In this document: in pieces, positions 1 to 64,000 of the stretch
How positions within the stretch are numbered: position 1 is the stretch's first letter
Layout: each line of letters opens with the position of its first letter
NCBI GenBank assembly: GCA_946544115.1
Contig: CAMNLW010000002.1
Location: 6,729-70,728 of the forward strand
Length of the DNA: 64,000 bases
Reading direction: 5' to 3'
From: an uncultured Verrucomicrobiota bacterium
GTDB lineage: Bacteria > Verrucomicrobiota > Kiritimatiellia > RFP12 > UBA1067
Made by a program: the position numbers and the translations under genes
Notes under the pieces: model-generated
The model's database searches: none
Told to the model about the DNA's origin: nothing
The model's input: the letters and a program-made list of their open reading frames with translations, nothing else

Positions 1-330
1 GGCGACAAACGCCGTCGCGGGCTTCACGGCAAGCGGGCGTATGAGCGAGGCGATGCCGAGAATCGCCGCGATGTTGAAGACGCAGCTTCCGTAGGCGTTG
101 CCGAGCGAAAGGTTGGAGTGGCTGGAAAGGCCCGACATGACGCTCACGCAAAGTTCCGGCGCGCTCGTGCCGAACCCGATTATCACCATGCCGATCACGA
201 ACGGCGAGATGCCGAGCGCCTTCGCGACCGACGACGCGCCGTCCACGAACGTATCGCTCGACCACGCGAGCGCGACGAGGCCGGCCGCCATGAAGAGAAT
301 CGAAGCCCAGAGCGGAATATCAGTGTACAT
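1..330 (-). CDS. Ca2+/Na+ antiporter, CaCA/YrbG family. Only the N-terminal ~110 aa lies in the window; the gene runs off the window start.
   Basis: Reverse-strand translation begins MYTDIPLWASILFMAAGLVALAWSSDTFVDGASSVAKALGISPFVIGMVIIGFGTSAPELCVS. This matches the YrbG-type alpha-repeat motif (GTSxPE). The ATG is at 328-330. The ORF track does not list it because there is no in-window stop. Confidence 0.6.
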   Translation of the reverse strand, partial: MYTDIPLWASILFMAAGLVALAWSSDTFVDGASSVAKALGISPFVIGMVIIGFGTSAPELCVSVMSGLSSHSNLSLGNAYGSCVFNIAAILGIASLIRPLAVKPATAFVA

Positions 331-336
331 CGCGCC

Positions 337-1761
337 TCACCTGACGATCGCAGCCCTCGCCTCGTCCAGGCCGGCGAACTCACCGGCGGCGATCATCTGC
401 ACAATTAGATTGCCTATGGCCGTCCCCTCTACAGGGCCTGTGACGACCTCAAGGCCCGTCGCCTTCGCTGTAAGCTCGTTCAAGTATGCGTCCTGGCAGC
501 CGCCGCCGACGATGTTGAGCGAGGTGTAGGTCTTGCCGGTCATGCGGGAGAGCGTCTTGATCGCATCGGCATAGCACGCCGCGAGCGACCTGTAGACGCA
601 CTGCATGAGCGCGGCGATAGTCGTCGGCGCAGCGCCGTTCCCGGCAGCAGCCGCCATCACTTCGCCGATCATGGAGTCGGGGTTCATGAAGCGCTGCTGG
701 TTGACATCGACCGTCACGCTGAAGCCGTCGCCGCGCGCGACCGACGAAAGGTCGGCAAAGGAATACTCGCGGCCGCTCTCGTAGTCGGCGAGCTTCGCAA
801 GCGCCGCTCTGGTCGCTTCGCCGCCCTTCCCTTCTACATACGCGACGCCGTTCAGTTCGCGGCGGATGGACTGTATCATCCAAAGGCCCATGATGTTCTT
901 GAGGTAGCGGTAGCGTCCCCATGCGCCGCCCTCGTTGGTGAAGTTCGCCGCGCAGGAGTCTGGCGTCGTTATCGGCCTGTCGTTCTCCACGCCGAGCAGC
1001 GACCACGTTCCGCTGGAGAGGTAGACGGCTCTGTCGTCTCGCGCGGGAACTGCAAGATAGGCCGAGCCGGTGTCGTGCATGGCTGGCAGAACGACCTTCA
1101 CGCCGCGGTATTCGCCGACGGTCGCGCCCGGCATCTCGAGCCTGCCGAAGATGCGCCGCGGCAGGCCGAGGCGGTCGATGAGGTCGAAGTCCCAGTCCTT
1201 CTTCGCGGCGTCCAGAAGAGCCGTCGTCGAGGAGTCGGTGTATTCGTGGACGATTCTGCCGGTGAGCCGGTAGTTGATGTATTCGGGGATTGTCAGAAAG
1301 TGCGCCGCCTTCTCCAGCTGCCGGGGATGCTCCTTCTTGAGCGCCCAGAGCTGGTAGATTGTGTTGAAGCTCGTCTTCTGTATTCCCGTGCGCGCGTAAA
1401 GCTCGGCGAAAGGCATGACCGCCGCCTCGATCTCGGCGTCGGCCCCGGCGGTTCTCTTGTCGCGGTAGGCGACCGCGTCGCCGATCATCGCGCCCGATTC
1501 GTCGAGCAGGACGAAGTCCACGCCCCACGTGTCTAGGCCGATGGACTCCACCGCCGTCTTTTCGAGCGCGGCGTCGATCCCCGCCTTCACGCTCGCGACG
1601 AGTTTTTCGACATCCCAGCAGTCGTGCCCTCCGCGGCGCACCTGCGAGTTGACGAAGCGGTAAACTTCCTCAAGAACGATTTTCCCGTTTTCGACGCGCC
1701 CGACGATGTGCCGTCCAGAGCTTGCGCCTATGTCCACTGCCAGATAGTTCTTCATCTGCAA
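337..1761 (-). CDS. rhaB: Rhamnulokinase-like FGGY carbohydrate kinase
   Basis: 474-aa product. N-terminus YLAVDIGASSGRHIVG and the motifs IGLDTWGVDFVLLD, AYRDKRT, LSSGTWSLLG, NEGGAWGRYRYLKNIMGLW and NIVGGGCQ align with E. coli RhaB along the whole length. Confidence 0.75.
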   Translation of the reverse strand: MQMKNYLAVDIGASSGRHIVGRVENGKIVLEEVYRFVNSQVRRGGHDCWDVEKLVASVKAGIDAALEKTAVESIGLDTWGVDFVLLDESGAMIGDAVAYRDKRTAGADAEIEAAVMPFAELYARTGIQKTSFNTIYQLWALKKEHPRQLEKAAHFLTIPEYINYRLTGRIVHEYTDSSTTALLDAAKKDWDFDLIDRLGLPRRIFGRLEMPGATVGEYRGVKVVLPAMHDTGSAYLAVPARDDRAVYLSSGTWSLLGVENDRPITTPDSCAANFTNEGGAWGRYRYLKNIMGLWMIQSIRRELNGVAYVEGKGGEATRAALAKLADYESGREYSFADLSSVARGDGFSVTVDVNQQRFMNPDSMIGEVMAAAAGNGAAPTTIAALMQCVYRSLAACYADAIKTLSRMTGKTYTSLNIVGGGCQDAYLNELTAKATGLEVVTGPVEGTAIGNLIVQMIAAGEFAGLDEARAAIVR

Positions 1762-1791
1762 CCCCCTTTTTGATCAAACCGTCGCAACCCG

Positions 1792-2697
1792 TCACGCCCG
1801 CCCGACGGTCGACTGCACCGCCGCAGACAGAACCGCGCTCGCGCCCGGCGCGAGCGACGACGACGCCTTCGGCCACGCCGTCACCGGTTCTACGCAGACA
1901 AACCTGCGCCAGTCACCATCCTCGAAGTCGGCGAGCCTCCCGCCAGGACCCGGATTCCACACGACGGCGCTGCCGCTTCCCGAAGAAACCATTGCTATCG
2001 CACGCTTGAGCCCCGGGTCCAGCAGCGCGAACTCGTGCTTCGGCACGGGCGGCAGAGAGAAGACGTGATCGGCGTCGGCGTTCATCGCAAGATCGCCGGA
2101 GAGGACGTGGTCTGTCATGTCGCGCGCGTCGACATATGCACACCCGTCAAGCCCCTTCACTGCCGTCGCGTCGCGGTCGCGCACGAGGAAGTACGGATGG
2201 AAGCCCGCCGTGAACTCGAACGGCGCGTCGCCCGTGTTCTTTGTTGCAAGCCTTAGATTGAGCTTCATCGAGACGGACACCTTGTACTCGAGGTCGAAGT
2301 CGTGCGGCCACAGCGCCCTGGTCTCGGCGGACGATCCAAGCCCAAGCGTTATCTCGGTCATGTCCTCTGTATACTCCGTGCCGCGCACCTCGAAAGGCAT
2401 GATGCGCGCGAAGCCGTGCGCCGCCATGCCGTCGATCGCGAGCTTCCCGAACTGCGGCCAGCATACGGGCAGCCCGCCGTGGATCGACTCGCCGCGGTTG
2501 TAGTCGCGCCGCGCCGGACGAAACAGCACCGGGCTGTGGCCCGTCGGCCTGTATGAAAGCACGTTCGCACCGAGAAGCGCGATTTCGGCAGTGCCGTACC
2601 TGTTGGCGAGCACCACCTCGGGCCAGCCTGCGAACCCTGTATGGAACACTATGCGCCCCGGCGCACCATAGCGGCTGTTGAGCTGATCGACCGTCAT
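1792..2697 (-). CDS. Glucose-6-phosphate 1-epimerase-like (YeaD-type aldose-1-epimerase family)
   Basis: 301-aa product with GGLPVCWPQFG, HGFAR and FHPYF motifs typical of the hexose-6-phosphate mutarotase branch of aldose epimerases. Lies between rhaB and the CBS gene on the same strand. Confidence 0.6.
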   Translation of the reverse strand: MTVDQLNSRYGAPGRIVFHTGFAGWPEVVLANRYGTAEIALLGANVLSYRPTGHSPVLFRPARRDYNRGESIHGGLPVCWPQFGKLAIDGMAAHGFARIMPFEVRGTEYTEDMTEITLGLGSSAETRALWPHDFDLEYKVSVSMKLNLRLATKNTGDAPFEFTAGFHPYFLVRDRDATAVKGLDGCAYVDARDMTDHVLSGDLAMNADADHVFSLPPVPKHEFALLDPGLKRAIAMVSSGSGSAVVWNPGPGGRLADFEDGDWRRFVCVEPVTAWPKASSSLAPGASAVLSAAVQSTVGRA

Positions 2698-2718
2698 CTC
2701 CAGTCTCCTCCTTCGCGC

Positions 2719-3744
2719 TTACTTCTTCGCGAGCATGAACTCGCACATGACCGTCGTGCCAGACGGAATCTTGGACTGTATGTCGAACGTGTCGGCGACG
2801 CGCTTCGAATTCGCGAGCCCCATTCCCGCGCCGAACCCCATGGAGCGTATCCAGTCATTCGCCGTAGATGTCCCGTCCTGACAGGCCCACTCCACGTCTT
2901 TGATGCCCGGCCCGCGGTCCTTGGCGACGATCGTCGCCTTCTCGGTGTCGAGGATGAACGTTATCGACCCGCCTAGAGAATGGATGCAGATGTTTATCTC
3001 CAGCTCGTAGGCGGCCACTGCGACGCGGCGGACGATTTTGTTGTCTATTCCCGCATCCTTCATCATCTTCTTTATTTCGTTCGCGGCCTTGCCAGCATTC
3101 GAGAGGTCGTTTCGCACGACCATGAACTGGCGCATCGAGTAGTATGGCAGCGCGCCCTCGCTCTTCGCGCGCTCCGCCGGCGCGGCCTTGCCCTCCAGCT
3201 TGGCGATCTCTTTCGTGAGCTCCTGCATTAGCACGCGCGTCACGTCGCGCTGGGAGACGATGCCGACGAGGTCGCGGTCCTTGTTGAGCACGGGGAAGCG
3301 CCCGAAAGTGTAGTTCTGGAAAAACTTGATCGCGAACGCGAGCGGCATGTCGGCTTCTAGCACGACAAGGTTCGTCGCCATGTGCTGCTGGCACGTGTCG
3401 TTTATCCACCCGCCTTCGAGCGCCTTGATGATATCGTTGACCGAAATTATGCCGAAGAGACGCTTGCCCTCGACAACCGGCACGCCCGAGATGTTGTTGA
3501 GCTTCATCAGATGCTGGGCGCGGGCCATCGTGTCGGCGCGCGAGACGGCGATGATGTCGTGGCCGCGCATCACATCGCGCACGCGCAGACGCTGCAGCAG
3601 CTCCATGATGACAAGCGGACTGTCATCCGCGCCGGGCAGCCCCGGACCGGATACGCTGCGCACCTTGTCGTGCGCGGCGAGAATCTCGTCGTCGCTCTTC
3701 GACTCGCCGCCGGTGAGGATCTTCGGACTGTAGCCTTCGGCCAT
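2719..3744 (-). CDS. CBS-domain pair fused to a GHKL/HATPase_c (anti-sigma-factor/RsbW-like Ser kinase) domain
   Basis: 341-aa product. Two CBS-like repeats (VRDVMRGHDIIAV...GVPVVEG...IISVNDIIKAL; GRFPVLNKDRDLVGIVSQRDV) are followed by a C-terminal region with the N-box and G-box of histidine-kinase-like ATPases (ELEINICIHS...DRGPGI...GFGAGMGL). Confidence 0.6.
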   Translation of the reverse strand: MAEGYSPKILTGGESKSDDEILAAHDKVRSVSGPGLPGADDSPLVIMELLQRLRVRDVMRGHDIIAVSRADTMARAQHLMKLNNISGVPVVEGKRLFGIISVNDIIKALEGGWINDTCQQHMATNLVVLEADMPLAFAIKFFQNYTFGRFPVLNKDRDLVGIVSQRDVTRVLMQELTKEIAKLEGKAAPAERAKSEGALPYYSMRQFMVVRNDLSNAGKAANEIKKMMKDAGIDNKIVRRVAVAAYELEINICIHSLGGSITFILDTEKATIVAKDRGPGIKDVEWACQDGTSTANDWIRSMGFGAGMGLANSKRVADTFDIQSKIPSGTTVMCEFMLAKK

Positions 3745-3755
3745 GGCGCCGCCCC

Positions 3756-4097
3756 TTACTTCTTCTCGGCTTCGAGGAAGTCATGTATCCTCACGCAGCT
3801 CTCATATTTCGAGAGCGGCGAGGACACGAGCGGTATTCCGAGCGTGTCGGCCACCTGGCACATGGTCTGCGGCAGGGGCTTGGCGTTGTGCACGACGACC
3901 GCCATCGCGCCGACGATGTTCGCCGTGCGGATCGCCTGGTCGGACGCGAGCGAGGTCAAAAGCAGCATGTCCTCGCCGTCGTTCAAGAGCACGTCGCTCA
4001 TGAGATCGTTCGCCACTACAGTACCGACGGTCCTGTCGGAATTTCCTCCGGCAACGAGCGTCCCGTCAAGAGTCTTTACAATATCCTCGATGTTCAT
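3756..4097 (-). CDS. DRTGG domain protein
   Basis: 113-aa product with LMSDVLL...DMLLLTSLASDQAIRTANIVGAMAVVV, matching the DRTGG fold. An extended -10 TGGTATAAT sits 8 nt upstream of the ATG. Confidence 0.55.
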   Translation of the reverse strand: MNIEDIVKTLDGTLVAGGNSDRTVGTVVANDLMSDVLLNDGEDMLLLTSLASDQAIRTANIVGAMAVVVHNAKPLPQTMCQVADTLGIPLVSSPLSKYESCVRIHDFLEAEKK

Positions 4098-4136
4098 GAT
4101 GCAAGATTATACCATATTTGGTAGAATAGCGGGGCG
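4098..4136. promoter_or_regulatory. Back-to-back divergent promoters: TGGTATAAT on the minus strand and TGGTAGAAT on the plus strand, each 8-9 nt from its ATG
   Basis: The 39-bp intergenic spacer carries two extended -10 elements pointing outward. No Shine-Dalgarno sequence precedes either start, so transcripts are predicted to be leaderless or near-leaderless. Confidence 0.5.
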
Positions 4137-4889
4137 ATGAAATTCGATTTACACATACATTCGTGTCTGAGCCCCTGCGCGGACCTCGAGATGTCGCCCG
4201 GCGACATCGTCGATCGAGCCGTCGCCGCAGGCATGGGCGGCATAGCCCTCACCGACCACAACTCGGCCATGAACACGCCAGCAATGGCGCGGCGCGCGAA
4301 AACCGCCGGTCTCGCGTGTCTCTTCGGCCTCGAGGTGCAGACCGCCGAGGAGACGCACACGCTCGCGCTCTTCGATACGCCCGCACAGGCGCTCGCCATG
4401 ACGGAGTGGGTCTACGCCGCCATGCCAAAACGCGTCAACGATCCCGACACGTTCGGCGACCAGCCCATACTTTCGGCCGACAGCGACGAGGACGAGATCG
4501 CCGACCTCGAATGGCGCATCCTCGCGATGGGCTGCCGCCGGACGATCCCCGAGACTTCTGCGAAGGTTCACGATCTCGGAGGTCTCTACATCGCCGCCCA
4601 CATCGACCGGCCGAATTTTTCGGTCGTCGCGGCGCTCGGCGCAGTCCCGCGCGCGCCGGACGGCTCGCCATACTTCGACGCGGTGGAGCTCTCGCGCACC
4701 GCCGACGAATCGCAGTGGCTCGCCAAGGCCGAGGACTACGCCGTGACGCGCAGCTCCGACGCGCACAACCTCGATGATGTCGCGCGCGTGTGGACCGAGG
4801 CGCCGCTCGAGGCGTTCAACGTGGCAGAGCTGAAGCGCGCGTTCAACGCGCACATGACGCGCCCGTCGCCGCGTCTCACGAAATTCTGA
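4137..4889 (+). CDS. PHP (polymerase/histidinol-phosphatase) domain metal-dependent phosphoesterase
   Basis: 250-aa product. MKFDLHIHSCLSPCAD plus downstream His/Asp ligands (LTDHNS, AAHIDRP, SSDAHN) are typical of PHP domains. Confidence 0.65.
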   Translation: MKFDLHIHSCLSPCADLEMSPGDIVDRAVAAGMGGIALTDHNSAMNTPAMARRAKTAGLACLFGLEVQTAEETHTLALFDTPAQALAMTEWVYAAMPKRVNDPDTFGDQPILSADSDEDEIADLEWRILAMGCRRTIPETSAKVHDLGGLYIAAHIDRPNFSVVAALGAVPRAPDGSPYFDAVELSRTADESQWLAKAEDYAVTRSSDAHNLDDVARVWTEAPLEAFNVAELKRAFNAHMTRPSPRLTKF

Positions 4890-4906
4890 AAAGGAAAGGC
4901 AGAAAA

Positions 4907-5242
4907 ATGACAGTAAGCGAAATAGCAGAAAAGGTTGATGGCAAAGTGGCCGTCGACAAACCCGGCACCAATGTGAACTACGCCTATGCAAGCGATCTGC
5001 TCTCGGATGTAATGGGCCACTGCGGCGACGAGTCGGTTCTGGTGACAATACAGAACCACCTCAACACGATCGCCGTCTGCACACTGGCCGGGATAGAGGT
5101 CATCGTCATATGCCACAACCGCCCTGTGCCGGACGACATGGCCGAGGCCGCCGCGCGCGAGGAGGTGGCCATCATAACGACGCCGCTCTCGCAGTATGCA
5201 GCGTCGGTCGCGCTCTCCTCCCTCCCGCCTTCGGCAAAATGA
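4907..5242 (+). CDS. DRTGG domain protein, second copy
   Basis: Internal ATG at 4907 (MTVSEIAEKVDG...) preceded by AAAGGAAAGG; the track ORF 4790-5242 is an upstream extension. LLSDVMGHCGDESVLVT...IAVCTLAGIEVIVICHN matches DRTGG. Confidence 0.55.
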   Translation: MTVSEIAEKVDGKVAVDKPGTNVNYAYASDLLSDVMGHCGDESVLVTIQNHLNTIAVCTLAGIEVIVICHNRPVPDDMAEAAAREEVAIITTPLSQYAASVALSSLPPSAK

Positions 5243-5273
5243 CGGCAGGAAGGCCGCACCTGGCGCGAACGTG

Positions 5274-6137
5274 CTACGGCAGGGTTGCCATGGCGTAGCG
5301 GTCGAGGTCGGCGAAGTCGCGCTCTACGCGCACATCCGTAAAGCCGTAGCTCTCCATGAGGCCCGCGACGGCCGCGCCCTGCGACTCGCCGATTTCGAAG
5401 AATACTGCGCCGCCAGGCTTGAGCAGATGGAGCGCGTCGCCGAGATAGCGCTCGTAAAAATCGAGTCCCGTCGCGCCGCCGTCGAGTGCGAGGCGCGGCT
5501 CGTAGTCGAGCACCCTTGGATCAAGCTTCTCGCACACCGCGCTCTCGATATACGGAGGATTAGAAACAATCACATCTATGACGCCCGGCTCGTCGAAGTC
5601 GTCAAGTCCATCGGCGACGGCGAACCTTACGCGCCCCTCCAGCGCACATCTGGCGGCGTTCTCCTTCGCCAGGGCGACGGCGTCCTCGCTCACGTCCGTG
5701 CCGAGAAACACGGCGTCGCCCGCGAACTCCTTCGCGATGCTCAGTATTATCGCGCCTGTACCAGTCCCCACGTCTACCACGAACGGCGGCGGCGCGCCGA
5801 CCGGTCTCGCGCGCAGGCGGGCGAGGACGCGCGTGACGAGCTGCTCCGTCTCGGGACGCGGAATGAGCGCGCGACGATCGCACTTGAGCGTGAGCGAACG
5901 GAAATCCCACTCGCCCAGGACGTACTGCAGCGGCTCGCCGACGACAAGACGGCGCATCCCGCGGCGCATAGCCTCCAGCTGGCGCGGCGAGGCCTCCTGC
6001 TCAAGCGCTGCCGCCAGAAATCCTCGCGAGCGCCCGAGAAGACGCGCGGCGAGAAGCTCGGCGGCGGTCTGCGCGTCGGGCACGGCTCTGGCCGCCAGGA
6101 ACGCGGCCGCCTTGGCAACGATCTCGCGCCAGGGCAT
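5274..6137 (-). CDS. prmC: Release-factor glutamine N5-methyltransferase
   Basis: The internal Met at MPWREIV fits PrmC N-termini. Carries the SAM motif VVDVGTGTGAI, the NPPY catalytic motif (VSNPPYIE) and HEP/LALDGG motifs. Starts 4 nt downstream of the preceding gene's stop. Confidence 0.75.
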   Translation of the reverse strand: MPWREIVAKAAAFLAARAVPDAQTAAELLAARLLGRSRGFLAAALEQEASPRQLEAMRRGMRRLVVGEPLQYVLGEWDFRSLTLKCDRRALIPRPETEQLVTRVLARLRARPVGAPPPFVVDVGTGTGAIILSIAKEFAGDAVFLGTDVSEDAVALAKENAARCALEGRVRFAVADGLDDFDEPGVIDVIVSNPPYIESAVCEKLDPRVLDYEPRLALDGGATGLDFYERYLGDALHLLKPGGAVFFEIGESQGAAVAGLMESYGFTDVRVERDFADLDRYAMATLP

Positions 6138-6141
6138 GCGG

Positions 6142-6525
6142 TCAGAAAGGCATGTCGATATCCTGCGCGTCGACAAAGTCGTCCGGCTCGGCAGGTGCCG
6201 GGACAGGCTCGGTAGAGGAACCGTCGTCCTTGAGGACTTCCAGCTTTAGGCCGGTGAGGTCGGTGAAATACTTCACCTGGCCCTGCGGATTGGTCCATTC
6301 GCGACCGTCGATGGCGAAGCGTATTTTGGCGCGAAGGCCGGGCTTGAGGCCGTCAAGCAGACTTGTGGAATCCTTCTTGAAAGTGAAAGCGATGTGGTTG
6401 GGCCACTTGCCCTCCTGACCGATGTCATCGGTAAGCACGACATCACGCTTTGTAAAACCGCTTGCGAAAGTCTGGAGGTCGAGGACCTTTTCGACAACGC
6501 CAGTGTACTCATAAATCGCCGCCAT
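6142..6525 (-). CDS. DUF3127-family small protein
   Basis: 127-aa product (MAAIYEYTGVVEKVLDLQTFASGFTKRDVVLTDD...) with an acidic tail. TGCTATAAT plus AAGGAG lie upstream. Confidence 0.4.
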   Translation of the reverse strand: MAAIYEYTGVVEKVLDLQTFASGFTKRDVVLTDDIGQEGKWPNHIAFTFKKDSTSLLDGLKPGLRAKIRFAIDGREWTNPQGQVKYFTDLTGLKLEVLKDDGSSTEPVPAPAEPDDFVDAQDIDMPF

Positions 6526-6603
6526 TGTAAAACCATCTCCTTTGTTGTTTCAAGTGTTGAGATTATAGCATATTTTCCCGTCGCGTGGTAGAGAGGCGCA
6601 CCC

Positions 6604-9600
6604 TTACGGCTTGACAGGAAGCGCTTTCACGCGGAAGAATCCGCACGGTTCGGTGCGCGGCGAACTTCGTATCGTCATCGGACCGTTCGCCGTCGCGCGG
6701 ATGAACGACTCCGCATCTGGGGCGAACGCCGCGCTTTCGCCGAGTTCGTCCGCCACCTCGTAGCCGTACCACAGTCCGATGACGGCATTGTCTATGCTGG
6801 ACGAGACGATCGTTTCTCCCGCGTCGTCCGTCACGGCCGCGACGGGCGGATCGTCGCCCGCCGCCGCAAACCGCGGCGCGGCGACCGTCGCCGGATTCAC
6901 ATCGACAACCGCTTGATAGGTGCCCTCGCCGGCTGCGACCGCGCGCACGACGAGATTGTCCGCCGACAATCCCGCCTCCTTGTCGTCCGCCGTCAGCGTC
7001 GGCGCAATCGTCTTGACGACGGCCGCCGCAGCCTTGTCGTTCTTTGCCGCGAACGTCAATACGCCGTCGGCGGACGACAGACCATGCAGGCACGTGCCGT
7101 CGGATGAATTGAGCACGACGGCGCCGATTCCGCCGAAATCGGCGTTTCCGACAATCACCTGATCTGTCAGTTCGTCCAAGTGCGCGGCGATGTAGGCGCG
7201 GCGGTCGGACACGACGTATATGCAGTCGTTCGAATCGCAGACGGTTCCTGCGGGCAGCGTCCACTCGACGCCAAAACGAAGCGTCCATCCGCTCATGTCC
7301 ACGACCTCGTCGTTCGCGTTCGAGACGACAACCACCCCTTCCGCATGCCGGGAGAAATCCAGCGTGATATTCGGCGCGAGCGACTCGATCGAACTCTGCG
7401 CCTCGGGAATGCCGGCGTTATAGCGCGAGCCGTAGCCGATTTTCCACGCCGTGTTCGTGACGGAGTGCGTCACATACAGATGCTCGCGGCGCGGGACGAC
7501 ATAGTTGTTCCAGATGTCTTCGATTCCTTCGTCAATGTCAGACGGACGCTTGCCGTCCGGCCACACGTCAATCGCGGCATCCGAACCGTCGTTCAGCCAC
7601 TTTGCGCCATCCAGCCTGGAATCGGCGCGCATGAGATCAGCCATCTCGCGCATCTTCACCATGAACGGCGTGTCGGCTTCGGCGGTTCCCGGCTCTTTCA
7701 GTTCCTGGTCCATCAGCGTCCTCAGGCGACGCAGGTAGAGTCGGCGGAATTTCGCGGACTGCAAGACCGACTCGAAGCCGTCATTGCCGTTGTTTATTGT
7801 TGAAGTCATCGCAGGCGACGCATAGCATCTGACGCGGTTGCCGCCGTAGAACGGATGGCACTTGAACCAGTCATCCTGTGCCTTGAGGCCCGAAGCGCTC
7901 ATACCGCCATCACGATAATGCTGTCCGAACGTCAGGTTGAAGTCGTAGCCGAGCGGCATCCACGTTCCCGTGCCGCGAGCGCCCTCCTTCATATCCGGGT
8001 TGTCGTAGTAGATGCAGACATTCGCCCAAACGTCATCCATCTCCTGCGTGATACGCGCCGAGGCGAGGTAGTTGAGCCACGCGGGAAGATCAAACTTCTC
8101 GACGACGAACCTCGTCAAATTTTCAACGTCCTCTCCGACAGACTGTGCACCATATTGTTTGAGATAGTAGCGCAATTCATCTTCCAGCACATCGACATTT
8201 TTCTCGTCCTCGTCGTCCGGCGTCTTCTTTTCTGCGCCACCGGCAGATGTGCCGTAAGTGTTGTCATTCTTCGGTCCACTCTTCATCGTCCCGACGTTCT
8301 TGTAGCCGTAGCCGAACTTGTCCAGTCCGTACACGTCCTCGATCAGTTCGTCGGTGAAACGCTCGGAATTGAACGCGAGCTGGTAGAACTCGCCGTTCAG
8401 ATTGCAGCGCACCGGGAAGTCGAACGGCACGAGGTTCCCCATCCTGCGCCACAGCCAGAACGCGATCATCTGGCGCATGTAGCTCGGGTCTGCGAACTCG
8501 CTGATGAGCGAAGTCTTGCGGATTTCCTCTATCGGCTCGCCCGTCACGACGTCTGTCATCGTAAGCGGATGCGCCTTGGCGAAGCGGAGGCCGTGCCCCT
8601 TCTTCGTGAACCCGGCGGAGGTGTTTCCGCGCAGGTCGATTCGAACATAGTCGTAGTAGTTGGAAGTGGACGAATCGTATATCGCCACACGCGCCTGGTT
8701 CGGGACCTTGGAGCGGTCTTGCTTGTCGGCATCGACATCCATCTGCGTCAGGTGGTTGCCGCTCGCGAACATGTGCCAGGTCGGCAGCGTCGCGCTCATC
8801 TGCGTCGCCGTGTCAGGCTCGACGATGGTGCCGTACCACTCGTATCCGTCGTCTGGGTTGTTGAAGCTGGGCGAAGTCCATTCCACTCCTTCGCCGTCGG
8901 TAATCAGCACCTTCCACTGCATAAGATGCCCGGCGGCCGGGAAGTAGCTCGCCGGTATCGCCGCCGTATACTGATCGCCCCACGCCTTCTTGTCGGTGGA
9001 CTTTGTTGTCATAGTCACGACATTAGTTGTCAATGTTGCATCGTCCAAATCCTTCCGATAGACGAGTTTGATGGATTCTATCTTATCTTTTGTGCGCGGC
9101 GAGAAGGTTCCATTCGGATTCATCACCGGATTGATAGGTAGCGTTATCGCATAATCCTCGCCAGGTTTTGCAGGCGGAACAGGGCGAGCGAATTCGTTGG
9201 CCACGTCCGTCTTCTTGAGCGAAGAAATTTCATAGAGCGGGCCGACATTCGGGCCAATGCGCTTCAGCCTGTCCGTAGACGTGTTCGCCCTGCCGCGTGT
9301 CGGCGTGGGACACATCCAGCGACGAGTGCCTTCGCCTTCCGCCGCATCACCGACGATAATCGACCAGCCCTCGGGCAAGTCGCTGGGGATTACGACGGTA
9401 TCGACAACATTGGTCGTCGCGGCATTAGGCATGTAATACAATCTCACAAACGGCGATTTCTTGGGATTCACCTTGTCGCCCCAGACGAGTATGTTGCCGT
9501 AGTCCTTGAATATCTCAGGCTTGCCCTTGAATTTGCCATTCTCAAACGCGCTATCTTTCTGGCTCTTGCTGTTCGAATAGCGTTCGGACGTGTAGAATAT

Positions 9601-12600
9601 CGCACGGCTGCGCGGCGGCACAAGGCGGGACGGGAAGTTGCCAAAACCCGCCGGATCAGTCTTCTTGCCGCGATTGACGCGGATGAAGCGATAATCTGCA
9701 AGATCCGCCCACTGGTCGGATGTGTTTTCGACTTCCACCCAGCCGGATTCAAGTCCGTTTACATCCATACCCTCCAATGCGCCGCGATTTAGCGCATCCG
9801 TCGGCTTTGGCATTATCTCGCCGATGCGAAGGACTGAGCTATCGGCCACTTCTGGGTTGATAGCACCTGTTTCCCTGTAAAGGTTTAATGCGGCCAATTG
9901 ATTTACTACATTCTGTCCTGCAAAGTCGGCAAGGACGCCCAATTGCTGCAAGGTTTGGTCTGCAGAGTCGTCTGTGCGCTCGAAAATAGCACTGCCAACT
10001 CCAAAATCAGTATGGACGGAATAAATCTTCATGCCAGGGAGAGGATATTTATTGCGCCGATCATTACCGAATGTAATAGGACCGGAAATTTCAGACGATG
10101 CCCACTGAATAACAGTTGTACTCGCAATCTCTTTGCCATCGCAATAAAGTTTGGCACCTGTTTGTGCGCCAAAGGCAAATGTCCAAACATGTGGCGCTGT
10201 CCAATTTTCAACTACACTTGAGGTTGCGGTGTCTGTTGTGTCAGTATGTCCCAGAGAGAAGGTACCATTGCCATTGGAGTATGCAAAAGCGTAAAATGTG
10301 TCAGAGTTCCGTTTTAATTGGCAACCGATAATTATGCCAGCCGCCCCTTCCGGCAATTCAGCTAGCACGCTTGCACACACTGCGTTGGTGCTGAAGTGGA
10401 GCGTCTCAACGACACCCTTCGAACCGACCTCGATTCCGCCTAAAGGTCCGCCAATCGCATTTGCCTCGAAACTGGACGGGAATGCCCAGCTGATATCGTC
10501 ACTTGTCGAAGAGTGCTCACACTCCAGAGTTTGGATATCTTCAAGCGCAATATCCTTCAGCCATACGGCATCGTCCGCCTCCGGCGTCAAATCCTTGTTG
10601 TCGGACGGATTGTTCATCGCGTAACGTTGCGAGAAGACGAATACGACTTCATGCGCGCCATCGGGAATGTCGATCGCCGCCGCCGTCCAATCGTTCGTGC
10701 ATTCCGTTTGCGCGAGGACGGGCGAATCGTCGAGAAGTACGTCGAAATGCGAATAGTTGTCGCCCGCGAGCATTGCGCCGCCAAAATAAGACTTGTGCTT
10801 GAACGAAAGACGTTTTGGACCAACTATCGTCGCCTTGAGCGGAGTCGTGCACTGATATGCGTAGTCGGCCTGATTGTAGCTGCGAATGGTGTCGCCTTCA
10901 ACCGTCCACGGATATTTCAGGCTTGTCTGCCAAACAGCATCCACGGCATTGGCGAGAAGATCGCACCGAATGAATTTCACCTTGCGAACAGGCAGGAGGT
11001 AATCGGCACCAGCGGGACGCAGCGCCACGGAAAGAGTCTTATCCGCAGTAATATTCACGACAGGATTTGCGGATGAATATTCAAAGGCATCATCCAGTTT
11101 TTCGATTATTGGATCTGAGCCATCTAAAGTATAGTAGATACTCGCGCCCTCAATTGGGGAAGAAAGACGCACCGAAATTCTCTCGGAAAATACGCGCCCA
11201 GAGGTGACTTCCTCGCCCGTGCCATCGACAAAAACAATCGCTTCGTCGCTATACGTCTTCAAGGCGTCGCGCCATTCAGCGACATACGAACATGTCTCAC
11301 GCAGGACTCGCGCGTTATCGTTGTCGGCATCGCCGAGCACTAGCCCGAATTCGCTCGACGAAGTAGAGAAATACCACGAAGCGTCTTTGTCGCCGCCGTA
11401 TGCCATGATTGTATGGCGCGTCACATTGCCGTCTTTGAAATAAAAACCTCTTCCATACGCGAACGGCGAACAGATGTTATTGCCTTGCGCTCTGGCGTGT
11501 CCGCAGCCCATATTGTGGGCGTTCTCGTGAATCATGGTGTGTTGCTTGCCGATATCGACTGCACGGATACTGCAAACGCTGAAAGCGCACTCATGTTGGC
11601 TTGCCACATTATCAGGCGAATTGAGCGGCGAGCTGTTGCCGAGCGTATTACCAGTCACATCCACAAGTAGCGTCACGGTGTCAGCACCATACATCTCGCG
11701 CGCCGCACGCAGGCCGACAGCCGCATCCACGCCTGCCGCCGCAAGCCCAGGCGCCGAATTGATGTCGCCGTACGTGCCGTCGACCTTGCACACTCCGGCG
11801 AGGCGATACGAATAGAACCTGTCGAGTTTGTTCGTGACAAGCACGTCGTTCATCTTTTTGATCTGCTCTTGCGCGAACTCTTCAAGCGTAACGCCCTTGT
11901 TTGCCACGTACGCCTGCGCGCCATTGTCATACGCGACGAGCACATCGACTGTCGGCACACGGAAGCCTTGCTTCGATTTGAGCGAGAGTGTCTTGGTTGT
12001 GCTGTCATAGACAAGTTCGCGCCCAGCTCCAAGCCCATCCACCTGCATGCTCTGCCAATTTACAAGTCCGCCAGGCGCGACAAGCAATGCAACTCCATCC
12101 TCGTGGGGTTCGCCGCCAAGAACCAGGCGCAGAGTCGAACAGTCAAGCGAGCGTGTACCTGTCTGGACAAGAGAAGCACCATGTGCGAGTGTGATAGTCG
12201 ATTGCTTGGCATAAAGATTCGCAATAGTCACTGGCTTGGCAAGGACAAGCCCTGCACCGTTTATCGTCAGGTTTGCCGTAGCGAAACCAGATACATCGCA
12301 TTCTGCGCCAATTGCAAGATAGCCGTTTGTGACCGTGATTGCGGCTCCATCTGCCTTGGTCGATAGAGACCCTGTCACATTGGCGGAAACGGGATTCCAC
12401 TGGTCACCCAAACGTGTGCCATTTGCGCAAACGAGATTCTTTACGGAAAGCGAGCCGCAGAGTTTTGCGTTGCTGCCGTCGAGGGTCACAATGCCGTCGC
12501 CCGTGATTGCGCCCGAGCCTGTGAGCCTAGCCCCGCTTGCGATGGTATATACGCCGGTGTTTTGGTGCTCGGCATTCATCACAAGTGTCATACCACCACC

Positions 12601-15600
12601 AACCGATGTCGCGCCGACATACGTCAACGGTTGACCATTGAAGCTGTTCTGTATGAATGTGCCAACGCCGGAAATGTTTATGCCACCGTTGGCATTGGCG
12701 AAGTTCGCCGTGCCGTCCGCATAGATGATGTTGTTTGTCAGCGTGGCTTTGTTGGAGAACGTGAACGTCGGCGACCCCTCCCGCAGATAGACATACGGTG
12801 AGGCCGTCTTTTCGGCGGATGAATCAAAGAGAGAATCTGCGCTCACTGATATCGTCGGGGCGTTGTATAACTCGAAAGCGCGGCCATAACTCTTGTTATC
12901 GCCAGCGACGGTGAACGAGCCGCCCTTGAAATTCAACCTGCGGCGGAAATTGACCATTCCCCGGACCTCTATCCCGCCGCCGTTTTCGACATTGACAATC
13001 GAATTGTTGCCATTATCCGCCAAAGCATCGCTTCCCTCGAATACAAGCCTTCCGTTGTCCTTTACGGTAATCTGCAAACTCCCGAACAATCCGCGATTGT
13101 TGCCATTTGCGGTAAACACCGTCGTCCCTTCCCCGATGTTGAATTTAGACGTGCTCCAGAATGTGCCGGAATTGTTGAATTGGTTGAACACCTGCGTATT
13201 TCCGGCGCCTGGGGCGACATTGAGCGTCGAGGCCGCTCCTACTATAATAACATTCGAATTCGTCGCGCACGTCGCGGTGGCGTACTGGCCGAATGGCGCG
13301 TTGAATGTGTAGGTCTTTCCATCCGCGACATAGAAAGACGTGGAATCCATCTTGACGGGGACATTGAACGAAATGCTGTTCGGCGGGGAGAAATTCGCAC
13401 CGGGAAGCGATATGTGCGCATCTTCGTCGCCCCTGGCAAAAGTGTATGCGCTTGTAGTTGCAGAGATTTCGGCAACCTTTGGATTTACTGCCCCTTTGAC
13501 TGTGACGACGGGCGCGGCGTTTTCTGCTATATCTCCGAATGTCACCGTTGGCTGGTTTAGATTCGCAAAGCCGTACACCGAATCATTCCACGCAAGTACT
13601 GCCGAATCATCCATCCATCTGCCGTTGCCATTCTGCCCTGCTTCGCCGGACCATGCGAGCGGAACATTTTCCGTAAACGAGACGCTGCGGAGGAAGAGCC
13701 CGTGCGTTTTGCCCGTCGTCGCCCCGATGTTGTTCTGGCTGTACACAAAGCGCACATCATGTGTCCCCTCGGGAATAGCGACACTTCGCGTGATGTCGCT
13801 GGAGGATCCCTTTGTGTCGCTCATAACAGTTTCGCCGTCGATTGTCACGGTAAAGGCGCTGCCCGTCAAGAACATTGTCTTGTATGTGAAACTCATTAGC
13901 TTTGGTCCTTCAACGAGAGTGCCAAGCCATGTATAATTGTGTAGTGCACCGTCGGCGAACGGGTAGTTGAAAATGTAGGTGCTGACGCTTGTGCCCCATT
14001 CATTCTGCGGCGACCCCGACCACACGCGGGTCGAATCGCCCAGCCATGTGCTCATATCGGCATTCCCTTTGTTCTTACTCCTGTAGTTAGATGCAAAAAC
14101 TGCGCTCGCCTTGCCATTCCCGTCAACCGCAATGGCCTTTATCGTGCAGTTTTTCGTTACGCTTATGGGTGACGAATATTGTGCCGATGACGTCGTCGGG
14201 GTCGAGCCATCGGTTGTGTAGTATATCGTCTGCCCGGTCTTGTCTGCTGTGAGTGTGACCGGGATTGTGCCGTTGAACGATGCCACGTCACGAGGTGAAA
14301 TGGCTACTTCGGTCTGGTTGTCCACCAGCTGCAGGTCATCAAGCCAAACGCCGGATTTTTTGTAGTGGGAGTTGCCCTGATTGTAGAGAATGGCGAGTTT
14401 GTGGCTTCCCGCTGGAATGTCTATATAGTCCTGCCGCCATGTCATGCTCGATTCTGCGGTCGAAAAGTAGCCGCCGTCGTCGCAAACCACTGAAAAACGC
14501 CCCCACAGCCCTTTGCCTTCGGAGAGAGAAGGGAAGTTTGACTTGTGCCTGAAATACAACCGCTTGGGACCTTCTGTTATGGTTGAGATGTAGGAGATTT
14601 TCTCCGGTCCGTAAGTTTCGCCGAATTCATAGTTGTGCAGCACCGTCTTTGCGCCGTTTGTCCAGTCAGAATCGCTTGCACCCGACCATGGATAGTCCCC
14701 GTCCGTCTGCCAGGCGAGACCGGCAATCGGCAACGTTCCCTTAACAACCTTGATTGAGCGCATTGACTCCGCGACACCGTTTGTGACAATGCATGCAGTA
14801 AGAGTGGTTGTGTCTTTTATGGTTATGCTTGTATTGAAGCGATATGGTATGGAGGTCGTGTTAGGAGTCGTTCCGTCGAGAGTCAGGTAGATTCTCGCGC
14901 TTTCTGGATAGGAACTGCTACCGGTTAGCGTAATCTGTATTGAATCTTCGAAGATTTGCCCGTGGCTGATATCATTGCCACTGGAGTCAAGGAATCGGAC
15001 ATCCCACTCGTACGGAATGGAATGCTCGCGCCATTCGCTGACGCCTTTGTAGGAGAGAGTCAGGACTTTGCGGTTGTTGTTCTTTTCCTCCGTACCTACG
15101 GGTACGCCATATTCCTTCGGCGTTATGTCCGGAGTGGAGTAGTATGGGATTGCTTCGAAATAATAGTCAGCATCTGATGTGTAGTTGTATCCCATCACAG
15201 TATAGCGCGGTTTCCCAGATGCATCAAGGAAGTGGTAGCCGCAGGAATACGAAGTCGATTGGGGGCCAGATTTTGATCCTTGCCGGTTGCTATGTCCGCA
15301 GCCCATGTTGTGTCCAACCTCGTGCGACATAGTGTAGCGGTTCCAGACGCGCCGGATATGGCAGACGTTGCAGGTCTGCCCGATGCTGTTTGCTACCACC
15401 GCATTACTTGCAATGGCATCGCCGTCCGCACCACCCAGTGGATAGCCTATACCAGTTGTATAGGAACTTGCGCTTTCATCGACATCCACAAGCAGCGTGA
15501 CGATATCTGCGCCATAATAATCTCGCAGCGCGGGTATATGGCTGAAAGGCGCTTCGCCTACACGTAGCGAATTCAGAATCGGGTTGGTTATGTTTGGATA

Positions 15601-16368
15601 TGTCGCATTGACTTGAGTGATGCCGACAAGACGGTAGAAAAAGAGGTGGTCAAGCTGCGACTTCTGTAGCACTATGTTCATCTTGTTGATGGCATAGTCG
15701 GCAAACTCCTCGATCGTATCGGCATCTGGGCAGTTACCACCTTCCACCCACGCCTTCGCCCCCTTGTCAAAGGCGACTAGGATATCTACGACGCTCTTTT
15801 GCTCTGCGAGAGGGAATTCATTGCCGGATGCGCCAAGCAGCGTGCGCGACTTTTTGGTTGATGTGGTCTTGGTTTCTTCGACGGCTGGCTGAGGGACCTC
15901 GATATCGCCGCCGCATGTGCCGCACTCGCCGTCATCCATCTGCGAATTGTCGCGCTCGACTATGAGCACCTTGCCGTCCTTGCAGCGGACGGTGTACTGC
16001 CGCCGGTTCATGAAATCGTCCACGGATATGCGGGCGGACTTTTCGCTTACCTTCACAATCGCCGAGGCCGAGCCATTCGCATCCTTCGCGATAAAGCTCT
16101 GCCCCGCGATACCGGCCGGCGGTGCGGAAACGATTCTGAGGGCATAGTCCACATCGCCGAAAAGCCTGAGGTTCAGCGTGTCGCCTACTGCGACTGCGGG
16201 GACTGTCCCCACATTCGTCGACATCTCCGCACGCCGCAACACAGGCGCTTCGGCGTCATGCGCCACGCCACTGGAGAAGTCGAGTGTATACTCCGCCGCA
16301 CAGACCGCAACCGACCAAAAGAGCGACAACGCGATAAGCAGCACCGTCGCATTTTTTCCTCCAGACAT
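6604..16368 (-). CDS. Giant secreted multidomain protein (3254 aa): two metzincin-like Zn-metalloprotease domains, chitobiase/Fn3-like domains, a beta-helix region, a CotH kinase-like domain and a C-terminal lamin-tail domain
   Basis: Start assigned to the MSGGKNATVLLIALSLFWSVAVCAAEY signal peptide, with GGAGG 8 nt upstream and TGGTATAAT further upstream. The HExxHxxGxxH zinc site appears twice (HEVGHNMGCGHS; HENAHNMGCGHA). Chitobiase-C-like segments are present (TLDGTTPN..., YYTLDGSDP). Gly/Asn/Thr-rich beta-helix repeats are present. CotH motifs are present (DYVRIDLRGNTSAGFTKKGHGLRFAK; VCIYYDNPDMKEGARGTGTWMPLGYDFNLTFGQHY; KFRRLYLRRLRTLMD). A C-terminal LTD is present (DMSGWTLRFGVEWTLPAGTVCDSNDCIYVV). 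Confidence 0.7.
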   Translation of the reverse strand: MSGGKNATVLLIALSLFWSVAVCAAEYTLDFSSGVAHDAEAPVLRRAEMSTNVGTVPAVAVGDTLNLRLFGDVDYALRIVSAPPAGIAGQSFIAKDANGSASAIVKVSEKSARISVDDFMNRRQYTVRCKDGKVLIVERDNSQMDDGECGTCGGDIEVPQPAVEETKTTSTKKSRTLLGASGNEFPLAEQKSVVDILVAFDKGAKAWVEGGNCPDADTIEEFADYAINKMNIVLQKSQLDHLFFYRLVGITQVNATYPNITNPILNSLRVGEAPFSHIPALRDYYGADIVTLLVDVDESASSYTTGIGYPLGGADGDAIASNAVVANSIGQTCNVCHIRRVWNRYTMSHEVGHNMGCGHSNRQGSKSGPQSTSYSCGYHFLDASGKPRYTVMGYNYTSDADYYFEAIPYYSTPDITPKEYGVPVGTEEKNNNRKVLTLSYKGVSEWREHSIPYEWDVRFLDSSGNDISHGQIFEDSIQITLTGSSSYPESARIYLTLDGTTPNTTSIPYRFNTSITIKDTTTLTACIVTNGVAESMRSIKVVKGTLPIAGLAWQTDGDYPWSGASDSDWTNGAKTVLHNYEFGETYGPEKISYISTITEGPKRLYFRHKSNFPSLSEGKGLWGRFSVVCDDGGYFSTAESSMTWRQDYIDIPAGSHKLAILYNQGNSHYKKSGVWLDDLQLVDNQTEVAISPRDVASFNGTIPVTLTADKTGQTIYYTTDGSTPTTSSAQYSSPISVTKNCTIKAIAVDGNGKASAVFASNYRSKNKGNADMSTWLGDSTRVWSGSPQNEWGTSVSTYIFNYPFADGALHNYTWLGTLVEGPKLMSFTYKTMFLTGSAFTVTIDGETVMSDTKGSSSDITRSVAIPEGTHDVRFVYSQNNIGATTGKTHGLFLRSVSFTENVPLAWSGEAGQNGNGRWMDDSAVLAWNDSVYGFANLNQPTVTFGDIAENAAPVVTVKGAVNPKVAEISATTSAYTFARGDEDAHISLPGANFSPPNSISFNVPVKMDSTSFYVADGKTYTFNAPFGQYATATCATNSNVIIVGAASTLNVAPGAGNTQVFNQFNNSGTFWSTSKFNIGEGTTVFTANGNNRGLFGSLQITVKDNGRLVFEGSDALADNGNNSIVNVENGGGIEVRGMVNFRRRLNFKGGSFTVAGDNKSYGRAFELYNAPTISVSADSLFDSSAEKTASPYVYLREGSPTFTFSNKATLTNNIIYADGTANFANANGGINISGVGTFIQNSFNGQPLTYVGATSVGGGMTLVMNAEHQNTGVYTIASGARLTGSGAITGDGIVTLDGSNAKLCGSLSVKNLVCANGTRLGDQWNPVSANVTGSLSTKADGAAITVTNGYLAIGAECDVSGFATANLTINGAGLVLAKPVTIANLYAKQSTITLAHGASLVQTGTRSLDCSTLRLVLGGEPHEDGVALLVAPGGLVNWQSMQVDGLGAGRELVYDSTTKTLSLKSKQGFRVPTVDVLVAYDNGAQAYVANKGVTLEEFAQEQIKKMNDVLVTNKLDRFYSYRLAGVCKVDGTYGDINSAPGLAAAGVDAAVGLRAAREMYGADTVTLLVDVTGNTLGNSSPLNSPDNVASQHECAFSVCSIRAVDIGKQHTMIHENAHNMGCGHARAQGNNICSPFAYGRGFYFKDGNVTRHTIMAYGGDKDASWYFSTSSSEFGLVLGDADNDNARVLRETCSYVAEWRDALKTYSDEAIVFVDGTGEEVTSGRVFSERISVRLSSPIEGASIYYTLDGSDPIIEKLDDAFEYSSANPVVNITADKTLSVALRPAGADYLLPVRKVKFIRCDLLANAVDAVWQTSLKYPWTVEGDTIRSYNQADYAYQCTTPLKATIVGPKRLSFKHKSYFGGAMLAGDNYSHFDVLLDDSPVLAQTECTNDWTAAAIDIPDGAHEVVFVFSQRYAMNNPSDNKDLTPEADDAVWLKDIALEDIQTLECEHSSTSDDISWAFPSSFEANAIGGPLGGIEVGSKGVVETLHFSTNAVCASVLAELPEGAAGIIIGCQLKRNSDTFYAFAYSNGNGTFSLGHTDTTDTATSSVVENWTAPHVWTFAFGAQTGAKLYCDGKEIASTTVIQWASSEISGPITFGNDRRNKYPLPGMKIYSVHTDFGVGSAIFERTDDSADQTLQQLGVLADFAGQNVVNQLAALNLYRETGAINPEVADSSVLRIGEIMPKPTDALNRGALEGMDVNGLESGWVEVENTSDQWADLADYRFIRVNRGKKTDPAGFGNFPSRLVPPRSRAIFYTSERYSNSKSQKDSAFENGKFKGKPEIFKDYGNILVWGDKVNPKKSPFVRLYYMPNAATTNVVDTVVIPSDLPEGWSIIVGDAAEGEGTRRWMCPTPTRGRANTSTDRLKRIGPNVGPLYEISSLKKTDVANEFARPVPPAKPGEDYAITLPINPVMNPNGTFSPRTKDKIESIKLVYRKDLDDATLTTNVVTMTTKSTDKKAWGDQYTAAIPASYFPAAGHLMQWKVLITDGEGVEWTSPSFNNPDDGYEWYGTIVEPDTATQMSATLPTWHMFASGNHLTQMDVDADKQDRSKVPNQARVAIYDSSTSNYYDYVRIDLRGNTSAGFTKKGHGLRFAKAHPLTMTDVVTGEPIEEIRKTSLISEFADPSYMRQMIAFWLWRRMGNLVPFDFPVRCNLNGEFYQLAFNSERFTDELIEDVYGLDKFGYGYKNVGTMKSGPKNDNTYGTSAGGAEKKTPDDEDEKNVDVLEDELRYYLKQYGAQSVGEDVENLTRFVVEKFDLPAWLNYLASARITQEMDDVWANVCIYYDNPDMKEGARGTGTWMPLGYDFNLTFGQHYRDGGMSASGLKAQDDWFKCHPFYGGNRVRCYASPAMTSTINNGNDGFESVLQSAKFRRLYLRRLRTLMDQELKEPGTAEADTPFMVKMREMADLMRADSRLDGAKWLNDGSDAAIDVWPDGKRPSDIDEGIEDIWNNYVVPRREHLYVTHSVTNTAWKIGYGSRYNAGIPEAQSSIESLAPNITLDFSRHAEGVVVVSNANDEVVDMSGWTLRFGVEWTLPAGTVCDSNDCIYVVSDRRAYIAAHLDELTDQVIVGNADFGGIGAVVLNSSDGTCLHGLSSADGVLTFAAKNDKAAAAVVKTIAPTLTADDKEAGLSADNLVVRAVAAGEGTYQAVVDVNPATVAAPRFAAAGDDPPVAAVTDDAGETIVSSSIDNAVIGLWYGYEVADELGESAAFAPDAESFIRATANGPMTIRSSPRTEPCGFFRVKALPVKP

Positions 16369-16445
16369 GTTCCACCTCCTCTGTTTGGTGCAATTATACC
16401 ATAATTTACCCTGCACCGCCCAATCGGCGAACACCGGATTGCACG

Positions 16446-17810
16446 CTAGTTCTTGAACGAGTGAATCGGCGCTGGGATGCGGCCGCGTCGGGAAACAAGC
16501 CCTTCGCATGAAAACTTAGACACTTTCATAACCGGCGCGTGGCCTAGGAGTCCGCCGAAGTTCACGCTGTCGCCGACTTTCTTCCCCGCGACCGGTATCA
16601 CTCGAACCGCCGTCGTCTTCTGGTTCACCATTCCTATCGCCGCTTCGTCGGCTATTATACCGCTTATCGTCGCCGCGCTCGTGTCGCCGGGTATCGCAAT
16701 CATGTCCAGCCCGACGGAGCATACGCACGTCATGGCCTCAAGCTTTTCTATCGTGAGCGCGCCGGCGTTCACCGCGTCGATCATGCCCTGGTCCTCCGAG
16801 ACGGGTATGAACGCGCCGGAGAGCCCGCCCACATAAGAGCTCGCCATTACGCCTCCCTTCTTCACCTGGTCGTTGAGGAGCGCGAGCGCGGCGGTCGTGC
16901 CGGGAGCGCCCGGTTCTTCAAGACCGATTTCGCGCAGGATGTCCGCAACGCTGTCGCCGACAGCCGGTGTTGGCGCGAGCGAGAGGTCGATTATGCCGAA
17001 TGGCACGCCCAGGCGCTTCGCCGCCTCCTGCGCGACAAGCTGCCCGACACGCGTTATCTTGAAAGCCGTGCGCTTTATCGTCTCGCAGAGCGTCTCAAAG
17101 TCCGCCCCGCGAATGGACTTGAGGACGTGGTTCACAACACCAGGACCCGACACGCCGACGTTTATCACCGCGTCGGCTTCGCTCACGCCGTGGAACGCAC
17201 CCGCCATGAACGGGTTGTCGTCCGGCGCGTTGCAGAGGACTACGAGCTTCGCGCAGCCGATGGAATCGCGGTCTTTTGTCCGCTCTGCCGTCGCTTTCAC
17301 TATTTCGCCCATGAGCCGCACGGCGTCCATGTCGATTCCCGTTTTGGTGGAGCCCACGTTCACCGACGAGCATAGGCGCTCGGTCGTCGCCATCGCTTCG
17401 GGGATTGAGCGTATGAGCAGCTCGTCGGCGAGGGTCATTCCCTTCGAGACGACCGCCGAATAGCCGCCTATGAAGTTGACGCCAAGCTTCTTCGCCGCGC
17501 GGTCGAGGGTTTTGGCTATCTTCACGAAATCGCCCGGCTTTTTGCAGCACGCCGAGCCGACGATCGCCGCGGGGGTTATGGATATGCGCTTGTTCACGAT
17601 CGGTATTCCGAATTCGCGCCCTATCTCGTCACCAGTCTTCACAAGGTCTTTGGCGAGACGGGTCAACTTGGCGTATATCCTGTCGCAGGTCGTCTTGAGG
17701 GACGCGTCGGCGCAGTCGAGAAGCGACACGCCCATCGTAATCGTGCGCACGTCCAGATTCTCCTCGAGGATCATCTTGTTCGTCTCGAGGACTTCGAATA
17801 TATTGATCAT
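16446..17810 (-). CDS. UPF0210 (DUF711, PFL-like) family protein
   Basis: 454-aa product. N-terminus MINIFEVLE...[14 protein letters not shown] and the conserved length and motifs of the UPF0210 family. Forms the usual operon with the ACT-domain partner. Confidence 0.6.
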
Positions 17811-17815
17811 GGCTC

Positions 17816-18088
17816 TCAGACCCTGTGCATCTTCTCGAAAATCTCGCTCTTCTGGCAGCGTATCTTGAGTCCCATCGAAACGCCTATCTCTCCCAGATCG
17901 GCCGCGACGTCCTCGAAGCTCTTGCAGCAGCCGGTGATGTCGACTATCATCATCATGTTGAAATAGTTCTGGACTACCGTCTGGGAGATGTCCAGAATGT
18001 TGATCTTGTTCTTGGCGAGATACGCGCTTGTTTTGGCGATGATGCCGACGGTATCCTTGCCGACGACTGTGATGATTGCTTTTTTCAT
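17816..18088 (-). CDS. ACT-domain protein, UPF0237 family
   Basis: [51 protein letters not shown] is the classic UPF0237 ACT fold. Start taken 9 nt after TGGTATAAT; the track ORF is an upstream extension. Confidence 0.6.
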
Positions 18089-18098
18089 GACCATCGTA

Positions 18099-18581
18099 TT
18101 ATACCATAATATACGGTTCTCCACAGAACGAGCATACCGCGCCGTCGTGCACCGCCGCTCCGCAACCGGGGCAGCGCCTTTCAAGAACTTCGCCGCATAC
18201 GGCGCAGTAACGCCCTCCCGCAGGATCGGCCTCCTCCCGGTCGGGTCGCGCGAACACGCGCCCCTCCACCTCGTAGCGGCGGTTCGATGGACATGACGCG
18301 TTCGGACAGTACCCCGTATGCGCCGCAGCTCTCTTCCCCTCCGCCACGATGCGCGCCGGCTCTGCAGCATCTTCTTCCTCATTGGACGGCAGCGGTATGC
18401 CGAATTTTTTCGACAGCCTTCCTATGACATCGTCATTGAGCTTGGTGCCGTCGCCCTGCTCGAACATTGAAATAGCCGACTGCTTGCAGCCAAGTTCAGA
18501 GGCCAGCTCGCCTTGCGATATCTTAGCCGCACGGCGCGCTTCCTTGATCTTGAAGCAGAACTCTGGACTTAGGTTTGTCAT
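18099..18581 (-). CDS. XRE-family HTH DNA-binding protein with C-terminal zinc-ribbon Cys clusters
   Basis: The N-terminus IKEARRAAKISQGELASELGCKQSAISMFEQG is a Cro/C1-type HTH. The C-terminus has CPNASCP...CAVCGE...CPGCG...CSFCGEP. Its upstream region is the DnaA-box cluster. Confidence 0.55.
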   Translation of the reverse strand: MTNLSPEFCFKIKEARRAAKISQGELASELGCKQSAISMFEQGDGTKLNDDVIGRLSKKFGIPLPSNEEEDAAEPARIVAEGKRAAAHTGYCPNASCPSNRRYEVEGRVFARPDREEADPAGGRYCAVCGEVLERRCPGCGAAVHDGAVCSFCGEPYIMV

Positions 18582-18589
18582 GGGTACAT

Positions 18590-18725
18590 ATTATGGACTT
18601 TATTTTATCAACTTGCAAGGGGGAAGTTATCAACATTATCAACAGGGTTATCAACTTATCAACACCATGTAGACTACTTTGTTGATAACCCGTGTTGATA
18701 TTATCAATACATCCGTGTAAGAATC
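18590..18725. promoter_or_regulatory. Dense cluster of at least 8 DnaA-box-like 9-mers (TTATCAACA / TGTTGATAA and variants)
   Basis: Plus-strand reading: ttatcaact, ttatcaaca, ttatcaaca, ttatcaact, ttatcaaca, then inverted tgttgataa, tgttgatat, then ttatcaata. All lie within ~130 bp. Confidence 0.55.
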
Positions 18726-19441
18726 TCCGACGGCAGCAGGTACTCTTCGCCGTTCTTGTGGGCGATGTTGTACTTGGCAAGCTCCTCCAGAACCGGACCC
18801 GAAAGTATATTGCCGTTGTCGTTGAAGAACTTCTCTAGAGCTGCGCGCTTTTTAGCGAGGTTTCCGCTGGACTCGTTGGCTACAAGCACGCCCTCCAGCA
18901 GTTGTGCACGGCGAACGCGCCCTTCGGCCTCGGCGCGGTCGCGCGCCTCTTTGACTGCCTCTATCACATGGTCGCGCGTTTCGCCTGGGAAGCGGTCGGG
19001 AAGCTCTATGTCACGGTCGAGAAGAGCAAGCGCGTTGGGATTTCTAGACTGTTCATCAAAGTGGCGCTCCTGCTCCTCGGCAAGCCTGGCCGAAAGTTCG
19101 GCAACTCTTATCTTAAGGCCGTTCACCTCTGCCGCCGCCGCCGCGAGAGCCTTGTTAGCATCATCAAGCTCGGCCTTCAAGCGCTCGTTTTCACTCTTCA
19201 GACCGTCGTTTGACTCATTTTCAAGCGTCTGTATCTTCTGTTGAAGAGTTTCAACCTTCTCCTCAAGTTTGGCCTTGTCTACTGCAAGCTCCTCTACAAC
19301 GGCTTTCTGTACGTCCAGTTCGGGCGCAGTCTCTTCCACAGTCTCAGCTTCGGCAGAGGTCTCCTCGACCTTTTCTTCGGCCTCATCTTCTCCGTTCGCA
19401 GCAGCCATTATGCTCTGTGCAAGAAATTCTTCCATTCTCAT
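18704..19441 (-). CDS. Acidic coiled-coil protein of unknown function
   Basis: 245-aa product. Glu-rich N-terminus and heptad-like region (LEEKVETLQQKIQTLENE...LKAELDDANKAL). Start overlaps the stop of the upstream methyltransferase (ATGA). Confidence 0.35.
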   Translation of the reverse strand: MRMEEFLAQSIMAAANGEDEAEEKVEETSAEAETVEETAPELDVQKAVVEELAVDKAKLEEKVETLQQKIQTLENESNDGLKSENERLKAELDDANKALAAAAAEVNGLKIRVAELSARLAEEQERHFDEQSRNPNALALLDRDIELPDRFPGETRDHVIEAVKEARDRAEAEGRVRRAQLLEGVLVANESSGNLAKKRAALEKFFNDNGNILSGPVLEELAKYNIAHKNGEEYLLPSEILTRMY

Positions 19442-20676
19442 GACAGATTCTGTCCTTTCAGTTCACAACCGGGGTATATGAAAAGCCGGCAGTCGATTGG
19501 TCCGTTGAAGAACGGAACTCTTGTCTTGTAATAAAGGTTTACGAGACGCGCGAGATCGGGATTACCGGTTATAAGCCCTCCAGTCCAGCCGCCGCACTTC
19601 TCGTTCATGAAAGTCCCTATGCGCTCGTAGACGGGCGCGAGCTCTTCGTATGTTCCAAGCCTGATTCCGTATTCCGGGTTGAAAAACACACATCCTTTGC
19701 CTTTTCCTTCGGGAACAGGCGTTTCGGCGAAGTCGCACACCTTGAACTCGATGTATGGCGCGACTCCCGCGGCAATGGCATTGTAGTGGGCGTTTTCAAC
19801 TGCATCCGGCGATATGTCGGTCGCCACAATGCAAGGCATTGAATCGGTCCTTTCCTCTTCTTTGGCGTCGAGGACCATTTCCTTCCATATCTGCTCCGGC
19901 GTCGCGCCGGCCCTCTGGCGAGGCGCAACCTTTGCTGCTGTCTCGCCCGGAATCATGCGCGTATACCCTTTTATCGACTGGAAGGCAAAATGTCCCTTCA
20001 GCGAACCCGGCGCTTTGTTCATCGCCATCATCGCCGCCTCTATCGCAGGCGTTCCGCTTCCGCACATCGGCGCCAGAAAAGGCGCGCGTCTGTCCCAATG
20101 CATTGCCATTATGCACGCCGCCGCAAGAGTTTCCTGCATCGGCGCCGAACCGGGAATCTTGCGGTAGCCGCGCTTTGAAAGCGGTTCCCCCGAAGTGTCG
20201 AGGTATATTATCACCTCATCCCTCTCCCAGTATACGAACACCGCCGACCCTATGTTCTCGCCGCCGGAATCAGGCCGGCGCTGACATCTTTCGCGCATTC
20301 TGTCGGCTATAGCGTCCTTCGTATAGAGCGAAGGCAGCCTTGTATCGCGTATTGTGTTGTTGTGGACGACCGACGAAACAGAGAAATACCCGTCCGCCTC
20401 TATGATGTTCTCCCAGTCTATCGAAAACGCAGCCTCGTAAAGGTCCCTTATGTTGCGGCAACGCGTCCGGAGAAGCGGCACCAGCACGCGGTGGGCCGTC
20501 CTCAGGCGCAGATTGAGCTTCATGACATCTCGCATGGAGCCCCTCACAACCACTGTGTTCTCTGTGACCTCTATTGGCTTGTAGCCAAAATCCCTTACCT
20601 CTATCTCCGTCCAGCGCGAAAGTTCCTTCGCGCAGGATATTATTATCGGATAGTTCCTGTCCGTCCAGATTTTCAT
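19438..20676 (-). CDS. THUMP-domain class I SAM-dependent RNA methyltransferase (RlmL/Trm14-like)
   Basis: 412-aa product. N-terminal ferredoxin-like/THUMP region, then a methyltransferase core with MCGSGT (motif I) and the catalytic NPEYG (N/D-PPY-type) motif. Confidence 0.6.
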   Translation of the reverse strand: MKIWTDRNYPIIISCAKELSRWTEIEVRDFGYKPIEVTENTVVVRGSMRDVMKLNLRLRTAHRVLVPLLRTRCRNIRDLYEAAFSIDWENIIEADGYFSVSSVVHNNTIRDTRLPSLYTKDAIADRMRERCQRRPDSGGENIGSAVFVYWERDEVIIYLDTSGEPLSKRGYRKIPGSAPMQETLAAACIMAMHWDRRAPFLAPMCGSGTPAIEAAMMAMNKAPGSLKGHFAFQSIKGYTRMIPGETAAKVAPRQRAGATPEQIWKEMVLDAKEEERTDSMPCIVATDISPDAVENAHYNAIAAGVAPYIEFKVCDFAETPVPEGKGKGCVFFNPEYGIRLGTYEELAPVYERIGTFMNEKCGGWTGGLITGNPDLARLVNLYYKTRVPFFNGPIDCRLFIYPGCELKGQNLS

Positions 20677-20721
20677 CGGTTCACCATTGACCTTTTCGAT
20701 TTCTGCCGCCTGCTGCGCCTC

Positions 20722-21816
20722 TTAGCTTATCCTCAAAGGCATCAGCACATAGAGGAACGGTATGGAGCACTTTATTACCGCAGGTGAATGGCCGTTGTTC
20801 AGGTTTATGGAAACCTCGTCGTCGTCAATCGCCTTGAGAGGATCCATCACATAGTTCGGATTGAACATTATCTCGATCGTCTCACCGCCGTACTTGATCG
20901 GCACTTCGTCGGTAGCCTCGCCTATCTCGCTCGCGGCGGATGTCACAGTAAGCCTGTTCGCGTCGAAAATGAGCTTGGTCGAATGGGCCTCGTCCATCGT
21001 CATCACGCTCGCGCGCTCAAGAGCGTCGAGCAGCAACTGCCTGTCTATGACAATCGTGTGCTGGCATTCCGCCGGAATTACCTGACGGTAGTTGGGATAG
21101 GCGTCGTCCATAAGCTTGGAGTATATCTGGACCGACCCGAGATTGAAGCTTATCTTCGTCCTCTGTATGTTGATTTTTACATCCCCTTCCCCGGCAAGAG
21201 AGCGCTGAAGTTCCTGCACCGCCTTCGACGGCAGCACAATATCGCGCTCGGAGGTCTTCGGGAACTCCATTTCCCTCTCAACCAACGCAAGCCTGCGCCC
21301 GTCGGTCGCGACCATTGTAAGCTTCGCGTCCTTGAAACTCATGAGAACTCCCTTGAGCGTCCGGCGCGTATCGTCCTGCGACGCCGCATACGCCGTCTTC
21401 CTGAGCATCTCCTGAAGCGTCTGCCTAGGCATGATGTATTCGCAGCTGTCCTCTTCGCCGCCGAGTTTCGGGAAATCCGCCTCAGGCTTGCCGTTGAGCT
21501 TGTAGCTGGCGCTTCCCGCGCGTATAACCGCCTTCTCGCCGCCGTCTATGTCGACCTCTACAATCCCCTCCGGAGCCTTCCCGATAAGGTTGAACAGAAG
21601 CTTCACCGGAAGCGTCGACGCCCCTTCCACGGAAACCTCGCACTCTACAGTGCTCACTATTGATATATCCAGATCGGTCGTCGTAAGCTTGAGCTCCCCG
21701 CCGCGCGCCTCGATCATCACATTCTGCAGAATCGGCAACGAACCCTTGCCGGCGACAATGCTCTGCACAGGCTTTAGAGCCTCGATGAACTTGCTGCGAA
21801 CTATGCTGAATTTCAT
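20722..21816 (-). CDS. dnaN: DNA polymerase III beta sliding clamp
   Basis: 364-aa product. MKFSIVRSKFIEALKPVQSIV...LPILQNVMIEA and the three-domain length are typical of DnaN. Lies immediately downstream of dnaA. Confidence 0.85.
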   Translation of the reverse strand: MKFSIVRSKFIEALKPVQSIVAGKGSLPILQNVMIEARGGELKLTTTDLDISIVSTVECEVSVEGASTLPVKLLFNLIGKAPEGIVEVDIDGGEKAVIRAGSASYKLNGKPEADFPKLGGEEDSCEYIMPRQTLQEMLRKTAYAASQDDTRRTLKGVLMSFKDAKLTMVATDGRRLALVEREMEFPKTSERDIVLPSKAVQELQRSLAGEGDVKINIQRTKISFNLGSVQIYSKLMDDAYPNYRQVIPAECQHTIVIDRQLLLDALERASVMTMDEAHSTKLIFDANRLTVTSAASEIGEATDEVPIKYGGETIEIMFNPNYVMDPLKAIDDDEVSINLNNGHSPAVIKCSIPFLYVLMPLRIS

Positions 21817-22071
21817 TTCTCTTTCCTTTCTCTGCCCACTGAGGGGCTTTGGGTTGTTATTGTATCAAATACTGTTACTGAAATAAAGGGTTAATTTACT
21901 ATTACCTATTAGGTGTGTCGACAGTGTAGACAACTCGCGAAACCCCTGCGCCGCAAGGCTTTCACGCGTTTTGATCTGTTGATATCCGTTCATGCTGCCG
22001 GTTGACATCTTTTCACAACCGCCTTTCCCTGTTGACAACCCGGGTTTTGCGGACAGTTTATCTACAGGATT

Positions 22072-23490
22072 TCAGACGCTTTTATCCTCCACCCCGTCCA
22101 GCCCCAGGCCGAAATCCGTGACAATCGAAATCAGGTTTTCCTTGAGTTCCGGTTCTACATCCAGCCTCTTCGCTATCGTCTTCACTCCGTGAAGAACAGT
22201 CGCGTGCGACTTTTCAAACTCCTTCGCGATCTCCGGCAGGCTCTTTGTCGTGTACTTTCGCGCGATATACATCGCGAGCTGGCGCGGCGTAACAAGCGAC
22301 ACCGTCCTTTCTATTGAAAGTATCTGCTCCACCGTCACGGAGTATTTAGCCGCCACCGCCGCCTGAATCTCCTTTATAGTGACCTTTTTCTGCTTCTTCT
22401 CCTTTTCTATGAAGTCTTTGAGAAGGTGCGATAGTATCTCGTTGTTGAGTTTTATGGTGCTGTCGAGTTTCATCATAACCGAAACCTTCCCAAGCGCGCC
22501 CTCCATCGCCCTCACATGGCTCTTTATGTTCTGGGCTATGAATTTAAGCGTGTCTTCTGGAACTGACGGTACCATACCCTCTGACTTCTTCTTCAGAATC
22601 GCAAGACGCGTCTCGTAGCTCGGCTGCTCGATCTCCTGGACCATACCCCATTCAAATCGCGATATAAGCCTCGGTTCTATCCCTGGCAGATCCTTCGGGG
22701 CGACATCGCTAGTCATTACAATCTGCTTGCCGTCGTTATGCAGAGAGTTGAATGTATTGAAGAATTCCTCCTGAAAGTCCTTTCCTCGGCTCATGAACTG
22801 TATATCGTCGACCAGGAGAACGTCTATCTTGCGGTACCTGTCGCGAAACTGCTGTATAGAGGAGCTCGTAAGTGCGTTCACATATTCGTTCAGAAACCTC
22901 TCGGCTGTTAGATAGCATACCGACGAAGAAGGATTCTTCCTCTTTATGTCGTTTCCTATAGCCTGCATTATGTGGGTTTTGCCAAGCCCCGTCCCGCCGT
23001 GGATGAAAAGAGGATTGTACCCCTTCTTGCCCGGCTCCTTCGCAGCGCCTTTCGCCGCCGCGTGAGCCCAGCTGTTCGACGGACCCGTCACGAACTCTTC
23101 AAACGTGTAGTCTTCGTTGAGTGGCATAGTCGAAACGAAATGCGCCGCCGGCTTTTCAGGCGCCGCCGCGTCCTTGCTCTTGCGATGCGGCACCACTATC
23201 GCCGGGTTCAAGCTCTCGTCGAACTTGAACTCCAGCCTTATAGCCTCGCCCCCGTCGGATAGAACAAGCGCGTTTTTGAGTTTCGTCGAGTAGTTGTCGC
23301 GCAGCATCTCCGCCGCAAACTTGTTCGCGGTGAATATGGTGTAAAGACCGTCCTTCTCGGTTATTGAAGTCACCATGGAGAAATGGCGCCTCGCCTGATC
23401 TTTCTCCTCTTGGGTGGATAGCGTCGAGACATAAAGGTCTTTCGCCTTTTGCCAAGCGTCTTTCGCCCTTGTGTCCTGCATGTCTTTCAT
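22072..23490 (-). CDS. dnaA: Chromosomal replication initiator protein
   Basis: 472-aa product. AAA+ Walker A GGTGLGKTH, sensor motifs and a C-terminal DNA-binding domain (VTIKEIQAAVAAKYSV...). TGGTATTAT promoter upstream. Confidence 0.9.
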   Translation of the reverse strand: MKDMQDTRAKDAWQKAKDLYVSTLSTQEEKDQARRHFSMVTSITEKDGLYTIFTANKFAAEMLRDNYSTKLKNALVLSDGGEAIRLEFKFDESLNPAIVVPHRKSKDAAAPEKPAAHFVSTMPLNEDYTFEEFVTGPSNSWAHAAAKGAAKEPGKKGYNPLFIHGGTGLGKTHIMQAIGNDIKRKNPSSSVCYLTAERFLNEYVNALTSSSIQQFRDRYRKIDVLLVDDIQFMSRGKDFQEEFFNTFNSLHNDGKQIVMTSDVAPKDLPGIEPRLISRFEWGMVQEIEQPSYETRLAILKKKSEGMVPSVPEDTLKFIAQNIKSHVRAMEGALGKVSVMMKLDSTIKLNNEILSHLLKDFIEKEKKQKKVTIKEIQAAVAAKYSVTVEQILSIERTVSLVTPRQLAMYIARKYTTKSLPEIAKEFEKSHATVLHGVKTIAKRLDVEPELKENLISIVTDFGLGLDGVEDKSV

Positions 23491-23955
23491 CTTTTTCTTC
23501 TTTCAAGTTTCGCATATATAATACCATAATTTTTGACGCCATGGGCATAAAAGAAATAGTCATATGTCTACACTTTATCAACAGCCTCATGTTGATAACT
23601 ATTGTCTCCCGCGCGAGGACGCAATTTGAATGTTCCTGAATATATACCGTTGCCGACGCCCTGTTACAATTGACCCTCCCAAACAACCCCTCGCGAAACC
23701 ACTGATTTTATTGCGGCTTTTGGCCACCACCCCTCTCAAAGCCCTATAAACATTGGCTCTCGACGCCTGTTGATAACCGTTAGATAATGGTTCACATAAG
23801 TTCACAATTTTCCCCTTGACAAAATGCCGCCTTGTCATGAAACCCTTGTTTTTCAGGCTTTTTTGAACATTTCTCCTCCGCAGATTGACGCATAATACAG
23901 AAAATATTTTTGTTCACAACCTAGTAGATAATATGGTATAATGCCCGCCAGTGAA
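23491..23955. promoter_or_regulatory. dnaA-mnmG intergenic region with DnaA-box-like motifs; candidate oriC or dnaA autoregulatory region
   Basis: A 465-bp non-coding spacer, lower in GC than its flanks. Contains ttatcaaca, tgttgataa (twice) and TGTGAAC-type variants (gttcacataag, gttcacaatt, ttgttcacaac). Also contains divergent promoters for dnaA and mnmG. Confidence 0.45.
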
Positions 23956-26013
23956 ATGAACAGCAATCACTTCGAAATCATCGTTGTCGGCGGCGGACAC
24001 GCCGGAGCGGAAGCAGCCCTCGCGTCCGCCAGAATGGGAGCCAAAACACTCCTCGTCACCTCATGCCGTGACGCCATCGCGCGAATGCCCTGCAACCCTT
24101 CTATCGGAGGCCTCGCCAAAAGCCATCTCGTCTACGAACTGGACGCAATGGGCGGCGAAATGGGTAGAAACGCCGATGCCACGGCCCTTCAGTCAAAAAC
24201 CCTCAACCTCAGCCGCGGCCCCGCAGTATGGGCCACCCGCGCCCAATGCGCCAAGCTGGAATACACCCGCAGAATGCAGCAGGTTGTCGAAACCCAGCCC
24301 AACTTGACCGTACTCGAGGACAGCGTAATAGACTTGATCGTCGACAATGATGGTCAAACTCTGTCTCCTCCAAGTGCTGATGGCCAAACTGCGCTTGACC
24401 AATTCTCAGTCTGCGGAGTCAAAACTCTTCTCAGTGGCTCTTTCTACGCACGCTCCATAGTCGTAACCGCCGGTACTTCCCTTCGTGGCAGAATATGGAT
24501 AGGAAAAGAGTCAAAAGAGAGCGGCGGCGATTCCCGCCCTGCCGTGAACCAGCTCTCGGCCGCGCTTTCCCGCCTTGGCTTTGACTTGATACGCCTTAAA
24601 ACCGGTACTCCTCCGCGCCTCAAGGCCTCATCCTGCGATTTTACCAGATGTTTGCGGCAGGATGGCGAGTCGCCCCGCCCATTGTTCCACGTGGAACAAT
24701 CTACAGCCTCCGATTCCTCTTCCATATCATCGCCTCCAGGCGCCGCAATGTTCCACGTGGAACAATCTGCCGCCTCCGATCCCTCTTTCATATCATCGCC
24801 TCCAGGCTCCGCAATGTTCCACGTGGAACAATCTACAACCTCCGATCCATCTTCCATATCATCGCCTCCAGGCGCTGCAATGTTCCACGTGGAACAATCT
24901 GCCGCGCTTTCTCCTGCTGAAAAGGGCGGCAATCCCCCGATGTTCCACGTGGAACATTGCCCGCCGCTGCCCGAAATGCCGTGCTGGCAGACCCATACAA
25001 CGCCTCTCACCCACCAGATAATACGGGATAATCTATCCAATTCAGCCCTCTACGGCGGCGCGATCCAGGGAACCGGCGTTCGATACTGCCCGTCGATAGA
25101 GGATAAAATCGTCCGCTTTGCCGACGCCGACCAGCACCATGTTATGCTGGAACCCGAGGACTCCGCCGGGACGGTGATCTATCCCAACGGTCTCAGCTGC
25201 AGCCTGCCGCGCGATGTACAGGAGAAAATGGTTCATTCTGTGCCGGGCCTTGAAAACGCCGAGTTCCTGGCTTACGCCTATGCCATAGAATATGACGGAA
25301 TCGACGCGCGCGAGCTTAAACATTCCCTTGAATCCAAGCGCATACGCGGCCTGTTCTTTGCCGGACAGGTCAACGGCACGACCGGCTACGAGGAAGCCGC
25401 CGCACAAGGCTTCATGGCAGGCGTGAACGCCGTCTTTTCCGCGCGCGGTGAAGAGCCGCTTGTCTTGAGCCGTCAAGATGCCTACATAGGCGTCATGATA
25501 GACGATCTCGTGACGAAGGGGACAGATGAACCCTACAGAATCTTCACCAGCCGCGCCGAGCGCCGCCTTATCCTGCGCCAGGATAACGCCCGCTACCGCC
25601 TTGCCGATGCCGCCGAGCGGATAGGCATACGTCCGCGAGCCTTCCTGGACGAGACGCGCCGCTTTATGGCGATCCTCGATAAAGCCCTTGCCGAAAACCG
25701 CGCTGCCACCGTTATCGACGCCTCTCTGCCGCCGGAAGCATGCCGACGCCTTGACGATGAACTTGCAATTATGCGACGCTACGCGCCATACATAGAGCAG
25801 GAAAAACGGGCGGCAGAACGGGCCAAAGCCGACGAAACATTGGCCATTCCCCGGTGGCTGGACTACGACAAGTGCGTCGCCGTGAGGTTCGAAAGCCGCG
25901 AAAAGCTGAAGAAGTACCGCCCCGAAAACCTTGCGCAGGCTTCTCGCATACCGGGCGTGAACCCCAGCGATGTGGCGATTCTTGCTATTATAATAAGGAG
26001 AGGCCATGTATAA
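23956..26013 (+). CDS. mnmG: tRNA uridine-5-carboxymethylaminomethyl modification enzyme MnmG/GidA, carrying an in-frame repeat insertion
   Basis: [21 protein letters not shown] (FAD-binding GGGHAG), [13 protein letters not shown] and [16 protein letters not shown] all align with E. coli MnmG. Start taken at 23956 because the ATG at 23941 lies inside the TGGTATAAT -10 element. Confidence 0.85.
24672..24960 (+). repeat. In-frame tandem repeat inside mnmG (4 x 66 bp plus a 60-bp variant), each unit carrying the perfect palindrome TGTTCCACGTGGAACA
   Basis: Palindromes start at about 24683, 24749, 24815, 24881 and 24941. Encodes repeated FHVEQS(A/T)(A/T)SD(P/S)S(S/F)ISSPPG(A/S)AM units. The native MnmG segment (P-x-FSF in E. 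coli) corresponds to the final PMFHVEH copy. Confidence 0.85.
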
Positions 26014-26049
26014 TCGCCCCTGAGAAGGGGGCTTGCTGCAAGGATGGAA

Positions 26050-26166
26050 AAAAGTTAAAAAAGTCTGTCATCGATCGTCACGCCGTGCATACATTCTCTT
26101 GGTTAAACTTGTTGCTCGAACCGAAGCGTCATCTTCAGCGCTTCGGTTTCGTGTATCTAGAGCACG
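26050..26166 (+). repeat. Copy 1 of a ~117-bp direct repeat that contains a GC-rich hairpin (cgaaccgaagcg...cgcttcggtttcg)
   Basis: Near-identical to 26320-26436 (2-3 mismatches). Lies 36 bp after the mnmG stop. Confidence 0.8.
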
Positions 26167-26199
26167 TCTTCCCTCCTAAAAACACCCCCCTGGGGGTTG

Positions 26200-26310
26200 A
26201 AGGGCGCTGGTTGGGGGGTAGCACCGTGCTACCCCTAGGGGTAGCGCCGCGCTACCCCCGGGGTAGGGTTCGGCTACCCTCAGAGGGTAAAAAAACTACC
26301 CCCTCCCTGC
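26200..26310 (+). repeat. Tandem GGGGTAGC...GCTACCCC palindromic hairpins
   Basis: ggggtagcaccgtgctacccc and ggggtagcgccgcgctacccc are perfect 10-bp-arm hairpins. They are followed by degenerate copies (gggtagggttcggctaccc; gagggtaaaaaaactaccccctc). Confidence 0.7.
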
Positions 26311-26319
26311 CGCCAAAAA

Positions 26320-26436
26320 AAATCGTAAAAAAGTTTGTCATCGGTCGTCACGCCGTGCATACATTCTCTTGGTTAAACTTGTTGCTCGAACCGAAGCGTC
26401 ATCTTCAGCGCTTCGGTTTCGTGTATCTAGAGCACG
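26320..26436 (+). repeat. Copy 2 of the ~117-bp direct repeat
   Basis: Same sequence as 26050-26166, offset by 270 bp. Followed immediately by the strong promoter at 26486. Confidence 0.8.
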
Positions 26437-26485
26437 CCTCTCCTCCCGGTTTTTCCACCCGCAAAAAAAAAATTCGCCACCCCCA

Positions 26486-26515
26486 TTGACAAGCGAACAG
26501 AAAATATGATACAAT
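26486..26515 (+). promoter_or_regulatory. Sigma-70-type promoter with a consensus -35 and an extended -10
   Basis: TTGACA (26486-26491), an 18-nt spacer, then TGATACAAT (TACAAT 26510-26515). This is the only clear -35/-10 pair in the window. Confidence 0.6.
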
Positions 26516-26521
26516 ACCCGC

Positions 26522-26744
26522 GTTCTTGAGCAAGGAAGGGGTTTCGGATGGGATGTCCGAGCCTGTGGTTAACGGACAAGGTCAATCCAGCCGTCAGCCC
26601 TGAACTGCGAGGGGACAACAAGTTAACCACCTGTAGTGGACTGATGGCGACGGCGGTCGGGTGACCGCAGGAGCTGCGGAAAGCGAAGGGTACGAGCGAG
26701 GGTCCAACAAGCCCGAACTCACAAAAAAAGAAAGAAACAGAAAA
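26522..26744 (+). ncRNA. Conserved, probably structured, ~220-nt 5' leader (copy A)
   Basis: About 85-90% identical over ~180 nt to the reverse complement of 54080-54260. Shared blocks: ggatgggatgtccgagcctgtggttaacggacaaggtcaatccagccgt..gccctgaactgcgaggggacaa.aagttaaccacct, ggcggtcgggtgaccgca and caacaagcccga. Internal complementarity is visible (gtggttaac / gttaaccac; gcggtc / gaccgc). Confidence 0.55.
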
Positions 26745-27473
26745 ATGAAGAAGCTCATGCTTGTTGCTGCTGTTGCAGCGATTGCTGGCGGCGCGTTCGC
26801 CGCTTGCGAGGAAGATACCGCGTGCGTTTACGCGTACAAGATGACCCTCACGGGCAAGTCCACGGTTCCGCTCGCCAAGAAGGGCAATGCCTCCAAGTGC
26901 GTTGACGCCGCTTGCTTCCGCAAGGTCGGTTCCTACAAGGTCACTGGTTATGTCTTCGGCACGACCACCGACAACACCAATCCTGACGAGTGCATCGAAG
27001 GTTGCGCTTGCAACGATTTCTCCGCGATCAAGTCCGTTCTCTGGAACACTGGCACCAAGACGCTCCTGACCGACGCGCTCGAGATCAAGCAGCTCGACCT
27101 CATCGGCGCTGATGCCAAGTCCGCTGAAATCGTCGCCACGCTTGGCGATCTCACGCTCGCCGGCTTCGGCAAGTACAACACGAAGACCCTCAAGCTCACG
27201 TCCGCGTCGGGCAACTTCGCCGGCCAGGTCGCCGCTCCCAAGTGCTCGACCTGCACGTACAATGCTGACACCTGCGATGACACCTGCGAAGAGACCGACT
27301 CGGCCGTGTTCGCGGTTTGCACGCTGGAGGCCACTACCGCCGAGACGACCGCTGCTTACGGCAAGTGGAGCCTCAAGACCAACGCTGCCGCCGTCAAGAA
27401 GCTCACGAAGAACTACTCTGAAGAGGGCACGGTTCTCATTCCGTCGAACGTGAAAGTAGTTCAGGTTCCGTAA
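26745..27473 (+). CDS. Secreted Cys-rich protein (243 aa) of unknown function
   Basis: Signal peptide MKKLMLVAAVAAIAGGAFAA, then 13 Cys in the mature part (CEEDTAC, CVDAAC, CIEGCAC, CSTCTYNADTCDDTCEE). The track ORF 26661 is an upstream extension through the leader. Confidence 0.55.
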   Translation: MKKLMLVAAVAAIAGGAFAACEEDTACVYAYKMTLTGKSTVPLAKKGNASKCVDAACFRKVGSYKVTGYVFGTTTDNTNPDECIEGCACNDFSAIKSVLWNTGTKTLLTDALEIKQLDLIGADAKSAEIVATLGDLTLAGFGKYNTKTLKLTSASGNFAGQVAAPKCSTCTYNADTCDDTCEETDSAVFAVCTLEATTAETTAAYGKWSLKTNAAAVKKLTKNYSEEGTVLIPSNVKVVQVP

Positions 27474-27560
27474 TTCCAACGATTGAGTGAACGCTAAAAC
27501 GGGCGGGGGGGCTTTTAAAAGTCTTCCTGCTCGTTTTCACATGAAAAAATGAGGTACGAC

Positions 27561-28574
27561 ATGCTTAGAACGGTTTTCATCTATGTGGCCCTGATGGCTG
27601 TGCTTGCCGGATGCCGGCGGCAGAGCGATCGGCATGTCGTGCTTTCCGTCAACGGCCACGATCTCACGGAGGAGATGATTTCAAGCCGTGCCAATCTCAT
27701 GGTTGCGCTTCGGCATCATCGAAATCCGAAGTTCTCCGATGATGATGCGTTGAAGCTGAGGGAGACATTCAGGCGGGGATATGGAAACGTGTTCATAAGG
27801 GACGCTGTTTTAGCCGATTTCGCAAAGTCGCGCGGAATATCGATTCCCGACAGGATTCTTGCAGAATGCCGCGCCAAGGCGTTCGCCGCCCAGCGAAACC
27901 GCGGCGACAAGAACTTTGAAGATATGGTTGTGCGCGCAGGTGTCGACAGGCGGGAATTTGACGCCCAGATACGCACCGAGGCTCTTGTGGTTGCAGTCAA
28001 GGAGCATCTCGCGCAGAGCAACCCGACGAATTTCACGACCGCCTACGCTGATGACCTTATAAAGAGGATGAAGGCGTTCAACGCCGATATGGTCAAAACC
28101 AACGCGCTGGTTTATGCGCGAGCGACAAATGTGTGGATGCGTCTTAACGCAGGTGCCGATTTCGCGCAGACGGCGAAGGAGTTTACCGAGGTTCCCGAAG
28201 AAAAAGACGATTGCGAGTGGGGCATTCTAGACGATTCGTTTCTGCGCGACAGCCCTCGGCTTCTGGAGGCCGTCAAGAAGTTGCGCGTAGGCGAATTCAC
28301 GCCGCCGGTCGAAGGGGACAACGCCTTGTTGATCGTGCGGTTGGACGGTCTTTCAAATGATGGCGCGTATGAGCTTTCGCGCATAGTGTTTCTGCTTCCG
28401 ATGATGCTCGACATAGCCTCCAGAGAGGAGATCATCGAGACGGCCTATAAAGAGCATTACGACAGCCTTTACAAGACGACTCTAAAGGATTTAATCGATT
28501 CTGCCGACATTGTTCGGATGAACCAAGATTCAGAGCAAACAAGCAAGGAGGACAAAAATGAAGCAAAAAGGTAG
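27561..28574 (+). CDS. Lipoprotein with SurA-N-like chaperone and parvulin/PpiC-like regions
   Basis: Lipobox LAGC at residues 16-19. VLSVNGHDLTEEMI resembles the SurA N-domain. EFTPPVEGDNALLIVRL resembles a parvulin core. GAGG lies 9 nt before the ATG at 27561. Overlaps the next gene by 17 nt. Confidence 0.45.
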   Translation: MLRTVFIYVALMAVLAGCRRQSDRHVVLSVNGHDLTEEMISSRANLMVALRHHRNPKFSDDDALKLRETFRRGYGNVFIRDAVLADFAKSRGISIPDRILAECRAKAFAAQRNRGDKNFEDMVVRAGVDRREFDAQIRTEALVVAVKEHLAQSNPTNFTTAYADDLIKRMKAFNADMVKTNALVYARATNVWMRLNAGADFAQTAKEFTEVPEEKDDCEWGILDDSFLRDSPRLLEAVKKLRVGEFTPPVEGDNALLIVRLDGLSNDGAYELSRIVFLLPMMLDIASREEIIETAYKEHYDSLYKTTLKDLIDSADIVRMNQDSEQTSKEDKNEAKR

Positions 28575-31500
28575 TTCACTGGCAGCCGTGAAGATCATAT
28601 GCGCAGCCGCGATCATGGCGATTGCGACCGCATCGGCCGAAACGGCGGATGGAGGGCTGGTTTACAGCACATCCACCGATTACAAGGTCGGTGAGTGGAA
28701 TTCTCATTTTGTGGCGATAAAAGAGCTGGCCGACGCGGAGCGAATCCCATTGGTCGTTTTCTGGGCGAACCCCGGTTGCCCCAAGTGCAAAACGCTTGAA
28801 GCGGCGCTTAACACCGATACGGCCAGGGCTTGGCAGAAGAACAAAGGATACTATTTCGTATTTGCCTTGGACATTAAAACAACAGACGGAAGCAAGGCCA
28901 AGTCCTTCGCCAGACACGCGAGCGGCCATTTCCCGTATATAGCCGCATACTGGAACAACGGTGTCTCCAAAAAGCCGATCAAGACGACTTTTTCGGGGCG
29001 CAACGGTGAAATGCCCGTGAAGAGCGGCTCCTTGGCAGAGCAGTTCATGGCCTCCATAGATAGGTATATAGGCAACTATGTCAAGCCCGTCAATTATGTC
29101 GGCGGCAAGGTTTCGCTTGAAGAGACCGACGGCAACCGCCTGGAGGCCGAGGAGGGCACGAGCGAGATTTCCTTCGAGATGGTTCGCGACGAGACCGCCG
29201 CCGAAGTCGCCACGAACAACATTGTAAAGGTTATCGGGCCGGACGGCAAGACGGCGCAGACAGTGTCCGTCACGTGGACTGCCGGGCAGACAAAGCAGAC
29301 TGTTACGGTCGATATATCAAAAGTCTCCTTCTCCAAGGATGGCGAAAAGGCCCTCTTGGTTGCAGCCGATGCCAACGGCAGCGAGCAGGCGACCAACACT
29401 GTCACATATGTGGCCGGTTCCGGCGAAAGTTCGGCGAATCCTCTTTGGATCGGCGAGCGCTCAGCGCCCAAGACCACCGGAAAACTTCTCACGGCGACAA
29501 CGGCTCCCGCTCTTCAGTTCGGCGAGTGGACTATGGATCTAGATACGGCCAAGGCGACAGCGGCGGCGGCCGAAGGCGACGCATACACGCTCGTCTCAGT
29601 TGAAGGTTCACTCTGGTGCCATGATTGCGCCAATACCGAGCGCAACTTCCTGTCCGTCACCGACAAGGACGGCAATAACAGGTTCAACAAGTGGGCCGCC
29701 GACAACAATGTGGCGCTTGTCGCCATTGATGTGCCGAATTTCACAACGAACAGTTCCGAAAATATAACAAGACCTACGATTCTTTCGCGCAAGGCAATTA
29801 CGACCACTCTTGCTTATGAAATTCCCGCTTCCGGATTTTATGATGTATCGAAAGGCGGTGCGCCTCAGTCTCTTACACTGCCTATGGTCCGCAGCGGTCT
29901 CGGCTACCTTACGCGCAAGGGCGTTTCGGATGAAACCGCCGCCGCCGCCCTCGAGCGCAACCGCCAGCTCGTGACGACCGACTTCTCTGAGGGAGGCTTC
30001 CACAGTGCGGCGGATTCGTCGCCTTACAGGACCGGTGTGCCGATTTTCGTCGTTCTCGACAAGAAGGGCAATGTTGCGGCCCGCCTTACGCGTTTCGCCT
30101 CAGTGAGCCCGATGGCGTCTGCCAAGGACGACTGGGACAACATCATCAAGCGCTTCGACGAGCTTCTTGCAATCGCCCGCGGCGACCACAACGACGGCGG
30201 CGTTCTCGAAAACGACTTCCCGTCCGCCAAGATCGCCGGCTTCAAGGCGAACGGCGGCAGTGCGAGCGGCGAGATAAGCCACGTGGATTATCGCGACATT
30301 TTTGCGCTTCAGGATTTCACCGGCAATGCGCTGCTCAAGACTACTGTCTCCGGCGAGAGCGCCGCAGAAGTGACGGTTTCGTATATCAAACTCGGCGCGG
30401 ACGGCAAGGAGCAGGTCGTCGGCGAGCCTGCGACGGGCAAACTGTCCGACGGCATCGAGCTGGAATACACGTTCACGGTTGCGGGCGAGTATTTCGTCAA
30501 AGTGTCCGGCGATCTGGCCGGCGACGATTTTGGCATTGCGAACGAGACGGCCGGCAATTTCCACTCCTACGCGGTTTCCAGCACGGTGGTCTACGTACCG
30601 CAGGAGGAAAAGGCCAGCGGCAATCCGGCGGCAGGTTCCGACCAGGTGACGATGCGCCTTGAAAAGGGTCAGATGTACAGGATCGAAGGACTCAACACAT
30701 CGAAGGTCACCGATATTCTTGAGCCGACCGACTCCGAAGATCCTTACTGCATCTTCTACACGGCGCTTGTCGACGGCGACAAGTCGCTTACGACGCAGAA
30801 GAAGGATGTCACGGTTTCTTACCAGAAGTGGACGCCGGGAACCGTGGGCTTCACCGCCGCCAACAAGTCTGTGACCGAGAGCGCGGGCGAGGTCAAGGTT
30901 TCCCTCTCGCGCACAGGTGGCGCGTCGGGCGACATAACGGTCAAAGTCGCTCTTGATGAAGAGGCGACCACTTTGTATGACAGCGACGGCAAGGCCCGCT
31001 TTGAATTCAAAGATGCCGAACTCATATTGAAGGAAGGCTGGCTCGGCGAAACGAACGTCACGGTGGCGGTCTTGGACGATGCACGTTTTGACGGCAGCGG
31101 CGATGTCGCGCTGAGCCTGGAAGTGGTCAAGGACGAGAACGGCGACACGGTTCTTGCAACGACAAACTTTGTGCTCGCGGTGAGGGAGGACGACAAGCAG
31201 GCCGCAGGAAAGGCAGCCTTTGTCGGCGCGGATCCGTTCTTCTCGCGCAGGGCGACGGTCTATGCGCGTGAGAGCGATGGCGCCACTGTTTACGCGAAGC
31301 GGGTGGAGGCGTCCGACGGGTATGTCACCGTCAAGGTCGCCGCGACGAACGGCGCGAAGACCGAGATCGGCGGCGTCGAGACCAATCTGCTCGTGTGGGC
31401 CAACCACAAGTTCGATGAGCAGGCGGTAAAGGTTTCCGGCATCGCGGCGGGCAGGTCGGCCAGGCTCACGCTCACCAGTCCTACGGACGGGCTGAGGATT

Positions 31501-33105
31501 CTTTCGGCGTCCAACTATGTGACCGTTGTTTCCGTGGCGGACGACGCGCCCGCGTTCTCGACGACCGAGAAAGCCGAGAAGATCTATCGTTATGTCGCGG
31601 TCAGCAATGTCTATCCCGTGGTTCTCGCCGAGAGCGTGGACGCCTCCGCCGCGAAGCTTACTTTCACAAAGCTTTCCGGCACGCTCCCCGCCGGTCTCAC
31701 CGCGAAGTACGACGCCGATTCCTGCGCCCTTGCCGTGATCGGCACGCCGACAGCCAAGGCGGGCGTGTACACAATGGTCTACCAGGTGACGCAGAGGGTC
31801 GGGACGAAGACCACGCCCGGTCTTACGATAGAGTTGACCTACACCATCCAGGATCCGACTGTTGCGGGCGGCGACGAAGCCGACTACAACGAGGCTGTCG
31901 CGGCGGGCCGGTCGCGTACCATCAAGGACATTCCTGTGATCGACGCCGAAGCGAAGCGTCTCGCGGGCGTTCTGCAGGTTACGATACCGCAGAACGGCAG
32001 GGCGAGCGCGAAGTTCACGTGCGCCGACGGTGCGGTTTCGTTCAGCGCCAAGGGGTGGTCGGCGTTCGGCGAGAGCGGCGAAAAGGCGCTTTCGGCCAAG
32101 CTTGCTTCGACGAAGAAGGGCTACTCCATGACGCTCGTCGCCAGCAACGACGGCTCCGTCACGGCGGAGATCGATACGCCCGATACGGAAGAAACCCCGC
32201 TCGTTGCTTCGAGCGACGGCAAAGTCTGGAGCGCCTCCAATGCTGCGGAGCCGTGGAAGGGCGTGTATACCGTCGCGCTGAAGGTCGAGAGCGTTGAAGA
32301 GACGCGCGAACAGATTGCGCCTCGCGGATATGGATATCTCACGCTCAAGCTTGAAGGAACCGGAGCGTTGCGCGACGGACGCGTGACTTGGAGCGGAATT
32401 CTGCCGAACGGCATGTCGGTTTCCGGCAGCACAATACTGTCCGGCAACGAAAACGACGACTGGGCGACGCTCCCGATATACAAAAAGTCTTCGCTGGACG
32501 AGATTGCCCTTGTTGCCAGGATGTATCCCGGGCTTGCAACGCGTTCCGTCATCGAGGATGACTCGGCCGACGCTGTCTGGCGTCATGCCGAGCGTATCGA
32601 AAGCGCAAACGTGGAATGGACCGCCGAACTTGGCGTCTACGGCAGCATCTTCGACAAGACGGCCAATCTCCTTGACTGCTGCGAGGAATACCAGAAGTCC
32701 ACGTTCGATCTGGTGTTCGACACCTCGATGATAGGAGAGACGTATCGCGGCGCCGTGCAAAAGGCGGGCGTCGCACAGCTGGTCGTTTCCGACACCAGGC
32801 TCAGTCTTGAAAACCGCCCGGCGGGAATGTCGTCCATTTCGTTCAACAAGTCGCTTGGAACGGTCTCCGGCAGTCTGCGCCTGCCGTGTGAAGATGGTTA
32901 CATCTCGGCCGTCTACAAGGGCGTTCTGTTGACTGGCTGGGGCGAGGGATGCGGTTGCAGCGACGAAGATGAAGAGTTCGGTCTTCCGTTCGTCATCGGA
33001 GCGTTTTACTTCACCGACAGAATCGGCTATGAAGCAAAGTCTGGCAGTCGCGTCGTAGAGCGGCAGCTTTCGGTGAAGCGCGGAGGTTCGGTTTTTACAG
33101 AGTAA
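28558..33105 (+). CDS. Giant secreted protein A (1515 aa): two thioredoxin-like CxxC domains, PPC-like, Calx-beta and putative Ig-like domains, plus a family-specific C-terminal domain
   Basis: Signal peptide. LVVFWANPGCPKCKTL and SLWCHDCANTE...PIFVVLDKKGNVAARLTRF are Trx-like. The Calx-beta signature is VTESAGEVKVSLSRTGGASGDITVKV. The putative Ig-like segment is LPAGLTAKYDADSCALAVIGTPT. The C-terminal about 360 aa (GVYTVALKV...GYGYLTLKLEG...CGCSDEDEE...FYFTD) are shared with the other four giants. Confidence 0.6.
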   Translation: MKQKGSSLAAVKIICAAAIMAIATASAETADGGLVYSTSTDYKVGEWNSHFVAIKELADAERIPLVVFWANPGCPKCKTLEAALNTDTARAWQKNKGYYFVFALDIKTTDGSKAKSFARHASGHFPYIAAYWNNGVSKKPIKTTFSGRNGEMPVKSGSLAEQFMASIDRYIGNYVKPVNYVGGKVSLEETDGNRLEAEEGTSEISFEMVRDETAAEVATNNIVKVIGPDGKTAQTVSVTWTAGQTKQTVTVDISKVSFSKDGEKALLVAADANGSEQATNTVTYVAGSGESSANPLWIGERSAPKTTGKLLTATTAPALQFGEWTMDLDTAKATAAAAEGDAYTLVSVEGSLWCHDCANTERNFLSVTDKDGNNRFNKWAADNNVALVAIDVPNFTTNSSENITRPTILSRKAITTTLAYEIPASGFYDVSKGGAPQSLTLPMVRSGLGYLTRKGVSDETAAAALERNRQLVTTDFSEGGFHSAADSSPYRTGVPIFVVLDKKGNVAARLTRFASVSPMASAKDDWDNIIKRFDELLAIARGDHNDGGVLENDFPSAKIAGFKANGGSASGEISHVDYRDIFALQDFTGNALLKTTVSGESAAEVTVSYIKLGADGKEQVVGEPATGKLSDGIELEYTFTVAGEYFVKVSGDLAGDDFGIANETAGNFHSYAVSSTVVYVPQEEKASGNPAAGSDQVTMRLEKGQMYRIEGLNTSKVTDILEPTDSEDPYCIFYTALVDGDKSLTTQKKDVTVSYQKWTPGTVGFTAANKSVTESAGEVKVSLSRTGGASGDITVKVALDEEATTLYDSDGKARFEFKDAELILKEGWLGETNVTVAVLDDARFDGSGDVALSLEVVKDENGDTVLATTNFVLAVREDDKQAAGKAAFVGADPFFSRRATVYARESDGATVYAKRVEASDGYVTVKVAATNGAKTEIGGVETNLLVWANHKFDEQAVKVSGIAAGRSARLTLTSPTDGLRILSASNYVTVVSVADDAPAFSTTEKAEKIYRYVAVSNVYPVVLAESVDASAAKLTFTKLSGTLPAGLTAKYDADSCALAVIGTPTAKAGVYTMVYQVTQRVGTKTTPGLTIELTYTIQDPTVAGGDEADYNEAVAAGRSRTIKDIPVIDAEAKRLAGVLQVTIPQNGRASAKFTCADGAVSFSAKGWSAFGESGEKALSAKLASTKKGYSMTLVASNDGSVTAEIDTPDTEETPLVASSDGKVWSASNAAEPWKGVYTVALKVESVEETREQIAPRGYGYLTLKLEGTGALRDGRVTWSGILPNGMSVSGSTILSGNENDDWATLPIYKKSSLDEIALVARMYPGLATRSVIEDDSADAVWRHAERIESANVEWTAELGVYGSIFDKTANLLDCCEEYQKSTFDLVFDTSMIGETYRGAVQKAGVAQLVVSDTRLSLENRPAGMSSISFNKSLGTVSGSLRLPCEDGYISAVYKGVLLTGWGEGCGCSDEDEEFGLPFVIGAFYFTDRIGYEAKSGSRVVERQLSVKRGGSVFTE

Positions 33106-33130
33106 TGCAAGTATTTCAGAGGGGGGATTT

Positions 33131-36100
33131 ATGAGCATAAAACACGTGGTTCTGGGTTTGGTCGCCGCGCTTGCGCCTGCATTGTTCGCTGCCTCGCCTT
33201 CGGCGGGCAGCTGTGAGTCCAGTGCGGTGACCGCCAAGGTTTCTCAAACGGTTCGTCTCGTAAGGGAGTGGAATCCTGATTCCGACAAATACGAAGACTC
33301 CGGGGTGTACTATTTCAAGGCTGTCCTGCGGCGCAGCAACGCCTACACGATTTGGACCGACTCATTCGGGACAAACGAGGTGGAGCTTGCGACACATGCG
33401 GCAGACCCCGTCAAGGACGACGACTTCGGCCCGTCGGCCGATTTCAACGATGTGGACGAAGGCGACAGCGCAATACGCATGGTCATGTATGTCGACGACT
33501 GGTACATAGACAAAGAAGATCCGTCCGAAAGCGATCCGTCGAGCTGGACTTACTATTTCGTCCTTACCGGCGCGGTCGGTACGGAAGTCACTCTGCACTT
33601 CTCGACTGGCGTTTTGATTCCTGCGGGCCGTGAAGACAGTCCTCTGCTCATAACGCCGTCCGGGAACGCGGCAACCGTCAGTCGCAATCTCGAGATTGGG
33701 GGGATGTACTATTTCAGGGCGCGTCTCACCGGGGGGCGGCTCTACGCATTCGGGACGGTCGGCGGCTCCGAAGACGAATCCTTGATATTGAACTTCTATC
33801 CCGAGGACAATTCCAATACGGTGTCCAATACGGTGACAGTATACGACGATGTGTCGTATGCCGGCGACGATTACAATTCCGGACATTTTATCGTTCCTTC
33901 CGCAACAGGCTACTACCAGATAGTCGTCGACGGTTCGGGTGAAAACGAAAGAGCCGCGTTTGGCCTTGTACACCAGCTCATACCGTCGCGCGCCATAGGG
34001 AGCCACGACGTTTCCGGGCTGGAGGTGGGTTCACCGGTCGAATTCAATGCTGGCTACAAGAGCAATACGATAAAGCATAGAGCCTACGACGAAATAATCG
34101 ACGAATGTCTGTTCAAGGTGGTTGCTGCGAAGAATGACAGGTTTGCTGTCTACACCGCCGGGGCGCAGACAAACCTTTTGATGCGCGTCTACGACAGGAA
34201 TGGAAAAATACTCGCCGAGAACACGTCCGACGGGTATGGCATGGATGTCCGATGCGCGTTCGAGGCGACTGCCGCCGGCAACTACTACATCGGCGTCTGC
34301 CAGAACATCGACGACGAGTTCACGACCGCGCCCGCCTACACTGCGGCGACGCTTCATCTTGCGAACGCTTCGGCGGTCGAGGGCTCGCCCGACGAGTGGG
34401 ATCCCGCCGACGACTCGCCCGACACGGCGACCGGTCTCGCGGCAGTGCCGGGGACTGCGGCGGACGATCCCTCCAAGGTCGATGTCGAGGGGCACGGATG
34501 GCACGCTCTCGGAATGACCGACTGGGCCGATACTTTCGTGATCGCCGCGCGCAGGGGCGTGACATACCGCTTCTCCACCACGGTTGAAGACGAATCCGCC
34601 GTGCGCAACAGGCTGAGCGCCGAAGTATTCACGCTTTCAGGAAAAACCGAGCGCACGTTTTCCGCCGTTTCCGGCGACATCAATCCTGGCGCGGCCGTTC
34701 CTCTCACGTTTACGGCTGCCGCAAACGCCGCTTATTATATAAGGATATCGGTTGAGGGCGGCAGCGGACTAGACTACCCGAACTACAAGGTACACTCCAT
34801 GGCCTACACGACGAGCGGCGCACAGCTCGGCATACTTACGGTGAACACTCCGGGAGCGCCTTCGGCGACATGGTCGCTCGGCTCAGAGTCGGTGAAGTAT
34901 CCCAGCGGCTCTTCGGTTCTCGTGAGCGGCACGCAGACCGTCAAGCTCTCCACGGTGAGCGGCTACAAGGCGGCGGTGTCGTCCACGACCGTCACCGTGA
35001 ACCCGGGCGCGAAGCCGACGGTCGTCGAAGTCAAGTACTCCGACACCTTCGACCCCAGGGACGACGCCCCATCCGGCAGGACGGGGAGGGTTTCCCACTC
35101 CGCCACAGCGCTCACCTTCAAGAACGTCGAAACCGAATACGCCAGGCGCACGCTCTGGGACGACGACCCCGAGGACAACTTCGCGATCACCGGCGCCGAC
35201 GGCTACTATTACGACATCTCTCTCAAGAATGTCGAAGGCGACGATGTGACGTTCTCCATAACCAACGCCGAGAATGGCGTCGTGGCCGAGAATGTGAAGG
35301 CCGTGAGCCAGCTCACGATGCCGAAGACGAAGTCCAAATACTTCCTCGCCGTGAAGAACGGCGACAAGGCGACTGCTTACGGCGGCTACTCGCTTTTCGG
35401 GAAGTTCGCGAACGTCGGCGCGATCAAGTTCGCGAGAACCGCGGTCTCCGCGAGGGAGAATGCGGCGTCCGTCGTGATCACCGTGAACCGCACGGCGAGG
35501 GACGGCGTGGTCCGCGTCAAGTACGGCACTGTGGCAGGCACCGCAAAGCCCGGCGAGGACTACATCGCCCAGAACGGCGTCCTTGAATGGGCCAACGGCG
35601 ACAACAAGGCGAAGACGATCACCGTCAAGCTCATCCCCGATCTCGTCCCCTTTTACGAAGGGAACAAGACGTTTACCGTGCAGCTCAAGGCGTTCGAGGA
35701 CGACGAGCGCGAGGCGTCGGAGTATCCCGCCTCCATCGTCGGCGGCGACACGTGCACGGTGACGCTCACCGAAACGTCGCGCGCGACGGACACCGTTGAA
35801 TCGGCCTACGCCAAGGTCGCCCCGAGGCTTGCGACCGTCAGAACCGAGACCGTCCCGCTCGAAACCGGCACTTTCTACGGCGTTCTCTCCGAGGACGGTT
35901 CGGCCCTCACGAACGGCCTGCCGCAGCTCGCCTCTGTGACGCTCACCGCCTCCGTCCCGACCTCGACGCGTCCGTCGCGGCTCTCCGCCAAGGTCGCCCT
36001 CGCCGGCAAGACCTACACGTTCACCGCGGAAGGCTGGAACGACGGCGAGACGGAAGGCACCCTTGAGCGCGAGCTTTCCCTCGTCCAGCGGCTCAACCGG

Positions 36101-37312
36101 CTCGACGAAGAAACCGGGCGCACGGTCTCCGTGACGGTCACGAACACGCTCGTGGTCACGGCGGCTTCCGGCGAGACCGCGGCGGACGGCGACTGGCTCA
36201 AGTCCGGCGGAACGGCGACGCTCGTCATGAATGTTCCGGACACGAACAACAAGGGCTATCAGGAGGAGATACGCTACACCGGCGCGATCTACCGCCAGAA
36301 CGCGAAGATACAGGACTACCTTACGGCCGTCACCAACTTCACCGGCTACTACACCGTCGCGCTCGCCGCTACGGGCGTTGACGCGCTGGAGGCACCCGCC
36401 GGGAACGGCTACATAACGCTCACCATCGACAACAAGGGCATGGTCAGGGCGGCGGGAATGCTCGCCGACGGGACTACGCGACCGTCGCTCTCCGTCGCGG
36501 CCTGCGCGATAATGGAAGATGAATCGTCCGCGAACGGCTACTCGATGTATGTGCCGCTCTTCTTCGCGAAATCGCCTGCTGTGTTCGGCGGCGAACTCAG
36601 GCTCTACGCCGGTGAATCGGGCGCGATCGTCGTCGATTCGTCCCGGCCGCTCGTCTGGAACAACGACAACGCCAGGCTCACCTACTACGGCGAAGAGGGC
36701 TACCGCCTTTCGCTCGACCCCGCAGGCGGCTGGTACGACAAGGTCGTCAACCTCCAGGCCTACTATCTCACGCGTGCGTTCGAGGTCGCCGCGCCCGACG
36801 CGTCGGAGTTCTTCTCCGAGGCGCTTACGGCCAACTCCGCGACGAAAGACTACCATTTCGTGGATGCGGTCCAGCCGGACGGCACGGCGGTCGATCTCGC
36901 GGGCGACGCGTTCTCGACGGCGAGGAAGACGCTCGTAAGAAGCGGCACGCTATACGACCTCGCGGCGAGCTCCAACCCGTGCAACGTGCAGGTAAAGCTG
37001 GCGCGCGCGACGGGCCTCGTCACCGGCACGTTCTCGCTCTGGAGCGAGAACGAGGACGGCTCGAAGCAGAAGGAGATCACCGGGCTCAAGCACTTCGGCG
37101 TCCTGGTGATGAACCGTGACGAGGCCGCCCCGCTCGACGGCGAGATTATCTGCGCGGGCTTCTGCACCCAGGCCATAAAGGTGAGCGACTACAACGAGAC
37201 GACTAGGCGCACAACGACGCGCAATATCACGGCCTCCATGCCGTTCAACCTCCTCGGCGTTGACCAGGGCGAGCAGGACTGGTGGGCCGACGACTGGGGC
37301 GAGCCCGAGTAA
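33131..37312 (+). CDS. Giant secreted protein B (1393 aa): at least 8 PPC-like domains, a Calx-beta domain and the family-specific C-terminal domain
   Basis: Signal peptide. Repeated beta-sandwich motifs (GVYYFKAVL, GMYYFRARL, TGYYQIVVDG, DTFVIAARRGVTYRFS, DNFAITGADGYYYDISL). Calx-beta (VVITVNRTARDGVVRVKYGTVAGTAKPGEDY). C-terminus ...WWADDWGEPE. Confidence 0.6.
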   Translation: MSIKHVVLGLVAALAPALFAASPSAGSCESSAVTAKVSQTVRLVREWNPDSDKYEDSGVYYFKAVLRRSNAYTIWTDSFGTNEVELATHAADPVKDDDFGPSADFNDVDEGDSAIRMVMYVDDWYIDKEDPSESDPSSWTYYFVLTGAVGTEVTLHFSTGVLIPAGREDSPLLITPSGNAATVSRNLEIGGMYYFRARLTGGRLYAFGTVGGSEDESLILNFYPEDNSNTVSNTVTVYDDVSYAGDDYNSGHFIVPSATGYYQIVVDGSGENERAAFGLVHQLIPSRAIGSHDVSGLEVGSPVEFNAGYKSNTIKHRAYDEIIDECLFKVVAAKNDRFAVYTAGAQTNLLMRVYDRNGKILAENTSDGYGMDVRCAFEATAAGNYYIGVCQNIDDEFTTAPAYTAATLHLANASAVEGSPDEWDPADDSPDTATGLAAVPGTAADDPSKVDVEGHGWHALGMTDWADTFVIAARRGVTYRFSTTVEDESAVRNRLSAEVFTLSGKTERTFSAVSGDINPGAAVPLTFTAAANAAYYIRISVEGGSGLDYPNYKVHSMAYTTSGAQLGILTVNTPGAPSATWSLGSESVKYPSGSSVLVSGTQTVKLSTVSGYKAAVSSTTVTVNPGAKPTVVEVKYSDTFDPRDDAPSGRTGRVSHSATALTFKNVETEYARRTLWDDDPEDNFAITGADGYYYDISLKNVEGDDVTFSITNAENGVVAENVKAVSQLTMPKTKSKYFLAVKNGDKATAYGGYSLFGKFANVGAIKFARTAVSARENAASVVITVNRTARDGVVRVKYGTVAGTAKPGEDYIAQNGVLEWANGDNKAKTITVKLIPDLVPFYEGNKTFTVQLKAFEDDEREASEYPASIVGGDTCTVTLTETSRATDTVESAYAKVAPRLATVRTETVPLETGTFYGVLSEDGSALTNGLPQLASVTLTASVPTSTRPSRLSAKVALAGKTYTFTAEGWNDGETEGTLERELSLVQRLNRLDEETGRTVSVTVTNTLVVTAASGETAADGDWLKSGGTATLVMNVPDTNNKGYQEEIRYTGAIYRQNAKIQDYLTAVTNFTGYYTVALAATGVDALEAPAGNGYITLTIDNKGMVRAAGMLADGTTRPSLSVAACAIMEDESSANGYSMYVPLFFAKSPAVFGGELRLYAGESGAIVVDSSRPLVWNNDNARLTYYGEEGYRLSLDPAGGWYDKVVNLQAYYLTRAFEVAAPDASEFFSEALTANSATKDYHFVDAVQPDGTAVDLAGDAFSTARKTLVRSGTLYDLAASSNPCNVQVKLARATGLVTGTFSLWSENEDGSKQKEITGLKHFGVLVMNRDEAAPLDGEIICAGFCTQAIKVSDYNETTRRTTTRNITASMPFNLLGVDQGEQDWWADDWGEPE

Positions 37313-37315
37313 CCG

Positions 37316-38440
37316 CTACAGCGGCGGTATCGCCTTTTTCACTGCGGCAAGCAGTGCTTGGGGCGAAGGTTGTGTATAGCGGGCGTGCATCCCGCCGCCC
37401 GCGTGGCCGGTGATTGCATCCGTGATATGCGGCGGAACCCCCGCCTCGTCCATCATTGAGATGAATGTGGCACGCAGCGAATGAAAGCTTGCACGTCCGT
37501 TGCCGTGTGCAAAAACGCCGCAGCTTTTGAAAGCTGCGGCGATTTTCCGCGATGGACGATGACGAGCATCTTCGGAGAAAAGATATGGATCTCCGTCAGG
37601 AGGAGAGGTTCGTCGCCGCAGTATAAGATTTCGCACCTGGTTCGTCAGCGGAATCTTGAGTGGAATAGGTTTGGTGAGATGCGTCTTGTTCGGTACAACG
37701 CGCAGGAACCTCCCATCCGCCTCAATTTCGGACCATTCCAGCCAGGCGACATCCGAAAGCCTGAGCCCGGTCGAATAGCCTATCACAACCATATCCGCCA
37801 GGTCTCGATTCCTGCTCTGCAGATAACCATGCACTTTGCGGCTCTCGTCAAGCGACAGCCGCCTGTAGTGCTCGTGTCTGCAAAGCGGTTTCACGGTGCC
37901 TGCTCCGGACGTCTCCCAAAGCCCACGGTCGAGGCCGAGCGTGCTCCAGACGCGTCGATAAAACACGAGCATCCGACGCGCTGATATATATGCCCCCATA
38001 AGTCTCGCTGTTATCTTTGCACATGCATCCTTCTTTAGTATGTCTTCTGGCAAAAGGCCAAGTTCATCAGCCGCTTCGGCAAGAATCCGCATCCAGCGTT
38101 CATAGCTCGTTTCGCTTGCTTCGGAAATCGTTCCAGCTGCGCGAGCCATGAATTCGTCCCAGAGATTTCTCCATGTGAGAGACGCCAGAGCAGAACGTCG
38201 GCGAAGCTCAAGGTCGGCCCGCGCGCCAAGCCGTGATAGATGCTCAAGCCAGGCCTGCTCGCTGTCTTCCGGCGGCAGAAGTTTTCGCGCCCGCTTCTTC
38301 GCAATGTTGAAATCGCCCGTTTTCAGCGAAATCCACTTGCTCCTCCCGCCAAGGCGCGTGACGAGATAAAGGATGTTACCGCGGAGTTGAATAGATCCAA
38401 AGTTAAGTTTCATGGAGTGAATAATAGCAAATTTGCGCAA
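37316..38440 (-). CDS. Tyrosine site-specific recombinase / phage-type integrase
   Basis: Catalytic residues recognisable: GLRLSD (Arg I), HSLRATF (HxxR) and GGMHARYTQ (Tyr). Its stop is 3 nt from the stop of giant B on the opposite strand. Confidence 0.75.
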   Translation of the reverse strand: MRKFAIIHSMKLNFGSIQLRGNILYLVTRLGGRSKWISLKTGDFNIAKKRARKLLPPEDSEQAWLEHLSRLGARADLELRRRSALASLTWRNLWDEFMARAAGTISEASETSYERWMRILAEAADELGLLPEDILKKDACAKITARLMGAYISARRMLVFYRRVWSTLGLDRGLWETSGAGTVKPLCRHEHYRRLSLDESRKVHGYLQSRNRDLADMVVIGYSTGLRLSDVAWLEWSEIEADGRFLRVVPNKTHLTKPIPLKIPLTNQVRNLILRRRTSPPDGDPYLFSEDARHRPSRKIAAAFKSCGVFAHGNGRASFHSLRATFISMMDEAGVPPHITDAITGHAGGGMHARYTQPSPQALLAAVKKAIPPL

Positions 38441-38472
38441 TAACGACTATAGAAACATATTGCGCCCGCTTA

Positions 38473-41400
38473 TTACTTGTCCAATATCAATGGAATTGAA
38501 CGCGTTCCAGCACGACCTTCTATACTGTCTGTAAAATAAACCGTTCCACATCCATATGCCTTCTCCGGAGCCACTATTCCACATTCACATGGCAAGACCC
38601 ATCCCGGAGTGACAACGCCGGCATAGGCAGCCGATATCATGCGTCCACCGTCAAACGGTATTCTATAAGCACCTCTGAAAACACCATTTCTAGTGTGGAA
38701 ATAGAACGAATTCCCTTGTGCCTTGTCAAGTGCAAGACCTTTTGGTTCCACTCGCACCAAGAGTCTGCTCGGTGGTGCAAATGCACCGTACCGTTCACTG
38801 GCCGTCGCTCCTTCTACAATTGCTGACAACGAAAATGGAGCTTCTGGAACATAGCGGTCAATATCACCGTAAAAGAGTTTATCTAAGGTTTCTTGTGAAA
38901 CTCCTTGGGGATACCACGAGCCGTAAACGGAATGAATGGCAAACCACCTAACGGTTGTCCCTTGATGAAGTGTGTATGCTATATGACTGCTGGCAGATGT
39001 TACTATCTCGCGAACAAGTCGGCTCCCATCTGAGGTTATTTCGCTAGACGCCCACTTTTCTGCACCATCTACGCCAATTGAAAAAACACCGCCGAATATA
39101 TTGTGGGCCGAGCGTGAAAAAAAAGGCACTCGCGCATTTTCACGATATCTATCGAATCCGCTTATCCTCGTCGAGCCGCTTATGGATATGCCGTCTGGAG
39201 CAATTCCTGCAAAGCGGACAACACCGTTCTTAAGGTTCGACACGCCAGCTATAGAAAGCGTCAAGAAGCCTGATCCTGTCGGCGCTTCAGCAGGACCTTC
39301 TACTTCAATCACGGGTAAAGCGACTGTGTAATATCCCTTGAGTTTATCGAAAACGCTGGTCTCCGGCCAATCGGCTTCTGCAGAAAATGTGTTTCCGTGG
39401 CAATTGTACCCGTCAGGCAGTGAAAGGACTGTAGAAAGTCGGCCAGATGTCTCCATAGATGCATAAAGCACACAATCCTTTGAAACCAGTGTCGCTGTTG
39501 CTGTGCCGTTTGTGTCCAAGGTCTGCCATTTGCCTGCGAAACTGACGGTCCTCCCCTCTGTCCCGATGTACTTTGCTGAAAGGGAACCCTGCGATGTTGA
39601 GGCGAATGAGAGTGTGCCGGCTGCTAATCTGTACCCTTCATCATCCGTTGCAAACAGTGTCATAATCTGATTAGAACGTTTCACGCCTAACATTGGATTG
39701 ATTTTGGGCGAATCTGTTATGGTAAAACGAAATGTTGTTTCAAAACCTGTGACTTTTTTACCATAGCGACGTGAAGAGACAACACAGGTAAATTCATATG
39801 TCCCAGTCTTTTTGGGGACTCCAGATAGAAGGATCGCACCACTTTTTTTATCGTATTTGAGAGTCAGTCCAGACGGAAGTGGTGCCGAGCCGGGGATGCG
39901 AGAAACAACCACCTGTGTATCGGCAGATCCAAGACCTATAAGCGCAAAAGAATTTGTTGGAGTGAACATGGTATATGCTGAGACATCGTATGTCATCTGT
40001 CCAAAACAGGGAGCGTCAGTATCAATTATGGTAACGGCGCAAGTGGCATTCTCACCAATGAACGAATTACCCTGCAATCGTTCTAGTGTAAGCGTGAATG
40101 TACCATCCCCCTCGAAAACCTCATTGGGAATAAGTGTAAAACAAACCTCTTTCTCTCCTTGTTCTCCATCGCGCCAAGAAAGTATTTGATCTTCCCATAC
40201 AAAACGTTCTTCTGATGCATTATCTGATTTGGTGCAGATTACACGAACTGAAGACGCGCCGTAGCCGCCATCTTTGCGCACTATGCTCACGGTTCCGGTT
40301 CCTGCAAACTCAATTATTCGCATATCGGATGAGGCGAAGGCTATCTCACCTGGATTTTGGTCGGGTGGCGACGCCGCAAGTGCAAGTGTATACCGTGCCT
40401 CCGTCGAACCAGAGAAATCAACCGCAAATCCATCGTCGGTGTTCTGGCATGATACGCCAGCAAACCATCGTTCTCCAGGAGGAAGGTTGGTTTTCAGCGT
40501 AAAGCCATCGCTAAGCACAACACGCTCTTTCACGACGGGCCGCAATATTCCGGCCTCCAAAACCGACAAGGCTAACGTAATTACATTTGACGCCTCGCCA
40601 GAAACATACAGCCTTAGACTGGAACCTGCTGATACATCGGAAAGTTCATACCAGTCTGCCGTGTCTGCATGGCACAGCGTGCTTGCGATTGAAAAATCAG
40701 ATGCAAGCATGCTACCGGTAGTAATCGGGTGGTTGTCGCTGATTTCGCCTGGCTCATCTGCCAACTCCAGCATCTCGTCGAACCGGGCGATATAATTGCT
40801 CCAATTGGCCAGGTCGTCCTCTCCGGGCGACTTGTTGGCGAAGCGGGTTAGACGGGCGGCAACCGTACCGTCCTTTCGCAGCAGGACGAAAATGGGCACG
40901 CCCGTGCGGTAGGCGTTCGTGTCCTCGGGACGGTGGTACCCACCCGCGTCAGTGTTGGTCTTTACAAGAAAATGGTTTCGCGCACGCATCGCCGCGGCGG
41001 CTTCGTCCGACACCATTTTCCTCGAAAGGTATGGGCGTCCGCTCCTCATTGCGCCGCGCGACAAGTAGGCCGTCTTCGAAAACATTGAAGGGGAAGCGCA
41101 GTTCTCCGGACCCGCGCCGTTTCTGGCACTGAAATTTGGAATATCCACCACGGCAAGCGCAACATGATTAGATTCTGCCCATTTTCTGAAGAGGTTGTCC
41201 CCGTTTGTGTCGGCAAGGTCTAGAAAATTGGCATCGGTATTAGCACAATCGGGGCACCAGAGCGAGCCTTGAACGCTTACAAGAGTATACGCTGCACCAT
41301 CGGTTGCTGCCACCATATTGGTTACAATGTCAAGGTCGACCGTCCATTCACCAAAAGCAAGTGTCTCTGCCGTTCGCTCGCCAAGCCATAATGGATTGTT

Positions 41401-42312
41401 GTTCGAGTTCGCCTTTTCGACAAAGTAAATCTCGTTTGTTCCACAGAAATAGCCGCCGTCACCGTAAAGTTCAAGCCCAACCTTTTCGCCATTGACGAAT
41501 GAATTCATCAGACCAATACGTACCGACTTGGTGGTTTCTTCCAACGCCCAAGGAACCTCGTTTGTTAAAACGTTGCCAGAAGGGAAAACGGCGACAAGTC
41601 TGTTTGTGCATACGGATGACAGGCTATCTGTGCCACGAACAAGCTCTATGTCTACATATTCCGTTGTCCGTTCGGCTTCATACCGGTCAAATTCTGTACC
41701 CGATGCGGTAAACGAACCGCCACGATAGTTGGGCACGATGTCATTGTCAGAGAGCCATTTCAAGTAGAGCGACTTGAACCCAGCCCAACTACGACTCCCT
41801 GTACCATATGGCGAGCCTCCAGTTACAATCGAGCCGTCCCCTTTTTCATAATAAAAGCCAAAAAGCGGAAACGCCGCCTGCCCTCCGCATACTGTGGTTA
41901 TAAAACGGTATGCGTCATAAACGACCTTTGGTTTGTAGTTTGACGCTGGTACGCTATCATCAGATGTGTCGGCCTTAAAGTAGACGAAAACAGCTCTGTT
42001 TGCCGATAGAAAAGATGCCACCTCTTCAACTTTCCCGTTTATTTCCGAGATGAGATTGTTGCAGTGTTGACAATCTTCTTCGCTCCATATCACAACCAAA
42101 GGCACATGTTCTGCTGTTGCAAGTGCCTTGGCTTTTTCTAGAGATTCGTCGCCCGGTCCATCAGACTTTGTCTGATATCCATAAAACATTCCAGCCGCAA
42201 TCGAAGGATTTCCGCTAGTCTGAATCAGCCTTGAATCCAGAGTCGCCGCCATTCCCGACCAGGCGAGAAAGGTCGCTATTGCAAAAACCATGGTTGTGAA
42301 TGTCAACTTCAT
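38473..42312 (-). CDS. Giant secreted protein A' (1279 aa), paralog of A
   Basis: Signal peptide. LVVIWSEEDCQHCNNL and SLWCPDCANTD...PIFVLLRKDGTVAARLTRF are Trx-like CxxC. PPC-like (DTADWYELSDVSAGSSLRLYVSGE). Calx-beta (VSIVRKDGGYGASSVRVI). Putative Ig-like (LPSGLTLKYDKKSGAILLSGVPKKTGTY). C-terminal domain ...LPCECG...GCGTVYFTD. Confidence 0.6.
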   Translation of the reverse strand: MKLTFTTMVFAIATFLAWSGMAATLDSRLIQTSGNPSIAAGMFYGYQTKSDGPGDESLEKAKALATAEHVPLVVIWSEEDCQHCNNLISEINGKVEEVASFLSANRAVFVYFKADTSDDSVPASNYKPKVVYDAYRFITTVCGGQAAFPLFGFYYEKGDGSIVTGGSPYGTGSRSWAGFKSLYLKWLSDNDIVPNYRGGSFTASGTEFDRYEAERTTEYVDIELVRGTDSLSSVCTNRLVAVFPSGNVLTNEVPWALEETTKSVRIGLMNSFVNGEKVGLELYGDGGYFCGTNEIYFVEKANSNNNPLWLGERTAETLAFGEWTVDLDIVTNMVAATDGAAYTLVSVQGSLWCPDCANTDANFLDLADTNGDNLFRKWAESNHVALAVVDIPNFSARNGAGPENCASPSMFSKTAYLSRGAMRSGRPYLSRKMVSDEAAAAMRARNHFLVKTNTDAGGYHRPEDTNAYRTGVPIFVLLRKDGTVAARLTRFANKSPGEDDLANWSNYIARFDEMLELADEPGEISDNHPITTGSMLASDFSIASTLCHADTADWYELSDVSAGSSLRLYVSGEASNVITLALSVLEAGILRPVVKERVVLSDGFTLKTNLPPGERWFAGVSCQNTDDGFAVDFSGSTEARYTLALAASPPDQNPGEIAFASSDMRIIEFAGTGTVSIVRKDGGYGASSVRVICTKSDNASEERFVWEDQILSWRDGEQGEKEVCFTLIPNEVFEGDGTFTLTLERLQGNSFIGENATCAVTIIDTDAPCFGQMTYDVSAYTMFTPTNSFALIGLGSADTQVVVSRIPGSAPLPSGLTLKYDKKSGAILLSGVPKKTGTYEFTCVVSSRRYGKKVTGFETTFRFTITDSPKINPMLGVKRSNQIMTLFATDDEGYRLAAGTLSFASTSQGSLSAKYIGTEGRTVSFAGKWQTLDTNGTATATLVSKDCVLYASMETSGRLSTVLSLPDGYNCHGNTFSAEADWPETSVFDKLKGYYTVALPVIEVEGPAEAPTGSGFLTLSIAGVSNLKNGVVRFAGIAPDGISISGSTRISGFDRYRENARVPFFSRSAHNIFGGVFSIGVDGAEKWASSEITSDGSRLVREIVTSASSHIAYTLHQGTTVRWFAIHSVYGSWYPQGVSQETLDKLFYGDIDRYVPEAPFSLSAIVEGATASERYGAFAPPSRLLVRVEPKGLALDKAQGNSFYFHTRNGVFRGAYRIPFDGGRMISAAYAGVVTPGWVLPCECGIVAPEKAYGCGTVYFTDSIEGRAGTRSIPLILDK

Positions 42313-42322
42313 GCATCAATTC

Positions 42323-45300
42323 CTATTCTGGCTCTGAATCGGACCACACGCGATCAGCGGCGACAGCCTTGATATCGAACCTGTAGGATCCATTCCATTT
42401 CCGGGTCACGGTCTTTGTAGTCGTTCGTGAGCCAATTGTTGTTACAACCTCCCTGGTCAGCGACTGTGGCGCAAGGAAGAAGCCGCTTGTCACAACACCA
42501 TCGTCAAGAATGCCGTCGTCCCCGCATTCCGTCAAAAGGATGCCGTTATGTTTAAGCCCTGTAATGGCTTTCTGCTCAACCGCACCCTTGACATTTGTGC
42601 CTTGATACCAAAGATCAAATGTTCCGCTTACTATTCCCGTCGCACGTTTGAAAGTAAGTTTCACATTGGATGCGTTGACGCAGCTATTCCAGTCGTTCAG
42701 TTTCTTCGATGCGTCTTTCGCAAGAATCTGCTTGGCAACAGATATAGCATCTCCGGCAACGTCAACCGACTGGCCAGAGGGCTGTGCAACAAACTGGTAA
42801 TCGCCTCCAAGTGCGAGCGCGTCCATGATATCAGCCAGTGCATCGTCTCCTGAAGGCATGTCTATGAAAAGATCGCTTTCAAGATATGTGCGTTGCAGGT
42901 TTGATATCGTGTCGTACCAGCCGCCGACCGGTCTGAGACTAAGCGCGAAGCCTTCATAGCCATCGCGGGTTGACGATGGATCGTCGTTTATCCATCTGAA
43001 GTCTGTATCTGGCGAGTCAATCTTAGCAACTGGATTTCCACCACCAGCTGGGTATGCCACTGTGAGCCACCCGCCAAACACGCTTGTCCCCTTGCACATG
43101 TAAAGAGGAACCCGGAAGATCTCGGCCTCACCGACCGTTCCCAGTATGCCAGAGAGCGATGACGCTGAATATGACGTTCCGTCTGCCAGCAGGCCCGCAA
43201 CTTTTGCCTTGCCTTTTGCGTCGATAGTCATTGTCATGTAGCCGTTGCCCTGAGGCTCACCATACGCTGCACTGTCCGGTACGAGCGATACTGTATAGTA
43301 GCCCATGAATTTTGCGGTCTTTTCAACCCAGGATGCAACTTTTGTGTTATCGCGCCCGAGGCTGCCGAGATACCAGACATCCTCCTGGAAGCCTGTTCCT
43401 TTTGCATCAGGAAGCGCCGCCATCTGGATTTCAAAATCTCCTAGTGTGGTCCATGCGGTTGTATTCGTTTCCGCGACTGCAGCAACCGTCATATAGAGCA
43501 TATTCGTCAGCGTGACAGACTTCCTTTCAACGGTCACCCTTTGGAGTTGCAAGAGTTCTGCCGTGTAGTATGTTGGCGTCACGTCATCACCCGGGATAAC
43601 ATCTGCATATCCCGAATCGGTGAATGTGTAGGTCTTGCCGCCTATTGCCGCCTTGGCGCTTAGTTTGCCGTTCGCCGCAGCGGTGAATGTCACCTGAGCA
43701 AGTGTTGGCAGTCCGTTCGTAGCATCAAAAGTTGAAGCAAGCCCGGTAAATGTCCCTATCGCAGAGCCGGCGTCGGCTACATCGTAAGCGAGTTGTATGG
43801 GGGCTTCAGCTATCGTTTTGGAGCCTTCCTTGCGGCTCGGCTGAATTATCGGCGTGTAGACGCCGGCCTTTGAAGGCACACCGGATATAAGCCATTTTTT
43901 CGTCTTTTTATCCTGTTCAAGCTTAAGCCCGTCGGGGAGTTTTCCAGTGACCTTGATTGCCGTTATTTCCTCCCCAGCCACTTCAATCTCGGTTTTTACT
44001 CCTTGATAAAGAGGTTCTTTATCAAGCGTGTCTGCATACGATGTCCAGTTCCATGAGTCAATCTTTGTCACATCTTTGATTGTAACAGATTTATTCATCA
44101 ATGTAATCTCGTACTCTTCACCGTTCACGGTGAGCGTCCCAGGCTCTGTCATCGTGAATGTGAGGGTGTTCTTGCCGTCAAGCGTGAATATGGAGCCGTC
44201 GGCATTCATGTACCATGTGCCGGTCTTTGACTCTCTGAATGAGATGCCTCTGCTCTTTAGCGCTGCCGAGTTGACCTTGGCATAATTGGCCAGCGTGTTC
44301 GCAAACTTGTCGTTTGCAATGTTTACGGTCACGGACGTTGCCGCAAAAGTCGGTCTGTCGTACTGGGTGGCGTCGTTTCTCGCGCTGGTGAGAGCCGTAA
44401 GCTTCAGTGAGAATGTCTTTGTCGCGGTGTAGTCGTCGGCGACAGCCTTCGTCTGAATAGAAACAGTTTTGACGTCCTTTTCACCATCCCCCCATATAAG
44501 CGTCTGGTTGACGGGCTCGAAATCGGTCTCCCCGGACTTGTTCGCCGTGCCCTTGACCGTCTCGACCTTGACGCCGATGATGCCGTCCGCGCCCAGGACT
44601 CGCTCAAACGGAATGTCGATGGTCTTGCCCGCCGTGACGGAGAGGACGGGCTTTTTCGGCGTGGCGCATTCCGCAACTTGTATCGTGCCCGGCGTCTTCT
44701 TTGCCGCAGGTGTAATCGTTATTGTCGCGGTGTCGAGCGGTGCGCCTGTCTTCTTGTCTGTTTCAAAGCCGGGGACATACTCGTTTGCAATGTCGAACGT
44801 CTCGTCTTCATCGCTGAAAGTTGAAAACACCACATTTACCGTCTTGTTGGTGGACCATCCGGAGTTCTGGATGATTCTAACGCGTACCGTCTTGGCCTTC
44901 ATGTCGCCCGCGGCCCATGTCAACACTCCGTTTGTCGGATAATAGTATGCGTCATAGGCAGAAGTCTGACATCCAACCGTTGCAAATTTAACACGAACGA
45001 TGCCGTCTTTGCCTGTGCGGGAGACCGAGACGTCTGCATAGCCTGCAGTGTCCTTGACGGAGATTGTTGTCTTGGCGAGTTTTATGACGCCAGGCGTGGC
45101 CATCGAAGCCGTAAGCGTATACGCACTGTCGCCAGGCCCGCTATCATCGGCATGGCCGACCTTTACATAGTACATTCCCTTTGTTGTGGTAGAAATCTGC
45201 AACATTTCCCCGGTATCTTTGAATGACACATACTCACATTCCTTGGTCCAGTCGTCTGGTCCGTACACAGCCATCTTCGGAGCGCCATCCGTGCCAGAAA

Positions 45301-47428
45301 GTCCAAACCGATATACCGAGCCCGCATTCGCTGCAAGTGTAAACCAGTCTGCAGGATCGTCATCCCACAGGGATCTGACAACCTCCACAGACCTTGTCGC
45401 CGTCGGGGCGAGTTTCGTCGGGGCGTACGCCCTGCCGAGCGACGGATGCTTCGCCTTTGCATCGGGCGAATCATCGAGAGGATCTGCCGTATCAGCATAT
45501 TTATACTCATCGGCTGCGCTAGGCGTTGTTCCTGCGTTGACATGCACGGTGGTGTATCCCCTGGTGTCTGGGACGGCGAACCCGTCAACCTTGTTGGCGA
45601 TAATGGTATAGTCGCCTTCACGAAGAATCGCGCTCGTGCCTGCGGCGTAAAACACTTCCTTTGACGATGTAATTCCTGGCCCGGACAGGATCTTCCATCC
45701 CATCAAGGACTGCGATGCCCCTTTCATTGGTACAGTCAGTATGCCAAGATCGGAACCGGCTGCAGATGCATACAGAACATACGGACCATATTCAAGTCCG
45801 ACACCAGCACCATAGTCTCCATATGCAATGCATACATCAATATATATATTGCCGTGCGATTGCGGTGTAAACTCAAGCCAGCCGCTGAAATTCGGGTCGA
45901 GCGATCCTGTGACCCCGAAGCTGGCGGGCAGCTCCTTTTTCGCAGATCCTGTCACAGTATAAAGCTTTGCCGCCAGATTCAAGCCGTGTGTCTCGGAATT
46001 TACAGCCTTGACGCGATAGGTGATTCCTGCACGAGCGGCAATTACAAACGTATCGACCCACTCTGTCGCAGAAAGTGTGCGCTCCTCGGAAGGCACGGCG
46101 CCGTCTACCTTTTCCGGAGAGAGGTTTTTCCCGTCGGGAATAACGGCAACAGGGGTGGTTTTTGTTGCAAGCGTTACAACCTGCGCTGAAATTGTTACCG
46201 TGCCCGCCGACGGCTCTTCGTCGTCTGCAAGCTGCTGGCAGACGCCGAGATACACCGCGCTCGCGGCAGAATAGGCGGCCGTCGCCGTCCAGGCGATGGA
46301 CACCTCCTGGCTGTCGTCGCTCATGCGTCTGCTTTCGGCTAGAATATTTCCTTTGGCGTCATAAAGGCGCATCAATAAATCGTCAGCAGCTCCTTCAGTG
46401 CGGAAAACGATGTTGTCGCCCCTCCTGTAGCCGGTTATGCGGAAGAGCCGCTGGTCTATGACCGCGTCAAACGCTCCGCTCTCCGGATCATTTAAATATC
46501 CGGGAGCGAACTCTTCGCTCACGGTCCCTACTGAAAGGTCGGTGAACTCGTGCTTGTCAGGTGTGAGCGCAGGGAGCGCCGCGCAGTAGAAGGTGAAATC
46601 GCCGTCCGGCTGCACTGTTATCCAGAATACACCCGAGGCAGGAGCAACAAAGGAGTATGCCTCTGTACAGCTTGTGAAGCCTTCGTAAGCTTTGGATACA
46701 GCCTCGTTTTTGAACAAGTTATCCCCGCCGACACCTGTCGAAATCGTCAATTCCGATCCGCTGTCGATACCAAAGAAATATTTGTGGCCGGCTACTAGAT
46801 TGGGTGTCTTTATGTAATACGTGCCGCCGAAGTCTTCTCCAAGCTCGCAACTGATCATAGAGGCTTCTACATCAGGTCGTGCAGTCTCTTTTACCGTGAA
46901 GGTCTGCGGGTTGTCCTGCGTACCCTTAGGCGCGACGTACACCGGTTCTTGCTCGCCTGGATAGGCGCTTTCGCCGTCGGAATGCCCGAACTTGAAACTC
47001 ATGTCGGCTGTGGTATAATCGTCATCGCCCCATCCCGAGACCGTTACCGTGAATGTGAGCGAGCTCTTGGAACTGGGAACCCATTCCCAGTCTTCCGCCG
47101 TTAGAAGAACATACCTGTCAAAACCCCCGGAAGAATTCTCGATCTCGCATGATTCGCTTGCAAATACATAGTCTTCTATAGTTTCGCCGTCTTCCGTGTA
47201 TGTGTATTCGCACGATACTTCCATATCCGTGATGGCTGTGTTCTCGGTAAGACCGGTAATCCAGAATGTGTGTGCACTGCCACGCGAGACTTTAACCGTC
47301 GTCTTCCAGTACCACTCTTCAAAACCGTCAACGGTATGCTTGGATATTTTCTCCGCATTAGCGGCGAATACGTAGCCGAACACCATGCCAACAGCCAGCA
47401 GCTTGGAAATAAAACTATAATTTTTCAT
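42323..47428 (-). CDS. Giant secreted protein B' (1701 aa from the signal-peptide start), paralog of B
   Basis: Start at MKNYSFISKLLAVGMVFGYVFAANA with GGAGG upstream. PPC-like repeats (DTFVIAARAGITYRVKA; DWFTLAANAGSVYRFGLSG; RLFRITGYRRGDNIVFRTEG...LLMRLYDAKGNILAE). Calx-beta (VSVSRTGKDGIVRVKFATVG). Putative Ig-like (LPDGLKLEQDKKTKKWLISGVPSKAGVY). C-terminal domain colinear with B (GNGYMTMTIDAKGKAKVAGLLADGT...FRVPLY...GLKHNGILL...WSDSEPE). Confidence 0.6.
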   Translation of the reverse strand: MKNYSFISKLLAVGMVFGYVFAANAEKISKHTVDGFEEWYWKTTVKVSRGSAHTFWITGLTENTAITDMEVSCEYTYTEDGETIEDYVFASESCEIENSSGGFDRYVLLTAEDWEWVPSSKSSLTFTVTVSGWGDDDYTTADMSFKFGHSDGESAYPGEQEPVYVAPKGTQDNPQTFTVKETARPDVEASMISCELGEDFGGTYYIKTPNLVAGHKYFFGIDSGSELTISTGVGGDNLFKNEAVSKAYEGFTSCTEAYSFVAPASGVFWITVQPDGDFTFYCAALPALTPDKHEFTDLSVGTVSEEFAPGYLNDPESGAFDAVIDQRLFRITGYRRGDNIVFRTEGAADDLLMRLYDAKGNILAESRRMSDDSQEVSIAWTATAAYSAASAVYLGVCQQLADDEEPSAGTVTISAQVVTLATKTTPVAVIPDGKNLSPEKVDGAVPSEERTLSATEWVDTFVIAARAGITYRVKAVNSETHGLNLAAKLYTVTGSAKKELPASFGVTGSLDPNFSGWLEFTPQSHGNIYIDVCIAYGDYGAGVGLEYGPYVLYASAAGSDLGILTVPMKGASQSLMGWKILSGPGITSSKEVFYAAGTSAILREGDYTIIANKVDGFAVPDTRGYTTVHVNAGTTPSAADEYKYADTADPLDDSPDAKAKHPSLGRAYAPTKLAPTATRSVEVVRSLWDDDPADWFTLAANAGSVYRFGLSGTDGAPKMAVYGPDDWTKECEYVSFKDTGEMLQISTTTKGMYYVKVGHADDSGPGDSAYTLTASMATPGVIKLAKTTISVKDTAGYADVSVSRTGKDGIVRVKFATVGCQTSAYDAYYYPTNGVLTWAAGDMKAKTVRVRIIQNSGWSTNKTVNVVFSTFSDEDETFDIANEYVPGFETDKKTGAPLDTATITITPAAKKTPGTIQVAECATPKKPVLSVTAGKTIDIPFERVLGADGIIGVKVETVKGTANKSGETDFEPVNQTLIWGDGEKDVKTVSIQTKAVADDYTATKTFSLKLTALTSARNDATQYDRPTFAATSVTVNIANDKFANTLANYAKVNSAALKSRGISFRESKTGTWYMNADGSIFTLDGKNTLTFTMTEPGTLTVNGEEYEITLMNKSVTIKDVTKIDSWNWTSYADTLDKEPLYQGVKTEIEVAGEEITAIKVTGKLPDGLKLEQDKKTKKWLISGVPSKAGVYTPIIQPSRKEGSKTIAEAPIQLAYDVADAGSAIGTFTGLASTFDATNGLPTLAQVTFTAAANGKLSAKAAIGGKTYTFTDSGYADVIPGDDVTPTYYTAELLQLQRVTVERKSVTLTNMLYMTVAAVAETNTTAWTTLGDFEIQMAALPDAKGTGFQEDVWYLGSLGRDNTKVASWVEKTAKFMGYYTVSLVPDSAAYGEPQGNGYMTMTIDAKGKAKVAGLLADGTSYSASSLSGILGTVGEAEIFRVPLYMCKGTSVFGGWLTVAYPAGGGNPVAKIDSPDTDFRWINDDPSSTRDGYEGFALSLRPVGGWYDTISNLQRTYLESDLFIDMPSGDDALADIMDALALGGDYQFVAQPSGQSVDVAGDAISVAKQILAKDASKKLNDWNSCVNASNVKLTFKRATGIVSGTFDLWYQGTNVKGAVEQKAITGLKHNGILLTECGDDGILDDGVVTSGFFLAPQSLTREVVTTIGSRTTTKTVTRKWNGSYRFDIKAVAADRVWSDSEPE

Positions 47429-47485
47429 TTTTGTCCTCCGTTTGATACATTCTAGTTTCTTTAAATGTTTAATATTCGTCATCCG

Positions 47486-50400
47486 TCATTCGGCAGCAGT
47501 AAGATCTACCGCGTCGCCCACTCGCACCGTGCGTTTGCGATTACGCCCTTGCGCGTCCACATAAGGCCTTGTCGCATCGTACCAGCAAGAGCCGAGGACG
47601 CGAGGCGTTTCGCCCGGTATGGCAAAGCCGCGCCATTTTACGCGTGTCTGCCGGTCGGATTTCTCATCTAACTTTACGCTTATAACTCCTGACGCCATCC
47701 CTGACGTTTTATTGACATTCACCGTGCCGCCAGACCAACTCCAGCCTGCCCACGACCAAAGCGCGCCGATAACGTCATAGTTGTTCTTGTAGGAGAGCGA
47801 TTCAATGCCTGATTCGTCGTGTGACCAGAAAGGAATAACATTCGGTGTAGCGCATAGAGCCGTGCCGTCAATATCAACCATAGCCGCAAATGTATCCGAA
47901 GACGAACTTGCAAAGACAGACAGAGTTGCGCTTGCCGCGTTATTCGTAACCGGCACAAGGTAAGACGTTCCGCTGATGTTCTTCCCGTTTGGAAGTGTGC
48001 CTGCGAACATAACGGCGCCGCGATTCCACAGGCTTCTTGTGTCGCATTTAAGTCGTATGGCCGGAGAGCCGAAGCAGAGCGTGTTTTCGTTTGTCGTCGC
48101 GTCGAGAACAAACGCCGCAACATAATTGCCGCCGAAAACTTCTGCAGTATGGTTCGTGCTCCACTGTTGAGCGCCTGCCGGGATGTCCGCGGTTCCCACC
48201 AAGATTTCGTCAGCACATCCGCCGCCTTGCGAAACGGTTGCGCCAAGCGAACCGTCCGCACCGAGCGTAGCGCCAAAAATCCATTTACCACCGCAGCAAG
48301 CCGACTTCTCGGCATACAATGACACCGTGCCGGATTCATCCACGGCCGCAAGACCCGGCGCGGAGAAAGCAACCGCCCTGCCGCCATTCATGCGATAACG
48401 CGCGCTCGTCTTGCCGTTCTTGGACACAGTCAAGTCAAGAAGACCTGCGAGACGGGTGCCGTCTTCGCTGAGCAGAGGCAGGCCGTTCCATGAACGGGCT
48501 TTGACAAAGCCGTCGTTCACATCGGCAAGAGCCTTGTTTTTAAATGTCACTGTCACGGGCATGGAATAAAGCCGCCCGCCGCCATCACGCTCTAGCAAGA
48601 CCCAGTATGTCGCCGTCGTATCAACAGTTCCTGTGGTGGGGGTGCCGGTTACGACAAGCTTGCCGTCGACAAGTGTCACTTTAAGTCCCGCAGGGACGCT
48701 GCCGGATATTTTTACCAGAGACTTGACAGTCATGCCGTCCGGTATCGCAACCGAAGTAAGGTTTGTCATGGTCGTAGTGTACTGCACGCCGCTCCATTTC
48801 ACGTCGTCGCCGTCGAAAAGCGGCGCGTCGCCGGGGAGAACGCGAACCTTGAGCGTCGCCCCGTCCTTGACCACGGGCACCGAATTGGAGGACGTCACCG
48901 TCACCGTGACGTCGGTGTAACCGCTCTTGCCAGGGGCCGGGAATCCTTTGTCGAGGAACGCCGTCTGGGTCCCGGTCAGGTAGTTCGCCCAGGAAAGCGT
49001 CTCCCTTGCCGTGTCCTTCCCGTTCTTCCAGCTGATGTACGCTGCCGCGGGCCCCTTGCCGCCAGTGCGGTTTACCTGAACGGAGATCGCGTCGTCCGTG
49101 CGCAATTCGCCGTCCGCCATGTAGCGCACGTAGATCCGCCCGTCGGCTCGCACCGCCGGCGTCACGGACACCACCGCGATCTGCCCTTCCTCGGATGGCT
49201 CCTTGCCGTAGGAGATGGTGTAGTACTTCTCCACGCCAGCCATGGCGTCTATCTCTTCGATGCGCAGAGTGATGTTGTAGAGCCCGTCGTTGTACTCGCT
49301 TCCCTTCAGCGTGACCGGCACGTACTTGACGCCAGTCTCGCCGTTCGTCCATACAAGGTCGGTCGAGGCAAACTCGTAGCGGCCGGTCGCCGTTGTCAAC
49401 GTTTCGTCGATTGCCACGTTCACCCTCAACTCTCCGTCGCTTCCGAAGAGGCGGTAGAGCGGCACCTGTATCACCTGGTTGGTCGTGGCCTGGATGACGG
49501 TGGCGGCCTGTCCAAAAAACGATATCAACCCGGCATTGGTCGTAGCGCGATATGCAGATACCGTGTAGCCGAACGCCGATTTGCCGCCATATTTCTTGCC
49601 GCTTCCGGCGCTTTCATATTTTCTGGACACGGCCACGAACAGTCGCCCGGCATCCACATCCTCCTGCGACAGTGAATAGACGATTTCGGCGTCTCGCACA
49701 CCGTTTGTCGCAAAAATGCTAAGCCCCCCATCAAGTTCGCAGCACTCTCCGCTTTTCTCATCGCGGCACAGTACCGTGACAAAAGCGTTGCTGGTGGAGG
49801 TTCCGAAAACAACCTTGCCGTCCGCCCAGCCGTCGCCGGTCAGCTGGATGCAGTCGATGGTGTCGTTGACGGAGAGAGTCCCTGTCGTTTCGCCGCCGAA
49901 GGCGATTGATGGCAGTCCTGCTTTCGCCCAGTTCTCTGGCTCGTCCGGCAGATCGTTCGTAGCCTCCGCACCGTCCGCCGCCTGCTCGACCAGCTCGTTA
50001 AGTCGCGCCAGATTCTCGTCGAGATCGCACTTCCCATCGGCGTCGAAGTACGGCGCGAGGAACCCGGCCACGGAACCATCGGCCCGCACGAACGCGATCT
50101 GGAAAGTATTCGGTAGGGCGGTCGCCCCGCGACCGCCGAACAGCTCCTTCGCGTCCGCCTCCGCCTGCGCAGCGTATTCCTCGCCCTGCTTTGCGCTCAA
50201 CCCGTTCAGCGACATGAACGACGCACCGCTGTTGCCATTGGAGGCCATGTTGTACGAGAAGAGCGACGCTCCTGTTTCCAGCTCGGGCTTGTCGAGATAT
50301 ACAAGCGAGACTTTGTTGCTTGCGCACCATTCCTCGAAATCCGCAGATGCAAAGACAGCTTCATTAAAAGCGCGAAGCCCTGCATCCCAAACGACTCCTC

Positions 50401-51370
50401 CGTTGACCGCCAGGAAGAATCCTTCGCCCGCGCTTTTAATCAGAGCCGCATCGGTCGTCCATTCGCCGTAGCCAGGAGTGACTATTGTGCCGGGAAGATG
50501 TGGAAATGCGCACGCGTTTGCCGGTTGCGCAACGCATGTTATTGAATTTGTCGCAACAGCAAGATGATTTGTGTTGAGAAGCACAAGTGTCACCTTATCG
50601 TTGACGTTGGTCAGTTTCCCGAAAAGATCGATGGCGATCTCGCTTGATTGGCCGCTCTTTGCCCAGTTGAATTCATTTGTCGCAATCACGCCATCTGGGT
50701 ATTTCACCTCAAGCCAGTTTGTTTCCGCCTTGTCAAGGCTGTTCGTGCGTATGAATGGAACATAAACAGTTTCCTTTTCTGCTGTAACCTTGAGTTCACC
50801 GTCCTCCACCGCAAACTTTGCATCTGACGCCGGCGGAATGAAATGATGTTTGGGAAGTTCCGCGTTGAACCGTGTAACGAAGGCGTTGACGATACCTTGA
50901 TAGCCCGCTGGGTTGGAAAACGTGCCGGAAGACACGAGTTCATACCCGTCAGGGAACTTCGCATAGCAAACACACACAGGTGAGTTCCCAGGGTCACCAT
51001 GATGCTTTAACACGAAGTCGGCGACATCGCTTTCTGCTTGACGTGCAGTTCCATAGAACAGCCCCTGCAGGACCTTTTTGCTGACGCCCCATGATGAATA
51101 TGTGGCATAAGAAGCATTCAAGGCCGAGACAAAGGAGCTGAGCGTGGATTCACTCTTCCCCCATACGACTGTAAAAGGACGCTGGGCTTCGGCGCAGAGT
51201 TCCAGACATTGTGAAAGGGCGTCGTCTGGCAATGGCGTGGACTGCGACCCGTAAAACCTACCCGATCCAATGGCAATCGCCAATCTGTTGATGTACAGAA
51301 AGTTCACCAGTTGCGTGGCATGCAACATTCCGATGAACAGAAGAGACAAGACAAAGACGACTTTTTTCAT
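47486..51370 (-). CDS. Giant secreted protein C (1294 aa), an A-type paralog whose two Trx-like domains have lost the CxxC motif
   Basis: Signal peptide. FTVVWGKSESTL sits where the other paralogs have CxxC. The second Trx-like region GGVVWDAG...VSLVYLDKPE also lacks Cys. Calx-beta-like and putative Ig-like (VPAGLKVTLVDGKLVVTGTPTTG) segments. C-terminal domain homologous to A/A' (SLWNRGAVMFAGTLPNGKNISGTSYL...). Confidence 0.55.
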   Translation of the reverse strand: MKKVVFVLSLLFIGMLHATQLVNFLYINRLAIAIGSGRFYGSQSTPLPDDALSQCLELCAEAQRPFTVVWGKSESTLSSFVSALNASYATYSSWGVSKKVLQGLFYGTARQAESDVADFVLKHHGDPGNSPVCVCYAKFPDGYELVSSGTFSNPAGYQGIVNAFVTRFNAELPKHHFIPPASDAKFAVEDGELKVTAEKETVYVPFIRTNSLDKAETNWLEVKYPDGVIATNEFNWAKSGQSSEIAIDLFGKLTNVNDKVTLVLLNTNHLAVATNSITCVAQPANACAFPHLPGTIVTPGYGEWTTDAALIKSAGEGFFLAVNGGVVWDAGLRAFNEAVFASADFEEWCASNKVSLVYLDKPELETGASLFSYNMASNGNSGASFMSLNGLSAKQGEEYAAQAEADAKELFGGRGATALPNTFQIAFVRADGSVAGFLAPYFDADGKCDLDENLARLNELVEQAADGAEATNDLPDEPENWAKAGLPSIAFGGETTGTLSVNDTIDCIQLTGDGWADGKVVFGTSTSNAFVTVLCRDEKSGECCELDGGLSIFATNGVRDAEIVYSLSQEDVDAGRLFVAVSRKYESAGSGKKYGGKSAFGYTVSAYRATTNAGLISFFGQAATVIQATTNQVIQVPLYRLFGSDGELRVNVAIDETLTTATGRYEFASTDLVWTNGETGVKYVPVTLKGSEYNDGLYNITLRIEEIDAMAGVEKYYTISYGKEPSEEGQIAVVSVTPAVRADGRIYVRYMADGELRTDDAISVQVNRTGGKGPAAAYISWKNGKDTARETLSWANYLTGTQTAFLDKGFPAPGKSGYTDVTVTVTSSNSVPVVKDGATLKVRVLPGDAPLFDGDDVKWSGVQYTTTMTNLTSVAIPDGMTVKSLVKISGSVPAGLKVTLVDGKLVVTGTPTTGTVDTTATYWVLLERDGGGRLYSMPVTVTFKNKALADVNDGFVKARSWNGLPLLSEDGTRLAGLLDLTVSKNGKTSARYRMNGGRAVAFSAPGLAAVDESGTVSLYAEKSACCGGKWIFGATLGADGSLGATVSQGGGCADEILVGTADIPAGAQQWSTNHTAEVFGGNYVAAFVLDATTNENTLCFGSPAIRLKCDTRSLWNRGAVMFAGTLPNGKNISGTSYLVPVTNNAASATLSVFASSSSDTFAAMVDIDGTALCATPNVIPFWSHDESGIESLSYKNNYDVIGALWSWAGWSWSGGTVNVNKTSGMASGVISVKLDEKSDRQTRVKWRGFAIPGETPRVLGSCWYDATRPYVDAQGRNRKRTVRVGDAVDLTAAE

Positions 51371-51406
51371 GGCGCCGACCTTCTGATTATTTAGACCCCT
51401 GATTAA

Positions 51407-52513
51407 TTAGAAAAGATTCCTGCCATGCGGATAAACGATGGTGTTTAAGCCGTTCGTAACGAGGTTTTCTACATAACTGTCAATAGCCTGAAGCTGCATC
51501 TGGATCTTTAAGTCCGAAAACATCTTATCGTTTGACTGACGAAGGAAGAGGGGTTCCTTTTCCATTCTTATACGCTTTAGTATTCTCTGCTCCGACATGG
51601 CAATCTTTCCTTCCTTGTCGCGCCGCGCAGGGATTATTTCGCTGACCATAATCATATCGATGCCGTCGTCATCCTCCTGAATAGGAAGAATCTCACCCTT
51701 TGCCGCAGCAAACACGAGTTCGGCAATCGTTTCGTCATCGATGTCACCACGCGCAACCGTCTCCCACTCACCGGATTCATTTATTTCAAAGCGCCCGTCC
51801 GGGCCGTACTTTTCGACAAGAGCGTCAAATGTCAACTTGCCGGCGGCGATTTCATTCCGCCAGTTCTCGAACATCTGACGCCGGACGCTGTTTGTAAGGC
51901 CTATGATGTTGTTCTCCAAAGTGACTTGTGCCTGCGCGTTGGAAACGAAAGTCATGTCAACTTCGGTCACCGGGGGGATTCTCTGCTTCACGAGTTCGGA
52001 GACGAGTTCGCGTTCTGCAATTTGATATATAAGGTGTCTGTCGGCATTCCCGTACTTTGAAAGCAATTCATCGGCAGTAATTTTGTTAGCCGTCGCCCTC
52101 TCTTCAAGCACAGCCTTGATCTTAGCCACAAGGGCGGCATTATCCATCACATTGTTTGTCCTGGCATCGTCGATGAGAAGCCTGTTGCGGATAAACTGAT
52201 CGAGGAACTGCACCCTCGCCTGTTCGAAATATTTCTCAGCCTCTCCCAGATTTCCCTTGGCATGCTTGCGTATCATAGCCAGCAACTGCCCAGTCCACAC
52301 GTCATAGTCACGCTTCAGCAGTGGATAACCATTGACTGCGACGATTACGTCATCTGGCTTCATGTCATCTATTTTCTTCACATCACGGGAGTCCTTAACG
52401 CTTATACGTGCATTCAACTCCAATGGCGACTGAAACAAAGATGCTCTATTGTCATTTCGGCCACATCCACAAACGGCCAGAACAACTAGTATGAAAAACG
52501 ACGTTTTTTTCAT
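51407..52513 (-). CDS. Lipoprotein with SurA-N-like and parvulin-like regions; second copy, heading the minus-strand array
   Basis: MKKTSFFILVVLAVCGCG lipobox. VAVNGYPLLKRDYD (SurA-N-like). GEILPIQEDDDGIDMIMVSEI (parvulin-like). Confidence 0.45.
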   Translation of the reverse strand: MKKTSFFILVVLAVCGCGRNDNRASLFQSPLELNARISVKDSRDVKKIDDMKPDDVIVAVNGYPLLKRDYDVWTGQLLAMIRKHAKGNLGEAEKYFEQARVQFLDQFIRNRLLIDDARTNNVMDNAALVAKIKAVLEERATANKITADELLSKYGNADRHLIYQIAERELVSELVKQRIPPVTEVDMTFVSNAQAQVTLENNIIGLTNSVRRQMFENWRNEIAAGKLTFDALVEKYGPDGRFEINESGEWETVARGDIDDETIAELVFAAAKGEILPIQEDDDGIDMIMVSEIIPARRDKEGKIAMSEQRILKRIRMEKEPLFLRQSNDKMFSDLKIQMQLQAIDSYVENLVTNGLNTIVYPHGRNLF

Positions 52514-52594
52514 TTGCAATCTCACTGATGTATATTAAGAAAGGGTGGGGTGTAGCAATACACCTCACCCATTCTCGACTTGCGTCAAGTCAAC

Positions 52595-54064
52595 TTACCT
52601 GAAGTTGCCAAGACCATAGTACCTAGCGAACTGCGGTGTCAGCGCAGGCACGGAGTAGCGCGTAGCCGCCGTAGAGACGCGAGACGCCGTCTCAGCCGCA
52701 CCAGTTGTAGCGACGAAGATCGTCTGGTCGTTCAGACGAAGCGCACATCCCTTAAGCGTAGACACGAGATCTTCCAGATCGTCAGCATCCTCGGTGTAGT
52801 TTGCAGCGTTAGCCGCTACCGTACCGCCGCTGAGACGACTAACCTCGGGAACCGTCAGAGCGGCCACCGGGATGTTGTTCGCACGACGCTTGATCGACCA
52901 GGTACCAGTAATGATATCCGTCGTGTTGAGCTCGGCGAAGCCATCCTGCCAAAGGTCGCGCTGATCCTGGTCACCAGCATAGTCCTGAACAGGGTTGGCC
53001 AGCGGAGTAAACCACTGATCTTCCCAGTCCTGAACCAGGTTGAGCCAAGTAATGACCTGACCATTGGACGTATACGAAGTGTGGAGCAATCCCTCGTAGG
53101 TGCAGAGGAAGAGACCACCCTTCAGATTGCCCGAAAGCGTGTTCAGGAGCGCAGTAGCGGAGGTTCCGCTAAAACCGCAGCACGTACCGGCAGAGACATC
53201 GCGGATGAACTTTCCAAAGCCGGAACCATTCATCCAAGTGTCGTGGAAGTAGTACGTGCCGGTCCAGCCAGGAACAGCCGTAGCAATCTGCACGTCGGTT
53301 TCAAAGCCGGCATCAATGGCCGTCTGAGCTGCCTGCCACCAAGCTGCGAGGTTGCGACCTTCATAGTCAGGACCATTGTACTCGCCAAACAGATAGCAGG
53401 ACTGCCACACGTAGTCCTGAATCATAGCCATACCAGCGGTACCCGGAGTCCCCGCAGCCGGAGCAGCCGGCTGTCCCGGACCCACAGTCGGAGCCGTCGC
53501 AATACGCGAAGTGATGCCAGCTATGAGAGAATCGAGCTTTGCACGGACAGGACCAACCGCCTCGCCACCAACATAGAGGTAGCCTTCGGCAAGACCCGAA
53601 GTAGCGTTAGGTCTGCCATCGGCACCGAACCTGTAGGACGTGTCGATGAAGTTCACTTCAATGTTTGCGGGAAGTATCTTGGCCGTACGGAACGAACGCG
53701 CATTTACCCCAGCAGGAACCGTCGCCGAATTATTCTGGACGACGAGAAACGCACGATTACGACCATGGTCAATACCAGCCGTCGCAGGATAGCCATTAGC
53801 AGCCGTAGAGCCGTTGGCAATCTTGTCGGCGATGATCGTCTGGCTTGTCGCACCCTCGCTATCGACGACCAGATACCCCTTGAGCGACGCGCTCTTGACG
53901 AGCTTCTGGTAGACGTTGCGGTTGGTGTTGTTCATGTCGCGAACGTTGATACGCTTCGCATACATGTGCTTCACGGAAGCCTTGTAATCGTAGACCTGAG
54001 GCATAACGGCAAAAGCACCGCCAGCAACGGCCGCCGTCAAGGCAGTAACCATTAGCTTCTTCAT
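52595..54064 (-). CDS. Secreted protein (about 490 aa) of unknown function; shares leader and signal peptide with the 26745 gene
   Basis: Start at MKKLMVTALTAAVAGGAFA (track ORF Met-35). The signal-peptide nucleotide sequence is homologous to that of 26745. The mature part is Gly/Thr/Ala-rich with a CCGFSG motif and has no recognisable domain. Confidence 0.5.
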   Translation of the reverse strand: MKKLMVTALTAAVAGGAFAVMPQVYDYKASVKHMYAKRINVRDMNNTNRNVYQKLVKSASLKGYLVVDSEGATSQTIIADKIANGSTAANGYPATAGIDHGRNRAFLVVQNNSATVPAGVNARSFRTAKILPANIEVNFIDTSYRFGADGRPNATSGLAEGYLYVGGEAVGPVRAKLDSLIAGITSRIATAPTVGPGQPAAPAAGTPGTAGMAMIQDYVWQSCYLFGEYNGPDYEGRNLAAWWQAAQTAIDAGFETDVQIATAVPGWTGTYYFHDTWMNGSGFGKFIRDVSAGTCCGFSGTSATALLNTLSGNLKGGLFLCTYEGLLHTSYTSNGQVITWLNLVQDWEDQWFTPLANPVQDYAGDQDQRDLWQDGFAELNTTDIITGTWSIKRRANNIPVAALTVPEVSRLSGGTVAANAANYTEDADDLEDLVSTLKGCALRLNDQTIFVATTGAAETASRVSTAATRYSVPALTPQFARYYGLGNFR

Positions 54065-54330
54065 TTTTGTTTCCTTTACTTTGGAGTCGGGCTTGTTGTC
54101 CCTTCCCCGATTCCCTCCGCTTTCCTGAACTCTTGCGGTCACCCGACCGCCTTTGCTCAAGTCCACTTCAGGTGGTTAACTTATTGTCCCCTCGCAGTTC
54201 AGGGCGCACGGCTGGATTGACCTTGTCCGTTAACCACAGGCTCGGACATCCCATCCGGGCCAAAGTCAATAAGCAAAGGCGAGAGAATGGGGTTTCCCTT
54301 GTTTTTGCTAAAAGCCGGGATGCCGCGCGA
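54065..54330 (-). ncRNA. Conserved ~220-250-nt 5' leader (copy B), inverted relative to copy A
   Basis: The reverse complement of about 54080-54260 matches 26550-26730. A candidate TAGAAT -10 (plus-strand complement attcta) lies near 54326-54331. Confidence 0.5.
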
Positions 54331-54470
54331 TTCTACTTGGCGCACCGATGCCTGTCGCTATGGCTGGACCGACACGATATTTTCCGCTGTCTCGCTGAGA
54401 CTTGCCCAAGTGTCGGCGGATTGGGGTGCCTTGGCGGGCATGACGGCCATAGATATGATATAATTGCAGC

Positions 54471-54956
54471 ATGAGCAATGCCGAAGAACTAGTTGTTAAA
54501 CTGTCCGCCAAAGGCCTTACATGCGCCACTGCCGAGTCGTGCACTGGCGGCGGTGTCGGCAGCGCCATAACTGCAGTCGCCGGTTCGAGCGCCGTTTTCA
54601 AAGGCGGCGTCATAAGCTATTCCAACGACGTGAAGGCCTACGTTCTCGGCGTGTCGCGCGATTTGCTGGCCCGGGTTGGCGCGGTGTCGGGCGAAGTTGC
54701 CGGGCAGATGGCCGCAGGAGCCCGTCGCGTCATCGGTGCCGATATTGCGGTGAGTCTTACCGGGATCGCCGGGCCGGGCGGCGGCAGCGCCGAAAAGCCT
54801 GTCGGTCTCGTCTGGTTCGGCGTCGCGACCGCCGCGCGCATAGCCACCGAGCGCCGTGTGTTCACGGGCGACAGAGCCGCCGTGCGAAGCGCTGCGGTCG
54901 CGCATGCAATAGATCTTTTGTCTGCGGCGGCCGACGGTTTGGAGGGGAAAGGGTAG
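54471..54956 (+). CDS. CinA C-terminal-domain protein / NMN amidohydrolase PncC-like
   Basis: 161-aa product. [40 protein letters not shown] matches the CinA_C family. TGATATAAT lies 6 nt before the ATG. Confidence 0.7.
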
Positions 54957-54963
54957 GCCGCGA

Positions 54964-57741
54964 ATGACTGCGAGGCGGGAATTTCTCGATCCGGCAAAAA
55001 GTCTTGTGTCCGAAACAGTCCGCTGGCTTGCGCCGCGCGTGCGCGAAAACGCCGCCGGGGCCAGATCACTTTCGCATATCCTTGTCGTCGTGCCGACGGC
55101 GCAGTCGGCACGCAATCTTCGCCTCGCCCTTGCCCGCGCCTTCGCGCCCGCAGGCGTTCTGCCGCCTGCCATAACCATGCCGCGCGATCTTCTGGCCGAC
55201 GGCGGTTCCGCACGCGTCGCGACGAAAGCCGAAGCGTTGTCGACAATGGCCGAAGTCCTGCTCGACGCCGACATCGACGCGCTTGGAGCGCTCTTCCCCA
55301 GGCCGCCGGCCGGGCGCGGGCCGGACTGGGCCCTCGACATGGCGGAACGACTCCTCGGCGTCGCGACGCTTCTCGGCGAGCAGGCGATGACGATGGGCGA
55401 GGTCGTCTGCCCGGAGGATGCCGCGCGGTGGCGCGACATCGCCTCGATCGAAAAGGCGTTCTTCGCCGGTCTGGAATCGAAGGGCGTCATGCCGCCGTCG
55501 CTCGCGCGCAAGGCTGCGGTGCGGCGCGGCTGCACTGCAGCGGGTGTAGAGCAGATCGTTCTTCCGGCGTGCGTAGACGCCCAGGGAGCGCTCGTCAAAT
55601 ATCTCGAGAACTCCTCGCAGGAAGTAGTCGTGCTTGTACATGCGTACATGTCGGAGGCCGGGAAGTTCGACGAATGGGGGAGGCCTGTCGCAATGTTCTC
55701 CGCAGGCGTTGCACCGTCCGCGATATCCGCCGCTCCTACCGCGGTCATCGAGGCTGATGATATCGCGCGGTTCTTTCGCGGCATCCCCGAGACCGATGCG
55801 CTCCCGGCGCTGGCGGTGTGCGACGCGCAGATGTTTCCGGAGCTTGAAGGCGCGTTTCAGAACTATTTCTCGGAGGACGAGCTTGTCCTGCGGAATCCTT
55901 CCGACGAGCCGTTCGCGCAGTCGTCGTTGGGGCGGCTTCTTGTCGGAATGATCGACCTTGCGGGCCGCGGCGACTACGAGACGTTTTCCGCATTCGCGAG
56001 AAGCGGCGATGTCGCCCGCTGGGCGGCGTTGGCTCTCGCCGTCGCGCCGGAGGATGTAGCGCGTTTTGTCGGCGCGCTCGACGCCGTGCAGAACGCCCAT
56101 CTTCCGCGCACGATCGACGAGGCTTTGCGCGGGGCCGAGGTCGAGGCGCTGTCGGCCCGGCACGAGGCGGATCGCCACGCCTTTGCGGGACTGGTTTCGC
56201 TTGTCCGTGCGATAAAGAACGAACTCGCCGACCCGTTCGCGTTTTTGCGGAAGATTTTCGCCACGGTTGTTCTCGACGAGCGCAGGCCTGGCGACCGCGA
56301 GCTCATCGCGGCCGCTGCGGAGGCGCGGCGACTGCGCGAGGAATGCGCGAGCGAGGCCGTTCCCGCGCGACTGCGCAGAGCGCTCTTCGCAAGACTTCTG
56401 GGGGAGGCCTCCTACATGCTGGAGCCGACTGCGCCGCACGTGCTGGCGGCGTTGGGCTGGCTTGAGATCCCGTGGTGCGACGACGACGAACTGGTCATAT
56501 CAGGTTTCAACGAAGGGTGTGTGCCTGAGAGTGTTGTCGGCCATCCGTTCGTCCCCGATTCCCTGCGCGCGCGGCTCGGGCTTTCGACGAACGCGTCCAG
56601 GGCGTGCCGCGATTCGTTCATGCTTGCCGAGGCCGTCCGGTGCAGAGCGCCGGGAGCGGTTTCCATCCATCTCCATCAGATTGCAGGCGATAAAAACGTC
56701 GCGAAGCCGTCGCGACTTCTTTTCGAGGGCGTGGCCGACGACGATCTGCCGGCGCTGGCGACGAGACTGTACGCCGTCACCAAGGGCGGCGAGGGCGCCC
56801 CGCCTAAGGAACTGCCCTGCGCATGGCGGCTCAAACTGCCTATACCTCCGCGTGGAACGGTATGGCGCGAGCGCATCACGCCGACATCGCTCGACACGTA
56901 TCTGCGCTGTCCGTTCGAGTTCTTCCTGAATGAGGTTTTCGGGGAGCGTAAGGACGACCGCAATCAGGAGCTTGACGAGCGCACCTTCGGAAGTCTGTGC
57001 CATGCGGCGCTCGACGACTTCGCGAAGTGCGCGGCTCGCGATTCGACGGATGAAAAGGTCGTGGCCGATTTTCTGGAAGGGGCGCTGCGCCGCCGTCTCG
57101 CAATCTACGGCGAGAGCCTCCCTGCGGTGATAGAGCTCCAGGGAGAAGCCGCTATCGCGCGTCTTAGAGCGTTCGCGCCCCTGCAGGCTGCGCGGCGCGC
57201 GGCGGGGTGGCGAATTGTCGCCGCCGAGCAGTCGCTTTCGTGCACGATAAAGCAGTGCCCTACTCTCATACGCGGGACGGTCGACCGCATCGATTTGAAC
57301 GAGCGGACGGGTGAAATCGCGATCATCGACTACAAGACGTGGCGCCGTGCCGACGAGAAGAAGCGCAACAGTGTGCAACTGCCGCTGTACCGTGCGATGG
57401 TCGAGGCGTCGGGGAGGTTCGACGCTTCCAGAGCGCGATCTGCGAAAGCTTTTTACTGCGTGCTGGCCGAGCGTGCCGAAGACACGCTTTTCGACGAGGC
57501 GAACGCGTTCGACGAAGGAATGCAGAGCGAGGCCGAGGATACGGTGGTGAGGCTTCTGGAGGGAATCGCCAGAGGCGTTTTCTATCCGCCCGGAAAGGAG
57601 TCGTATTGGAAAGATCATTACAAGGGGCTGGCATGGGAGGATTCCGAGAAGGGGATTGACGAAGGGTGGCTGGAAGACCAGGCTGCGCGGCGCGCCGAAT
57701 GGGAGCGCGCCGCGGCGGACGGGAAGGAGGCGCAGCAATGA
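54964..57741 (+). CDS. AddB/RexB-like helicase-nuclease subunit B (PD-(D/E)XK)
   Basis: 925-aa product. Degenerate N-terminal helicase-like fold. C-terminal RecB-family nuclease motifs (GTVDRIDL...IIDYKTWRRA...QLPLYRAMVEA). Stop overlaps the start of the UvrD-like partner (ATGA). Confidence 0.5.
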   Translation: MTARREFLDPAKSLVSETVRWLAPRVRENAAGARSLSHILVVVPTAQSARNLRLALARAFAPAGVLPPAITMPRDLLADGGSARVATKAEALSTMAEVLLDADIDALGALFPRPPAGRGPDWALDMAERLLGVATLLGEQAMTMGEVVCPEDAARWRDIASIEKAFFAGLESKGVMPPSLARKAAVRRGCTAAGVEQIVLPACVDAQGALVKYLENSSQEVVVLVHAYMSEAGKFDEWGRPVAMFSAGVAPSAISAAPTAVIEADDIARFFRGIPETDALPALAVCDAQMFPELEGAFQNYFSEDELVLRNPSDEPFAQSSLGRLLVGMIDLAGRGDYETFSAFARSGDVARWAALALAVAPEDVARFVGALDAVQNAHLPRTIDEALRGAEVEALSARHEADRHAFAGLVSLVRAIKNELADPFAFLRKIFATVVLDERRPGDRELIAAAAEARRLREECASEAVPARLRRALFARLLGEASYMLEPTAPHVLAALGWLEIPWCDDDELVISGFNEGCVPESVVGHPFVPDSLRARLGLSTNASRACRDSFMLAEAVRCRAPGAVSIHLHQIAGDKNVAKPSRLLFEGVADDDLPALATRLYAVTKGGEGAPPKELPCAWRLKLPIPPRGTVWRERITPTSLDTYLRCPFEFFLNEVFGERKDDRNQELDERTFGSLCHAALDDFAKCAARDSTDEKVVADFLEGALRRRLAIYGESLPAVIELQGEAAIARLRAFAPLQAARRAAGWRIVAAEQSLSCTIKQCPTLIRGTVDRIDLNERTGEIAIIDYKTWRRADEKKRNSVQLPLYRAMVEASGRFDASRARSAKAFYCVLAERAEDTLFDEANAFDEGMQSEAEDTVVRLLEGIARGVFYPPGKESYWKDHYKGLAWEDSEKGIDEGWLEDQAARRAEWERAAADGKEAQQ

Positions 57742-60662
57742 ATCTGCCGCCGCTGACAGTAATAGAAGCCTCCGCGGGAACGGGCAAGACGTTTTCGCTC
57801 GTGACGCATCTTCTTGAATTGATATTTGCAGGTGTCGAGCCAGAGCGGATCGTGGCACTCACATTTTCGCGCATGGCGGCCGGCGAGATTTTCAACAGTT
57901 TCATAGAGCGTCTTGCGCGCGCCGCGGGCGACAACTGCGTGGCGGCGGAAGAGGCGTCGCGTCTTTCACGAAACCTCACCCGCGCCGACTTCGCGGCGAT
58001 GCTGCGAAAGGTCATATCGCGCCAGCACCTGTCGCTCATCGGCACTCTCGACAGCTTTCTGATGCGCATAGTGAGAATGGTGCCGCTTGAGCTGGGTCTT
58101 GGCGGAGAGATTTCGGTCATGAGCGATTACCGAAGCCCTGTGGAACAGCAGCGACTTGTCGGCGAGTTGATGGCGCTCGAAGGCGACGATGCGAAGAGCG
58201 TCCTGCGCGAGGCTTTCCTCCTTACGCTCGGCACCGTCGGCGCGAGCCGCCTTCTTAAGAGTTTTTCGGAGTGCATCGCGCACTGGCACGGGCGGTACCG
58301 CGATCGTCCGGCCGCCGCGCAGTGGGGCGAGCCGTCGGTGATATGGGGCGGCGATCCGCCTGCCGGTCTTGACGTCACGCTGGCGGAGATCCGGGCGTCA
58401 TCGGCGGCGCTTGAACGCTTTCGCGGGAAAAAAGGCGCCGACAAATTCATCGACAGCGTCGCCGCATTTTCCGGCGCGACCCTTCCCGATATGCCAAAAT
58501 GCATGGACGGCGACGTCGATGCGGGCCGCTCGCTCTCCATGATGCGCAGGTGGCGCATCTCCCGGGCTCTCGAGATTACACGCGGCGCCTACAGACTCAT
58601 GCGCGCCTACGACGCGGCGTATGCGTCGAAGATAAGGGCGAAGGGTCTGGTGGCATTCGAAGACATGCCGGTTCTTCTGAAGTCGCTCGAACGCGGCGAC
58701 AGGCTGGCGCTGGAATACAGAATGGACGCGCGCTTCGACCATTGGGCGCTTGACGAATTCCAGGATACGAGCCGCAGCCAGTGGCAGGTGATAGGCGATC
58801 TCATAGACGAGAGCGCGCAGTCGACAGAAGGGAAGACGGTCTTCATCGTCGGCGACAGAAAGCAGTCGATCTACGAATGGCGCGGCGGCGATGTGAGGAT
58901 TCTGGGCGAGGCCGCGGCGAGGGCCTCGCTCCCGGGCAACCGGCTCGTCCCGCTAAACCTTTCGCGCCGCTACCTGCCGGCGATCTCGCGCGCCGTGAAC
59001 CGCGTGTTTGGCGAAGCGACGGTGCAAGGGGCGTTCGACATGGACGACGCGCCATCTGGCGCGAAGTGGCTGTGCCGCGACCATATAAGCCACGATACTT
59101 CACAGGACGGATTTGTGGAGGTGATCGAGGCTCGCAAGAACGGAACGAAGGCGGCGCAATCCGACTTCTTCGAACCGGTCGCGAACGCGCTTATGGCCGT
59201 TCGCCCGTGGGAGCGTGGGCTCACTTGTGCGATACTCGTGAGGAAAAACGCTTTCGGTGAGGCGATTCTGGCCTATCTCAAGTCGCGCGGTATCGACAAG
59301 GTTGTTTTCGAGGGCGAGAGCGGCGTAGCGGACTGTCCGGCGCTGTCGGCAATCGCCGAACTTGTTACTCTGGCCGAACATCCCGCCGATGCCTATGCCT
59401 ACGCGCACATAGTCCATTCGCCACTTGCGCAGGCCCTGTGGCCGGCGGGCATGAAGAATATCGTGGCGACCGCCGCAGAACTTCTTTCGGAGTTCACGAG
59501 GAAGGGTCTTGTGCGCAAACTGCGTGAAGTCCGTGAATCGCTCAAGCGCGTGCCGGATACTTGGAATGCGTTTGTGGAGTCGCGCTTTGAAGACGCGATC
59601 AAGTGCGCCGCAGAGTTTGAAGCGGCGCGCGATTCGCGCACGCGGCTGTCGGATTTCACCGATTACCTCGCGCAGCGCACGCGTCGCGACTTCGCCGAAG
59701 CCGGAATGGTTCGCGTAATGACCATGCATCAGTCGAAAGGTCTCGGCTTCGATTATGTCCTGCTCCCGCTATACGAGCCGGACGGCCTTGTAGATTCGCG
59801 CCACACAGGTCCGCTGGAATCGGAGTCCCCCGACTGGATTGTCGAGAACCCGGGGCCGGATGTCGCCGCGAGCGATGCGACGCTAGGGGCCGCGGAACGC
59901 CGCCGCCAACACGCGGCGCGCTACGGCTCGCTGTGCCTGGACTACGTCGCCATGACGCGTGCGAAGAAGGCGCTCACGCTCATACTGCACCCTGCCAACA
60001 AAAAGCCGCCGGCGGTGCCTGCGAAGTTCAGCGATCTTGCAAGACTGGTTGGTCTCAAAACAGACGGCGACAGGGAATGGTATCTTAAGTCCGCTGCGTC
60101 TCCGGCGGCGCGCGCGGCCGAACCCGCTCGACGCGAAGCATCTGCGCCGCCTCGGAAGCCTCGCGTCGAGATAGCGAAAGTGCGCCCGAGCGAGTCGTTC
60201 TACCGCGGGCTTCGCGGCGACGTGCTGTTTACGGAAGGTTTTGGCGCCGCGGCCATGCACGGAACAGCTGTGCATGAGCGGTTTGAGAAGATCGAGTGGA
60301 TCGATGCTGCGTCGGCGGCAGGCGCGATCGAACGGGAGTTTGTGCGCCCGTCGCCCGATGCGGAGGTGTGGCGCGAAAGAGCATACGAGCGTTACGTGGA
60401 CGGCATATGGGAGTCGGGGCAGTTCGACCGAGTGGTCTTCTGGCGCGACGCGCAAGGACCGCGGGCGAAGATATGTGACTTCAAGACGAACGCCGTACGC
60501 GCCGGCGAGAGCGCCGACGCTTTCGCGGAACGCATGCGAGAAACATACCGTTCGCAGATGGCAGCCTACCGAACCGCGTTGTCGGCTTTGTGCGGCCTTC
60601 CTTCCTCGCGTATAGAACTCAAGCTTCTGCTGGTTGCGACTGGCGCGGTCGTTGAGGTCTAG
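57738..60662 (+). CDS. AddA/RexA-like UvrD-family helicase with C-terminal PD-(D/E)XK nuclease
   Basis: Walker A EASAGTGKTFSL, Walker B LDEFQDTS and VFIVGDRKQSIYEWRGG (motif III). C-terminal ICDFKTNAV nuclease motif. Confidence 0.6.
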   Translation: MNLPPLTVIEASAGTGKTFSLVTHLLELIFAGVEPERIVALTFSRMAAGEIFNSFIERLARAAGDNCVAAEEASRLSRNLTRADFAAMLRKVISRQHLSLIGTLDSFLMRIVRMVPLELGLGGEISVMSDYRSPVEQQRLVGELMALEGDDAKSVLREAFLLTLGTVGASRLLKSFSECIAHWHGRYRDRPAAAQWGEPSVIWGGDPPAGLDVTLAEIRASSAALERFRGKKGADKFIDSVAAFSGATLPDMPKCMDGDVDAGRSLSMMRRWRISRALEITRGAYRLMRAYDAAYASKIRAKGLVAFEDMPVLLKSLERGDRLALEYRMDARFDHWALDEFQDTSRSQWQVIGDLIDESAQSTEGKTVFIVGDRKQSIYEWRGGDVRILGEAAARASLPGNRLVPLNLSRRYLPAISRAVNRVFGEATVQGAFDMDDAPSGAKWLCRDHISHDTSQDGFVEVIEARKNGTKAAQSDFFEPVANALMAVRPWERGLTCAILVRKNAFGEAILAYLKSRGIDKVVFEGESGVADCPALSAIAELVTLAEHPADAYAYAHIVHSPLAQALWPAGMKNIVATAAELLSEFTRKGLVRKLREVRESLKRVPDTWNAFVESRFEDAIKCAAEFEAARDSRTRLSDFTDYLAQRTRRDFAEAGMVRVMTMHQSKGLGFDYVLLPLYEPDGLVDSRHTGPLESESPDWIVENPGPDVAASDATLGAAERRRQHAARYGSLCLDYVAMTRAKKALTLILHPANKKPPAVPAKFSDLARLVGLKTDGDREWYLKSAASPAARAAEPARREASAPPRKPRVEIAKVRPSESFYRGLRGDVLFTEGFGAAAMHGTAVHERFEKIEWIDAASAAGAIEREFVRPSPDAEVWRERAYERYVDGIWESGQFDRVVFWRDAQGPRAKICDFKTNAVRAGESADAFAERMRETYRSQMAAYRTALSALCGLPSSRIELKLLLVATGAVVEV

Positions 60663-60666
60663 CCAA

Positions 60667-61326
60667 CTACCTTATAAGCATCATCATTCCCGGTATCGTG
60701 TTTGTGACGACGCATGCAGGCTCGTAGCCGCGCACGAACGCCATATCGTCGATCTGTATGCGTCGGCCCGTTTTGGTCGTCGCAGGCGGCCATATCAGCA
60801 GTGTCGCCCGATCTATCACATTGGTGAGCAGTATGCAGTGGCGCACGAAGTTCGTGCCGAAAAGCTTTACCACGCCCAGATTATTTGTTGCTTCGCCGTT
60901 GACCCAGGCAATCGCCATTTCGCGACCTTTTACAACAACCTCTTTCGGATGACACCGCGCGGTTATCAGAAGAGACACGCCGTCGGCCATACCCGGGCCG
61001 TTGTATGCAAGAATCCCTGTGCAGTCCTGTTTTGTGTTTGAAAGCTGCAGGACGCCGTTCGTGCCATATGCGACAAAGAGGTTCGTGCTACATGAGAAGG
61101 CGTCGTATTTCGCGTTGGTGTAGAAGTCCGGTCCCAGTTTTTTCGCTCTCGTGTCGCTGCTCGTGAACAGGTTGTCGTTGAAGTCGTATCTGTCGACAGT
61201 CTCGCCTTTTTCTGGAATGAATTCAATGCGTTTCGTGTCCGCCCCCGCGCCGAAGGCGGCGAGCGAGAATGTCGCCAGCATGATAGCCGGCGCGGCGAAA
61301 CGGCGCATGTTCTGGGCAGAATCCAT
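60667..61326 (-). CDS. Secreted hypothetical protein
   Basis: Signal peptide MRRFAAPAIMLATFSLAAFGAGA. First ATG is 9 nt after TGGTATAAT (the track ORF begins at an upstream GTG). No recognisable domain. Confidence 0.4.
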   Translation of the reverse strand: MDSAQNMRRFAAPAIMLATFSLAAFGAGADTKRIEFIPEKGETVDRYDFNDNLFTSSDTRAKKLGPDFYTNAKYDAFSCSTNLFVAYGTNGVLQLSNTKQDCTGILAYNGPGMADGVSLLITARCHPKEVVVKGREMAIAWVNGEATNNLGVVKLFGTNFVRHCILLTNVIDRATLLIWPPATTKTGRRIQIDDMAFVRGYEPACVVTNTIPGMMMLIR

Positions 61327-61396
61327 GTGCACAATTATACCACAACATGGCGTCCTCTGCCCGCAAGGGGTCCATTTTTGATATAATGTAGACCCT

Positions 61397-64000
61397 ATGA
61401 GTCAGAATCTACTTTCAAAGATTGTCGACGGATTGCGCTCCAAGCCGGGCGAACGCTTCTTCACGCGCCTGGACTGGGCGGCTTTCTGGACGGCAACTCT
61501 CGTTACTTTCGCGGTCTATTTCTACACGCTCGGTCCGTCGGTAGGTCTTGAAGACTCCGGCGAACTAGCCACGGCCGGCGCGCATCTCGGAGTGCCGCAC
61601 CCGCCGGGATATCCGTTCTGGACGCTTTGCAGCTGGATATTCTGCAAGCTTTTCTTCTGGGTCACCTACATGGGCCACCCGACGCCCGCTTGGGCCATAA
61701 GCTGTTTCTCCGCCGTCGCGGGTGCGCTCGCTGCGGGCTGCACTGCGATGCTCATATGCCGTTCCGCACGTGATTTCATAGGCGGGTCCGGCGAGGGCGT
61801 CGCCGACTCGCTGTCGCCTGCCATGTCGTTCGGCGGCGGCGTCGCGGGCGCGCTCACCTTCGCTCTTTCGCCGGTAGAGTGGTCGCAGTCGACAATCGTC
61901 GAGATATATTCGCTCAACGCGCTTTTCCTGATGTGGGTGTTTCTTCTTTCATACCGGTGGATGAGAAAGCCGTCCGACAAGATGCTCTTTCTTACGGCGT
62001 TCGTCTTCGGCCTCGGCCTCACCAACTACCAGGTGCTGCTCTTCGCGATTGTCCCGCTCGCGCTCATAATCATGATGACGAACCTGGCGCTCTTCCGGGA
62101 TGTGTTCATATACCTTATTCCCGTGGCGCTCTCGTATCAGGTTCTCAAGATCGGGCAGCTCGTCCGCGCCGACCGCTTCATGCAGGCCGACGCGATCAAC
62201 AAGCACGCGGCGCTCGCATCGACGTCGACCTGCCCCTCCACGTTCTTCATCATTCTCGGCGTCGCGGCGCTTGTCGTCTCGCTCGTCGCGGCGGCGGTGC
62301 TTGACGATTTCGAAAAGCGCCGCAAGGCGGTGCTCTTCGGTGGCGGCGCCGGCGCGACGCTCGTCTTTCTCGCGTCGTTCGTCTTCACCGGCAGGAACGA
62401 CTGGAGCGGCATCTACGCGCCCGTTGCGCCGCTTATCGAGCCGTGGCGCTATGCGCTCATAGCGGCGCTCGTAGCTGCGTCGGTCGTGGCCGCCGCTCTT
62501 GCCGCGCTTGAGAACGCCGACAGGCTCACCGAGCCGAAGCCGCTCAAGCTTCTCGCGATTTCGGCGGGCTTCGCCGTGCTCGCGGTGGTGTTAGCCCTTG
62601 CCGTGCCAATGGCGGGTGACGCGGGGTATATGGGGCCGAAGTATCCGTGGTTCAAGTCGGCGACGGTCTTCTGGCTTCTTCTCGTCGTGCTTTTCGCCCT
62701 CGCCGCGCCGACACAAAAGGGTCTATGCTTCGCGATCCCTGTCGCAGGGATGCACATCGCCCTCTTTGTTCTGCTGCGCCACGGCGCGATGAACGGCCTC
62801 ACCCATCCGCAGAGCTGGTGGTTCGGCTGGCCGATCGCCTGGAACTTCGTGCTCCTCGCGCTCGCCTGGCTCACCCTGCCCAACGGACGCAGTGTCGCGG
62901 GCGCGGCGTTCTTCGCGCAGCTCGGCGTCAGTTTCTACGCCTATATGCCGATCGTCTCAGACCTTCGCAACCCGCCTATGAACTGGGGCTATCCGCGTAC
63001 GTGGGAGGGCTTCAAGCACGCGATCATGCGCGGACAGTACGAAGCGATCGGCGTGCCGACCTTCAAGAGCGCGGGACAGTTTTTCGACTTCTTCTGGAAG
63101 CAGATGGGTCATTACTTCAGCGATGTTAGGCTGCAGTTCACCGACGGCCTGCTGCTGTTCGCGCCGATCCCGTTCATCGCCGGACACTGGGCCGTCGGGC
63201 GGCGCGACAAGAAGGCGTTCTGGCAGTGGATGGGGGCGGCGGCGGCCTGCTTCCTGATGATGTCGTTCCTGCTCATACTGCTCGCGAACGTGAAGGGCGA
63301 CGTGCAGGACGGCTTCATCCAGAAAGTGAAGTTCATATCGTCCCACGCCATGATCGCGCTATGGATAGGTTACGGTCTCGTCTTCGCGTGCGTGCTCGGC
63401 CTGAAGGCCCGGGCCCGTCTCGCCGCCAAGGGGCTGCCGTTCATCAAGAGCGAGCGTCGTTACGTGCTGGGCTTCGCGGTGCTTGCCGTCTGCGGTGCGC
63501 TTATAACACCGATAGTGCAGAACTACACCGACGACCGCATGGTCTTTGAACTCGGCGGATGCGAGCAGAACGGTCACACCTTCGGCTGGCAGTTCGGCGC
63601 CTACCAGCTTGATGGCGCAAAGGCTATAAAGGAGCAGCTTGTCGCCGACGAGGAGCCGCTCCCCGATCCTGACTGGCCCGAGCCGATGGAACCGTTTTCA
63701 ATATTCTTCGGCGGAACCGACCCGGGGCGCTTCGTGCCGACCTACATGATTTATGCCGCCGACTTCCGTCCGGACGTATATCTCATCACCCAGAACGCGC
63801 TTGCCGACGACACCTACATGAGCGTCCAGCGCGATCTCTATGGCGACGAAATATGGATTCCGTCCAAGGACGACAGCGCCGAGGCGTTCAACATATACGT
63901 CGACGAGGTGCAGCGCGGCGTGAGGCAGGCCAACGGCGACCTTAAAATCGAGAACGGAAAGGTCCAGGTCACCGGTGCGCTCGGCGTGATGGAGATCAAC
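61397..64000 (+). CDS. DUF2723 (TMEM260-like) polytopic membrane protein; 3' end beyond the window
   Basis: Open frame from ATG 61397 to the window end (868 aa or more, not in the ORF track because there is no in-window stop). Hallmark GAHLGVPHPPGYPFW motif and many hydrophobic helices. TGATATAAT lies 9 nt before the ATG. Confidence 0.6.
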   Translation, partial: MSQNLLSKIVDGLRSKPGERFFTRLDWAAFWTATLVTFAVYFYTLGPSVGLEDSGELATAGAHLGVPHPPGYPFWTLCSWIFCKLFFWVTYMGHPTPAWAISCFSAVAGALAAGCTAMLICRSARDFIGGSGEGVADSLSPAMSFGGGVAGALTFALSPVEWSQSTIVEIYSLNALFLMWVFLLSYRWMRKPSDKMLFLTAFVFGLGLTNYQVLLFAIVPLALIIMMTNLALFRDVFIYLIPVALSYQVLKIGQLVRADRFMQADAINKHAALASTSTCPSTFFIILGVAALVVSLVAAAVLDDFEKRRKAVLFGGGAGATLVFLASFVFTGRNDWSGIYAPVAPLIEPWRYALIAALVAASVVAAALAALENADRLTEPKPLKLLAISAGFAVLAVVLALAVPMAGDAGYMGPKYPWFKSATVFWLLLVVLFALAAPTQKGLCFAIPVAGMHIALFVLLRHGAMNGLTHPQSWWFGWPIAWNFVLLALAWLTLPNGRSVAGAAFFAQLGVSFYAYMPIVSDLRNPPMNWGYPRTWEGFKHAIMRGQYEAIGVPTFKSAGQFFDFFWKQMGHYFSDVRLQFTDGLLLFAPIPFIAGHWAVGRRDKKAFWQWMGAAAACFLMMSFLLILLANVKGDVQDGFIQKVKFISSHAMIALWIGYGLVFACVLGLKARARLAAKGLPFIKSERRYVLGFAVLAVCGALITPIVQNYTDDRMVFELGGCEQNGHTFGWQFGAYQLDGAKAIKEQLVADEEPLPDPDWPEPMEPFSIFFGGTDPGRFVPTYMIYAADFRPDVYLITQNALADDTYMSVQRDLYGDEIWIPSKDDSAEAFNIYVDEVQRGVRQANGDLKIENGKVQVTGALGVMEIN

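Follow-up and report, generated by a model that had tools for sequence, protein, structure and literature searches.

The closest described relatives of the protein considered here come from two separate literatures. On the protease side, both reference enzymes are secreted metzincins: CpaA of Acinetobacter (6O38) leaves the cell through the T2SS and carries Ig-like repeats that resemble glycan-binding ones (PMC7542363), and Mep72 of Pseudomonas aeruginosa takes the Sec/T2SS route and has two carbohydrate-binding modules (PMC4334185). On the kinase side, the reference is Bacillus CotH (5JD9/5JDA), a spore-coat protein of ~360 aa with an atypical kinase fold, whose B. subtilis representative becomes inactive as a kinase on mutation of D228, the catalytic Asp, or D251, the metal-binding Asp (PMC7821199). 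Extracellular proteins that carry both a lamin-tail domain (LTD) and CotH occur in cellulosomes as well (PMC6083626; PMC12484212), where structural and regulatory roles have both been suggested (PMC12484212). Examples from Clostridium thermocellum are CseP/Cthe_0044 and Cthe_0239, the latter with the order LTD, LTD, Fn3, CotH, and cellulosomal CotH is also found in anaerobic gut fungi. The gene described here brings the protease and the kinase type together in one polypeptide of 3254 aa (Table 1).

This gene lies on the minus strand of the window, by which we mean the whole 64,000-nt stretch of DNA that was analysed. It is a single uninterrupted ORF (6604..16509), in which an ATG at 16368, preceded by the Shine-Dalgarno sequence GGAGGTGG 5 nt upstream, gives a product of 3254 aa; the public gene call for an identical protein (P0001; GCA_002395905.1, contig DGVK01000062.1) likewise has 3254 aa. 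Judged by inspection, the N-terminus (MSGGKNATVLLIALSLFWSVAVCA, followed by AE) resembles a Sec signal peptide, and in the orthologue consensus the mature protein begins with AAEYTLDF. From the inspected signal peptide and by analogy, we infer export and a putative final location outside the cytoplasm. As the first-pass annotation of this DNA had it, DUF3127 and PrmC are encoded downstream and a DUF711 gene plus an ACT-domain gene upstream, all on the minus strand; dnaN and dnaA, in the same orientation, are found 4–7 kb upstream. Local synteny of the fusion gene is preserved at 64% identity; synteny with the dnaA-side genes is confined to close relatives. Searching related loci for conserved operon partners (secretion system, chaperone, substrate gene) returned none, and no CpaB- or BamI-like chaperone/inhibitor gene was seen adjoining the giant gene at its own or related loci. 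Along the gene, GC3 ranges from 0.45 to 0.79, with the LamG region at only 0.45. Horizontal transfer, considered because of the low GC, was rejected: GC3 forms a mosaic within the gene and the conserved ends match housekeeping genes, which we read as module exchange, not as a foreign island.

Table 1. Features of the giant gene and its product (coordinates are those of the window)
Feature	Residues (aa)	Position	Strand	Basis
Whole CDS	1-3254	6604..16368	-	3254 aa + stop codon; matches identical public protein P0001
Shine-Dalgarno GGAGGTGG and TATAAT-like hexamer, 5' of start codon		16369..16410	-	Read from sequence
Putative Sec signal peptide, cleavage between VCA and AE	1-24	16297..16368	-	By inspection
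Conserved N-terminal beta domain	25-150	15919..16296	-	70% mean identity, 29 orthologues; all-beta model, high pLDDT
Low-confidence linker	151-190	15799..15918	-	Model, orthologue conservation; function inferred
Metzincin domain 1	191-470	14959..15798	-	Reprolysin_5/3/4 above cut-offs; partial NCBIfam Mep72, CpaA
Zinc motif HEVGHNMGCGH, protease 1	349-359	15292-15324	-	Invariant in 31/31 orthologues
CHB_HEX_C_1 / Fn3_assoc domain 1	~477-544	14737..14940	-	Pfam, model
Beta-sandwich 1, no family	551-687	14308..14718	-	Variable module, 6/30 orthologues; low pLDDT
CHB_HEX_C_1 / Fn3_assoc domain 2	688-765	14074..14307	-	Pfam match 698-758
Beta-sandwich 2, no family	766-900	13669..14073	-	Variable module
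Probable beta-helix spacer, PATR / autotransporter-passenger-like	901-1460	11989..13668	-	Family profile
Metzincin domain 2	1470-1720	11209..11961	-	36% identical to domain 1; 72% mean identity in orthologues
Zinc motif HENAHNMGCGH, protease 2	1614-1624	11497-11529	-	Invariant in orthologues
CHB_HEX_C_1-like domain 3	~1723-1802	10963..11202	-	Partial Pfam match
Beta-sandwich 3, no family	1805-1945	10534..10956	-	Conserved, 71% identity
LamG / concanavalin-like domain	1950-2150	9919..10521	-	Laminin_G_3 match 2011-2112
Lamin-tail domain 1, cassette start	2170-2290	9499..9861	-	Pfam (sub-threshold), Foldseek, family profile, relatives
Two Ig/Fn3-like beta domains	2291-2570	8659..9498	-	Model, Ig-like Foldseek matches; 75% mean identity
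CotH atypical kinase domain	2571-2960	7489..8658	-	Pfam CotH, Foldseek, profile alignment; residues invariant
Lamin-tail domain 2	2995-3090	7099..7386	-	Weak Pfam match ~aa 3012-3087; beta domain in model; recurs with cassette
Conserved C-terminal tail, ending GFFRVKALPVKP	3181-3254	6607..6828	-	Orthologue conservation

Both protease copies share with CpaA and Mep72 the HExxHxxGxxH motif, whose H/E/H/H residues are invariant in 31/31 orthologues, and a Met-turn (YTVMGY with M392, HTIMAY with M1655), again invariant in orthologues. By sequence the two domains are paralogous (36% identity over 277 aa, E 2e-42). Pfam Reprolysin_5 reaches 53.7 bits in 2 stretches of the whole protein against a cut-off of 27; taken alone, protease 1 scores 41.9 bits and protease 2 24.7 bits, marginally under the cut-off though covering profile positions 4–189 of 196. 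Among NCBIfam models, Mep72 matches best, with 105.6 bits against a cut-off of 645 and over profile positions 1–213 of 573, and CpaA gives 33.6 bits against 750. Neither model is matched at full length and, since the similarity is limited to the catalytic domain, we call the proteases M72-like without filing them as members of MEROPS M72. The model of protease 1 has high pLDDT, and its top Foldseek match is CpaA 6O38 (E 1.2e-9), with a probability of 1.0 to CpaA, ADAM17, ADAMTS4/5, ADAM10 and ADAM33. As modelled, the fold is thus of the adamalysin type, closest to the M72 O-glycoprotease CpaA and then to ADAM/ADAMTS enzymes. Sequence identity to CpaA is 18% over 266 aligned columns and does not imply glycoprotease activity; the O-glycoprotease class is an analogy only; according to the CpaA paper, that class is not assignable by homology (PMC7542363). 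For protease 2, the 36% identity to domain 1 points to the same metzincin fold. With both zinc sites intact in the sequence, the two domains are predicted zinc peptidases.

CpaA and Mep72 both have a Sec signal, are secreted and join Ig-like or carbohydrate-binding modules to their catalytic domain. The giant protein is modular too; unlike them, it has two catalytic domains, other accessory modules and a CotH cassette. The protease half opens with a beta domain that matched no Pfam family and that is also present in protease-only relatives. At the N-terminal edge of the following linker stands a nearly invariant ECGTCGG (aa 148–154; C149, C152), and within the linker, which connects the N-terminal domain to protease 1, a conserved Ser/Thr/Lys/Arg-rich TKTTSTKKSRT (aa 166–176). 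The Cys-containing linker is a candidate cysteine switch or processing site. CHB_HEX_C_1 scores 116 bits over the whole protein in 3 stretches, in agreement with the chitobiase-C-like domains proposed earlier; Pfam gave no family for beta-sandwiches 1 and 3, and Laminin_G_3 reaches 28.0 bits against a cut-off of 27.6. The CHB_HEX_C modules are probably glycan- or substrate-binding, and the beta-sandwiches more tentatively so. The long beta-helix named in the first-pass annotation holds at one level and not at another: the family profile over this region matches the IcsA passenger (5ke1, E 2e-8) and PATR is found in relatives including P0032, whereas aa 900–1470 as a lone query had no PDB match and Pfam scans of segments across aa 760–1620 gave nothing above noise. 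A beta-helix spacer is thus probable, on the family profile and the PATR matches of relatives.

What of the kinase? Pfam CotH (PF08757) scores 73.3 bits on the whole protein and 78.7 bits on the segment against a cut-off of 23.8. The kinase model, for which the alignment was built from whole database proteins, has a pLDDT of 88.7 and is matched by Foldseek to 5JDA/5JD9 (E 7e-16, TM 0.73–0.75 normalised to target). When the CotH region by itself was searched against PDB sequences, only noise came back, and a broader family profile was needed. Its alignment to 5jd9 (E 1.4e-19) places B. cereus D224-x4-N229 on D2778-x4-N2783 (D2778 codon 8035-8037) and D247 on D2809 (codon 7942-7944). The same 23-residue spacing, rather than a direct alignment, leads us to equate B. 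cereus D224/D247 with the B. subtilis D228/D251 pair. In common with Bacillus CotH, the domain has the atypical kinase fold and keeps residues aligned to the catalytic Asp/Asn and to the metal-binding Asp, along with a conserved KK pair (K2589/K2590). All 31 orthologues have D2778, N2783 and D2809 unchanged; in a wider alignment of cassette proteins, in which identity falls to 26%, the latter two residues still never vary and D2778 is conserved to at least 90%. No other part of the protein is as conserved as the cassette (75–79% identity). Judged on these residues, the CotH domain is intact and a predicted atypical Ser/Thr kinase. Catalytic residues are hence in place in all three enzymatic domains, and the metzincin and CotH calls of the first-pass annotation stand. 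Sequence identity to Bacillus CotH is 16–17%, and the domain here contains inserts, one of them lying between D2778 and D2809; moreover, the 3254-aa protein that harbours it is predicted to be exported and comes from a non-sporulating diderm. Substrates with Ser/Lys/Arg repeats like those of CotB or CotG were not identified for the giant protein.

Around the kinase, the lamin-tail domains score below the Pfam cut-off of 34.3 (PF00932; LTD1 26.6 bits in the whole protein and 21.8 in the segment, LTD2 18.6). We keep the assignment because the family profile matches the lamin A tail in the PDB (1ufg, E 0.009), Foldseek pairs LTD1 with lamin-B1 (3jt0, probability 1.0, TM 0.52), and 15/15 cassette relatives scanned match LTD, with E down to 2.5e-41. 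The single lamin-tail domain claimed before is thereby upheld and joined by a second one. For the Ig/Fn3-like region preceding the kinase, Pfam returned no family. The domains that had been listed were correct, then, but the list lacked the N-terminal beta domain, LamG, the three beta-sandwiches, the two Ig-like domains and the C-terminal tail. Cellulosomal CotH proteins resemble the giant protein, itself a predicted exoprotein, in combining CotH outside the cell with lamin-tail and Fn3/Ig modules; they do so within large extracellular enzyme assemblies of anaerobic polymer degraders, including those of the rumen. In contrast, they join scaffoldins via dockerins, whereas the giant protein, in which Pfam scans found no dockerin, has its CotH covalently linked to proteases and ends in a lineage-specific tail.

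That tail gave no Pfam match, its terminal motif occurs within the window in the giant protein only, and a sorting or anchoring signal is possible. Several familiar export or effector classes were considered and rejected. A type V autotransporter does not fit, as Pfam scans found no C-terminal beta-barrel and only the passenger-like beta-helix appears, at profile level; a T9SS cargo does not fit either, as Pfam scans of aa 2900–3254 and aa 3090–3254 gave no Por_Secre_tail or T9SS C-terminal domain match; and for a polymorphic toxin, no immunity-like gene was seen next to the giant gene. The tail resembles T9SS signals solely in ending with an aromatic-basic strand.

The combination of domains had at first been taken as one without known precedent. 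It is not unique: the same architecture recurs in ~30 protein clusters (90% identity), independently assembled in several projects, and among the GTDB species-representative loci that were retrieved, 7 have it. All carriers are ruminant or hindgut Kiritimatiellae-type MAGs. These related gut bacteria have had the protein machine-annotated already, labelled only "CotH kinase family protein" (in one case with "[Kiritimatiellae bacterium]" after it), and our literature search found no paper describing a double-metzincin plus CotH protein family. When the CotH domain was used in a second, word-indexed search for homologues, most of the matches were short fragments and little was gained. More often, the two modules are separate genes: ~45 species-representative loci are cassette-only and ~17 protease-only, and several genomes hold both as separate genes. 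Protease-only relatives (P0031-P0076; ~1950 aa, range 1800–2300) repeat the arrangement of N-terminal domain, paired metzincins, beta-helix and beta-sandwiches, and cassette-only relatives (P0124-P0199; ~1100 aa) have the same LTD-Ig-CotH-LTD cassette. Compared with these, the modules are joined in a single polypeptide only in one clade and in P0032; the giant protein is a fusion of what are usually two genes. Other partners of the CotH cassette in relatives are LamG, PATR, Gly_rich_2 and DUF2341, and in one relative the cassette is fused to Peptidase_C10, an unrelated protease type.

What might such a fusion do? The reading we favour, and hold to be somewhat better than an even bet, is a Sec-exported modular exoprotein of two joined modules, whose proteases cut extracellular proteins and whose CotH domain phosphorylates in the same place. 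Most likely, it would unite several enzymes at the cell surface or outside the cell, with (glyco)proteins as their targets. The extracellular processing or phosphorylation function put forward at the outset is a reasonable reading. Module A (aa 25–2150), a putative double-metzincin exoprotease, comprises the N-terminal domain, Cys linker, protease 1, CHB/beta-sandwiches, beta-helix and protease 2, the latter with CHB, beta-sandwich and LamG modules of its own; module B (aa 2170–3254), the CotH cassette, comprises an LTD, two Ig-like domains, the kinase, the second LTD and the C-terminal tail. Sitting at the cell surface or released from it, the protein could use its two proteases to cut extracellular proteins; glycoproteins from host, feed or microbes are the most plausible targets, which the carbohydrate-type modules would bind. 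The CotH cassette would phosphorylate Ser/Thr on protein in this setting, and its target could be the protein that the proteases cut, a site within the giant protein, or surface proteins nearby. What counts against this explanation is that an extracellular or periplasmic kinase needs ATP, for which no source is evident, and that no conserved neighbours turned up at related loci to back a pathway.

A tighter coupling can be imagined, in which CotH would write phospho-Ser/Thr on extracellular or surface proteins and the M72-like metzincins would read it as P1', the residue that follows the cleavage point. We consider this a long shot, conceivable because both characterised M72 enzymes select a special P1' side chain. 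Asp-N (MEROPS M72) takes Asp or cysteic acid at P1'. For CpaA, P1' is an O-glycosylated Ser/Thr (PMC7542363). Support also comes from the fusion of the modules in one clade and their separation in many sister genomes (a Rosetta-stone pattern), as well as from the relative with Peptidase_C10. The TKTTSTKKSRT stretch of the linker would then be a possible cis substrate, and phosphorylation there could control activation.

Alternatively, the metzincins may cut their own precursor, for example at low-confidence linkers, releasing the CotH cassette and the binding modules as surface or secreted proteins in their own right; the fusion would be a co-delivery device, not a substrate-degrading enzyme. 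In favour of this, Mep72 frees its metzincin from the carbohydrate-binding domains during export and auto-degrades in vitro (PMC4334185). Disordered, conserved linkers such as aa 151–190 are at hand in the giant protein, and the existence of both modules as independent genes means that each can work alone. Yet two conserved paralogous catalytic domains with their own binding modules exceed the needs of self-cleavage, and the protease-only relatives of 1800–2300 aa have their two proteases in the same arrangement although they lack a cassette that could be released; we regard self-processing as unlikely. Somewhat less probable still is that CotH has a function here other than that of a protein kinase: it could be a ligand-binding or adhesive module, the role proposed for fungal CotH invasins, or phosphorylate a non-protein such as a glycan, which would make the whole akin to a protease-adhesin. 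Scarce extracellular ATP speaks for this, as do the flanking Ig-like and lamin-tail domains, the many non-enzymatic partners of the cassette and the twofold, structural and regulatory, suggestions for cellulosomal CotH (PMC12484212). On the other hand, none of the 31 orthologues deviates at the positions aligned to the catalytic Asp, the Asn and the metal-binding Asp, and no region of the protein is better conserved than the kinase domain, which fits catalysis better than mere binding. Finally, given that the source is a metagenome-assembled genome and that GC3 shifts so widely along the gene, one might suspect a chimeric ORF or a decaying pseudogene. To this we assign next to no probability: an uninterrupted ORF of 9.8 kb, invariant catalytic residues and the same end-to-end architecture in ~30 independently assembled clusters and 7 species-representative genomes refute it. 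The 3254-aa protein is real; it belongs to an uncultured gut member of the Kiritimatiellae and is predicted to be exported.

To our knowledge, secreted bacterial CotH kinases are widespread and have no known substrates. The present result is a domain-architecture observation, known from sequences and models. With a kinase covalently tied to two proteases, and with fused and split forms side by side in sister genomes, it offers a handle on whether phosphorylation and proteolysis outside the cell are linked. Kiritimatiellae of ruminants and the hindgut are abundant, uncultured and otherwise known for degrading sulfated glycans; the giant protein points to protein or glycoprotein degradation by these bacteria.

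How is this giant protein built? The gene is a single ORF on the minus strand (6604..16509 in the window), with 3254 aa encoded from an internal ATG at 16368. This is a sensible start, since the upstream DUF711 gene terminates at 16446; as read from the sequence, GGAGGTGG lies 5 nt upstream of the start codon and a TATAAT-like hexamer ~15 nt beyond. Judged by inspection of its shape, the N-terminus (MSGGKNATVLLIALSLFWSVAVCA, then AE) is a putative Sec signal peptide. An identical 3254-aa gene product is already public (cluster P0001; contig DGVK01000062.1 of the MAG GCA_002395905.1). Pfam and structure matches bear out the domain reading of the first-pass annotation, namely metzincins, chitobiase-C-like domains, CotH and lamin-tail domains (LTDs). 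No Pfam family covers the conserved beta domain at the N-terminus (aa 25-150), the linker opening with ECGTCGG and TKTTSTKKSRT, the three beta-sandwich modules, the ~280 aa preceding the kinase, or the C-terminal tail, which is 74 aa long and ends in GFFRVKALPVKP. The 560-aa spacer at aa 901-1460 returns no match at all as a lone query and is labelled a putative beta-helix only because the profile of the giant-protein family matches the IcsA autotransporter passenger (E 2e-8) and some relatives contain PATR repeats.

Pfam matches along the giant protein
Feature	Position (aa)	Score
Reprolysin_5/3/4	192-402	
CHB_HEX_C_1 / Fn3_assoc, three domains (CHB1-3)	~477-544, 698-758, ~1723-1755	
Laminin_G_3 (LamG)	2011-2112	28.0 bits (cut-off 27.6)
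LTD	2176-2272	26.6 bits (below cut-off 34.3)
CotH	2577-2892	73.3 bits (cut-off 23.8)
Second LTD, weak	~3012-3087	

The protease region carries two metzincin motifs, HEVGHNMGCGH at aa 349 (Met-turn M392) and HENAHNMGCGH at aa 1614 (Met-turn M1655). With 36% identity over 277 aa (E 2e-42) the two proteases are paralogues, and the modules downstream of each are homologous as well. Scanned alone, protease 2 matches a near-complete Reprolysin_5 profile at 24.7 bits, slightly below the cut-off of 27. The NCBIfam matches of the giant protein are partial and far below the family cut-offs, at 105.6 bits for Mep72 and 33.6 bits for CpaA. A model of aa 24-700 (mean pLDDT 77) is confident for the N-terminal beta domain, protease 1 and CHB1, and of low confidence for the linker and beta-sandwich 1. 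Its top PDB match is Acinetobacter CpaA (6O38; E 1.2e-9, 266 columns, 18% identity), followed by ADAM17, PAPP-A, ADAMTS4/5, ADAM10 and ADAM33. CpaA, a MEROPS M72 metzincin secreted by a T2SS, cleaves before O-glycosylated Ser/Thr (PMC7542363). The giant protein's proteases are closest in fold to CpaA and closest in sequence to Mep72, itself a secreted enzyme (PMC4334185).

For the LTD-Ig-CotH-LTD cassette, the AlphaFold2 model (aa 2170-3100) is confident (mean pLDDT 88.7, pTM 0.87), with the Bacillus cereus CotH kinase as top PDB match (5JDA/5JD9; E 7e-16, TM 0.73-0.75 normalised to CotH) and further matches to the lamin-B1 tail (3jt0) and various Ig/Fn3-like domains. A sequence profile of 41 cassettes likewise matches 5jd9 (E 1.4e-19), and the alignment places K55/K56 at K2589/K2590, D224-x4-N229 at D2778-x4-N2783 and D247 at D2809. 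In B. subtilis CotH, activity is abolished by D228Q and by D251A (PMC7821199). Since both Asp pairs are spaced 23 residues apart, D224 and D247 of the B. cereus enzyme would occupy these same positions.

Across 31 aligned full-length homologues (45-86% identity to the query), all zinc ligands, both catalytic Glu and both Met-turn Met are invariant, as are K2589/K2590, D2778, N2783 and D2809. The cassette is the most conserved region (75-79% identity), followed by protease 2 (72%), beta-sandwich 3 (71%), the N-terminal domain (70%), protease 1 (51%) and the beta-helix (34%). The block of CHB2 and beta-sandwich 1/2 occurs in only 4-6 of 30 homologues. In the N-terminal domain, and in the cassette from the Ig-like domains on, GC3 lies at 0.71-0.79, similar to the housekeeping neighbours; it is 0.65 in the first LTD and 0.45-0.65 in the middle modules (LamG, window 9919-10521, 0.45; others 0.58-0.65). 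This mosaic, together with the patchy block, suggests recent module exchange within an otherwise resident gene.

Both ends of the protein hold further features. The N-terminal beta domain is better conserved than protease 1; after it comes the nearly invariant ECGTCGG (C149, C152), and the Ser/Thr/Lys/Arg-rich TKTTSTKKSRT falls within the low-confidence linker. This stretch (aa 25-190; window 15799-16296) might serve as a cysteine-switch prodomain, or as a site of phosphorylation or processing. When the tail (aa 3181-3254; window 6607-6828) was compared with the C-termini of clusters P0002-P0085, a short aromatic-basic strand closed almost all relatives: GFFRVKVLPAKP in CotH-bearing proteins, and GFYKVEVSIE or RFYKVxVEIQ, preceded by ANGYxNWQNYxLGxDPxDP, in protease-only proteins. 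The tail has no Pfam match and no counterpart in any other ORF of the window; it may act as a sorting or anchoring signal specific to this lineage.

In a whole-protein search, an identical Pfam set recurred in about 31 clusters (3000-3700 aa), and about 45 clusters (1800-2370 aa) had the double-protease layout but lacked CotH. The scan of species-representative genomes yielded 71 loci, titled as Kiritimatiellae-type MAGs (some under Verrucomicrobia/Lentisphaerae labels, some as Candidatus Spyradenecus) or as 'uncultured bacterium' (RUG isolates); sources named include gut compartments of goat, sheep, roe deer, yak and water buffalo, and horse faeces. On re-examination, the fusion is present in seven species representatives, the cassette alone in about 45 and the protease module alone in about 17; several genomes, e.g. 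UBA3841 (loci L027, L028) and UBA3761 (L022, L046), encode both modules as separate genes. An exhaustive CotH-domain search gave 770 representative proteins, and among the best 150 the cassette occurs in at least 75 clusters, in proteins of 800-4700 aa with many different partners (in 15 non-metzincin cassette proteins these include LamG, Gly_rich_2, PATR and DUF2341, with Peptidase_C10 and BNR in one each). In a neighbour-joining tree of the cassette, one clade takes in nearly all metzincin fusions, some complete non-fused proteins nest within it, and the fusion cluster P0032 falls elsewhere. This pattern points mainly to a single fusion that was then inherited, with additional shuffling. Separately, P0124 and P0126 hold two or three complete cassettes in one protein; locus L031 likewise carries two or three, and L034 (JAZQOS010000021.1) has three CotH matches at ~3.1, 7.5 and 11.2 kb.

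The neighbours of the giant gene are housekeeping genes: DUF711 (UPF0210), an ACT protein, an HTH protein, RlmL, dnaN and dnaA upstream, DUF3127 and PrmC downstream. This order is maintained around the orthologue P0004 (64% identical), and not around P0030 or P0032. Across the loci compared, the giant gene is not accompanied by genes for a secretion system, a chaperone, an inhibitor or a candidate substrate. A 395-aa gene with weak Peptidase_C39-like matches lies immediately upstream of the P0030 gene (L003/L004 6702-7889); being absent from the other loci examined, it is probably coincidental. Elsewhere in the window, at 38473-54175 (minus strand) together with 37316-38446, a series of five ORFs of 1280, 1720, 1306, 375 and 526 aa lies beside a phage-integrase-family gene. 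These ORFs are almost without Pfam matches (Calx-beta only, in the first two, whose GC3 is low at 0.46 and 0.57) and may represent an integrated element that codes for large surface proteins.

Could the fusion be an assembly artefact? The same-architecture clusters and the seven species-representative loci exclude this. All domain families involved, and extracellular proteins combining LTD and CotH, are already known. The first-pass annotation knew of no such combination. This is true of the literature searched, in which we found no double M72-like metzincin exoprotease joined to a CotH cassette; sequence databases, in contrast, do contain the fusion, under generic machine-given names ('CotH kinase family protein [Kiritimatiellae bacterium]' for one cluster). 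A self-processing polyprotein, by analogy with the autoprocessing of Mep72 (PMC4334185), appears rather unlikely. A purely binding, non-kinase role of the CotH domain is disfavoured, because its catalytic residues are invariant. A distinct long shot is kinase-primed proteolysis, in which phospho-Ser/Thr would serve as P1' determinant for the M72-like protease. It is suggested by the pattern of fused and split modules, by the selectivity that known M72 enzymes show at P1', and by one relative in which the same cassette is fused to a protease of another type (C10).

The giant protein is real and conserved and looks exported, with three catalytic centres bearing every sign of activity; it joins two modules, each of which is also found as a gene of its own. 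LTD/Fn3/CotH proteins in Clostridium thermocellum cellulosomes and CotH proteins in those of anaerobic fungi offer a precedent (PMC6083626, PMC12484212). We infer a surface or extracellular multi-enzyme. Given the carbohydrate-type modules flanking the proteases and their closeness in fold to CpaA and in sequence to Mep72, their most plausible targets would be glycoproteins or other extracellular proteins of the gut, and the CotH cassette would most plausibly phosphorylate protein Ser/Thr in the same place.

Follow-up and report, generated by a model that had tools for sequence, protein, structure and literature searches.

We found that eight DnaA-box-like 9-mers at 18605-18709 of the window, the 64,000-nt stretch of Kiritimatiellia DNA analyzed here, are part of the promoter of the adjacent xre gene, which encodes a regulator with an XRE-type helix-turn-helix (HTH) and a zinc ribbon. 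We consider it probable that this array is a non-origin DnaA-box cluster that would make xre transcription depend on DnaA and would also buffer DnaA beside the origin. An earlier note on this DNA had offered three readings of the cluster: the oriC DnaA-oligomerization region, a DnaA titration site, or a strongly DnaA-controlled promoter. The last is the best supported of the three, since the boxes keep a fixed spacing from a -35 and -10 pair that is itself conserved and are kept in 17 rearranged loci. Kiritimatiellia belong to the PVC group; they are abundant in gut and rumen, and most of them are uncultured.

Between 23490 and 6604 every gene is encoded on the minus strand, and the order is dnaA, dnaN, an RlmL/THUMP methyltransferase gene, cc245, the cluster, xre, an ACT-domain gene, a DUF711 gene, and a gene for a 3301-aa surface protein. 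mnmG is on the plus strand, divergent from dnaA. The genes that matter for the array are as follows.

22072-23490, minus strand: dnaA; helix 5 of its product reads KSHATVLH (RDHTTVLH in E. coli)
20722-21816, minus strand: dnaN
19438-20676, minus strand: RlmL/THUMP methyltransferase gene
18704-19441, minus strand: cc245, encoding a coiled-coil protein of 245 aa whose C-terminal 115 aa form a conserved helical domain
18099-18581, minus strand: xre, encoding a 160-aa protein with an N-terminal XRE-type HTH (Pfam HTH_3, 1.5e-10) and a C-terminal double zinc ribbon (DZR, 6.5e-5) with 8 Cys that are invariant in the alignment
17816-18094, minus strand: gene for an ACT-domain protein of the PRK00194 family, beginning 4 nt past the xre stop codon
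16446-17810, minus strand: gene for a DUF711/PRK05313 protein, beginning 5 nt after the ACT gene

Because the gaps are only 4 to 5 nt, xre, the ACT gene, and the DUF711 gene probably form one operon, with DUF711 as its last gene in this genome. The neighbors of the cluster are those that had been described from the sequence: it is just downstream of the coiled-coil gene, which ends at 18704, and beside the XRE-type HTH/zinc-ribbon gene, which starts at 18581 on the minus strand. The cluster had also been placed 3.3 kb downstream of dnaN. It is indeed downstream of dnaN, but the distance is 2.0 kb past the dnaN stop codon; from the dnaN start and the dnaA-dnaN spacer it is 3.1 to 3.2 kb. We found no Rfam RNA family anywhere in the window.

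We counted 9-mers with at most one mismatch to TTATCAACA in the window. The array is made up of four perfect boxes and four one-mismatch boxes, with five on the plus strand followed by two on the minus strand and one more on the plus strand, all at the positions and in the orientations first reported. The boxes, with a possible weak ninth one read from the sequence, are as follows.

18605-18613, plus strand: DnaA box TTATCAACT (one mismatch), between the two hexamers of the xre promoter, where it touches the -35 hexamer
18627-18635, plus strand: DnaA box TTATCAACA (perfect), promoter proximal, with CTTCCCCC between it and the -35 hexamer
18636-18644, plus strand: DnaA box TTATCAACA (perfect), head to tail with box 18627-18635 at a 9-bp period
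18648-18656, plus strand: DnaA box TTATCAACT (one mismatch)
18656-18664, plus strand: DnaA box TTATCAACA (perfect), sharing one base with box 18648-18656 at an 8-bp period
18668-18676, minus strand: possible weak ninth box TAGTCTACA, with three mismatches to TTATCAACA and one to the origin box TTGTCTACA
18680-18688, minus strand: DnaA box TTATCAACA (perfect), opposed to and facing the five-box array
18693-18701, minus strand: DnaA box ATATCAACA (one mismatch)
18701-18709, plus strand: DnaA box TTATCAATA (one mismatch), forming a near-palindrome with box 18693-18701 and containing the cc245 stop codon (18704-18706)

Relatives have degenerate boxes, for example, GTGAACA, at the equivalent place of the weak ninth box. 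The eight boxes take up 105 bp of a 122-bp intergenic spacer (18582-18703), a density like that expected of a non-origin cluster of the B. subtilis type. The 131-bp segment 18582-18712 holds eight boxes, compared with a mean of 0.08 and a maximum of 3 in 20,000 composition-preserving shuffles. We also found nine copies of the exact 8-mer TTATCAAC in the window, where 1.1 are expected and where the maximum among 100 dinucleotide-preserving shuffles was 4. The 64-kb window has 20 boxes with at most one mismatch, and 14 of these are in three places: eight in the cluster, three in the dnaA-dnaN spacer, and three perfect ones in the dnaA-mnmG spacer. Only six are found in the remaining 63 kb outside these three dnaA-linked spacers. 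The box counts confirm the claim that the cluster is denser than the dnaA-mnmG spacer (three perfect boxes in 450 bp) or the dnaA-dnaN spacer (three one-mismatch boxes in 255 bp). Other kinds of element were considered and rejected. The array has no similarity to the parS sequence TGTTNCACGTGAAACA; a phage or plasmid iteron was dismissed, as the locus is chromosomal and syntenic with dnaA in 57 of 80 loci; and the tandem boxes, checked by eye against the IHF consensus WATCAANNNNTTR, gave no match.

The boxes are arranged around a recognizable promoter.

18590-18618, minus strand: sigma-70-type promoter of xre, with -35 TTGCAA at 18613-18618, a 17-nt spacer, and -10 CATAAT at 18590-18595, matching the consensus at 9 of 12 positions

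The -10 hexamer is only 8 nt from the xre ATG and there is no Shine-Dalgarno sequence; because of this, the xre mRNA is predicted to be leaderless or nearly so. Read on the xre-sense strand, the order is two to three rightward boxes, the leftward boxes, CTTCCCCC, the -35 hexamer, the spacer with the last leftward box, the -10 hexamer, and the ATG. One box thus falls within the promoter spacer and four are directly upstream of the -35 hexamer. The cluster had been said to overlap the promoter of the XRE-type regulator, and we found exactly such a -35/-10 pair with the boxes in register.

To follow this register in relatives, we used 80 Kiritimatiellia genome loci that encode the XRE protein; these are related genomes and not independent samples. 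The -10 hexamer is conserved in 76 of 81 sequences (the 80 loci plus the window), and in 64 of the 76 it is 7 to 9 nt from the start codon. We counted box offsets from the start of the -10 hexamer in 75 loci, that is, the 76 minus the near-identical locus L001. The best-conserved position is -40, occupied in 55 of the 75 loci (window box 18627-18635), followed by -49/-50 in 44 (18636-18644), -60 to -62 in 27 (18648-18656), -69/-70 in 25 (18656-18664), and -114 in 15 (18701-18709). The box inside the promoter spacer, at -18 (18605-18613), is present in only 21 of the 75. Relative to the transcription start, the most conserved boxes are at about -81 to -44.

The gene order dnaA-dnaN-rlmL-cc245-xre is kept in most of the 80 loci. 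The array is kept in 17 rearranged loci in which the upstream neighbor is not cc245. It remains directly upstream of xre in loci with no dnaA within 6 kb (L011, L012, L038, L056, and L079), in loci with 1.3 to 2.1 kb inserted between cc245 and xre (L036 and L049), in loci where xre is next to dnaA or runs opposite to cc245 (L022, L030, L039, and L067), and in loci where cc245 is missing (L073 and L075 to L077). In L080, where xre directly follows dnaN, the array is kept with 10 to 11 boxes. Because the rearranged loci keep the array directly upstream of xre, we concluded that it is a feature of the xre promoter and not of the cc245 3' end or of a fixed distance from the origin. Six orthologous xre promoters (L013, L014, L016, L025, L054, and L074), none of them syntenic with dnaA, have kept the promoter without any box, which suggests that control by the boxes is dispensable in some lineages. 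The mean number of boxes is 5.3 for the xre-upstream region, 2.4 for the dnaA-upstream region, and 1.7 for the dnaA-dnaN spacer, and in 42 of 57 loci the first of these regions has more boxes than the other two combined.

The earlier note had worried that DnaA of this organism might prefer another box consensus. This was settled in its favor: judged by the distribution of the motif among related loci, this lineage (Kiritimatiellia, PVC) has TTATCAACA as its DnaA box in place of TTATCCACA, and the two agree at eight of nine positions. In the 80 loci, perfect TTATCAACA occurs 9.5 times per kb upstream of xre, 3.4 times upstream of dnaA, 1.15 times in the dnaA-dnaN spacer, and 0.015 times elsewhere. 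It is the top 8-mer both in the xre-upstream set and in the dnaA-upstream set (57 relatives), and the canonical TTATCCACA is absent upstream of xre and of dnaA in the related loci. In the window, the boxes upstream of dnaA in the dnaA-mnmG spacer are as follows.

23575-23583, plus strand: perfect TTATCAACA
23590-23598, minus strand: perfect TTATCAACA
23768-23776, minus strand: perfect TTATCAACA

The motif is also present beside dnaA or dnaN outside this class. A metagenome scan for TGTTGATANTGTTGATAA returned, among the matches listed, mostly unrelated low-GC contigs and no xre loci. At least four unrelated low-GC metagenome contigs have a tandem TTATCAACA pair adjoining dnaA or dnaN, and the loci fetched from these four contigs gave no xre homologue. 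In L100 and L199 the tandem pair is within the dnaA-dnaN spacer. Six DnaA-trios follow a 3-nt spacer in a clear run in L100, and L199 is AT rich with a less regular trio run. Published work agrees with this, as the table of basal unwinding systems (BUS) gives 3'-AATAGTTGT-5', which equals TTATCAACA, as the species-specific standard box of genomes that include Borrelia and a Bacteroidetes genome (PMC8287927 supplement). The same table gives TTATTAACA for two Verrucomicrobia (PMC8287927 supplement).

The DnaA protein offers a candidate explanation for the variant box. Among 63 DnaA orthologues, all except one have A at position 435, and the residue at position 433 is T, S, K, or Q. These replacements are consistent with an altered specificity, and the helix 5 changes at 433 and 435 may shift the preference at box position 6 from C to A. 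Position 6, here A and not C, is a position needed by E. coli DnaA. Because TTATCAACA departs from the E. coli requirement at this position, our case for its recognition by DnaA is a comparative one. E. coli DnaA makes base-specific contacts through R399, P423, D433, H434, T435, and H439 (PMC2533591, PMC7561715). DnaA of the window keeps R399, P423, H434, and H439 and carries D433S and T435A.

The dnaA-dnaN spacer holds the better candidate for the origin. Its elements, whose layout we compared with the B. subtilis BUS (PMC8287927), are as follows.

21855-21933, minus strand: probable oriC unwinding module (BUS) in the dnaA-dnaN spacer
21925-21933 and 21916-21924, minus strand: tandem module boxes TTGTCTACA and CTGTCGACA, respectively, followed by the spacer CAC
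about 21895-21912, minus strand: DnaA-trios CTA ATA (G) GTA ATA GTA, followed by an AT-rich tract
21859-21871, minus strand: conserved dnaN promoter TATTTGATACAAT

In the window the trio run is broken by one base. The aligned dnaA-dnaN spacers share two head-to-tail boxes, a 3-nt spacer, NTA/NTT triplets (CTA ATA GTA and so on), an AT-rich tract, and the dnaN promoter; the complement of the triplets is a DnaA-trio of the 3'-GAT-5' type. The basal unwinding system of B. subtilis consists of box, box, CCGG, and trios (PMC8287927 supplement), and in both it and the Kiritimatiellia module 12 nt separate the upstream box from the trios. A strict BUS pattern, defined as a box, 2 to 4 nt, and at least three trios, was found in 30 of 63 dnaA-dnaN spacers, 25 of them with at least four trios. 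It was found in only 2 of 57 dnaA-upstream regions and in 6 of 80 xre-upstream regions, none of the latter with at least four trios.

We next weighed whether the array itself could be the real oriC DnaA-oligomerization region or half of an origin that is split. Nowhere else in the window are boxes as dense, dnaA and dnaN are close by, and the two box groups of the array converge in a way that recalls the left and right parts of oriC in E. coli. Nevertheless, we regard this as very improbable. A BUS-type origin should have three or more DnaA-trios on the correct strand, no farther than 16 bp from a box; in the cluster of the window, runs of three to four trios arise only from neighboring box sequence, and the xre-upstream regions have no conserved trio run of the kind seen in the dnaA-dnaN spacers. 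The cluster also has no AT-rich unwinding element besides the promoter, as the two conserved genes on either side leave it a spacer of 122 bp. The AT content of this spacer reaches at most 0.72 in 40 bp, which is the promoter itself, versus 0.78, together with trios, in the dnaA-dnaN spacer. Neither the unwinding element nor conserved trios, which the earlier note had suggested looking for, were found at the cluster. Furthermore, the array relocates with xre, and a complete box-trio-AT module is present at 21855-21933. The GC skew is negative from 16 to 27 kb, and over the first 36 kb cumulative G-C is lowest at about 27.4 kb, beyond dnaA as seen from the cluster; this skew is noisy and confounded by gene strand, and in a window as short as 64 kb it does not place the origin cleanly. 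The missing trios and unwinding element, the module in the dnaA-dnaN spacer, and the relocation of the array together indicate that the cluster is not oriC, and the proposal that it is the actual oligomerization region is not supported.

A different possibility is that the array serves replication control only, as a datA-like sink and site of DnaA-ATP hydrolysis or as a DARS-like reactivation site, and that its overlap with the xre promoter is incidental. The array has more high-quality boxes than oriC and is 3.2 kb from it, its opposed box orientations are like those of DARS cores, and oriC-proximal clusters in B. subtilis restrain initiation. We consider such a role on its own unlikely, given the fixed register of the boxes with the -35 and -10 hexamers and the fact that the array follows xre to sites with no dnaA within 6 kb, where an origin-proximal sink loses its positional logic. 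In addition, no IHF-type site could be defined. Replication control and promoter control are compatible with each other. Less probable still is that the repeats are operators for XRE itself or for another transcription factor, which resemble DnaA boxes and may also be bound near dnaA. XRE-family regulators commonly autoregulate their own promoters, and a dimeric HTH protein could read palindromic box pairs; the array has convergent or near-palindromic pairs, such as that at 18693-18709, and TTATCAACA-N2-TGTTGATAA is present in L056, L071, and L080. Three observations make an XRE operator doubtful: most boxes are head to tail with an 8- to 9-bp period, unlike dimer operators; the same motif forms the box pair beside the DnaA-trios at the origin and is found at dnaA or dnaN in unrelated bacteria whose fetched loci gave no xre homologue; and the recognition helix of XRE (GCKQSA[LI]SMFE) does not vary, not even in the six genomes with a box-less xre promoter. 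Finally, we see virtually no chance that the array is a functionless accident or low-complexity AT-rich repeat. The spacer is AT rich (66%) in a genome of 55 to 64% GC, which would favor such repeats, but none of the 20,000 shuffles reached even four boxes, against the eight present where 0.08 are expected. The position and orientation of the array are also kept in relatives with XRE proteins down to 45 to 50% identity. This conservation excludes chance.

We therefore return to the array as a DnaA-controlled promoter, for which DnaA binding, the direction of regulation, and titration are our inferences from the sequence comparison. According to this model, DnaA would bind cooperatively, with two boxes facing five, and box occupancy would set the transcription of the leaderless xre mRNA, which here would also carry ACT and DUF711. 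If so, the level of active DnaA would control the whole operon. We slightly favor repression of the xre operon at high DnaA-ATP, with release after initiation, over activation, because the core promoter is near consensus and one box is in its spacer here. The best-conserved boxes are upstream of the -35 hexamer, which is compatible with activation as well as repression, and the direction is a guess. Since the array has more good boxes than the origin and is 3.2 kb away, it would have to sequester DnaA as well; it may hold DnaA near the origin with a capacity that doubles immediately after initiation. We consider DnaA titration plausible as a second role of the array, by analogy with known clusters.

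It is also possible, although we hold it only tentatively and think it less likely than not to be right in full, that the XRE-HTH/zinc-ribbon protein is a DnaA-gated, class-wide switch that reports replication status in Kiritimatiellia. The switch would be read through the strongest DnaA-binding locus of the chromosome and would be linked to the retuning of helix 5 (S, T, K, or Q at 433 and A at 435). XRE would then drive a downstream program (ACT-DUF711 or cell cycle genes) or feed back on dnaA or oriC. Sda and GcrA would be functionally comparable and are unrelated in sequence.

The proteins themselves gave few clues. Of the 899 XRE homologues, those with a source name are from Kiritimatiellia, and the nearest genome locus (99% identity) is in a MAG labeled Verrucomicrobia bacterium UBA3783. 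In NCBIfam and Pfam, XRE has only generic HTH and zinc-ribbon matches, and its AlphaFold model, built from a 16-sequence alignment, has a pLDDT of 62 and is confident only in the HTH part. For cc245, we found no Pfam or NCBIfam family beyond coiled-coil noise. Its 2242 homologues mostly have no source name, and the few JGI names are generic; one of these, "regulator of replication initiation timing," we judged to reflect spurious coiled-coil similarity. The cc245 model (pLDDT, 73) shows a long coiled coil and a helical C-terminal domain, and a Foldseek search against the PDB returned nothing with an E value below 1. The suggestion that both genes have origin-associated functions thus stands as far as synteny is concerned, and neither fold nor family supports it. 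It is conserved synteny alone that points to a replication link of cc245 and XRE.

These findings provide a DnaA-box consensus for Kiritimatiellia, TTATCAACA, together with a candidate structural cause, the replacement of D433 and T435 in DnaA. They also suggest where the origin of Kiritimatiellia is and how it is built, namely, in the dnaA-dnaN spacer and as a box-trio module like that of B. subtilis. xre becomes the first candidate member of a DnaA regulon in Kiritimatiellia, with promoter boxes that outnumber those of the origin and are kept across the class. There is a caution here as well: box-density scoring in the style of Ori-Finder, even with the right consensus, would pick the xre promoter over the true unwinding site.

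Several known systems share features with the array. Like the oriC BUS, it has the DnaA box and tandem head-to-tail pairs (PMC6669920, PMC8287927), and it differs in having no adjacent DnaA-trios or AT-rich unwinding tract. E. coli datA is likewise a high-affinity box cluster outside oriC that is replicated early and is able to sequester DnaA. However, datA depends on an IHF site and promotes the hydrolysis of DnaA-ATP, and we could identify neither feature at the Kiritimatiellia array; nor does datA accompany a particular gene as part of its promoter. E. coli DARS1 and DARS2 are small DnaA-box clusters of mixed orientation outside oriC, as is the array. In DARS, a core of three boxes releases ADP from DnaA, whereas the array has eight to nine boxes, mostly head to tail; the opposed boxes at 18680-18709 stand two to three against the five at 18605-18664 and do not form a three-box core. 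At DnaA-regulated promoters, such as those of E. coli dnaA and nrdAB and Caulobacter gcrA, boxes are also at or next to the core promoter and transcription is coupled to the initiator. The Kiritimatiellia array is far richer in boxes than most of these, and its product is an uncharacterized regulator.

The closest resemblance is to B. subtilis, whose origin is also of the dnaA-dnaN type. There, DnaA stably binds dense box clusters outside oriC and regulates the adjacent genes (PMC2533591, PMC3245932). Six such clusters have been described; DnaA activates sda and represses ywlC and yydA, and deletion of clusters leads to early initiation (PMC2533591, PMC3245932). As in those clusters (Ishikawa 2007, PMC2533591; Okumura 2012, PMC3245932), the Kiritimatiellia boxes are dense, intergenic, of consensus type, near the origin, and overlapping the promoter of a neighbor. 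The B. subtilis clusters restrain initiation, and by analogy the array may have a counterpart effect. It differs in its phylum (PVC), in its variant box TTATCAACA, and in its target, a class-conserved XRE-HTH/zinc-ribbon regulator with boxes in a fixed promoter register, a case that we know from sequence. The array is most likely a new, class-wide case of something already known, namely, a cluster of DnaA boxes outside the origin on a promoter that DnaA regulates.

The xre gene encodes an XRE-type helix-turn-helix protein with a double zinc ribbon. From its sequence, the xre mRNA appears to be leaderless (window 18579-18595). We found that the -10 hexamer lies 8 nt from the ATG in the window and that no Shine-Dalgarno sequence precedes the ATG in this interval. 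Of the 76 sequences with an identified -10 hexamer (fetched loci plus the window), 64 had a spacing of 7 to 9 nt. We also observed a run of four to six C residues (CCCCCTTG) that abuts the -35 hexamer on its upstream side, at 18619-18626 in the window and at the equivalent position in the fetched loci (L001-L080). This run is kept in most loci, including several that have no DnaA boxes.

The neighboring gene cc245 (window 18704-19441) encodes a strongly conserved protein. Its N-terminal motif, ELDxQKxVVE, is invariant, its coiled coil is variable, and its C-terminal domain spans 115 aa. A Pfam search assigned it to no family, and a Foldseek search of the predicted model against the PDB found no structural neighbor. 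The gene order rlmL-cc245-xre, in which rlmL encodes a THUMP methyltransferase, was found in 57 of 80 loci. The dnaA-dnaN-rlmL-cc245-xre block of Kiritimatiellia is present on contigs L008, L009, L010, L026, L029, L069, and L072, and xre alone is present in L016. The bins of these eight contigs are named Gemmiger, Barnesiella, Muribaculaceae, Anaerovoracaceae, Faecalibacterium, Methanomethylophilaceae, or Bacillota; the contigs are evidently mis-binned.

Elsewhere in the window, we noted the following large coding regions.

6604-16509: a 3,301-aa protein with reprolysin-like metallopeptidase, CHB_HEX_C/Fn3-associated, and CotH kinase domains, in a stretch of 52 to 55% GC, below the 62 to 64% of the left flank.
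28558-51370: five very large ORFs in succession (1,279 to 1,719 aa), three with Calx-beta domains, one with a thioredoxin-like domain, and one with no Pfam match; the products are probably cell-surface proteins.

In DnaA (dnaA, window 22072-23490), helix 5 (residues about 430 to 440) reads KSHATVLH, versus RDHTTVLH in E. coli. The position of T435 is a nearly invariant A among 63 Kiritimatiellia orthologues. Among the matches listed, S occupies this position in L100 and L181, two unrelated bacteria of low GC whose origins carry TTATCAACA boxes. Five metagenome contigs from unrelated low-GC organisms (L142, L200, L107, L163, and L173), again among the matches listed, carry 9 to 14 TTATCAACA-type boxes within 300 bp, and one of these groups has an mnmG homologue about 7 kb away on the same contig. 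These groups may be origins or additional box clusters.

Over the first 36 kb of the window, cumulative G-C reaches its minimum at about 27.4 kb, away from the dnaA spacers; an origin placed by skew alone would be several kilobases off in this window. The mnmG gene (23941-26013) lies on the plus strand, yet its GC skew is clearly negative. The dnaA-dnaN spacer holds, at 21855-21933 on the minus strand, a probable origin unwinding module of the same type as that of the B. subtilis origin. Two boxes in tandem are followed by a 3-nt spacer, DnaA-trios, and an AT-rich tract, and the dnaN promoter (TATTTGATACAAT) comes last. This layout is kept across Kiritimatiellia; in the window, one extra G interrupts the trio run.

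What the first reader, a model, noticed from the sequence alone, without database searches (positions are those of the whole stretch)
24672..24960. In-frame 66-bp tandem repeat with a perfect 16-bp palindrome inside the essential tRNA-modification gene mnmG
Four 66-bp units plus a 60-bp variant insert about 95 extra Ser/Pro-rich residues (FHVEQSxxSDxSxISSPPGxAM)n. The insertion lies exactly where E. coli MnmG has the short P-x-FSF segment, and the reading frame is preserved. Every unit carries TGTTCCACGTGGAACA, a perfect palindrome with a CACGTG core. This could be a protein-binding site embedded in coding DNA, a recombination or slippage hotspot, or a hairpin that causes pausing in the mRNA. 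A repeat expansion in a conserved housekeeping enzyme next to the origin is unusual.
Basis: seen in the sequence. Interest (0 to 1): 0.7.

Follow-up and report, generated by a model that had tools for sequence, protein, structure and literature searches.

The report
Centromere (parS) array inside mnmG
The repeated palindrome is the standard bacterial chromosome-segregation site (parS); here five copies are written in frame into a floppy loop of the tRNA-modifying enzyme MnmG beside the replication origin, and the same arrangement, with 1-7 copies, runs through a whole group of bacteria (Verrucomicrobia, Kiritimatiellae and relatives).

Summary
An intact mnmG (23941-26013, +) carries five exact TGTTCCACGTGGAACA palindromes (spacing 66/66/66/60 bp). 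No other site within 3 mismatches occurs on the accessible ~75.5 kb of the contig. Selection acts on the DNA, not the peptide. In relatives the same 16-mer sits in the same MnmG loop in all three reading frames (FHVE, CSTWN, VPRGT). Codon choice is invariant (P about 1e-22). The 16-mers stay identical where spacers have diverged 36%. All 120 closest MnmG homologs carry 1-7 inferred sites. The nearest relatives have 3, and the window gained two 22-codon units. An unbiased metagenome scan finds close pairs of this 16-mer mostly in or beside mnmG, or near parB. The insert is predicted to be a disordered loop replacing a ~16-residue connector. mnmG lies next to dnaA-dnaN in the window and in every close relative examined. 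Best reading: an origin-proximal centromere array embedded in frame in a housekeeping gene and amplified by tandem duplication. Main gap: no parA/parB on this contig, and ParB binding is untested. This is a new variant of a known kind, of moderately high interest.

The parts
23941..26013 (+). mnmG (gidA), intact 690-aa ORF that hosts the array
   Evidence: Pfam GIDA 469 bits plus SAM_GIDA_C. PDB MnmG chains match at E=1e-148. The AF2 model core matches Aquifex and E. coli MnmG, TM about 0.70.
24676..24978 (+). In-frame insert (about aa 246-346) holding the tandem array: three 66-bp units, one 60-bp unit and a fifth site. It encodes a Ser/Pro-rich, low-complexity loop.
   Evidence: TRF 66-bp period. 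Unit dissection. AF2 pLDDT is 22-35 with no secondary structure over residues 242-341, against a core at 70-96.
24683..24698 (.). parS-1 (TGTTCCACGTGGAACA), overlaps the conserved P-x-F of MnmG
   Evidence: Exact match. Identical to P. aeruginosa parS2/parS3. F249/H250/E252 are invariant in 120 homologs.
24749..24764 (.). parS-2 (recently duplicated unit)
   Evidence: Lies in the 44-codon block missing from the closest relative L204.
24815..24830 (.). parS-3 (recently duplicated unit)
24881..24896 (.). parS-4 (followed by a 44-nt spacer that is unrelated to the others beyond its first ~9 nt)
24941..24956 (.). parS-5, abuts the conserved [11 protein letters not shown] core
23491..23940 (.). dnaA-mnmG intergenic region, candidate oriC; three 8/9 DnaA boxes (TTATCAACA at 23575 +, 23598 -, 23776 -)
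   Evidence: GC drops to 0.49 here. The oriC assignment is an inference.
22072..23490 (-). dnaA
   Evidence: Pfam Bac_DnaA 214 bits plus Bac_DnaA_C.
20722..21816 (-). dnaN
   Evidence: Pfam DNA_pol3_beta, three domains.

Best explanation
The five palindromes are chromosomal parS sites, the 16-bp centromere where ParB dimers load. By established knowledge of ParABS, ParB then closes as a CTP-dependent clamp, slides onto flanking DNA, builds the partition complex, recruits SMC, and is pulled apart by ParA. In this lineage the origin-proximal centromere is written in frame into a dispensable, disordered surface loop of MnmG, about 0.75-1 kb from the dnaA-mnmG intergenic region. The tandem repeat is an in-frame amplification of a parS-bearing unit, probably by slippage or unequal exchange between identical 16-mers. 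It raised the number of loading sites from 3 in the closest relatives to 5 here. The Ser/Pro-rich FHVEQ... peptide is a tolerated by-product of the DNA element, not a functional protein motif. Shown here: sequence identity to validated parS; DNA-level rather than peptide-level conservation; clade-wide occurrence with variable copy number; dnaA linkage; predicted disorder of the insert. Inferred: ParB actually binds, more copies give stronger loading, and this is the main centromere of the chromosome.
For: (1) Identity: TGTTCCACGTGGAACA equals parS2/parS3 of P. aeruginosa, the P. putida parS and the Burkholderiales chromosomal centromere. Of the 8 papers listed for this string (9 hold it), at least 7 are on ParB/parS. 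(2) Position: the only parS-like sites (up to 3 mismatches) on the accessible ~75.5 kb of the contig are these five, next to dnaA-dnaN. mnmG is adjacent to dnaA-dnaN in the window and in the four relatives examined. (3) DNA-level selection: in 16 PVC-group genomes whose MnmG is only 36-60% identical, the same loop holds exact or 15/16 copies (34 loop sites in these 16 genomes plus the window: 30 exact and 4 with one change at the outermost base), read in three frames as FHVE, CSTWN or VPRGT. All 16 in-mnmG cases from an unbiased metagenome scan use the same loop and again all three frames. FHVE always uses TTC-CAC-GTG-GAA; the joint probability under each gene's own codon usage, counting one site per genome, is about 1e-22. 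In L205 the spacers differ by 36% while all five 16-mers are identical. (4) Copy number: all 120 nearest homologs have 1-7 inferred sites, and spacers are unrelated between lineages. DNA was verified in L203 (7/7), L204 (3/3), L205 (5/5) and L206 (5 exact plus 1 one-mismatch). The window differs from L204 by one clean 44-codon indel and no change in any parS codon. (5) Link to the Par system: of 120 metagenome contigs with close exact pairs, 16 are inside mnmG, 23 lie close to mnmG (most within ~100 bp of the gene), and 27 have parB in the fetched stretch. Outgroup genomes carry parS in the flanks of mnmG, and parB lies near mnmG in a number of them, but none carries parS in this loop. (6) Tolerance: the insert replaces a ~16-residue connector of solved MnmG and is predicted disordered. 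(7) A verrucomicrobium, A. muciniphila, is reported to have ParABS homologs (PMC10197239).
Against: No parA or parB was found on the 76.9-kb contig (75,456 of 76,885 bases examined) or within 10 kb of mnmG in any PVC-group locus. The rest of this MAG could not be searched, so the cognate reader is unconfirmed for this genome. ParB binding is untested. Units 1-3 are young (8-14% spacer divergence), so their identical palindromes alone prove little. A few relatives show decayed copies (MFHMEQ, MFQVEQ, CAC>CAT), so not every copy is indispensable. The oriC assignment rests on gene order and three imperfect DnaA boxes. The genomes used in the codon test are related, so the 1e-22 figure overstates independence. 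The frame argument does not depend on it.
Confidence: 0.85

Rival explanations
1. The 16-mer is read by a DNA-binding protein other than canonical ParB, such as a ParB paralog (Noc-like) or another regulator. The array would then act in nucleoid occlusion or in regulating mnmG/dnaA rather than as the segregation centromere.
For: No parAB is found near the array in this lineage. The sites lie inside a transcribed gene close to dnaA.
Against: The sequence is the exact canonical parS and co-occurs with parB on many environmental contigs. From general knowledge, Noc-type sites differ from parS. Conservation from Verrucomicrobiales to Kiritimatiellae of exactly the ParB consensus is best explained by ParB.
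Confidence: 0.07
2. Neutral loop expansion. One or two anchored sites are functional, and the extra copies are passengers of replication slippage with no selective value.
For: Units 1-3 are recent (4-7 differences per 50-nt spacer). The closest relatives manage with 3 sites. Occasional decayed copies exist.
Against: Old arrays with unrelated or 36%-diverged spacers still keep every 16-mer exact. Of 120 homologs, 117 keep two or more sites. Multi-site arrays also arise in non-coding DNA beside parB and mnmG, as expected if several sites are favoured.
Confidence: 0.05
3. The palindromes act in the mRNA, as hairpins or long-range pairing that pause ribosomes or regulate mnmG translation.
For: The 316-nt RNA folds at -125.7 kcal/mol against -80.1 for shuffles, z = -8.6.
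Against: Any repeated self-complementary 16-mer gives that result. RNA stems tolerate compensatory change, yet across dozens of genomes the sequence never covaries; it stays the exact parS. The same 16-mer pairs occur in intergenic DNA next to parB and upstream of mnmG in Rubritalea and other Verrucomicrobiales.
Confidence: 0.02
4. FHVE(Q/H) is a functional peptide repeat of this MnmG, for example a partner-binding motif, and the DNA palindrome is incidental.
For: F249, H250 and E252 are invariant in the 120 closest homologs. Frame FHVE accounts for 385 of 394 inferred sites.
Against: The same DNA is read as CSTWN or VPRGT in other members. Synonymous positions are frozen. The region is predicted disordered. 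Outgroup MnmG proteins lack the motif.
Confidence: 0.01

Closest known systems
Chromosomal parS sites of the ParABS system (B. subtilis, P. aeruginosa parS1-4, M. xanthus, C. crescentus)
   Same: Identical 16-bp palindrome (equal to PAO1 parS2/3). Origin-proximal clustering. Several sites per cluster. Location inside coding sequence is common (9 of 10 PAO1 sites are intragenic).
   Different: Here the sites form a head-to-tail, in-frame tandem array inside one conserved housekeeping gene, in a dedicated loop that recurs across a whole bacterial group. parAB is not adjacent. In the model organisms the sites are scattered singly over several genes or intergenic regions spanning kilobases.
Conserved gidA-gidB-parA-parB origin-region gene cluster
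   Same: The same association of mnmG/gidA with the origin and with the partition system. Many environmental contigs have parS pairs directly flanking mnmG.
   Different: In this lineage the linkage is kept through the cis site inside mnmG, while the parAB genes have moved elsewhere or are unlinked.
Intragenic parS of repABC replicons (PMC9040568)
   Same: Centromere sites located within protein-coding genes of the replicon's own maintenance region.
   Different: Those are plasmid or chromid RepB sites with a different sequence, not tandem in-frame arrays in a tRNA-modification enzyme.
In-frame tandem repeats (VNTR-like) in bacterial genes
   Same: Unit length is a multiple of 3, copy number differs between close relatives, and the product is low-complexity.
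   Different: The conserved part of the unit is a cis-acting DNA site, not the peptide. The spacer is free to vary.

Membership tests
Chromosomal parS (ParB-binding centromere) | 16-bp palindrome matching the consensus TGTTNCACGTGAAACA | tested here: met
   Five exact TGTTCCACGTGGAACA. Identical to experimentally studied PAO1 parS2/parS3 and the P. putida parS.
Chromosomal parS (ParB-binding centromere) | Clustered near the replication origin | tested here: met
   All five sites lie 0.75-1 kb from the dnaA-mnmG intergenic region, and dnaA-dnaN are adjacent. The same linkage holds in relatives. oriC itself is inferred.
Chromosomal parS (ParB-binding centromere) | Sequence conserved as DNA, independent of coding context | tested here: met
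   Three reading frames, frozen synonymous positions, and identical 16-mers amid diverged spacers.
Chromosomal parS (ParB-binding centromere) | Cognate ParB (and ParA) encoded in the same genome | tested here: inconclusive
   Absent from the 76.9-kb contig and from 10-kb flanks in PVC-group loci. ParABS homologs are reported for A. muciniphila. The same 16-mer pairs co-occur with parB on 27 or more of 120 metagenome contigs.
Chromosomal parS (ParB-binding centromere) | Specific ParB binding or loading and a role in segregation | not testable with these tools
   Needs ChIP-seq, EMSA or genetics.
MnmG/GidA tRNA U34 modification enzyme | FAD-binding GIDA domain plus C-terminal helical domain, intact ORF, MnmG fold | tested here: met
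   Pfam GIDA 469 bits and SAM_GIDA_C 70 bits. PDB 2ZXH at E=1.5e-148. Foldseek top hits are all MnmG.
Variable-number in-frame tandem repeat | Copy number differs between close relatives by whole units while the frame is kept | tested here: met
   The window has 5 sites against 3 in homologs of about 90% identity, one clean 44-codon indel. The range across the clade is 1-7.

The most novel reading that the evidence does not exclude
Across Verrucomicrobiota, Kiritimatiellota and Lentisphaerota, the chromosome's principal (possibly only) centromere is encoded in frame inside one disordered loop of MnmG. This anchors parS to the origin through a gene that cannot easily be lost. The number of ParB loading sites evolves by in-frame tandem duplication, so a cis-acting DNA element dictates part of a housekeeping protein's sequence. 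Similar coding arrays in rsmG and in Wzy-like genes of other lineages suggest that 'centromere-in-ORF' is a general and overlooked design.
Probability: 0.5. Interest if true: 0.75.

Novelty: new variant of a known kind. Interest (0 to 1): 0.62.

Why it matters
It gives a clean natural example of dual coding, in which a chromosome-segregation element shapes the sequence of an unrelated enzyme and leaves peptide 'fossils' (FHVE, CSTWN, VPRGT) that can be used to find centromeres from protein data alone. It predicts where ParB loads in a large and poorly studied bacterial group whose cell biology is unusual and mostly known from metagenomes. It provides a natural series of 1-7 closely spaced parS sites for testing how site number and spacing affect ParB clamp loading and SMC recruitment. 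It also marks the origin region in fragmented MAGs. For annotation, it explains a puzzling low-complexity insert in MnmG as harmless.

Tried and rejected
(1) ParA/ParB in the window, the rest of the contig and all PVC-group flanks: motif scan, a home-built ParB HMM over all ORFs, and Pfam-annotated gene lists of the contig ends. None found. One look-up failed because the ORF start was not the called one. (2) L191's ParB-like ORF beside mnmG was a stop-to-stop read-through with only a partial ParB_N match, so it was not informative. (3) Mobile-element or MITE origin of the unit: the spacer occurs nowhere else in the window. Rejected. (4) Rfam scan of 20-30 kb: no RNA family. (5) The first AF2 run with 21 sequences was too poor to use (mean pLDDT 56); it was repeated with 120 sequences. 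(6) The genome-contig scan was swamped by a generic MnmG peptide pattern. Only about 19 of 80 loci were relatives, and the rest served as outgroup controls. (7) Helical phasing of sites: spacings of 35-377 bp show no single phase, and 44 of 51 are multiples of 3, so no phasing model is proposed. (8) Literature searches for parS in gidA/mnmG, in Verrucomicrobia or Kiritimatiellae, for tandem or intragenic parS, and for the peptide signatures found no prior description. Livny et al. 2007 could not be read, so prior mention in subscription literature cannot be excluded. (9) A eukaryote-style bHLH/E-box reading of CACGTG was rejected as irrelevant once the full 16-mer was recognised.

Full report
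OBSERVATION. The window holds an intact 690-aa mnmG/gidA gene at 23941-26013 (+). It matches Pfam GIDA at 469 bits, split into two stretches by an insert, plus the C-terminal GidA domain. Inside it are five exact copies of TGTTCCACGTGGAACA, starting at 24683, 24749, 24815, 24881 and 24941 (spacing 66, 66, 66, 60 bp). All sit at the same codon phase and encode (L/M)FHVE(Q/H). Tandem Repeats Finder reports a 66-bp period with 3.4 copies. Allowing 3 mismatches, no other site exists in the 64-kb window; chance expectation is 0.25, and 0 of 100 shuffles reach 5. None exists in the other accessible parts of the 76.9-kb contig either. Units 1-3 are homologous, with 4-7 differences per 50-nt spacer. 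The fourth spacer is unrelated after about 9 nt, and the fifth palindrome abuts the conserved core. dnaA (22072-23490, -) and dnaN (20722-21816, -) lie divergently upstream. The 450-bp dnaA-mnmG spacer has three 8/9 DnaA boxes and the lowest GC in the neighbourhood.

WHAT THE PALINDROME IS. The 16-mer is letter for letter the chromosomal parS centromere. It equals parS2 and parS3 of Pseudomonas aeruginosa PAO1, the P. putida parS and the Burkholderiales chromosomal centromere, and it differs by one base from the Myxococcus xanthus consensus. Nine papers in the library hold the string; of the eight listed, at least seven concern ParB/parS and one concerns plasmid-stabilisation vectors. Intragenic parS is ordinary: nine of ten PAO1 sites are in coding sequence.

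THE CONSERVATION IS ON THE DNA, NOT THE PEPTIDE. Four lines of evidence support this. (a) I examined 16 genomes of the PVC group: Kiritimatiellae, Victivallales, Opitutia, Verrucomicrobiales including Rubritalea profundi, and Chthoniobacterales. Their MnmG is only 36-60% identical to the window's. In these genomes and the window, the same loop holds 34 parS sites, 30 exact and 4 differing only at the outermost base. (b) The 16-mer is embedded in all three reading frames: as FHVE, as CSTWN (L003-L006) and as VPRGT (L008). (c) Where it reads FHVE, the codons are always TTC-CAC-GTG-GAA. Under each gene's own codon usage, counting one site per genome, the joint probability is about 1e-22. The genomes are related, so that number is generous, but the frame argument does not depend on it. 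(d) In L205, five sites at a 48-bp period are identical while their spacers differ by 36% pairwise. About 60 outgroup genomes (Firmicutes, Proteobacteria, Planctomycetes, Chlamydiae and others) have no parS in this loop, although many have parS in the flanks of mnmG, and a ParB HMM finds parB within 10 kb of mnmG in some of them. Two exceptions are informative. A Binatia MAG has the AT-type parS CGTTTCACGTGAAACA in the same loop, read FS-FHVKH. An Akkermansia MAG has an exact site elsewhere in mnmG, at aa 522.

CLADE-WIDE ARRAY WITH VARIABLE COPY NUMBER. All 120 closest MnmG homologs (about 60-100% identity, 589-864 aa) carry the peptide signature of 1-7 sites. The distribution is 1 site in 3 proteins, 2 in 30, 3 in 49, 4 in 13, 5 in 19, 6 in 5 and 7 in 1. 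The spacers are low-complexity, 7-130 aa long, and unrelated between lineages, with clear independent expansions such as the alternating two-unit repeat of P0077. DNA was checked for four of them: 7/7, 3/3 and 5/5 sites exact, and 5 exact plus one synonymous CAC>CAT. The window's nearest relatives (about 90% identity) have three sites. Codon alignment with L204 shows 44 synonymous and 18 non-synonymous codon differences, one clean 44-codon gap (two 22-codon units), and no change in any parS codon. The window's array is therefore a recent 3-to-5 expansion. A few relatives show a decayed copy (MFHMEQ, MFQVEQ), so single copies can be lost.

INDEPENDENT, UNBIASED CHECK. In 16 loci the pair is inside mnmG, always in this loop and again in all three frames. 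In 23 it lies close to mnmG, in most cases within ~100 bp of the gene. In 27 a parB gene is in the fetched stretch. The remaining 54 are mostly short contigs or unknown context. This ties the 16-mer to the Par system and the origin region in nature at large. It also shows that close multi-site clusters are a common design, and the in-frame mnmG version is one recurrent form of it. Other coding hosts turned up as well: Wzy_C (O-antigen-ligase-like) ORFs with 6-10 exact sites, and an extended rsmG/gidB with three.

WHY THE PROTEIN TOLERATES IT. Alignment to solved MnmG puts the insert between Aquifex 2ZXH residues ~249 (PPPKFS) and ~266 (QVNCWITYT), a ~16-residue connector. An AlphaFold2 model built from 120 sequences has pTM 0.71. 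Its core superposes on Aquifex, Chlorobium and E. coli MnmG (TM about 0.70 normalised to the target). Most core blocks have pLDDT 70-96, but residues 242-341 have pLDDT 22-35 and no secondary structure. An earlier model from 21 sequences was too weak to use. The insert is thus best seen as a disordered tether. Whether it is clear of the MnmE and tRNA surfaces was not tested.

MECHANISM (inferred from established ParABS biology). ParB dimers recognise each 16-mer, bind CTP, close into clamps and slide onto neighbouring DNA. Several adjacent sites multiply the loading rate and nucleate the partition complex at the origin, which ParA segregates and which loads SMC. Placing parS inside mnmG, which stays next to dnaA-dnaN in every close relative examined in either orientation, keeps the centromere welded to the origin. 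The identical 16-mers themselves provide substrates for slippage or unequal exchange, and only multiples of 3 bp survive: 44 of 51 measured spacings are multiples of 3. No consistent helical phasing was seen.

WEAK POINTS. No parA or parB lies on the contig or within 10 kb of mnmG in any PVC-group locus, and I could not search the rest of this MAG. ParABS homologs are reported for Akkermansia muciniphila (PMC10197239). Binding is untested. The oriC assignment is by gene order. The strong predicted RNA structure (z = -8.6) is an unavoidable consequence of repeated palindromes, and it could have side effects on translation.

RIVALS. A non-ParB reader (0.07) cannot be excluded without the full genome. 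Passenger copies from neutral slippage (0.05) fit the young units 1-3 but not the old arrays that remain exact. An mRNA hairpin function (0.02) is contradicted by the complete absence of covariation and by the same sites occurring in non-coding DNA. A functional FHVE peptide (0.01) is refuted by the three-frame result. A mobile-element origin is rejected because the spacer occurs nowhere else.

NOVELTY. parS, intragenic parS and multi-site origin clusters are all well known. I did not find any description of a centromere array carried in frame in a specific loop of MnmG across Verrucomicrobia, Kiritimatiellae and Lentisphaerae, with copy number evolving by tandem duplication. The 2007 parS survey by Livny et al. 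could not be read, so an earlier mention cannot be excluded. I class this as a new variant of a known kind, with interest 0.62.

Noticed in passing
L165:2298-4550(+), L185:10714-12966(-), L166:3-1343(+), L145:217-1878(-): Long ORFs matching Pfam Wzy_C (O-antigen ligase-like) contain 10, 10, 7 and 6 exact parS 16-mers. L145 scores 52.8 bits, above the gathering score; the others are below it. This may be another lineage's coding-embedded centromere array.
   Followed up: partly
L131:16-1071(+): An rsmG/gidB ORF (Pfam GidB 118 bits) is extended to 352 aa and carries three exact parS, with three more just downstream.
   Followed up: partly
L055 (Akkermansia sp. MAG), mnmG nt 1567 / aa 522: An exact parS lies inside mnmG at a different position (KKMFHVEHLD, in the C-terminal half) rather than in the loop. 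This looks like an independent acquisition in the same gene.
   Followed up: partly
L033 (Binatia MAG), mnmG nt 676: The AT-type parS CGTTTCACGTGAAACA sits in the same MnmG loop, read as FS-FHVKH and fused to the native FSF motif. This may be convergence, and may hint at how the site first arose.
   Followed up: partly
window 26048-26176 and 26318-26446: A 129-nt direct repeat (94% identical) lies just downstream of mnmG, each copy with the hairpin CCGAAGCG-N10-CGCTTCGG. It has no Rfam family and was found only in this genome's own contigs among all fetched loci.
   Followed up: partly
window 26215-26266: A GC-rich 23-bp tandem repeat (GGGGTAGCGCCGCGCTACCCCTA, 2.3 copies, itself palindromic) lies between the two 129-nt repeat copies.
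   Followed up: no
L011 (Rubritalea profundi) -134 and -95; L012 and L019 -52 relative to the start of the mnmG match: Verrucomicrobiales carry additional parS (exact in L011 and L012, one mismatch in L019) immediately upstream of mnmG as well as one in the loop.
   Followed up: no
L203, L205, L206 versus window and L204: The mnmG-dnaA-dnaN linkage is kept but the orientation flips: divergent in the window and its close relatives, co-directional (mnmG then dnaA then dnaN) in more distant ones.
   Followed up: no
window 6604-16509 (-): A giant 3301-aa ORF is annotated with Reprolysin, CotH, CHB_HEX_C and LTD domains in the record's precomputed Pfam hits. It is probably a secreted or surface protein.
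   Followed up: no
L206 mnmG nt 964; proteins P0015 and P0022: Single decayed sites occur within otherwise exact arrays: TGTTCCATGTGGAACA (a synonymous His codon change), and the peptides MFHMEQ and MFQVEQ.
   Followed up: partly
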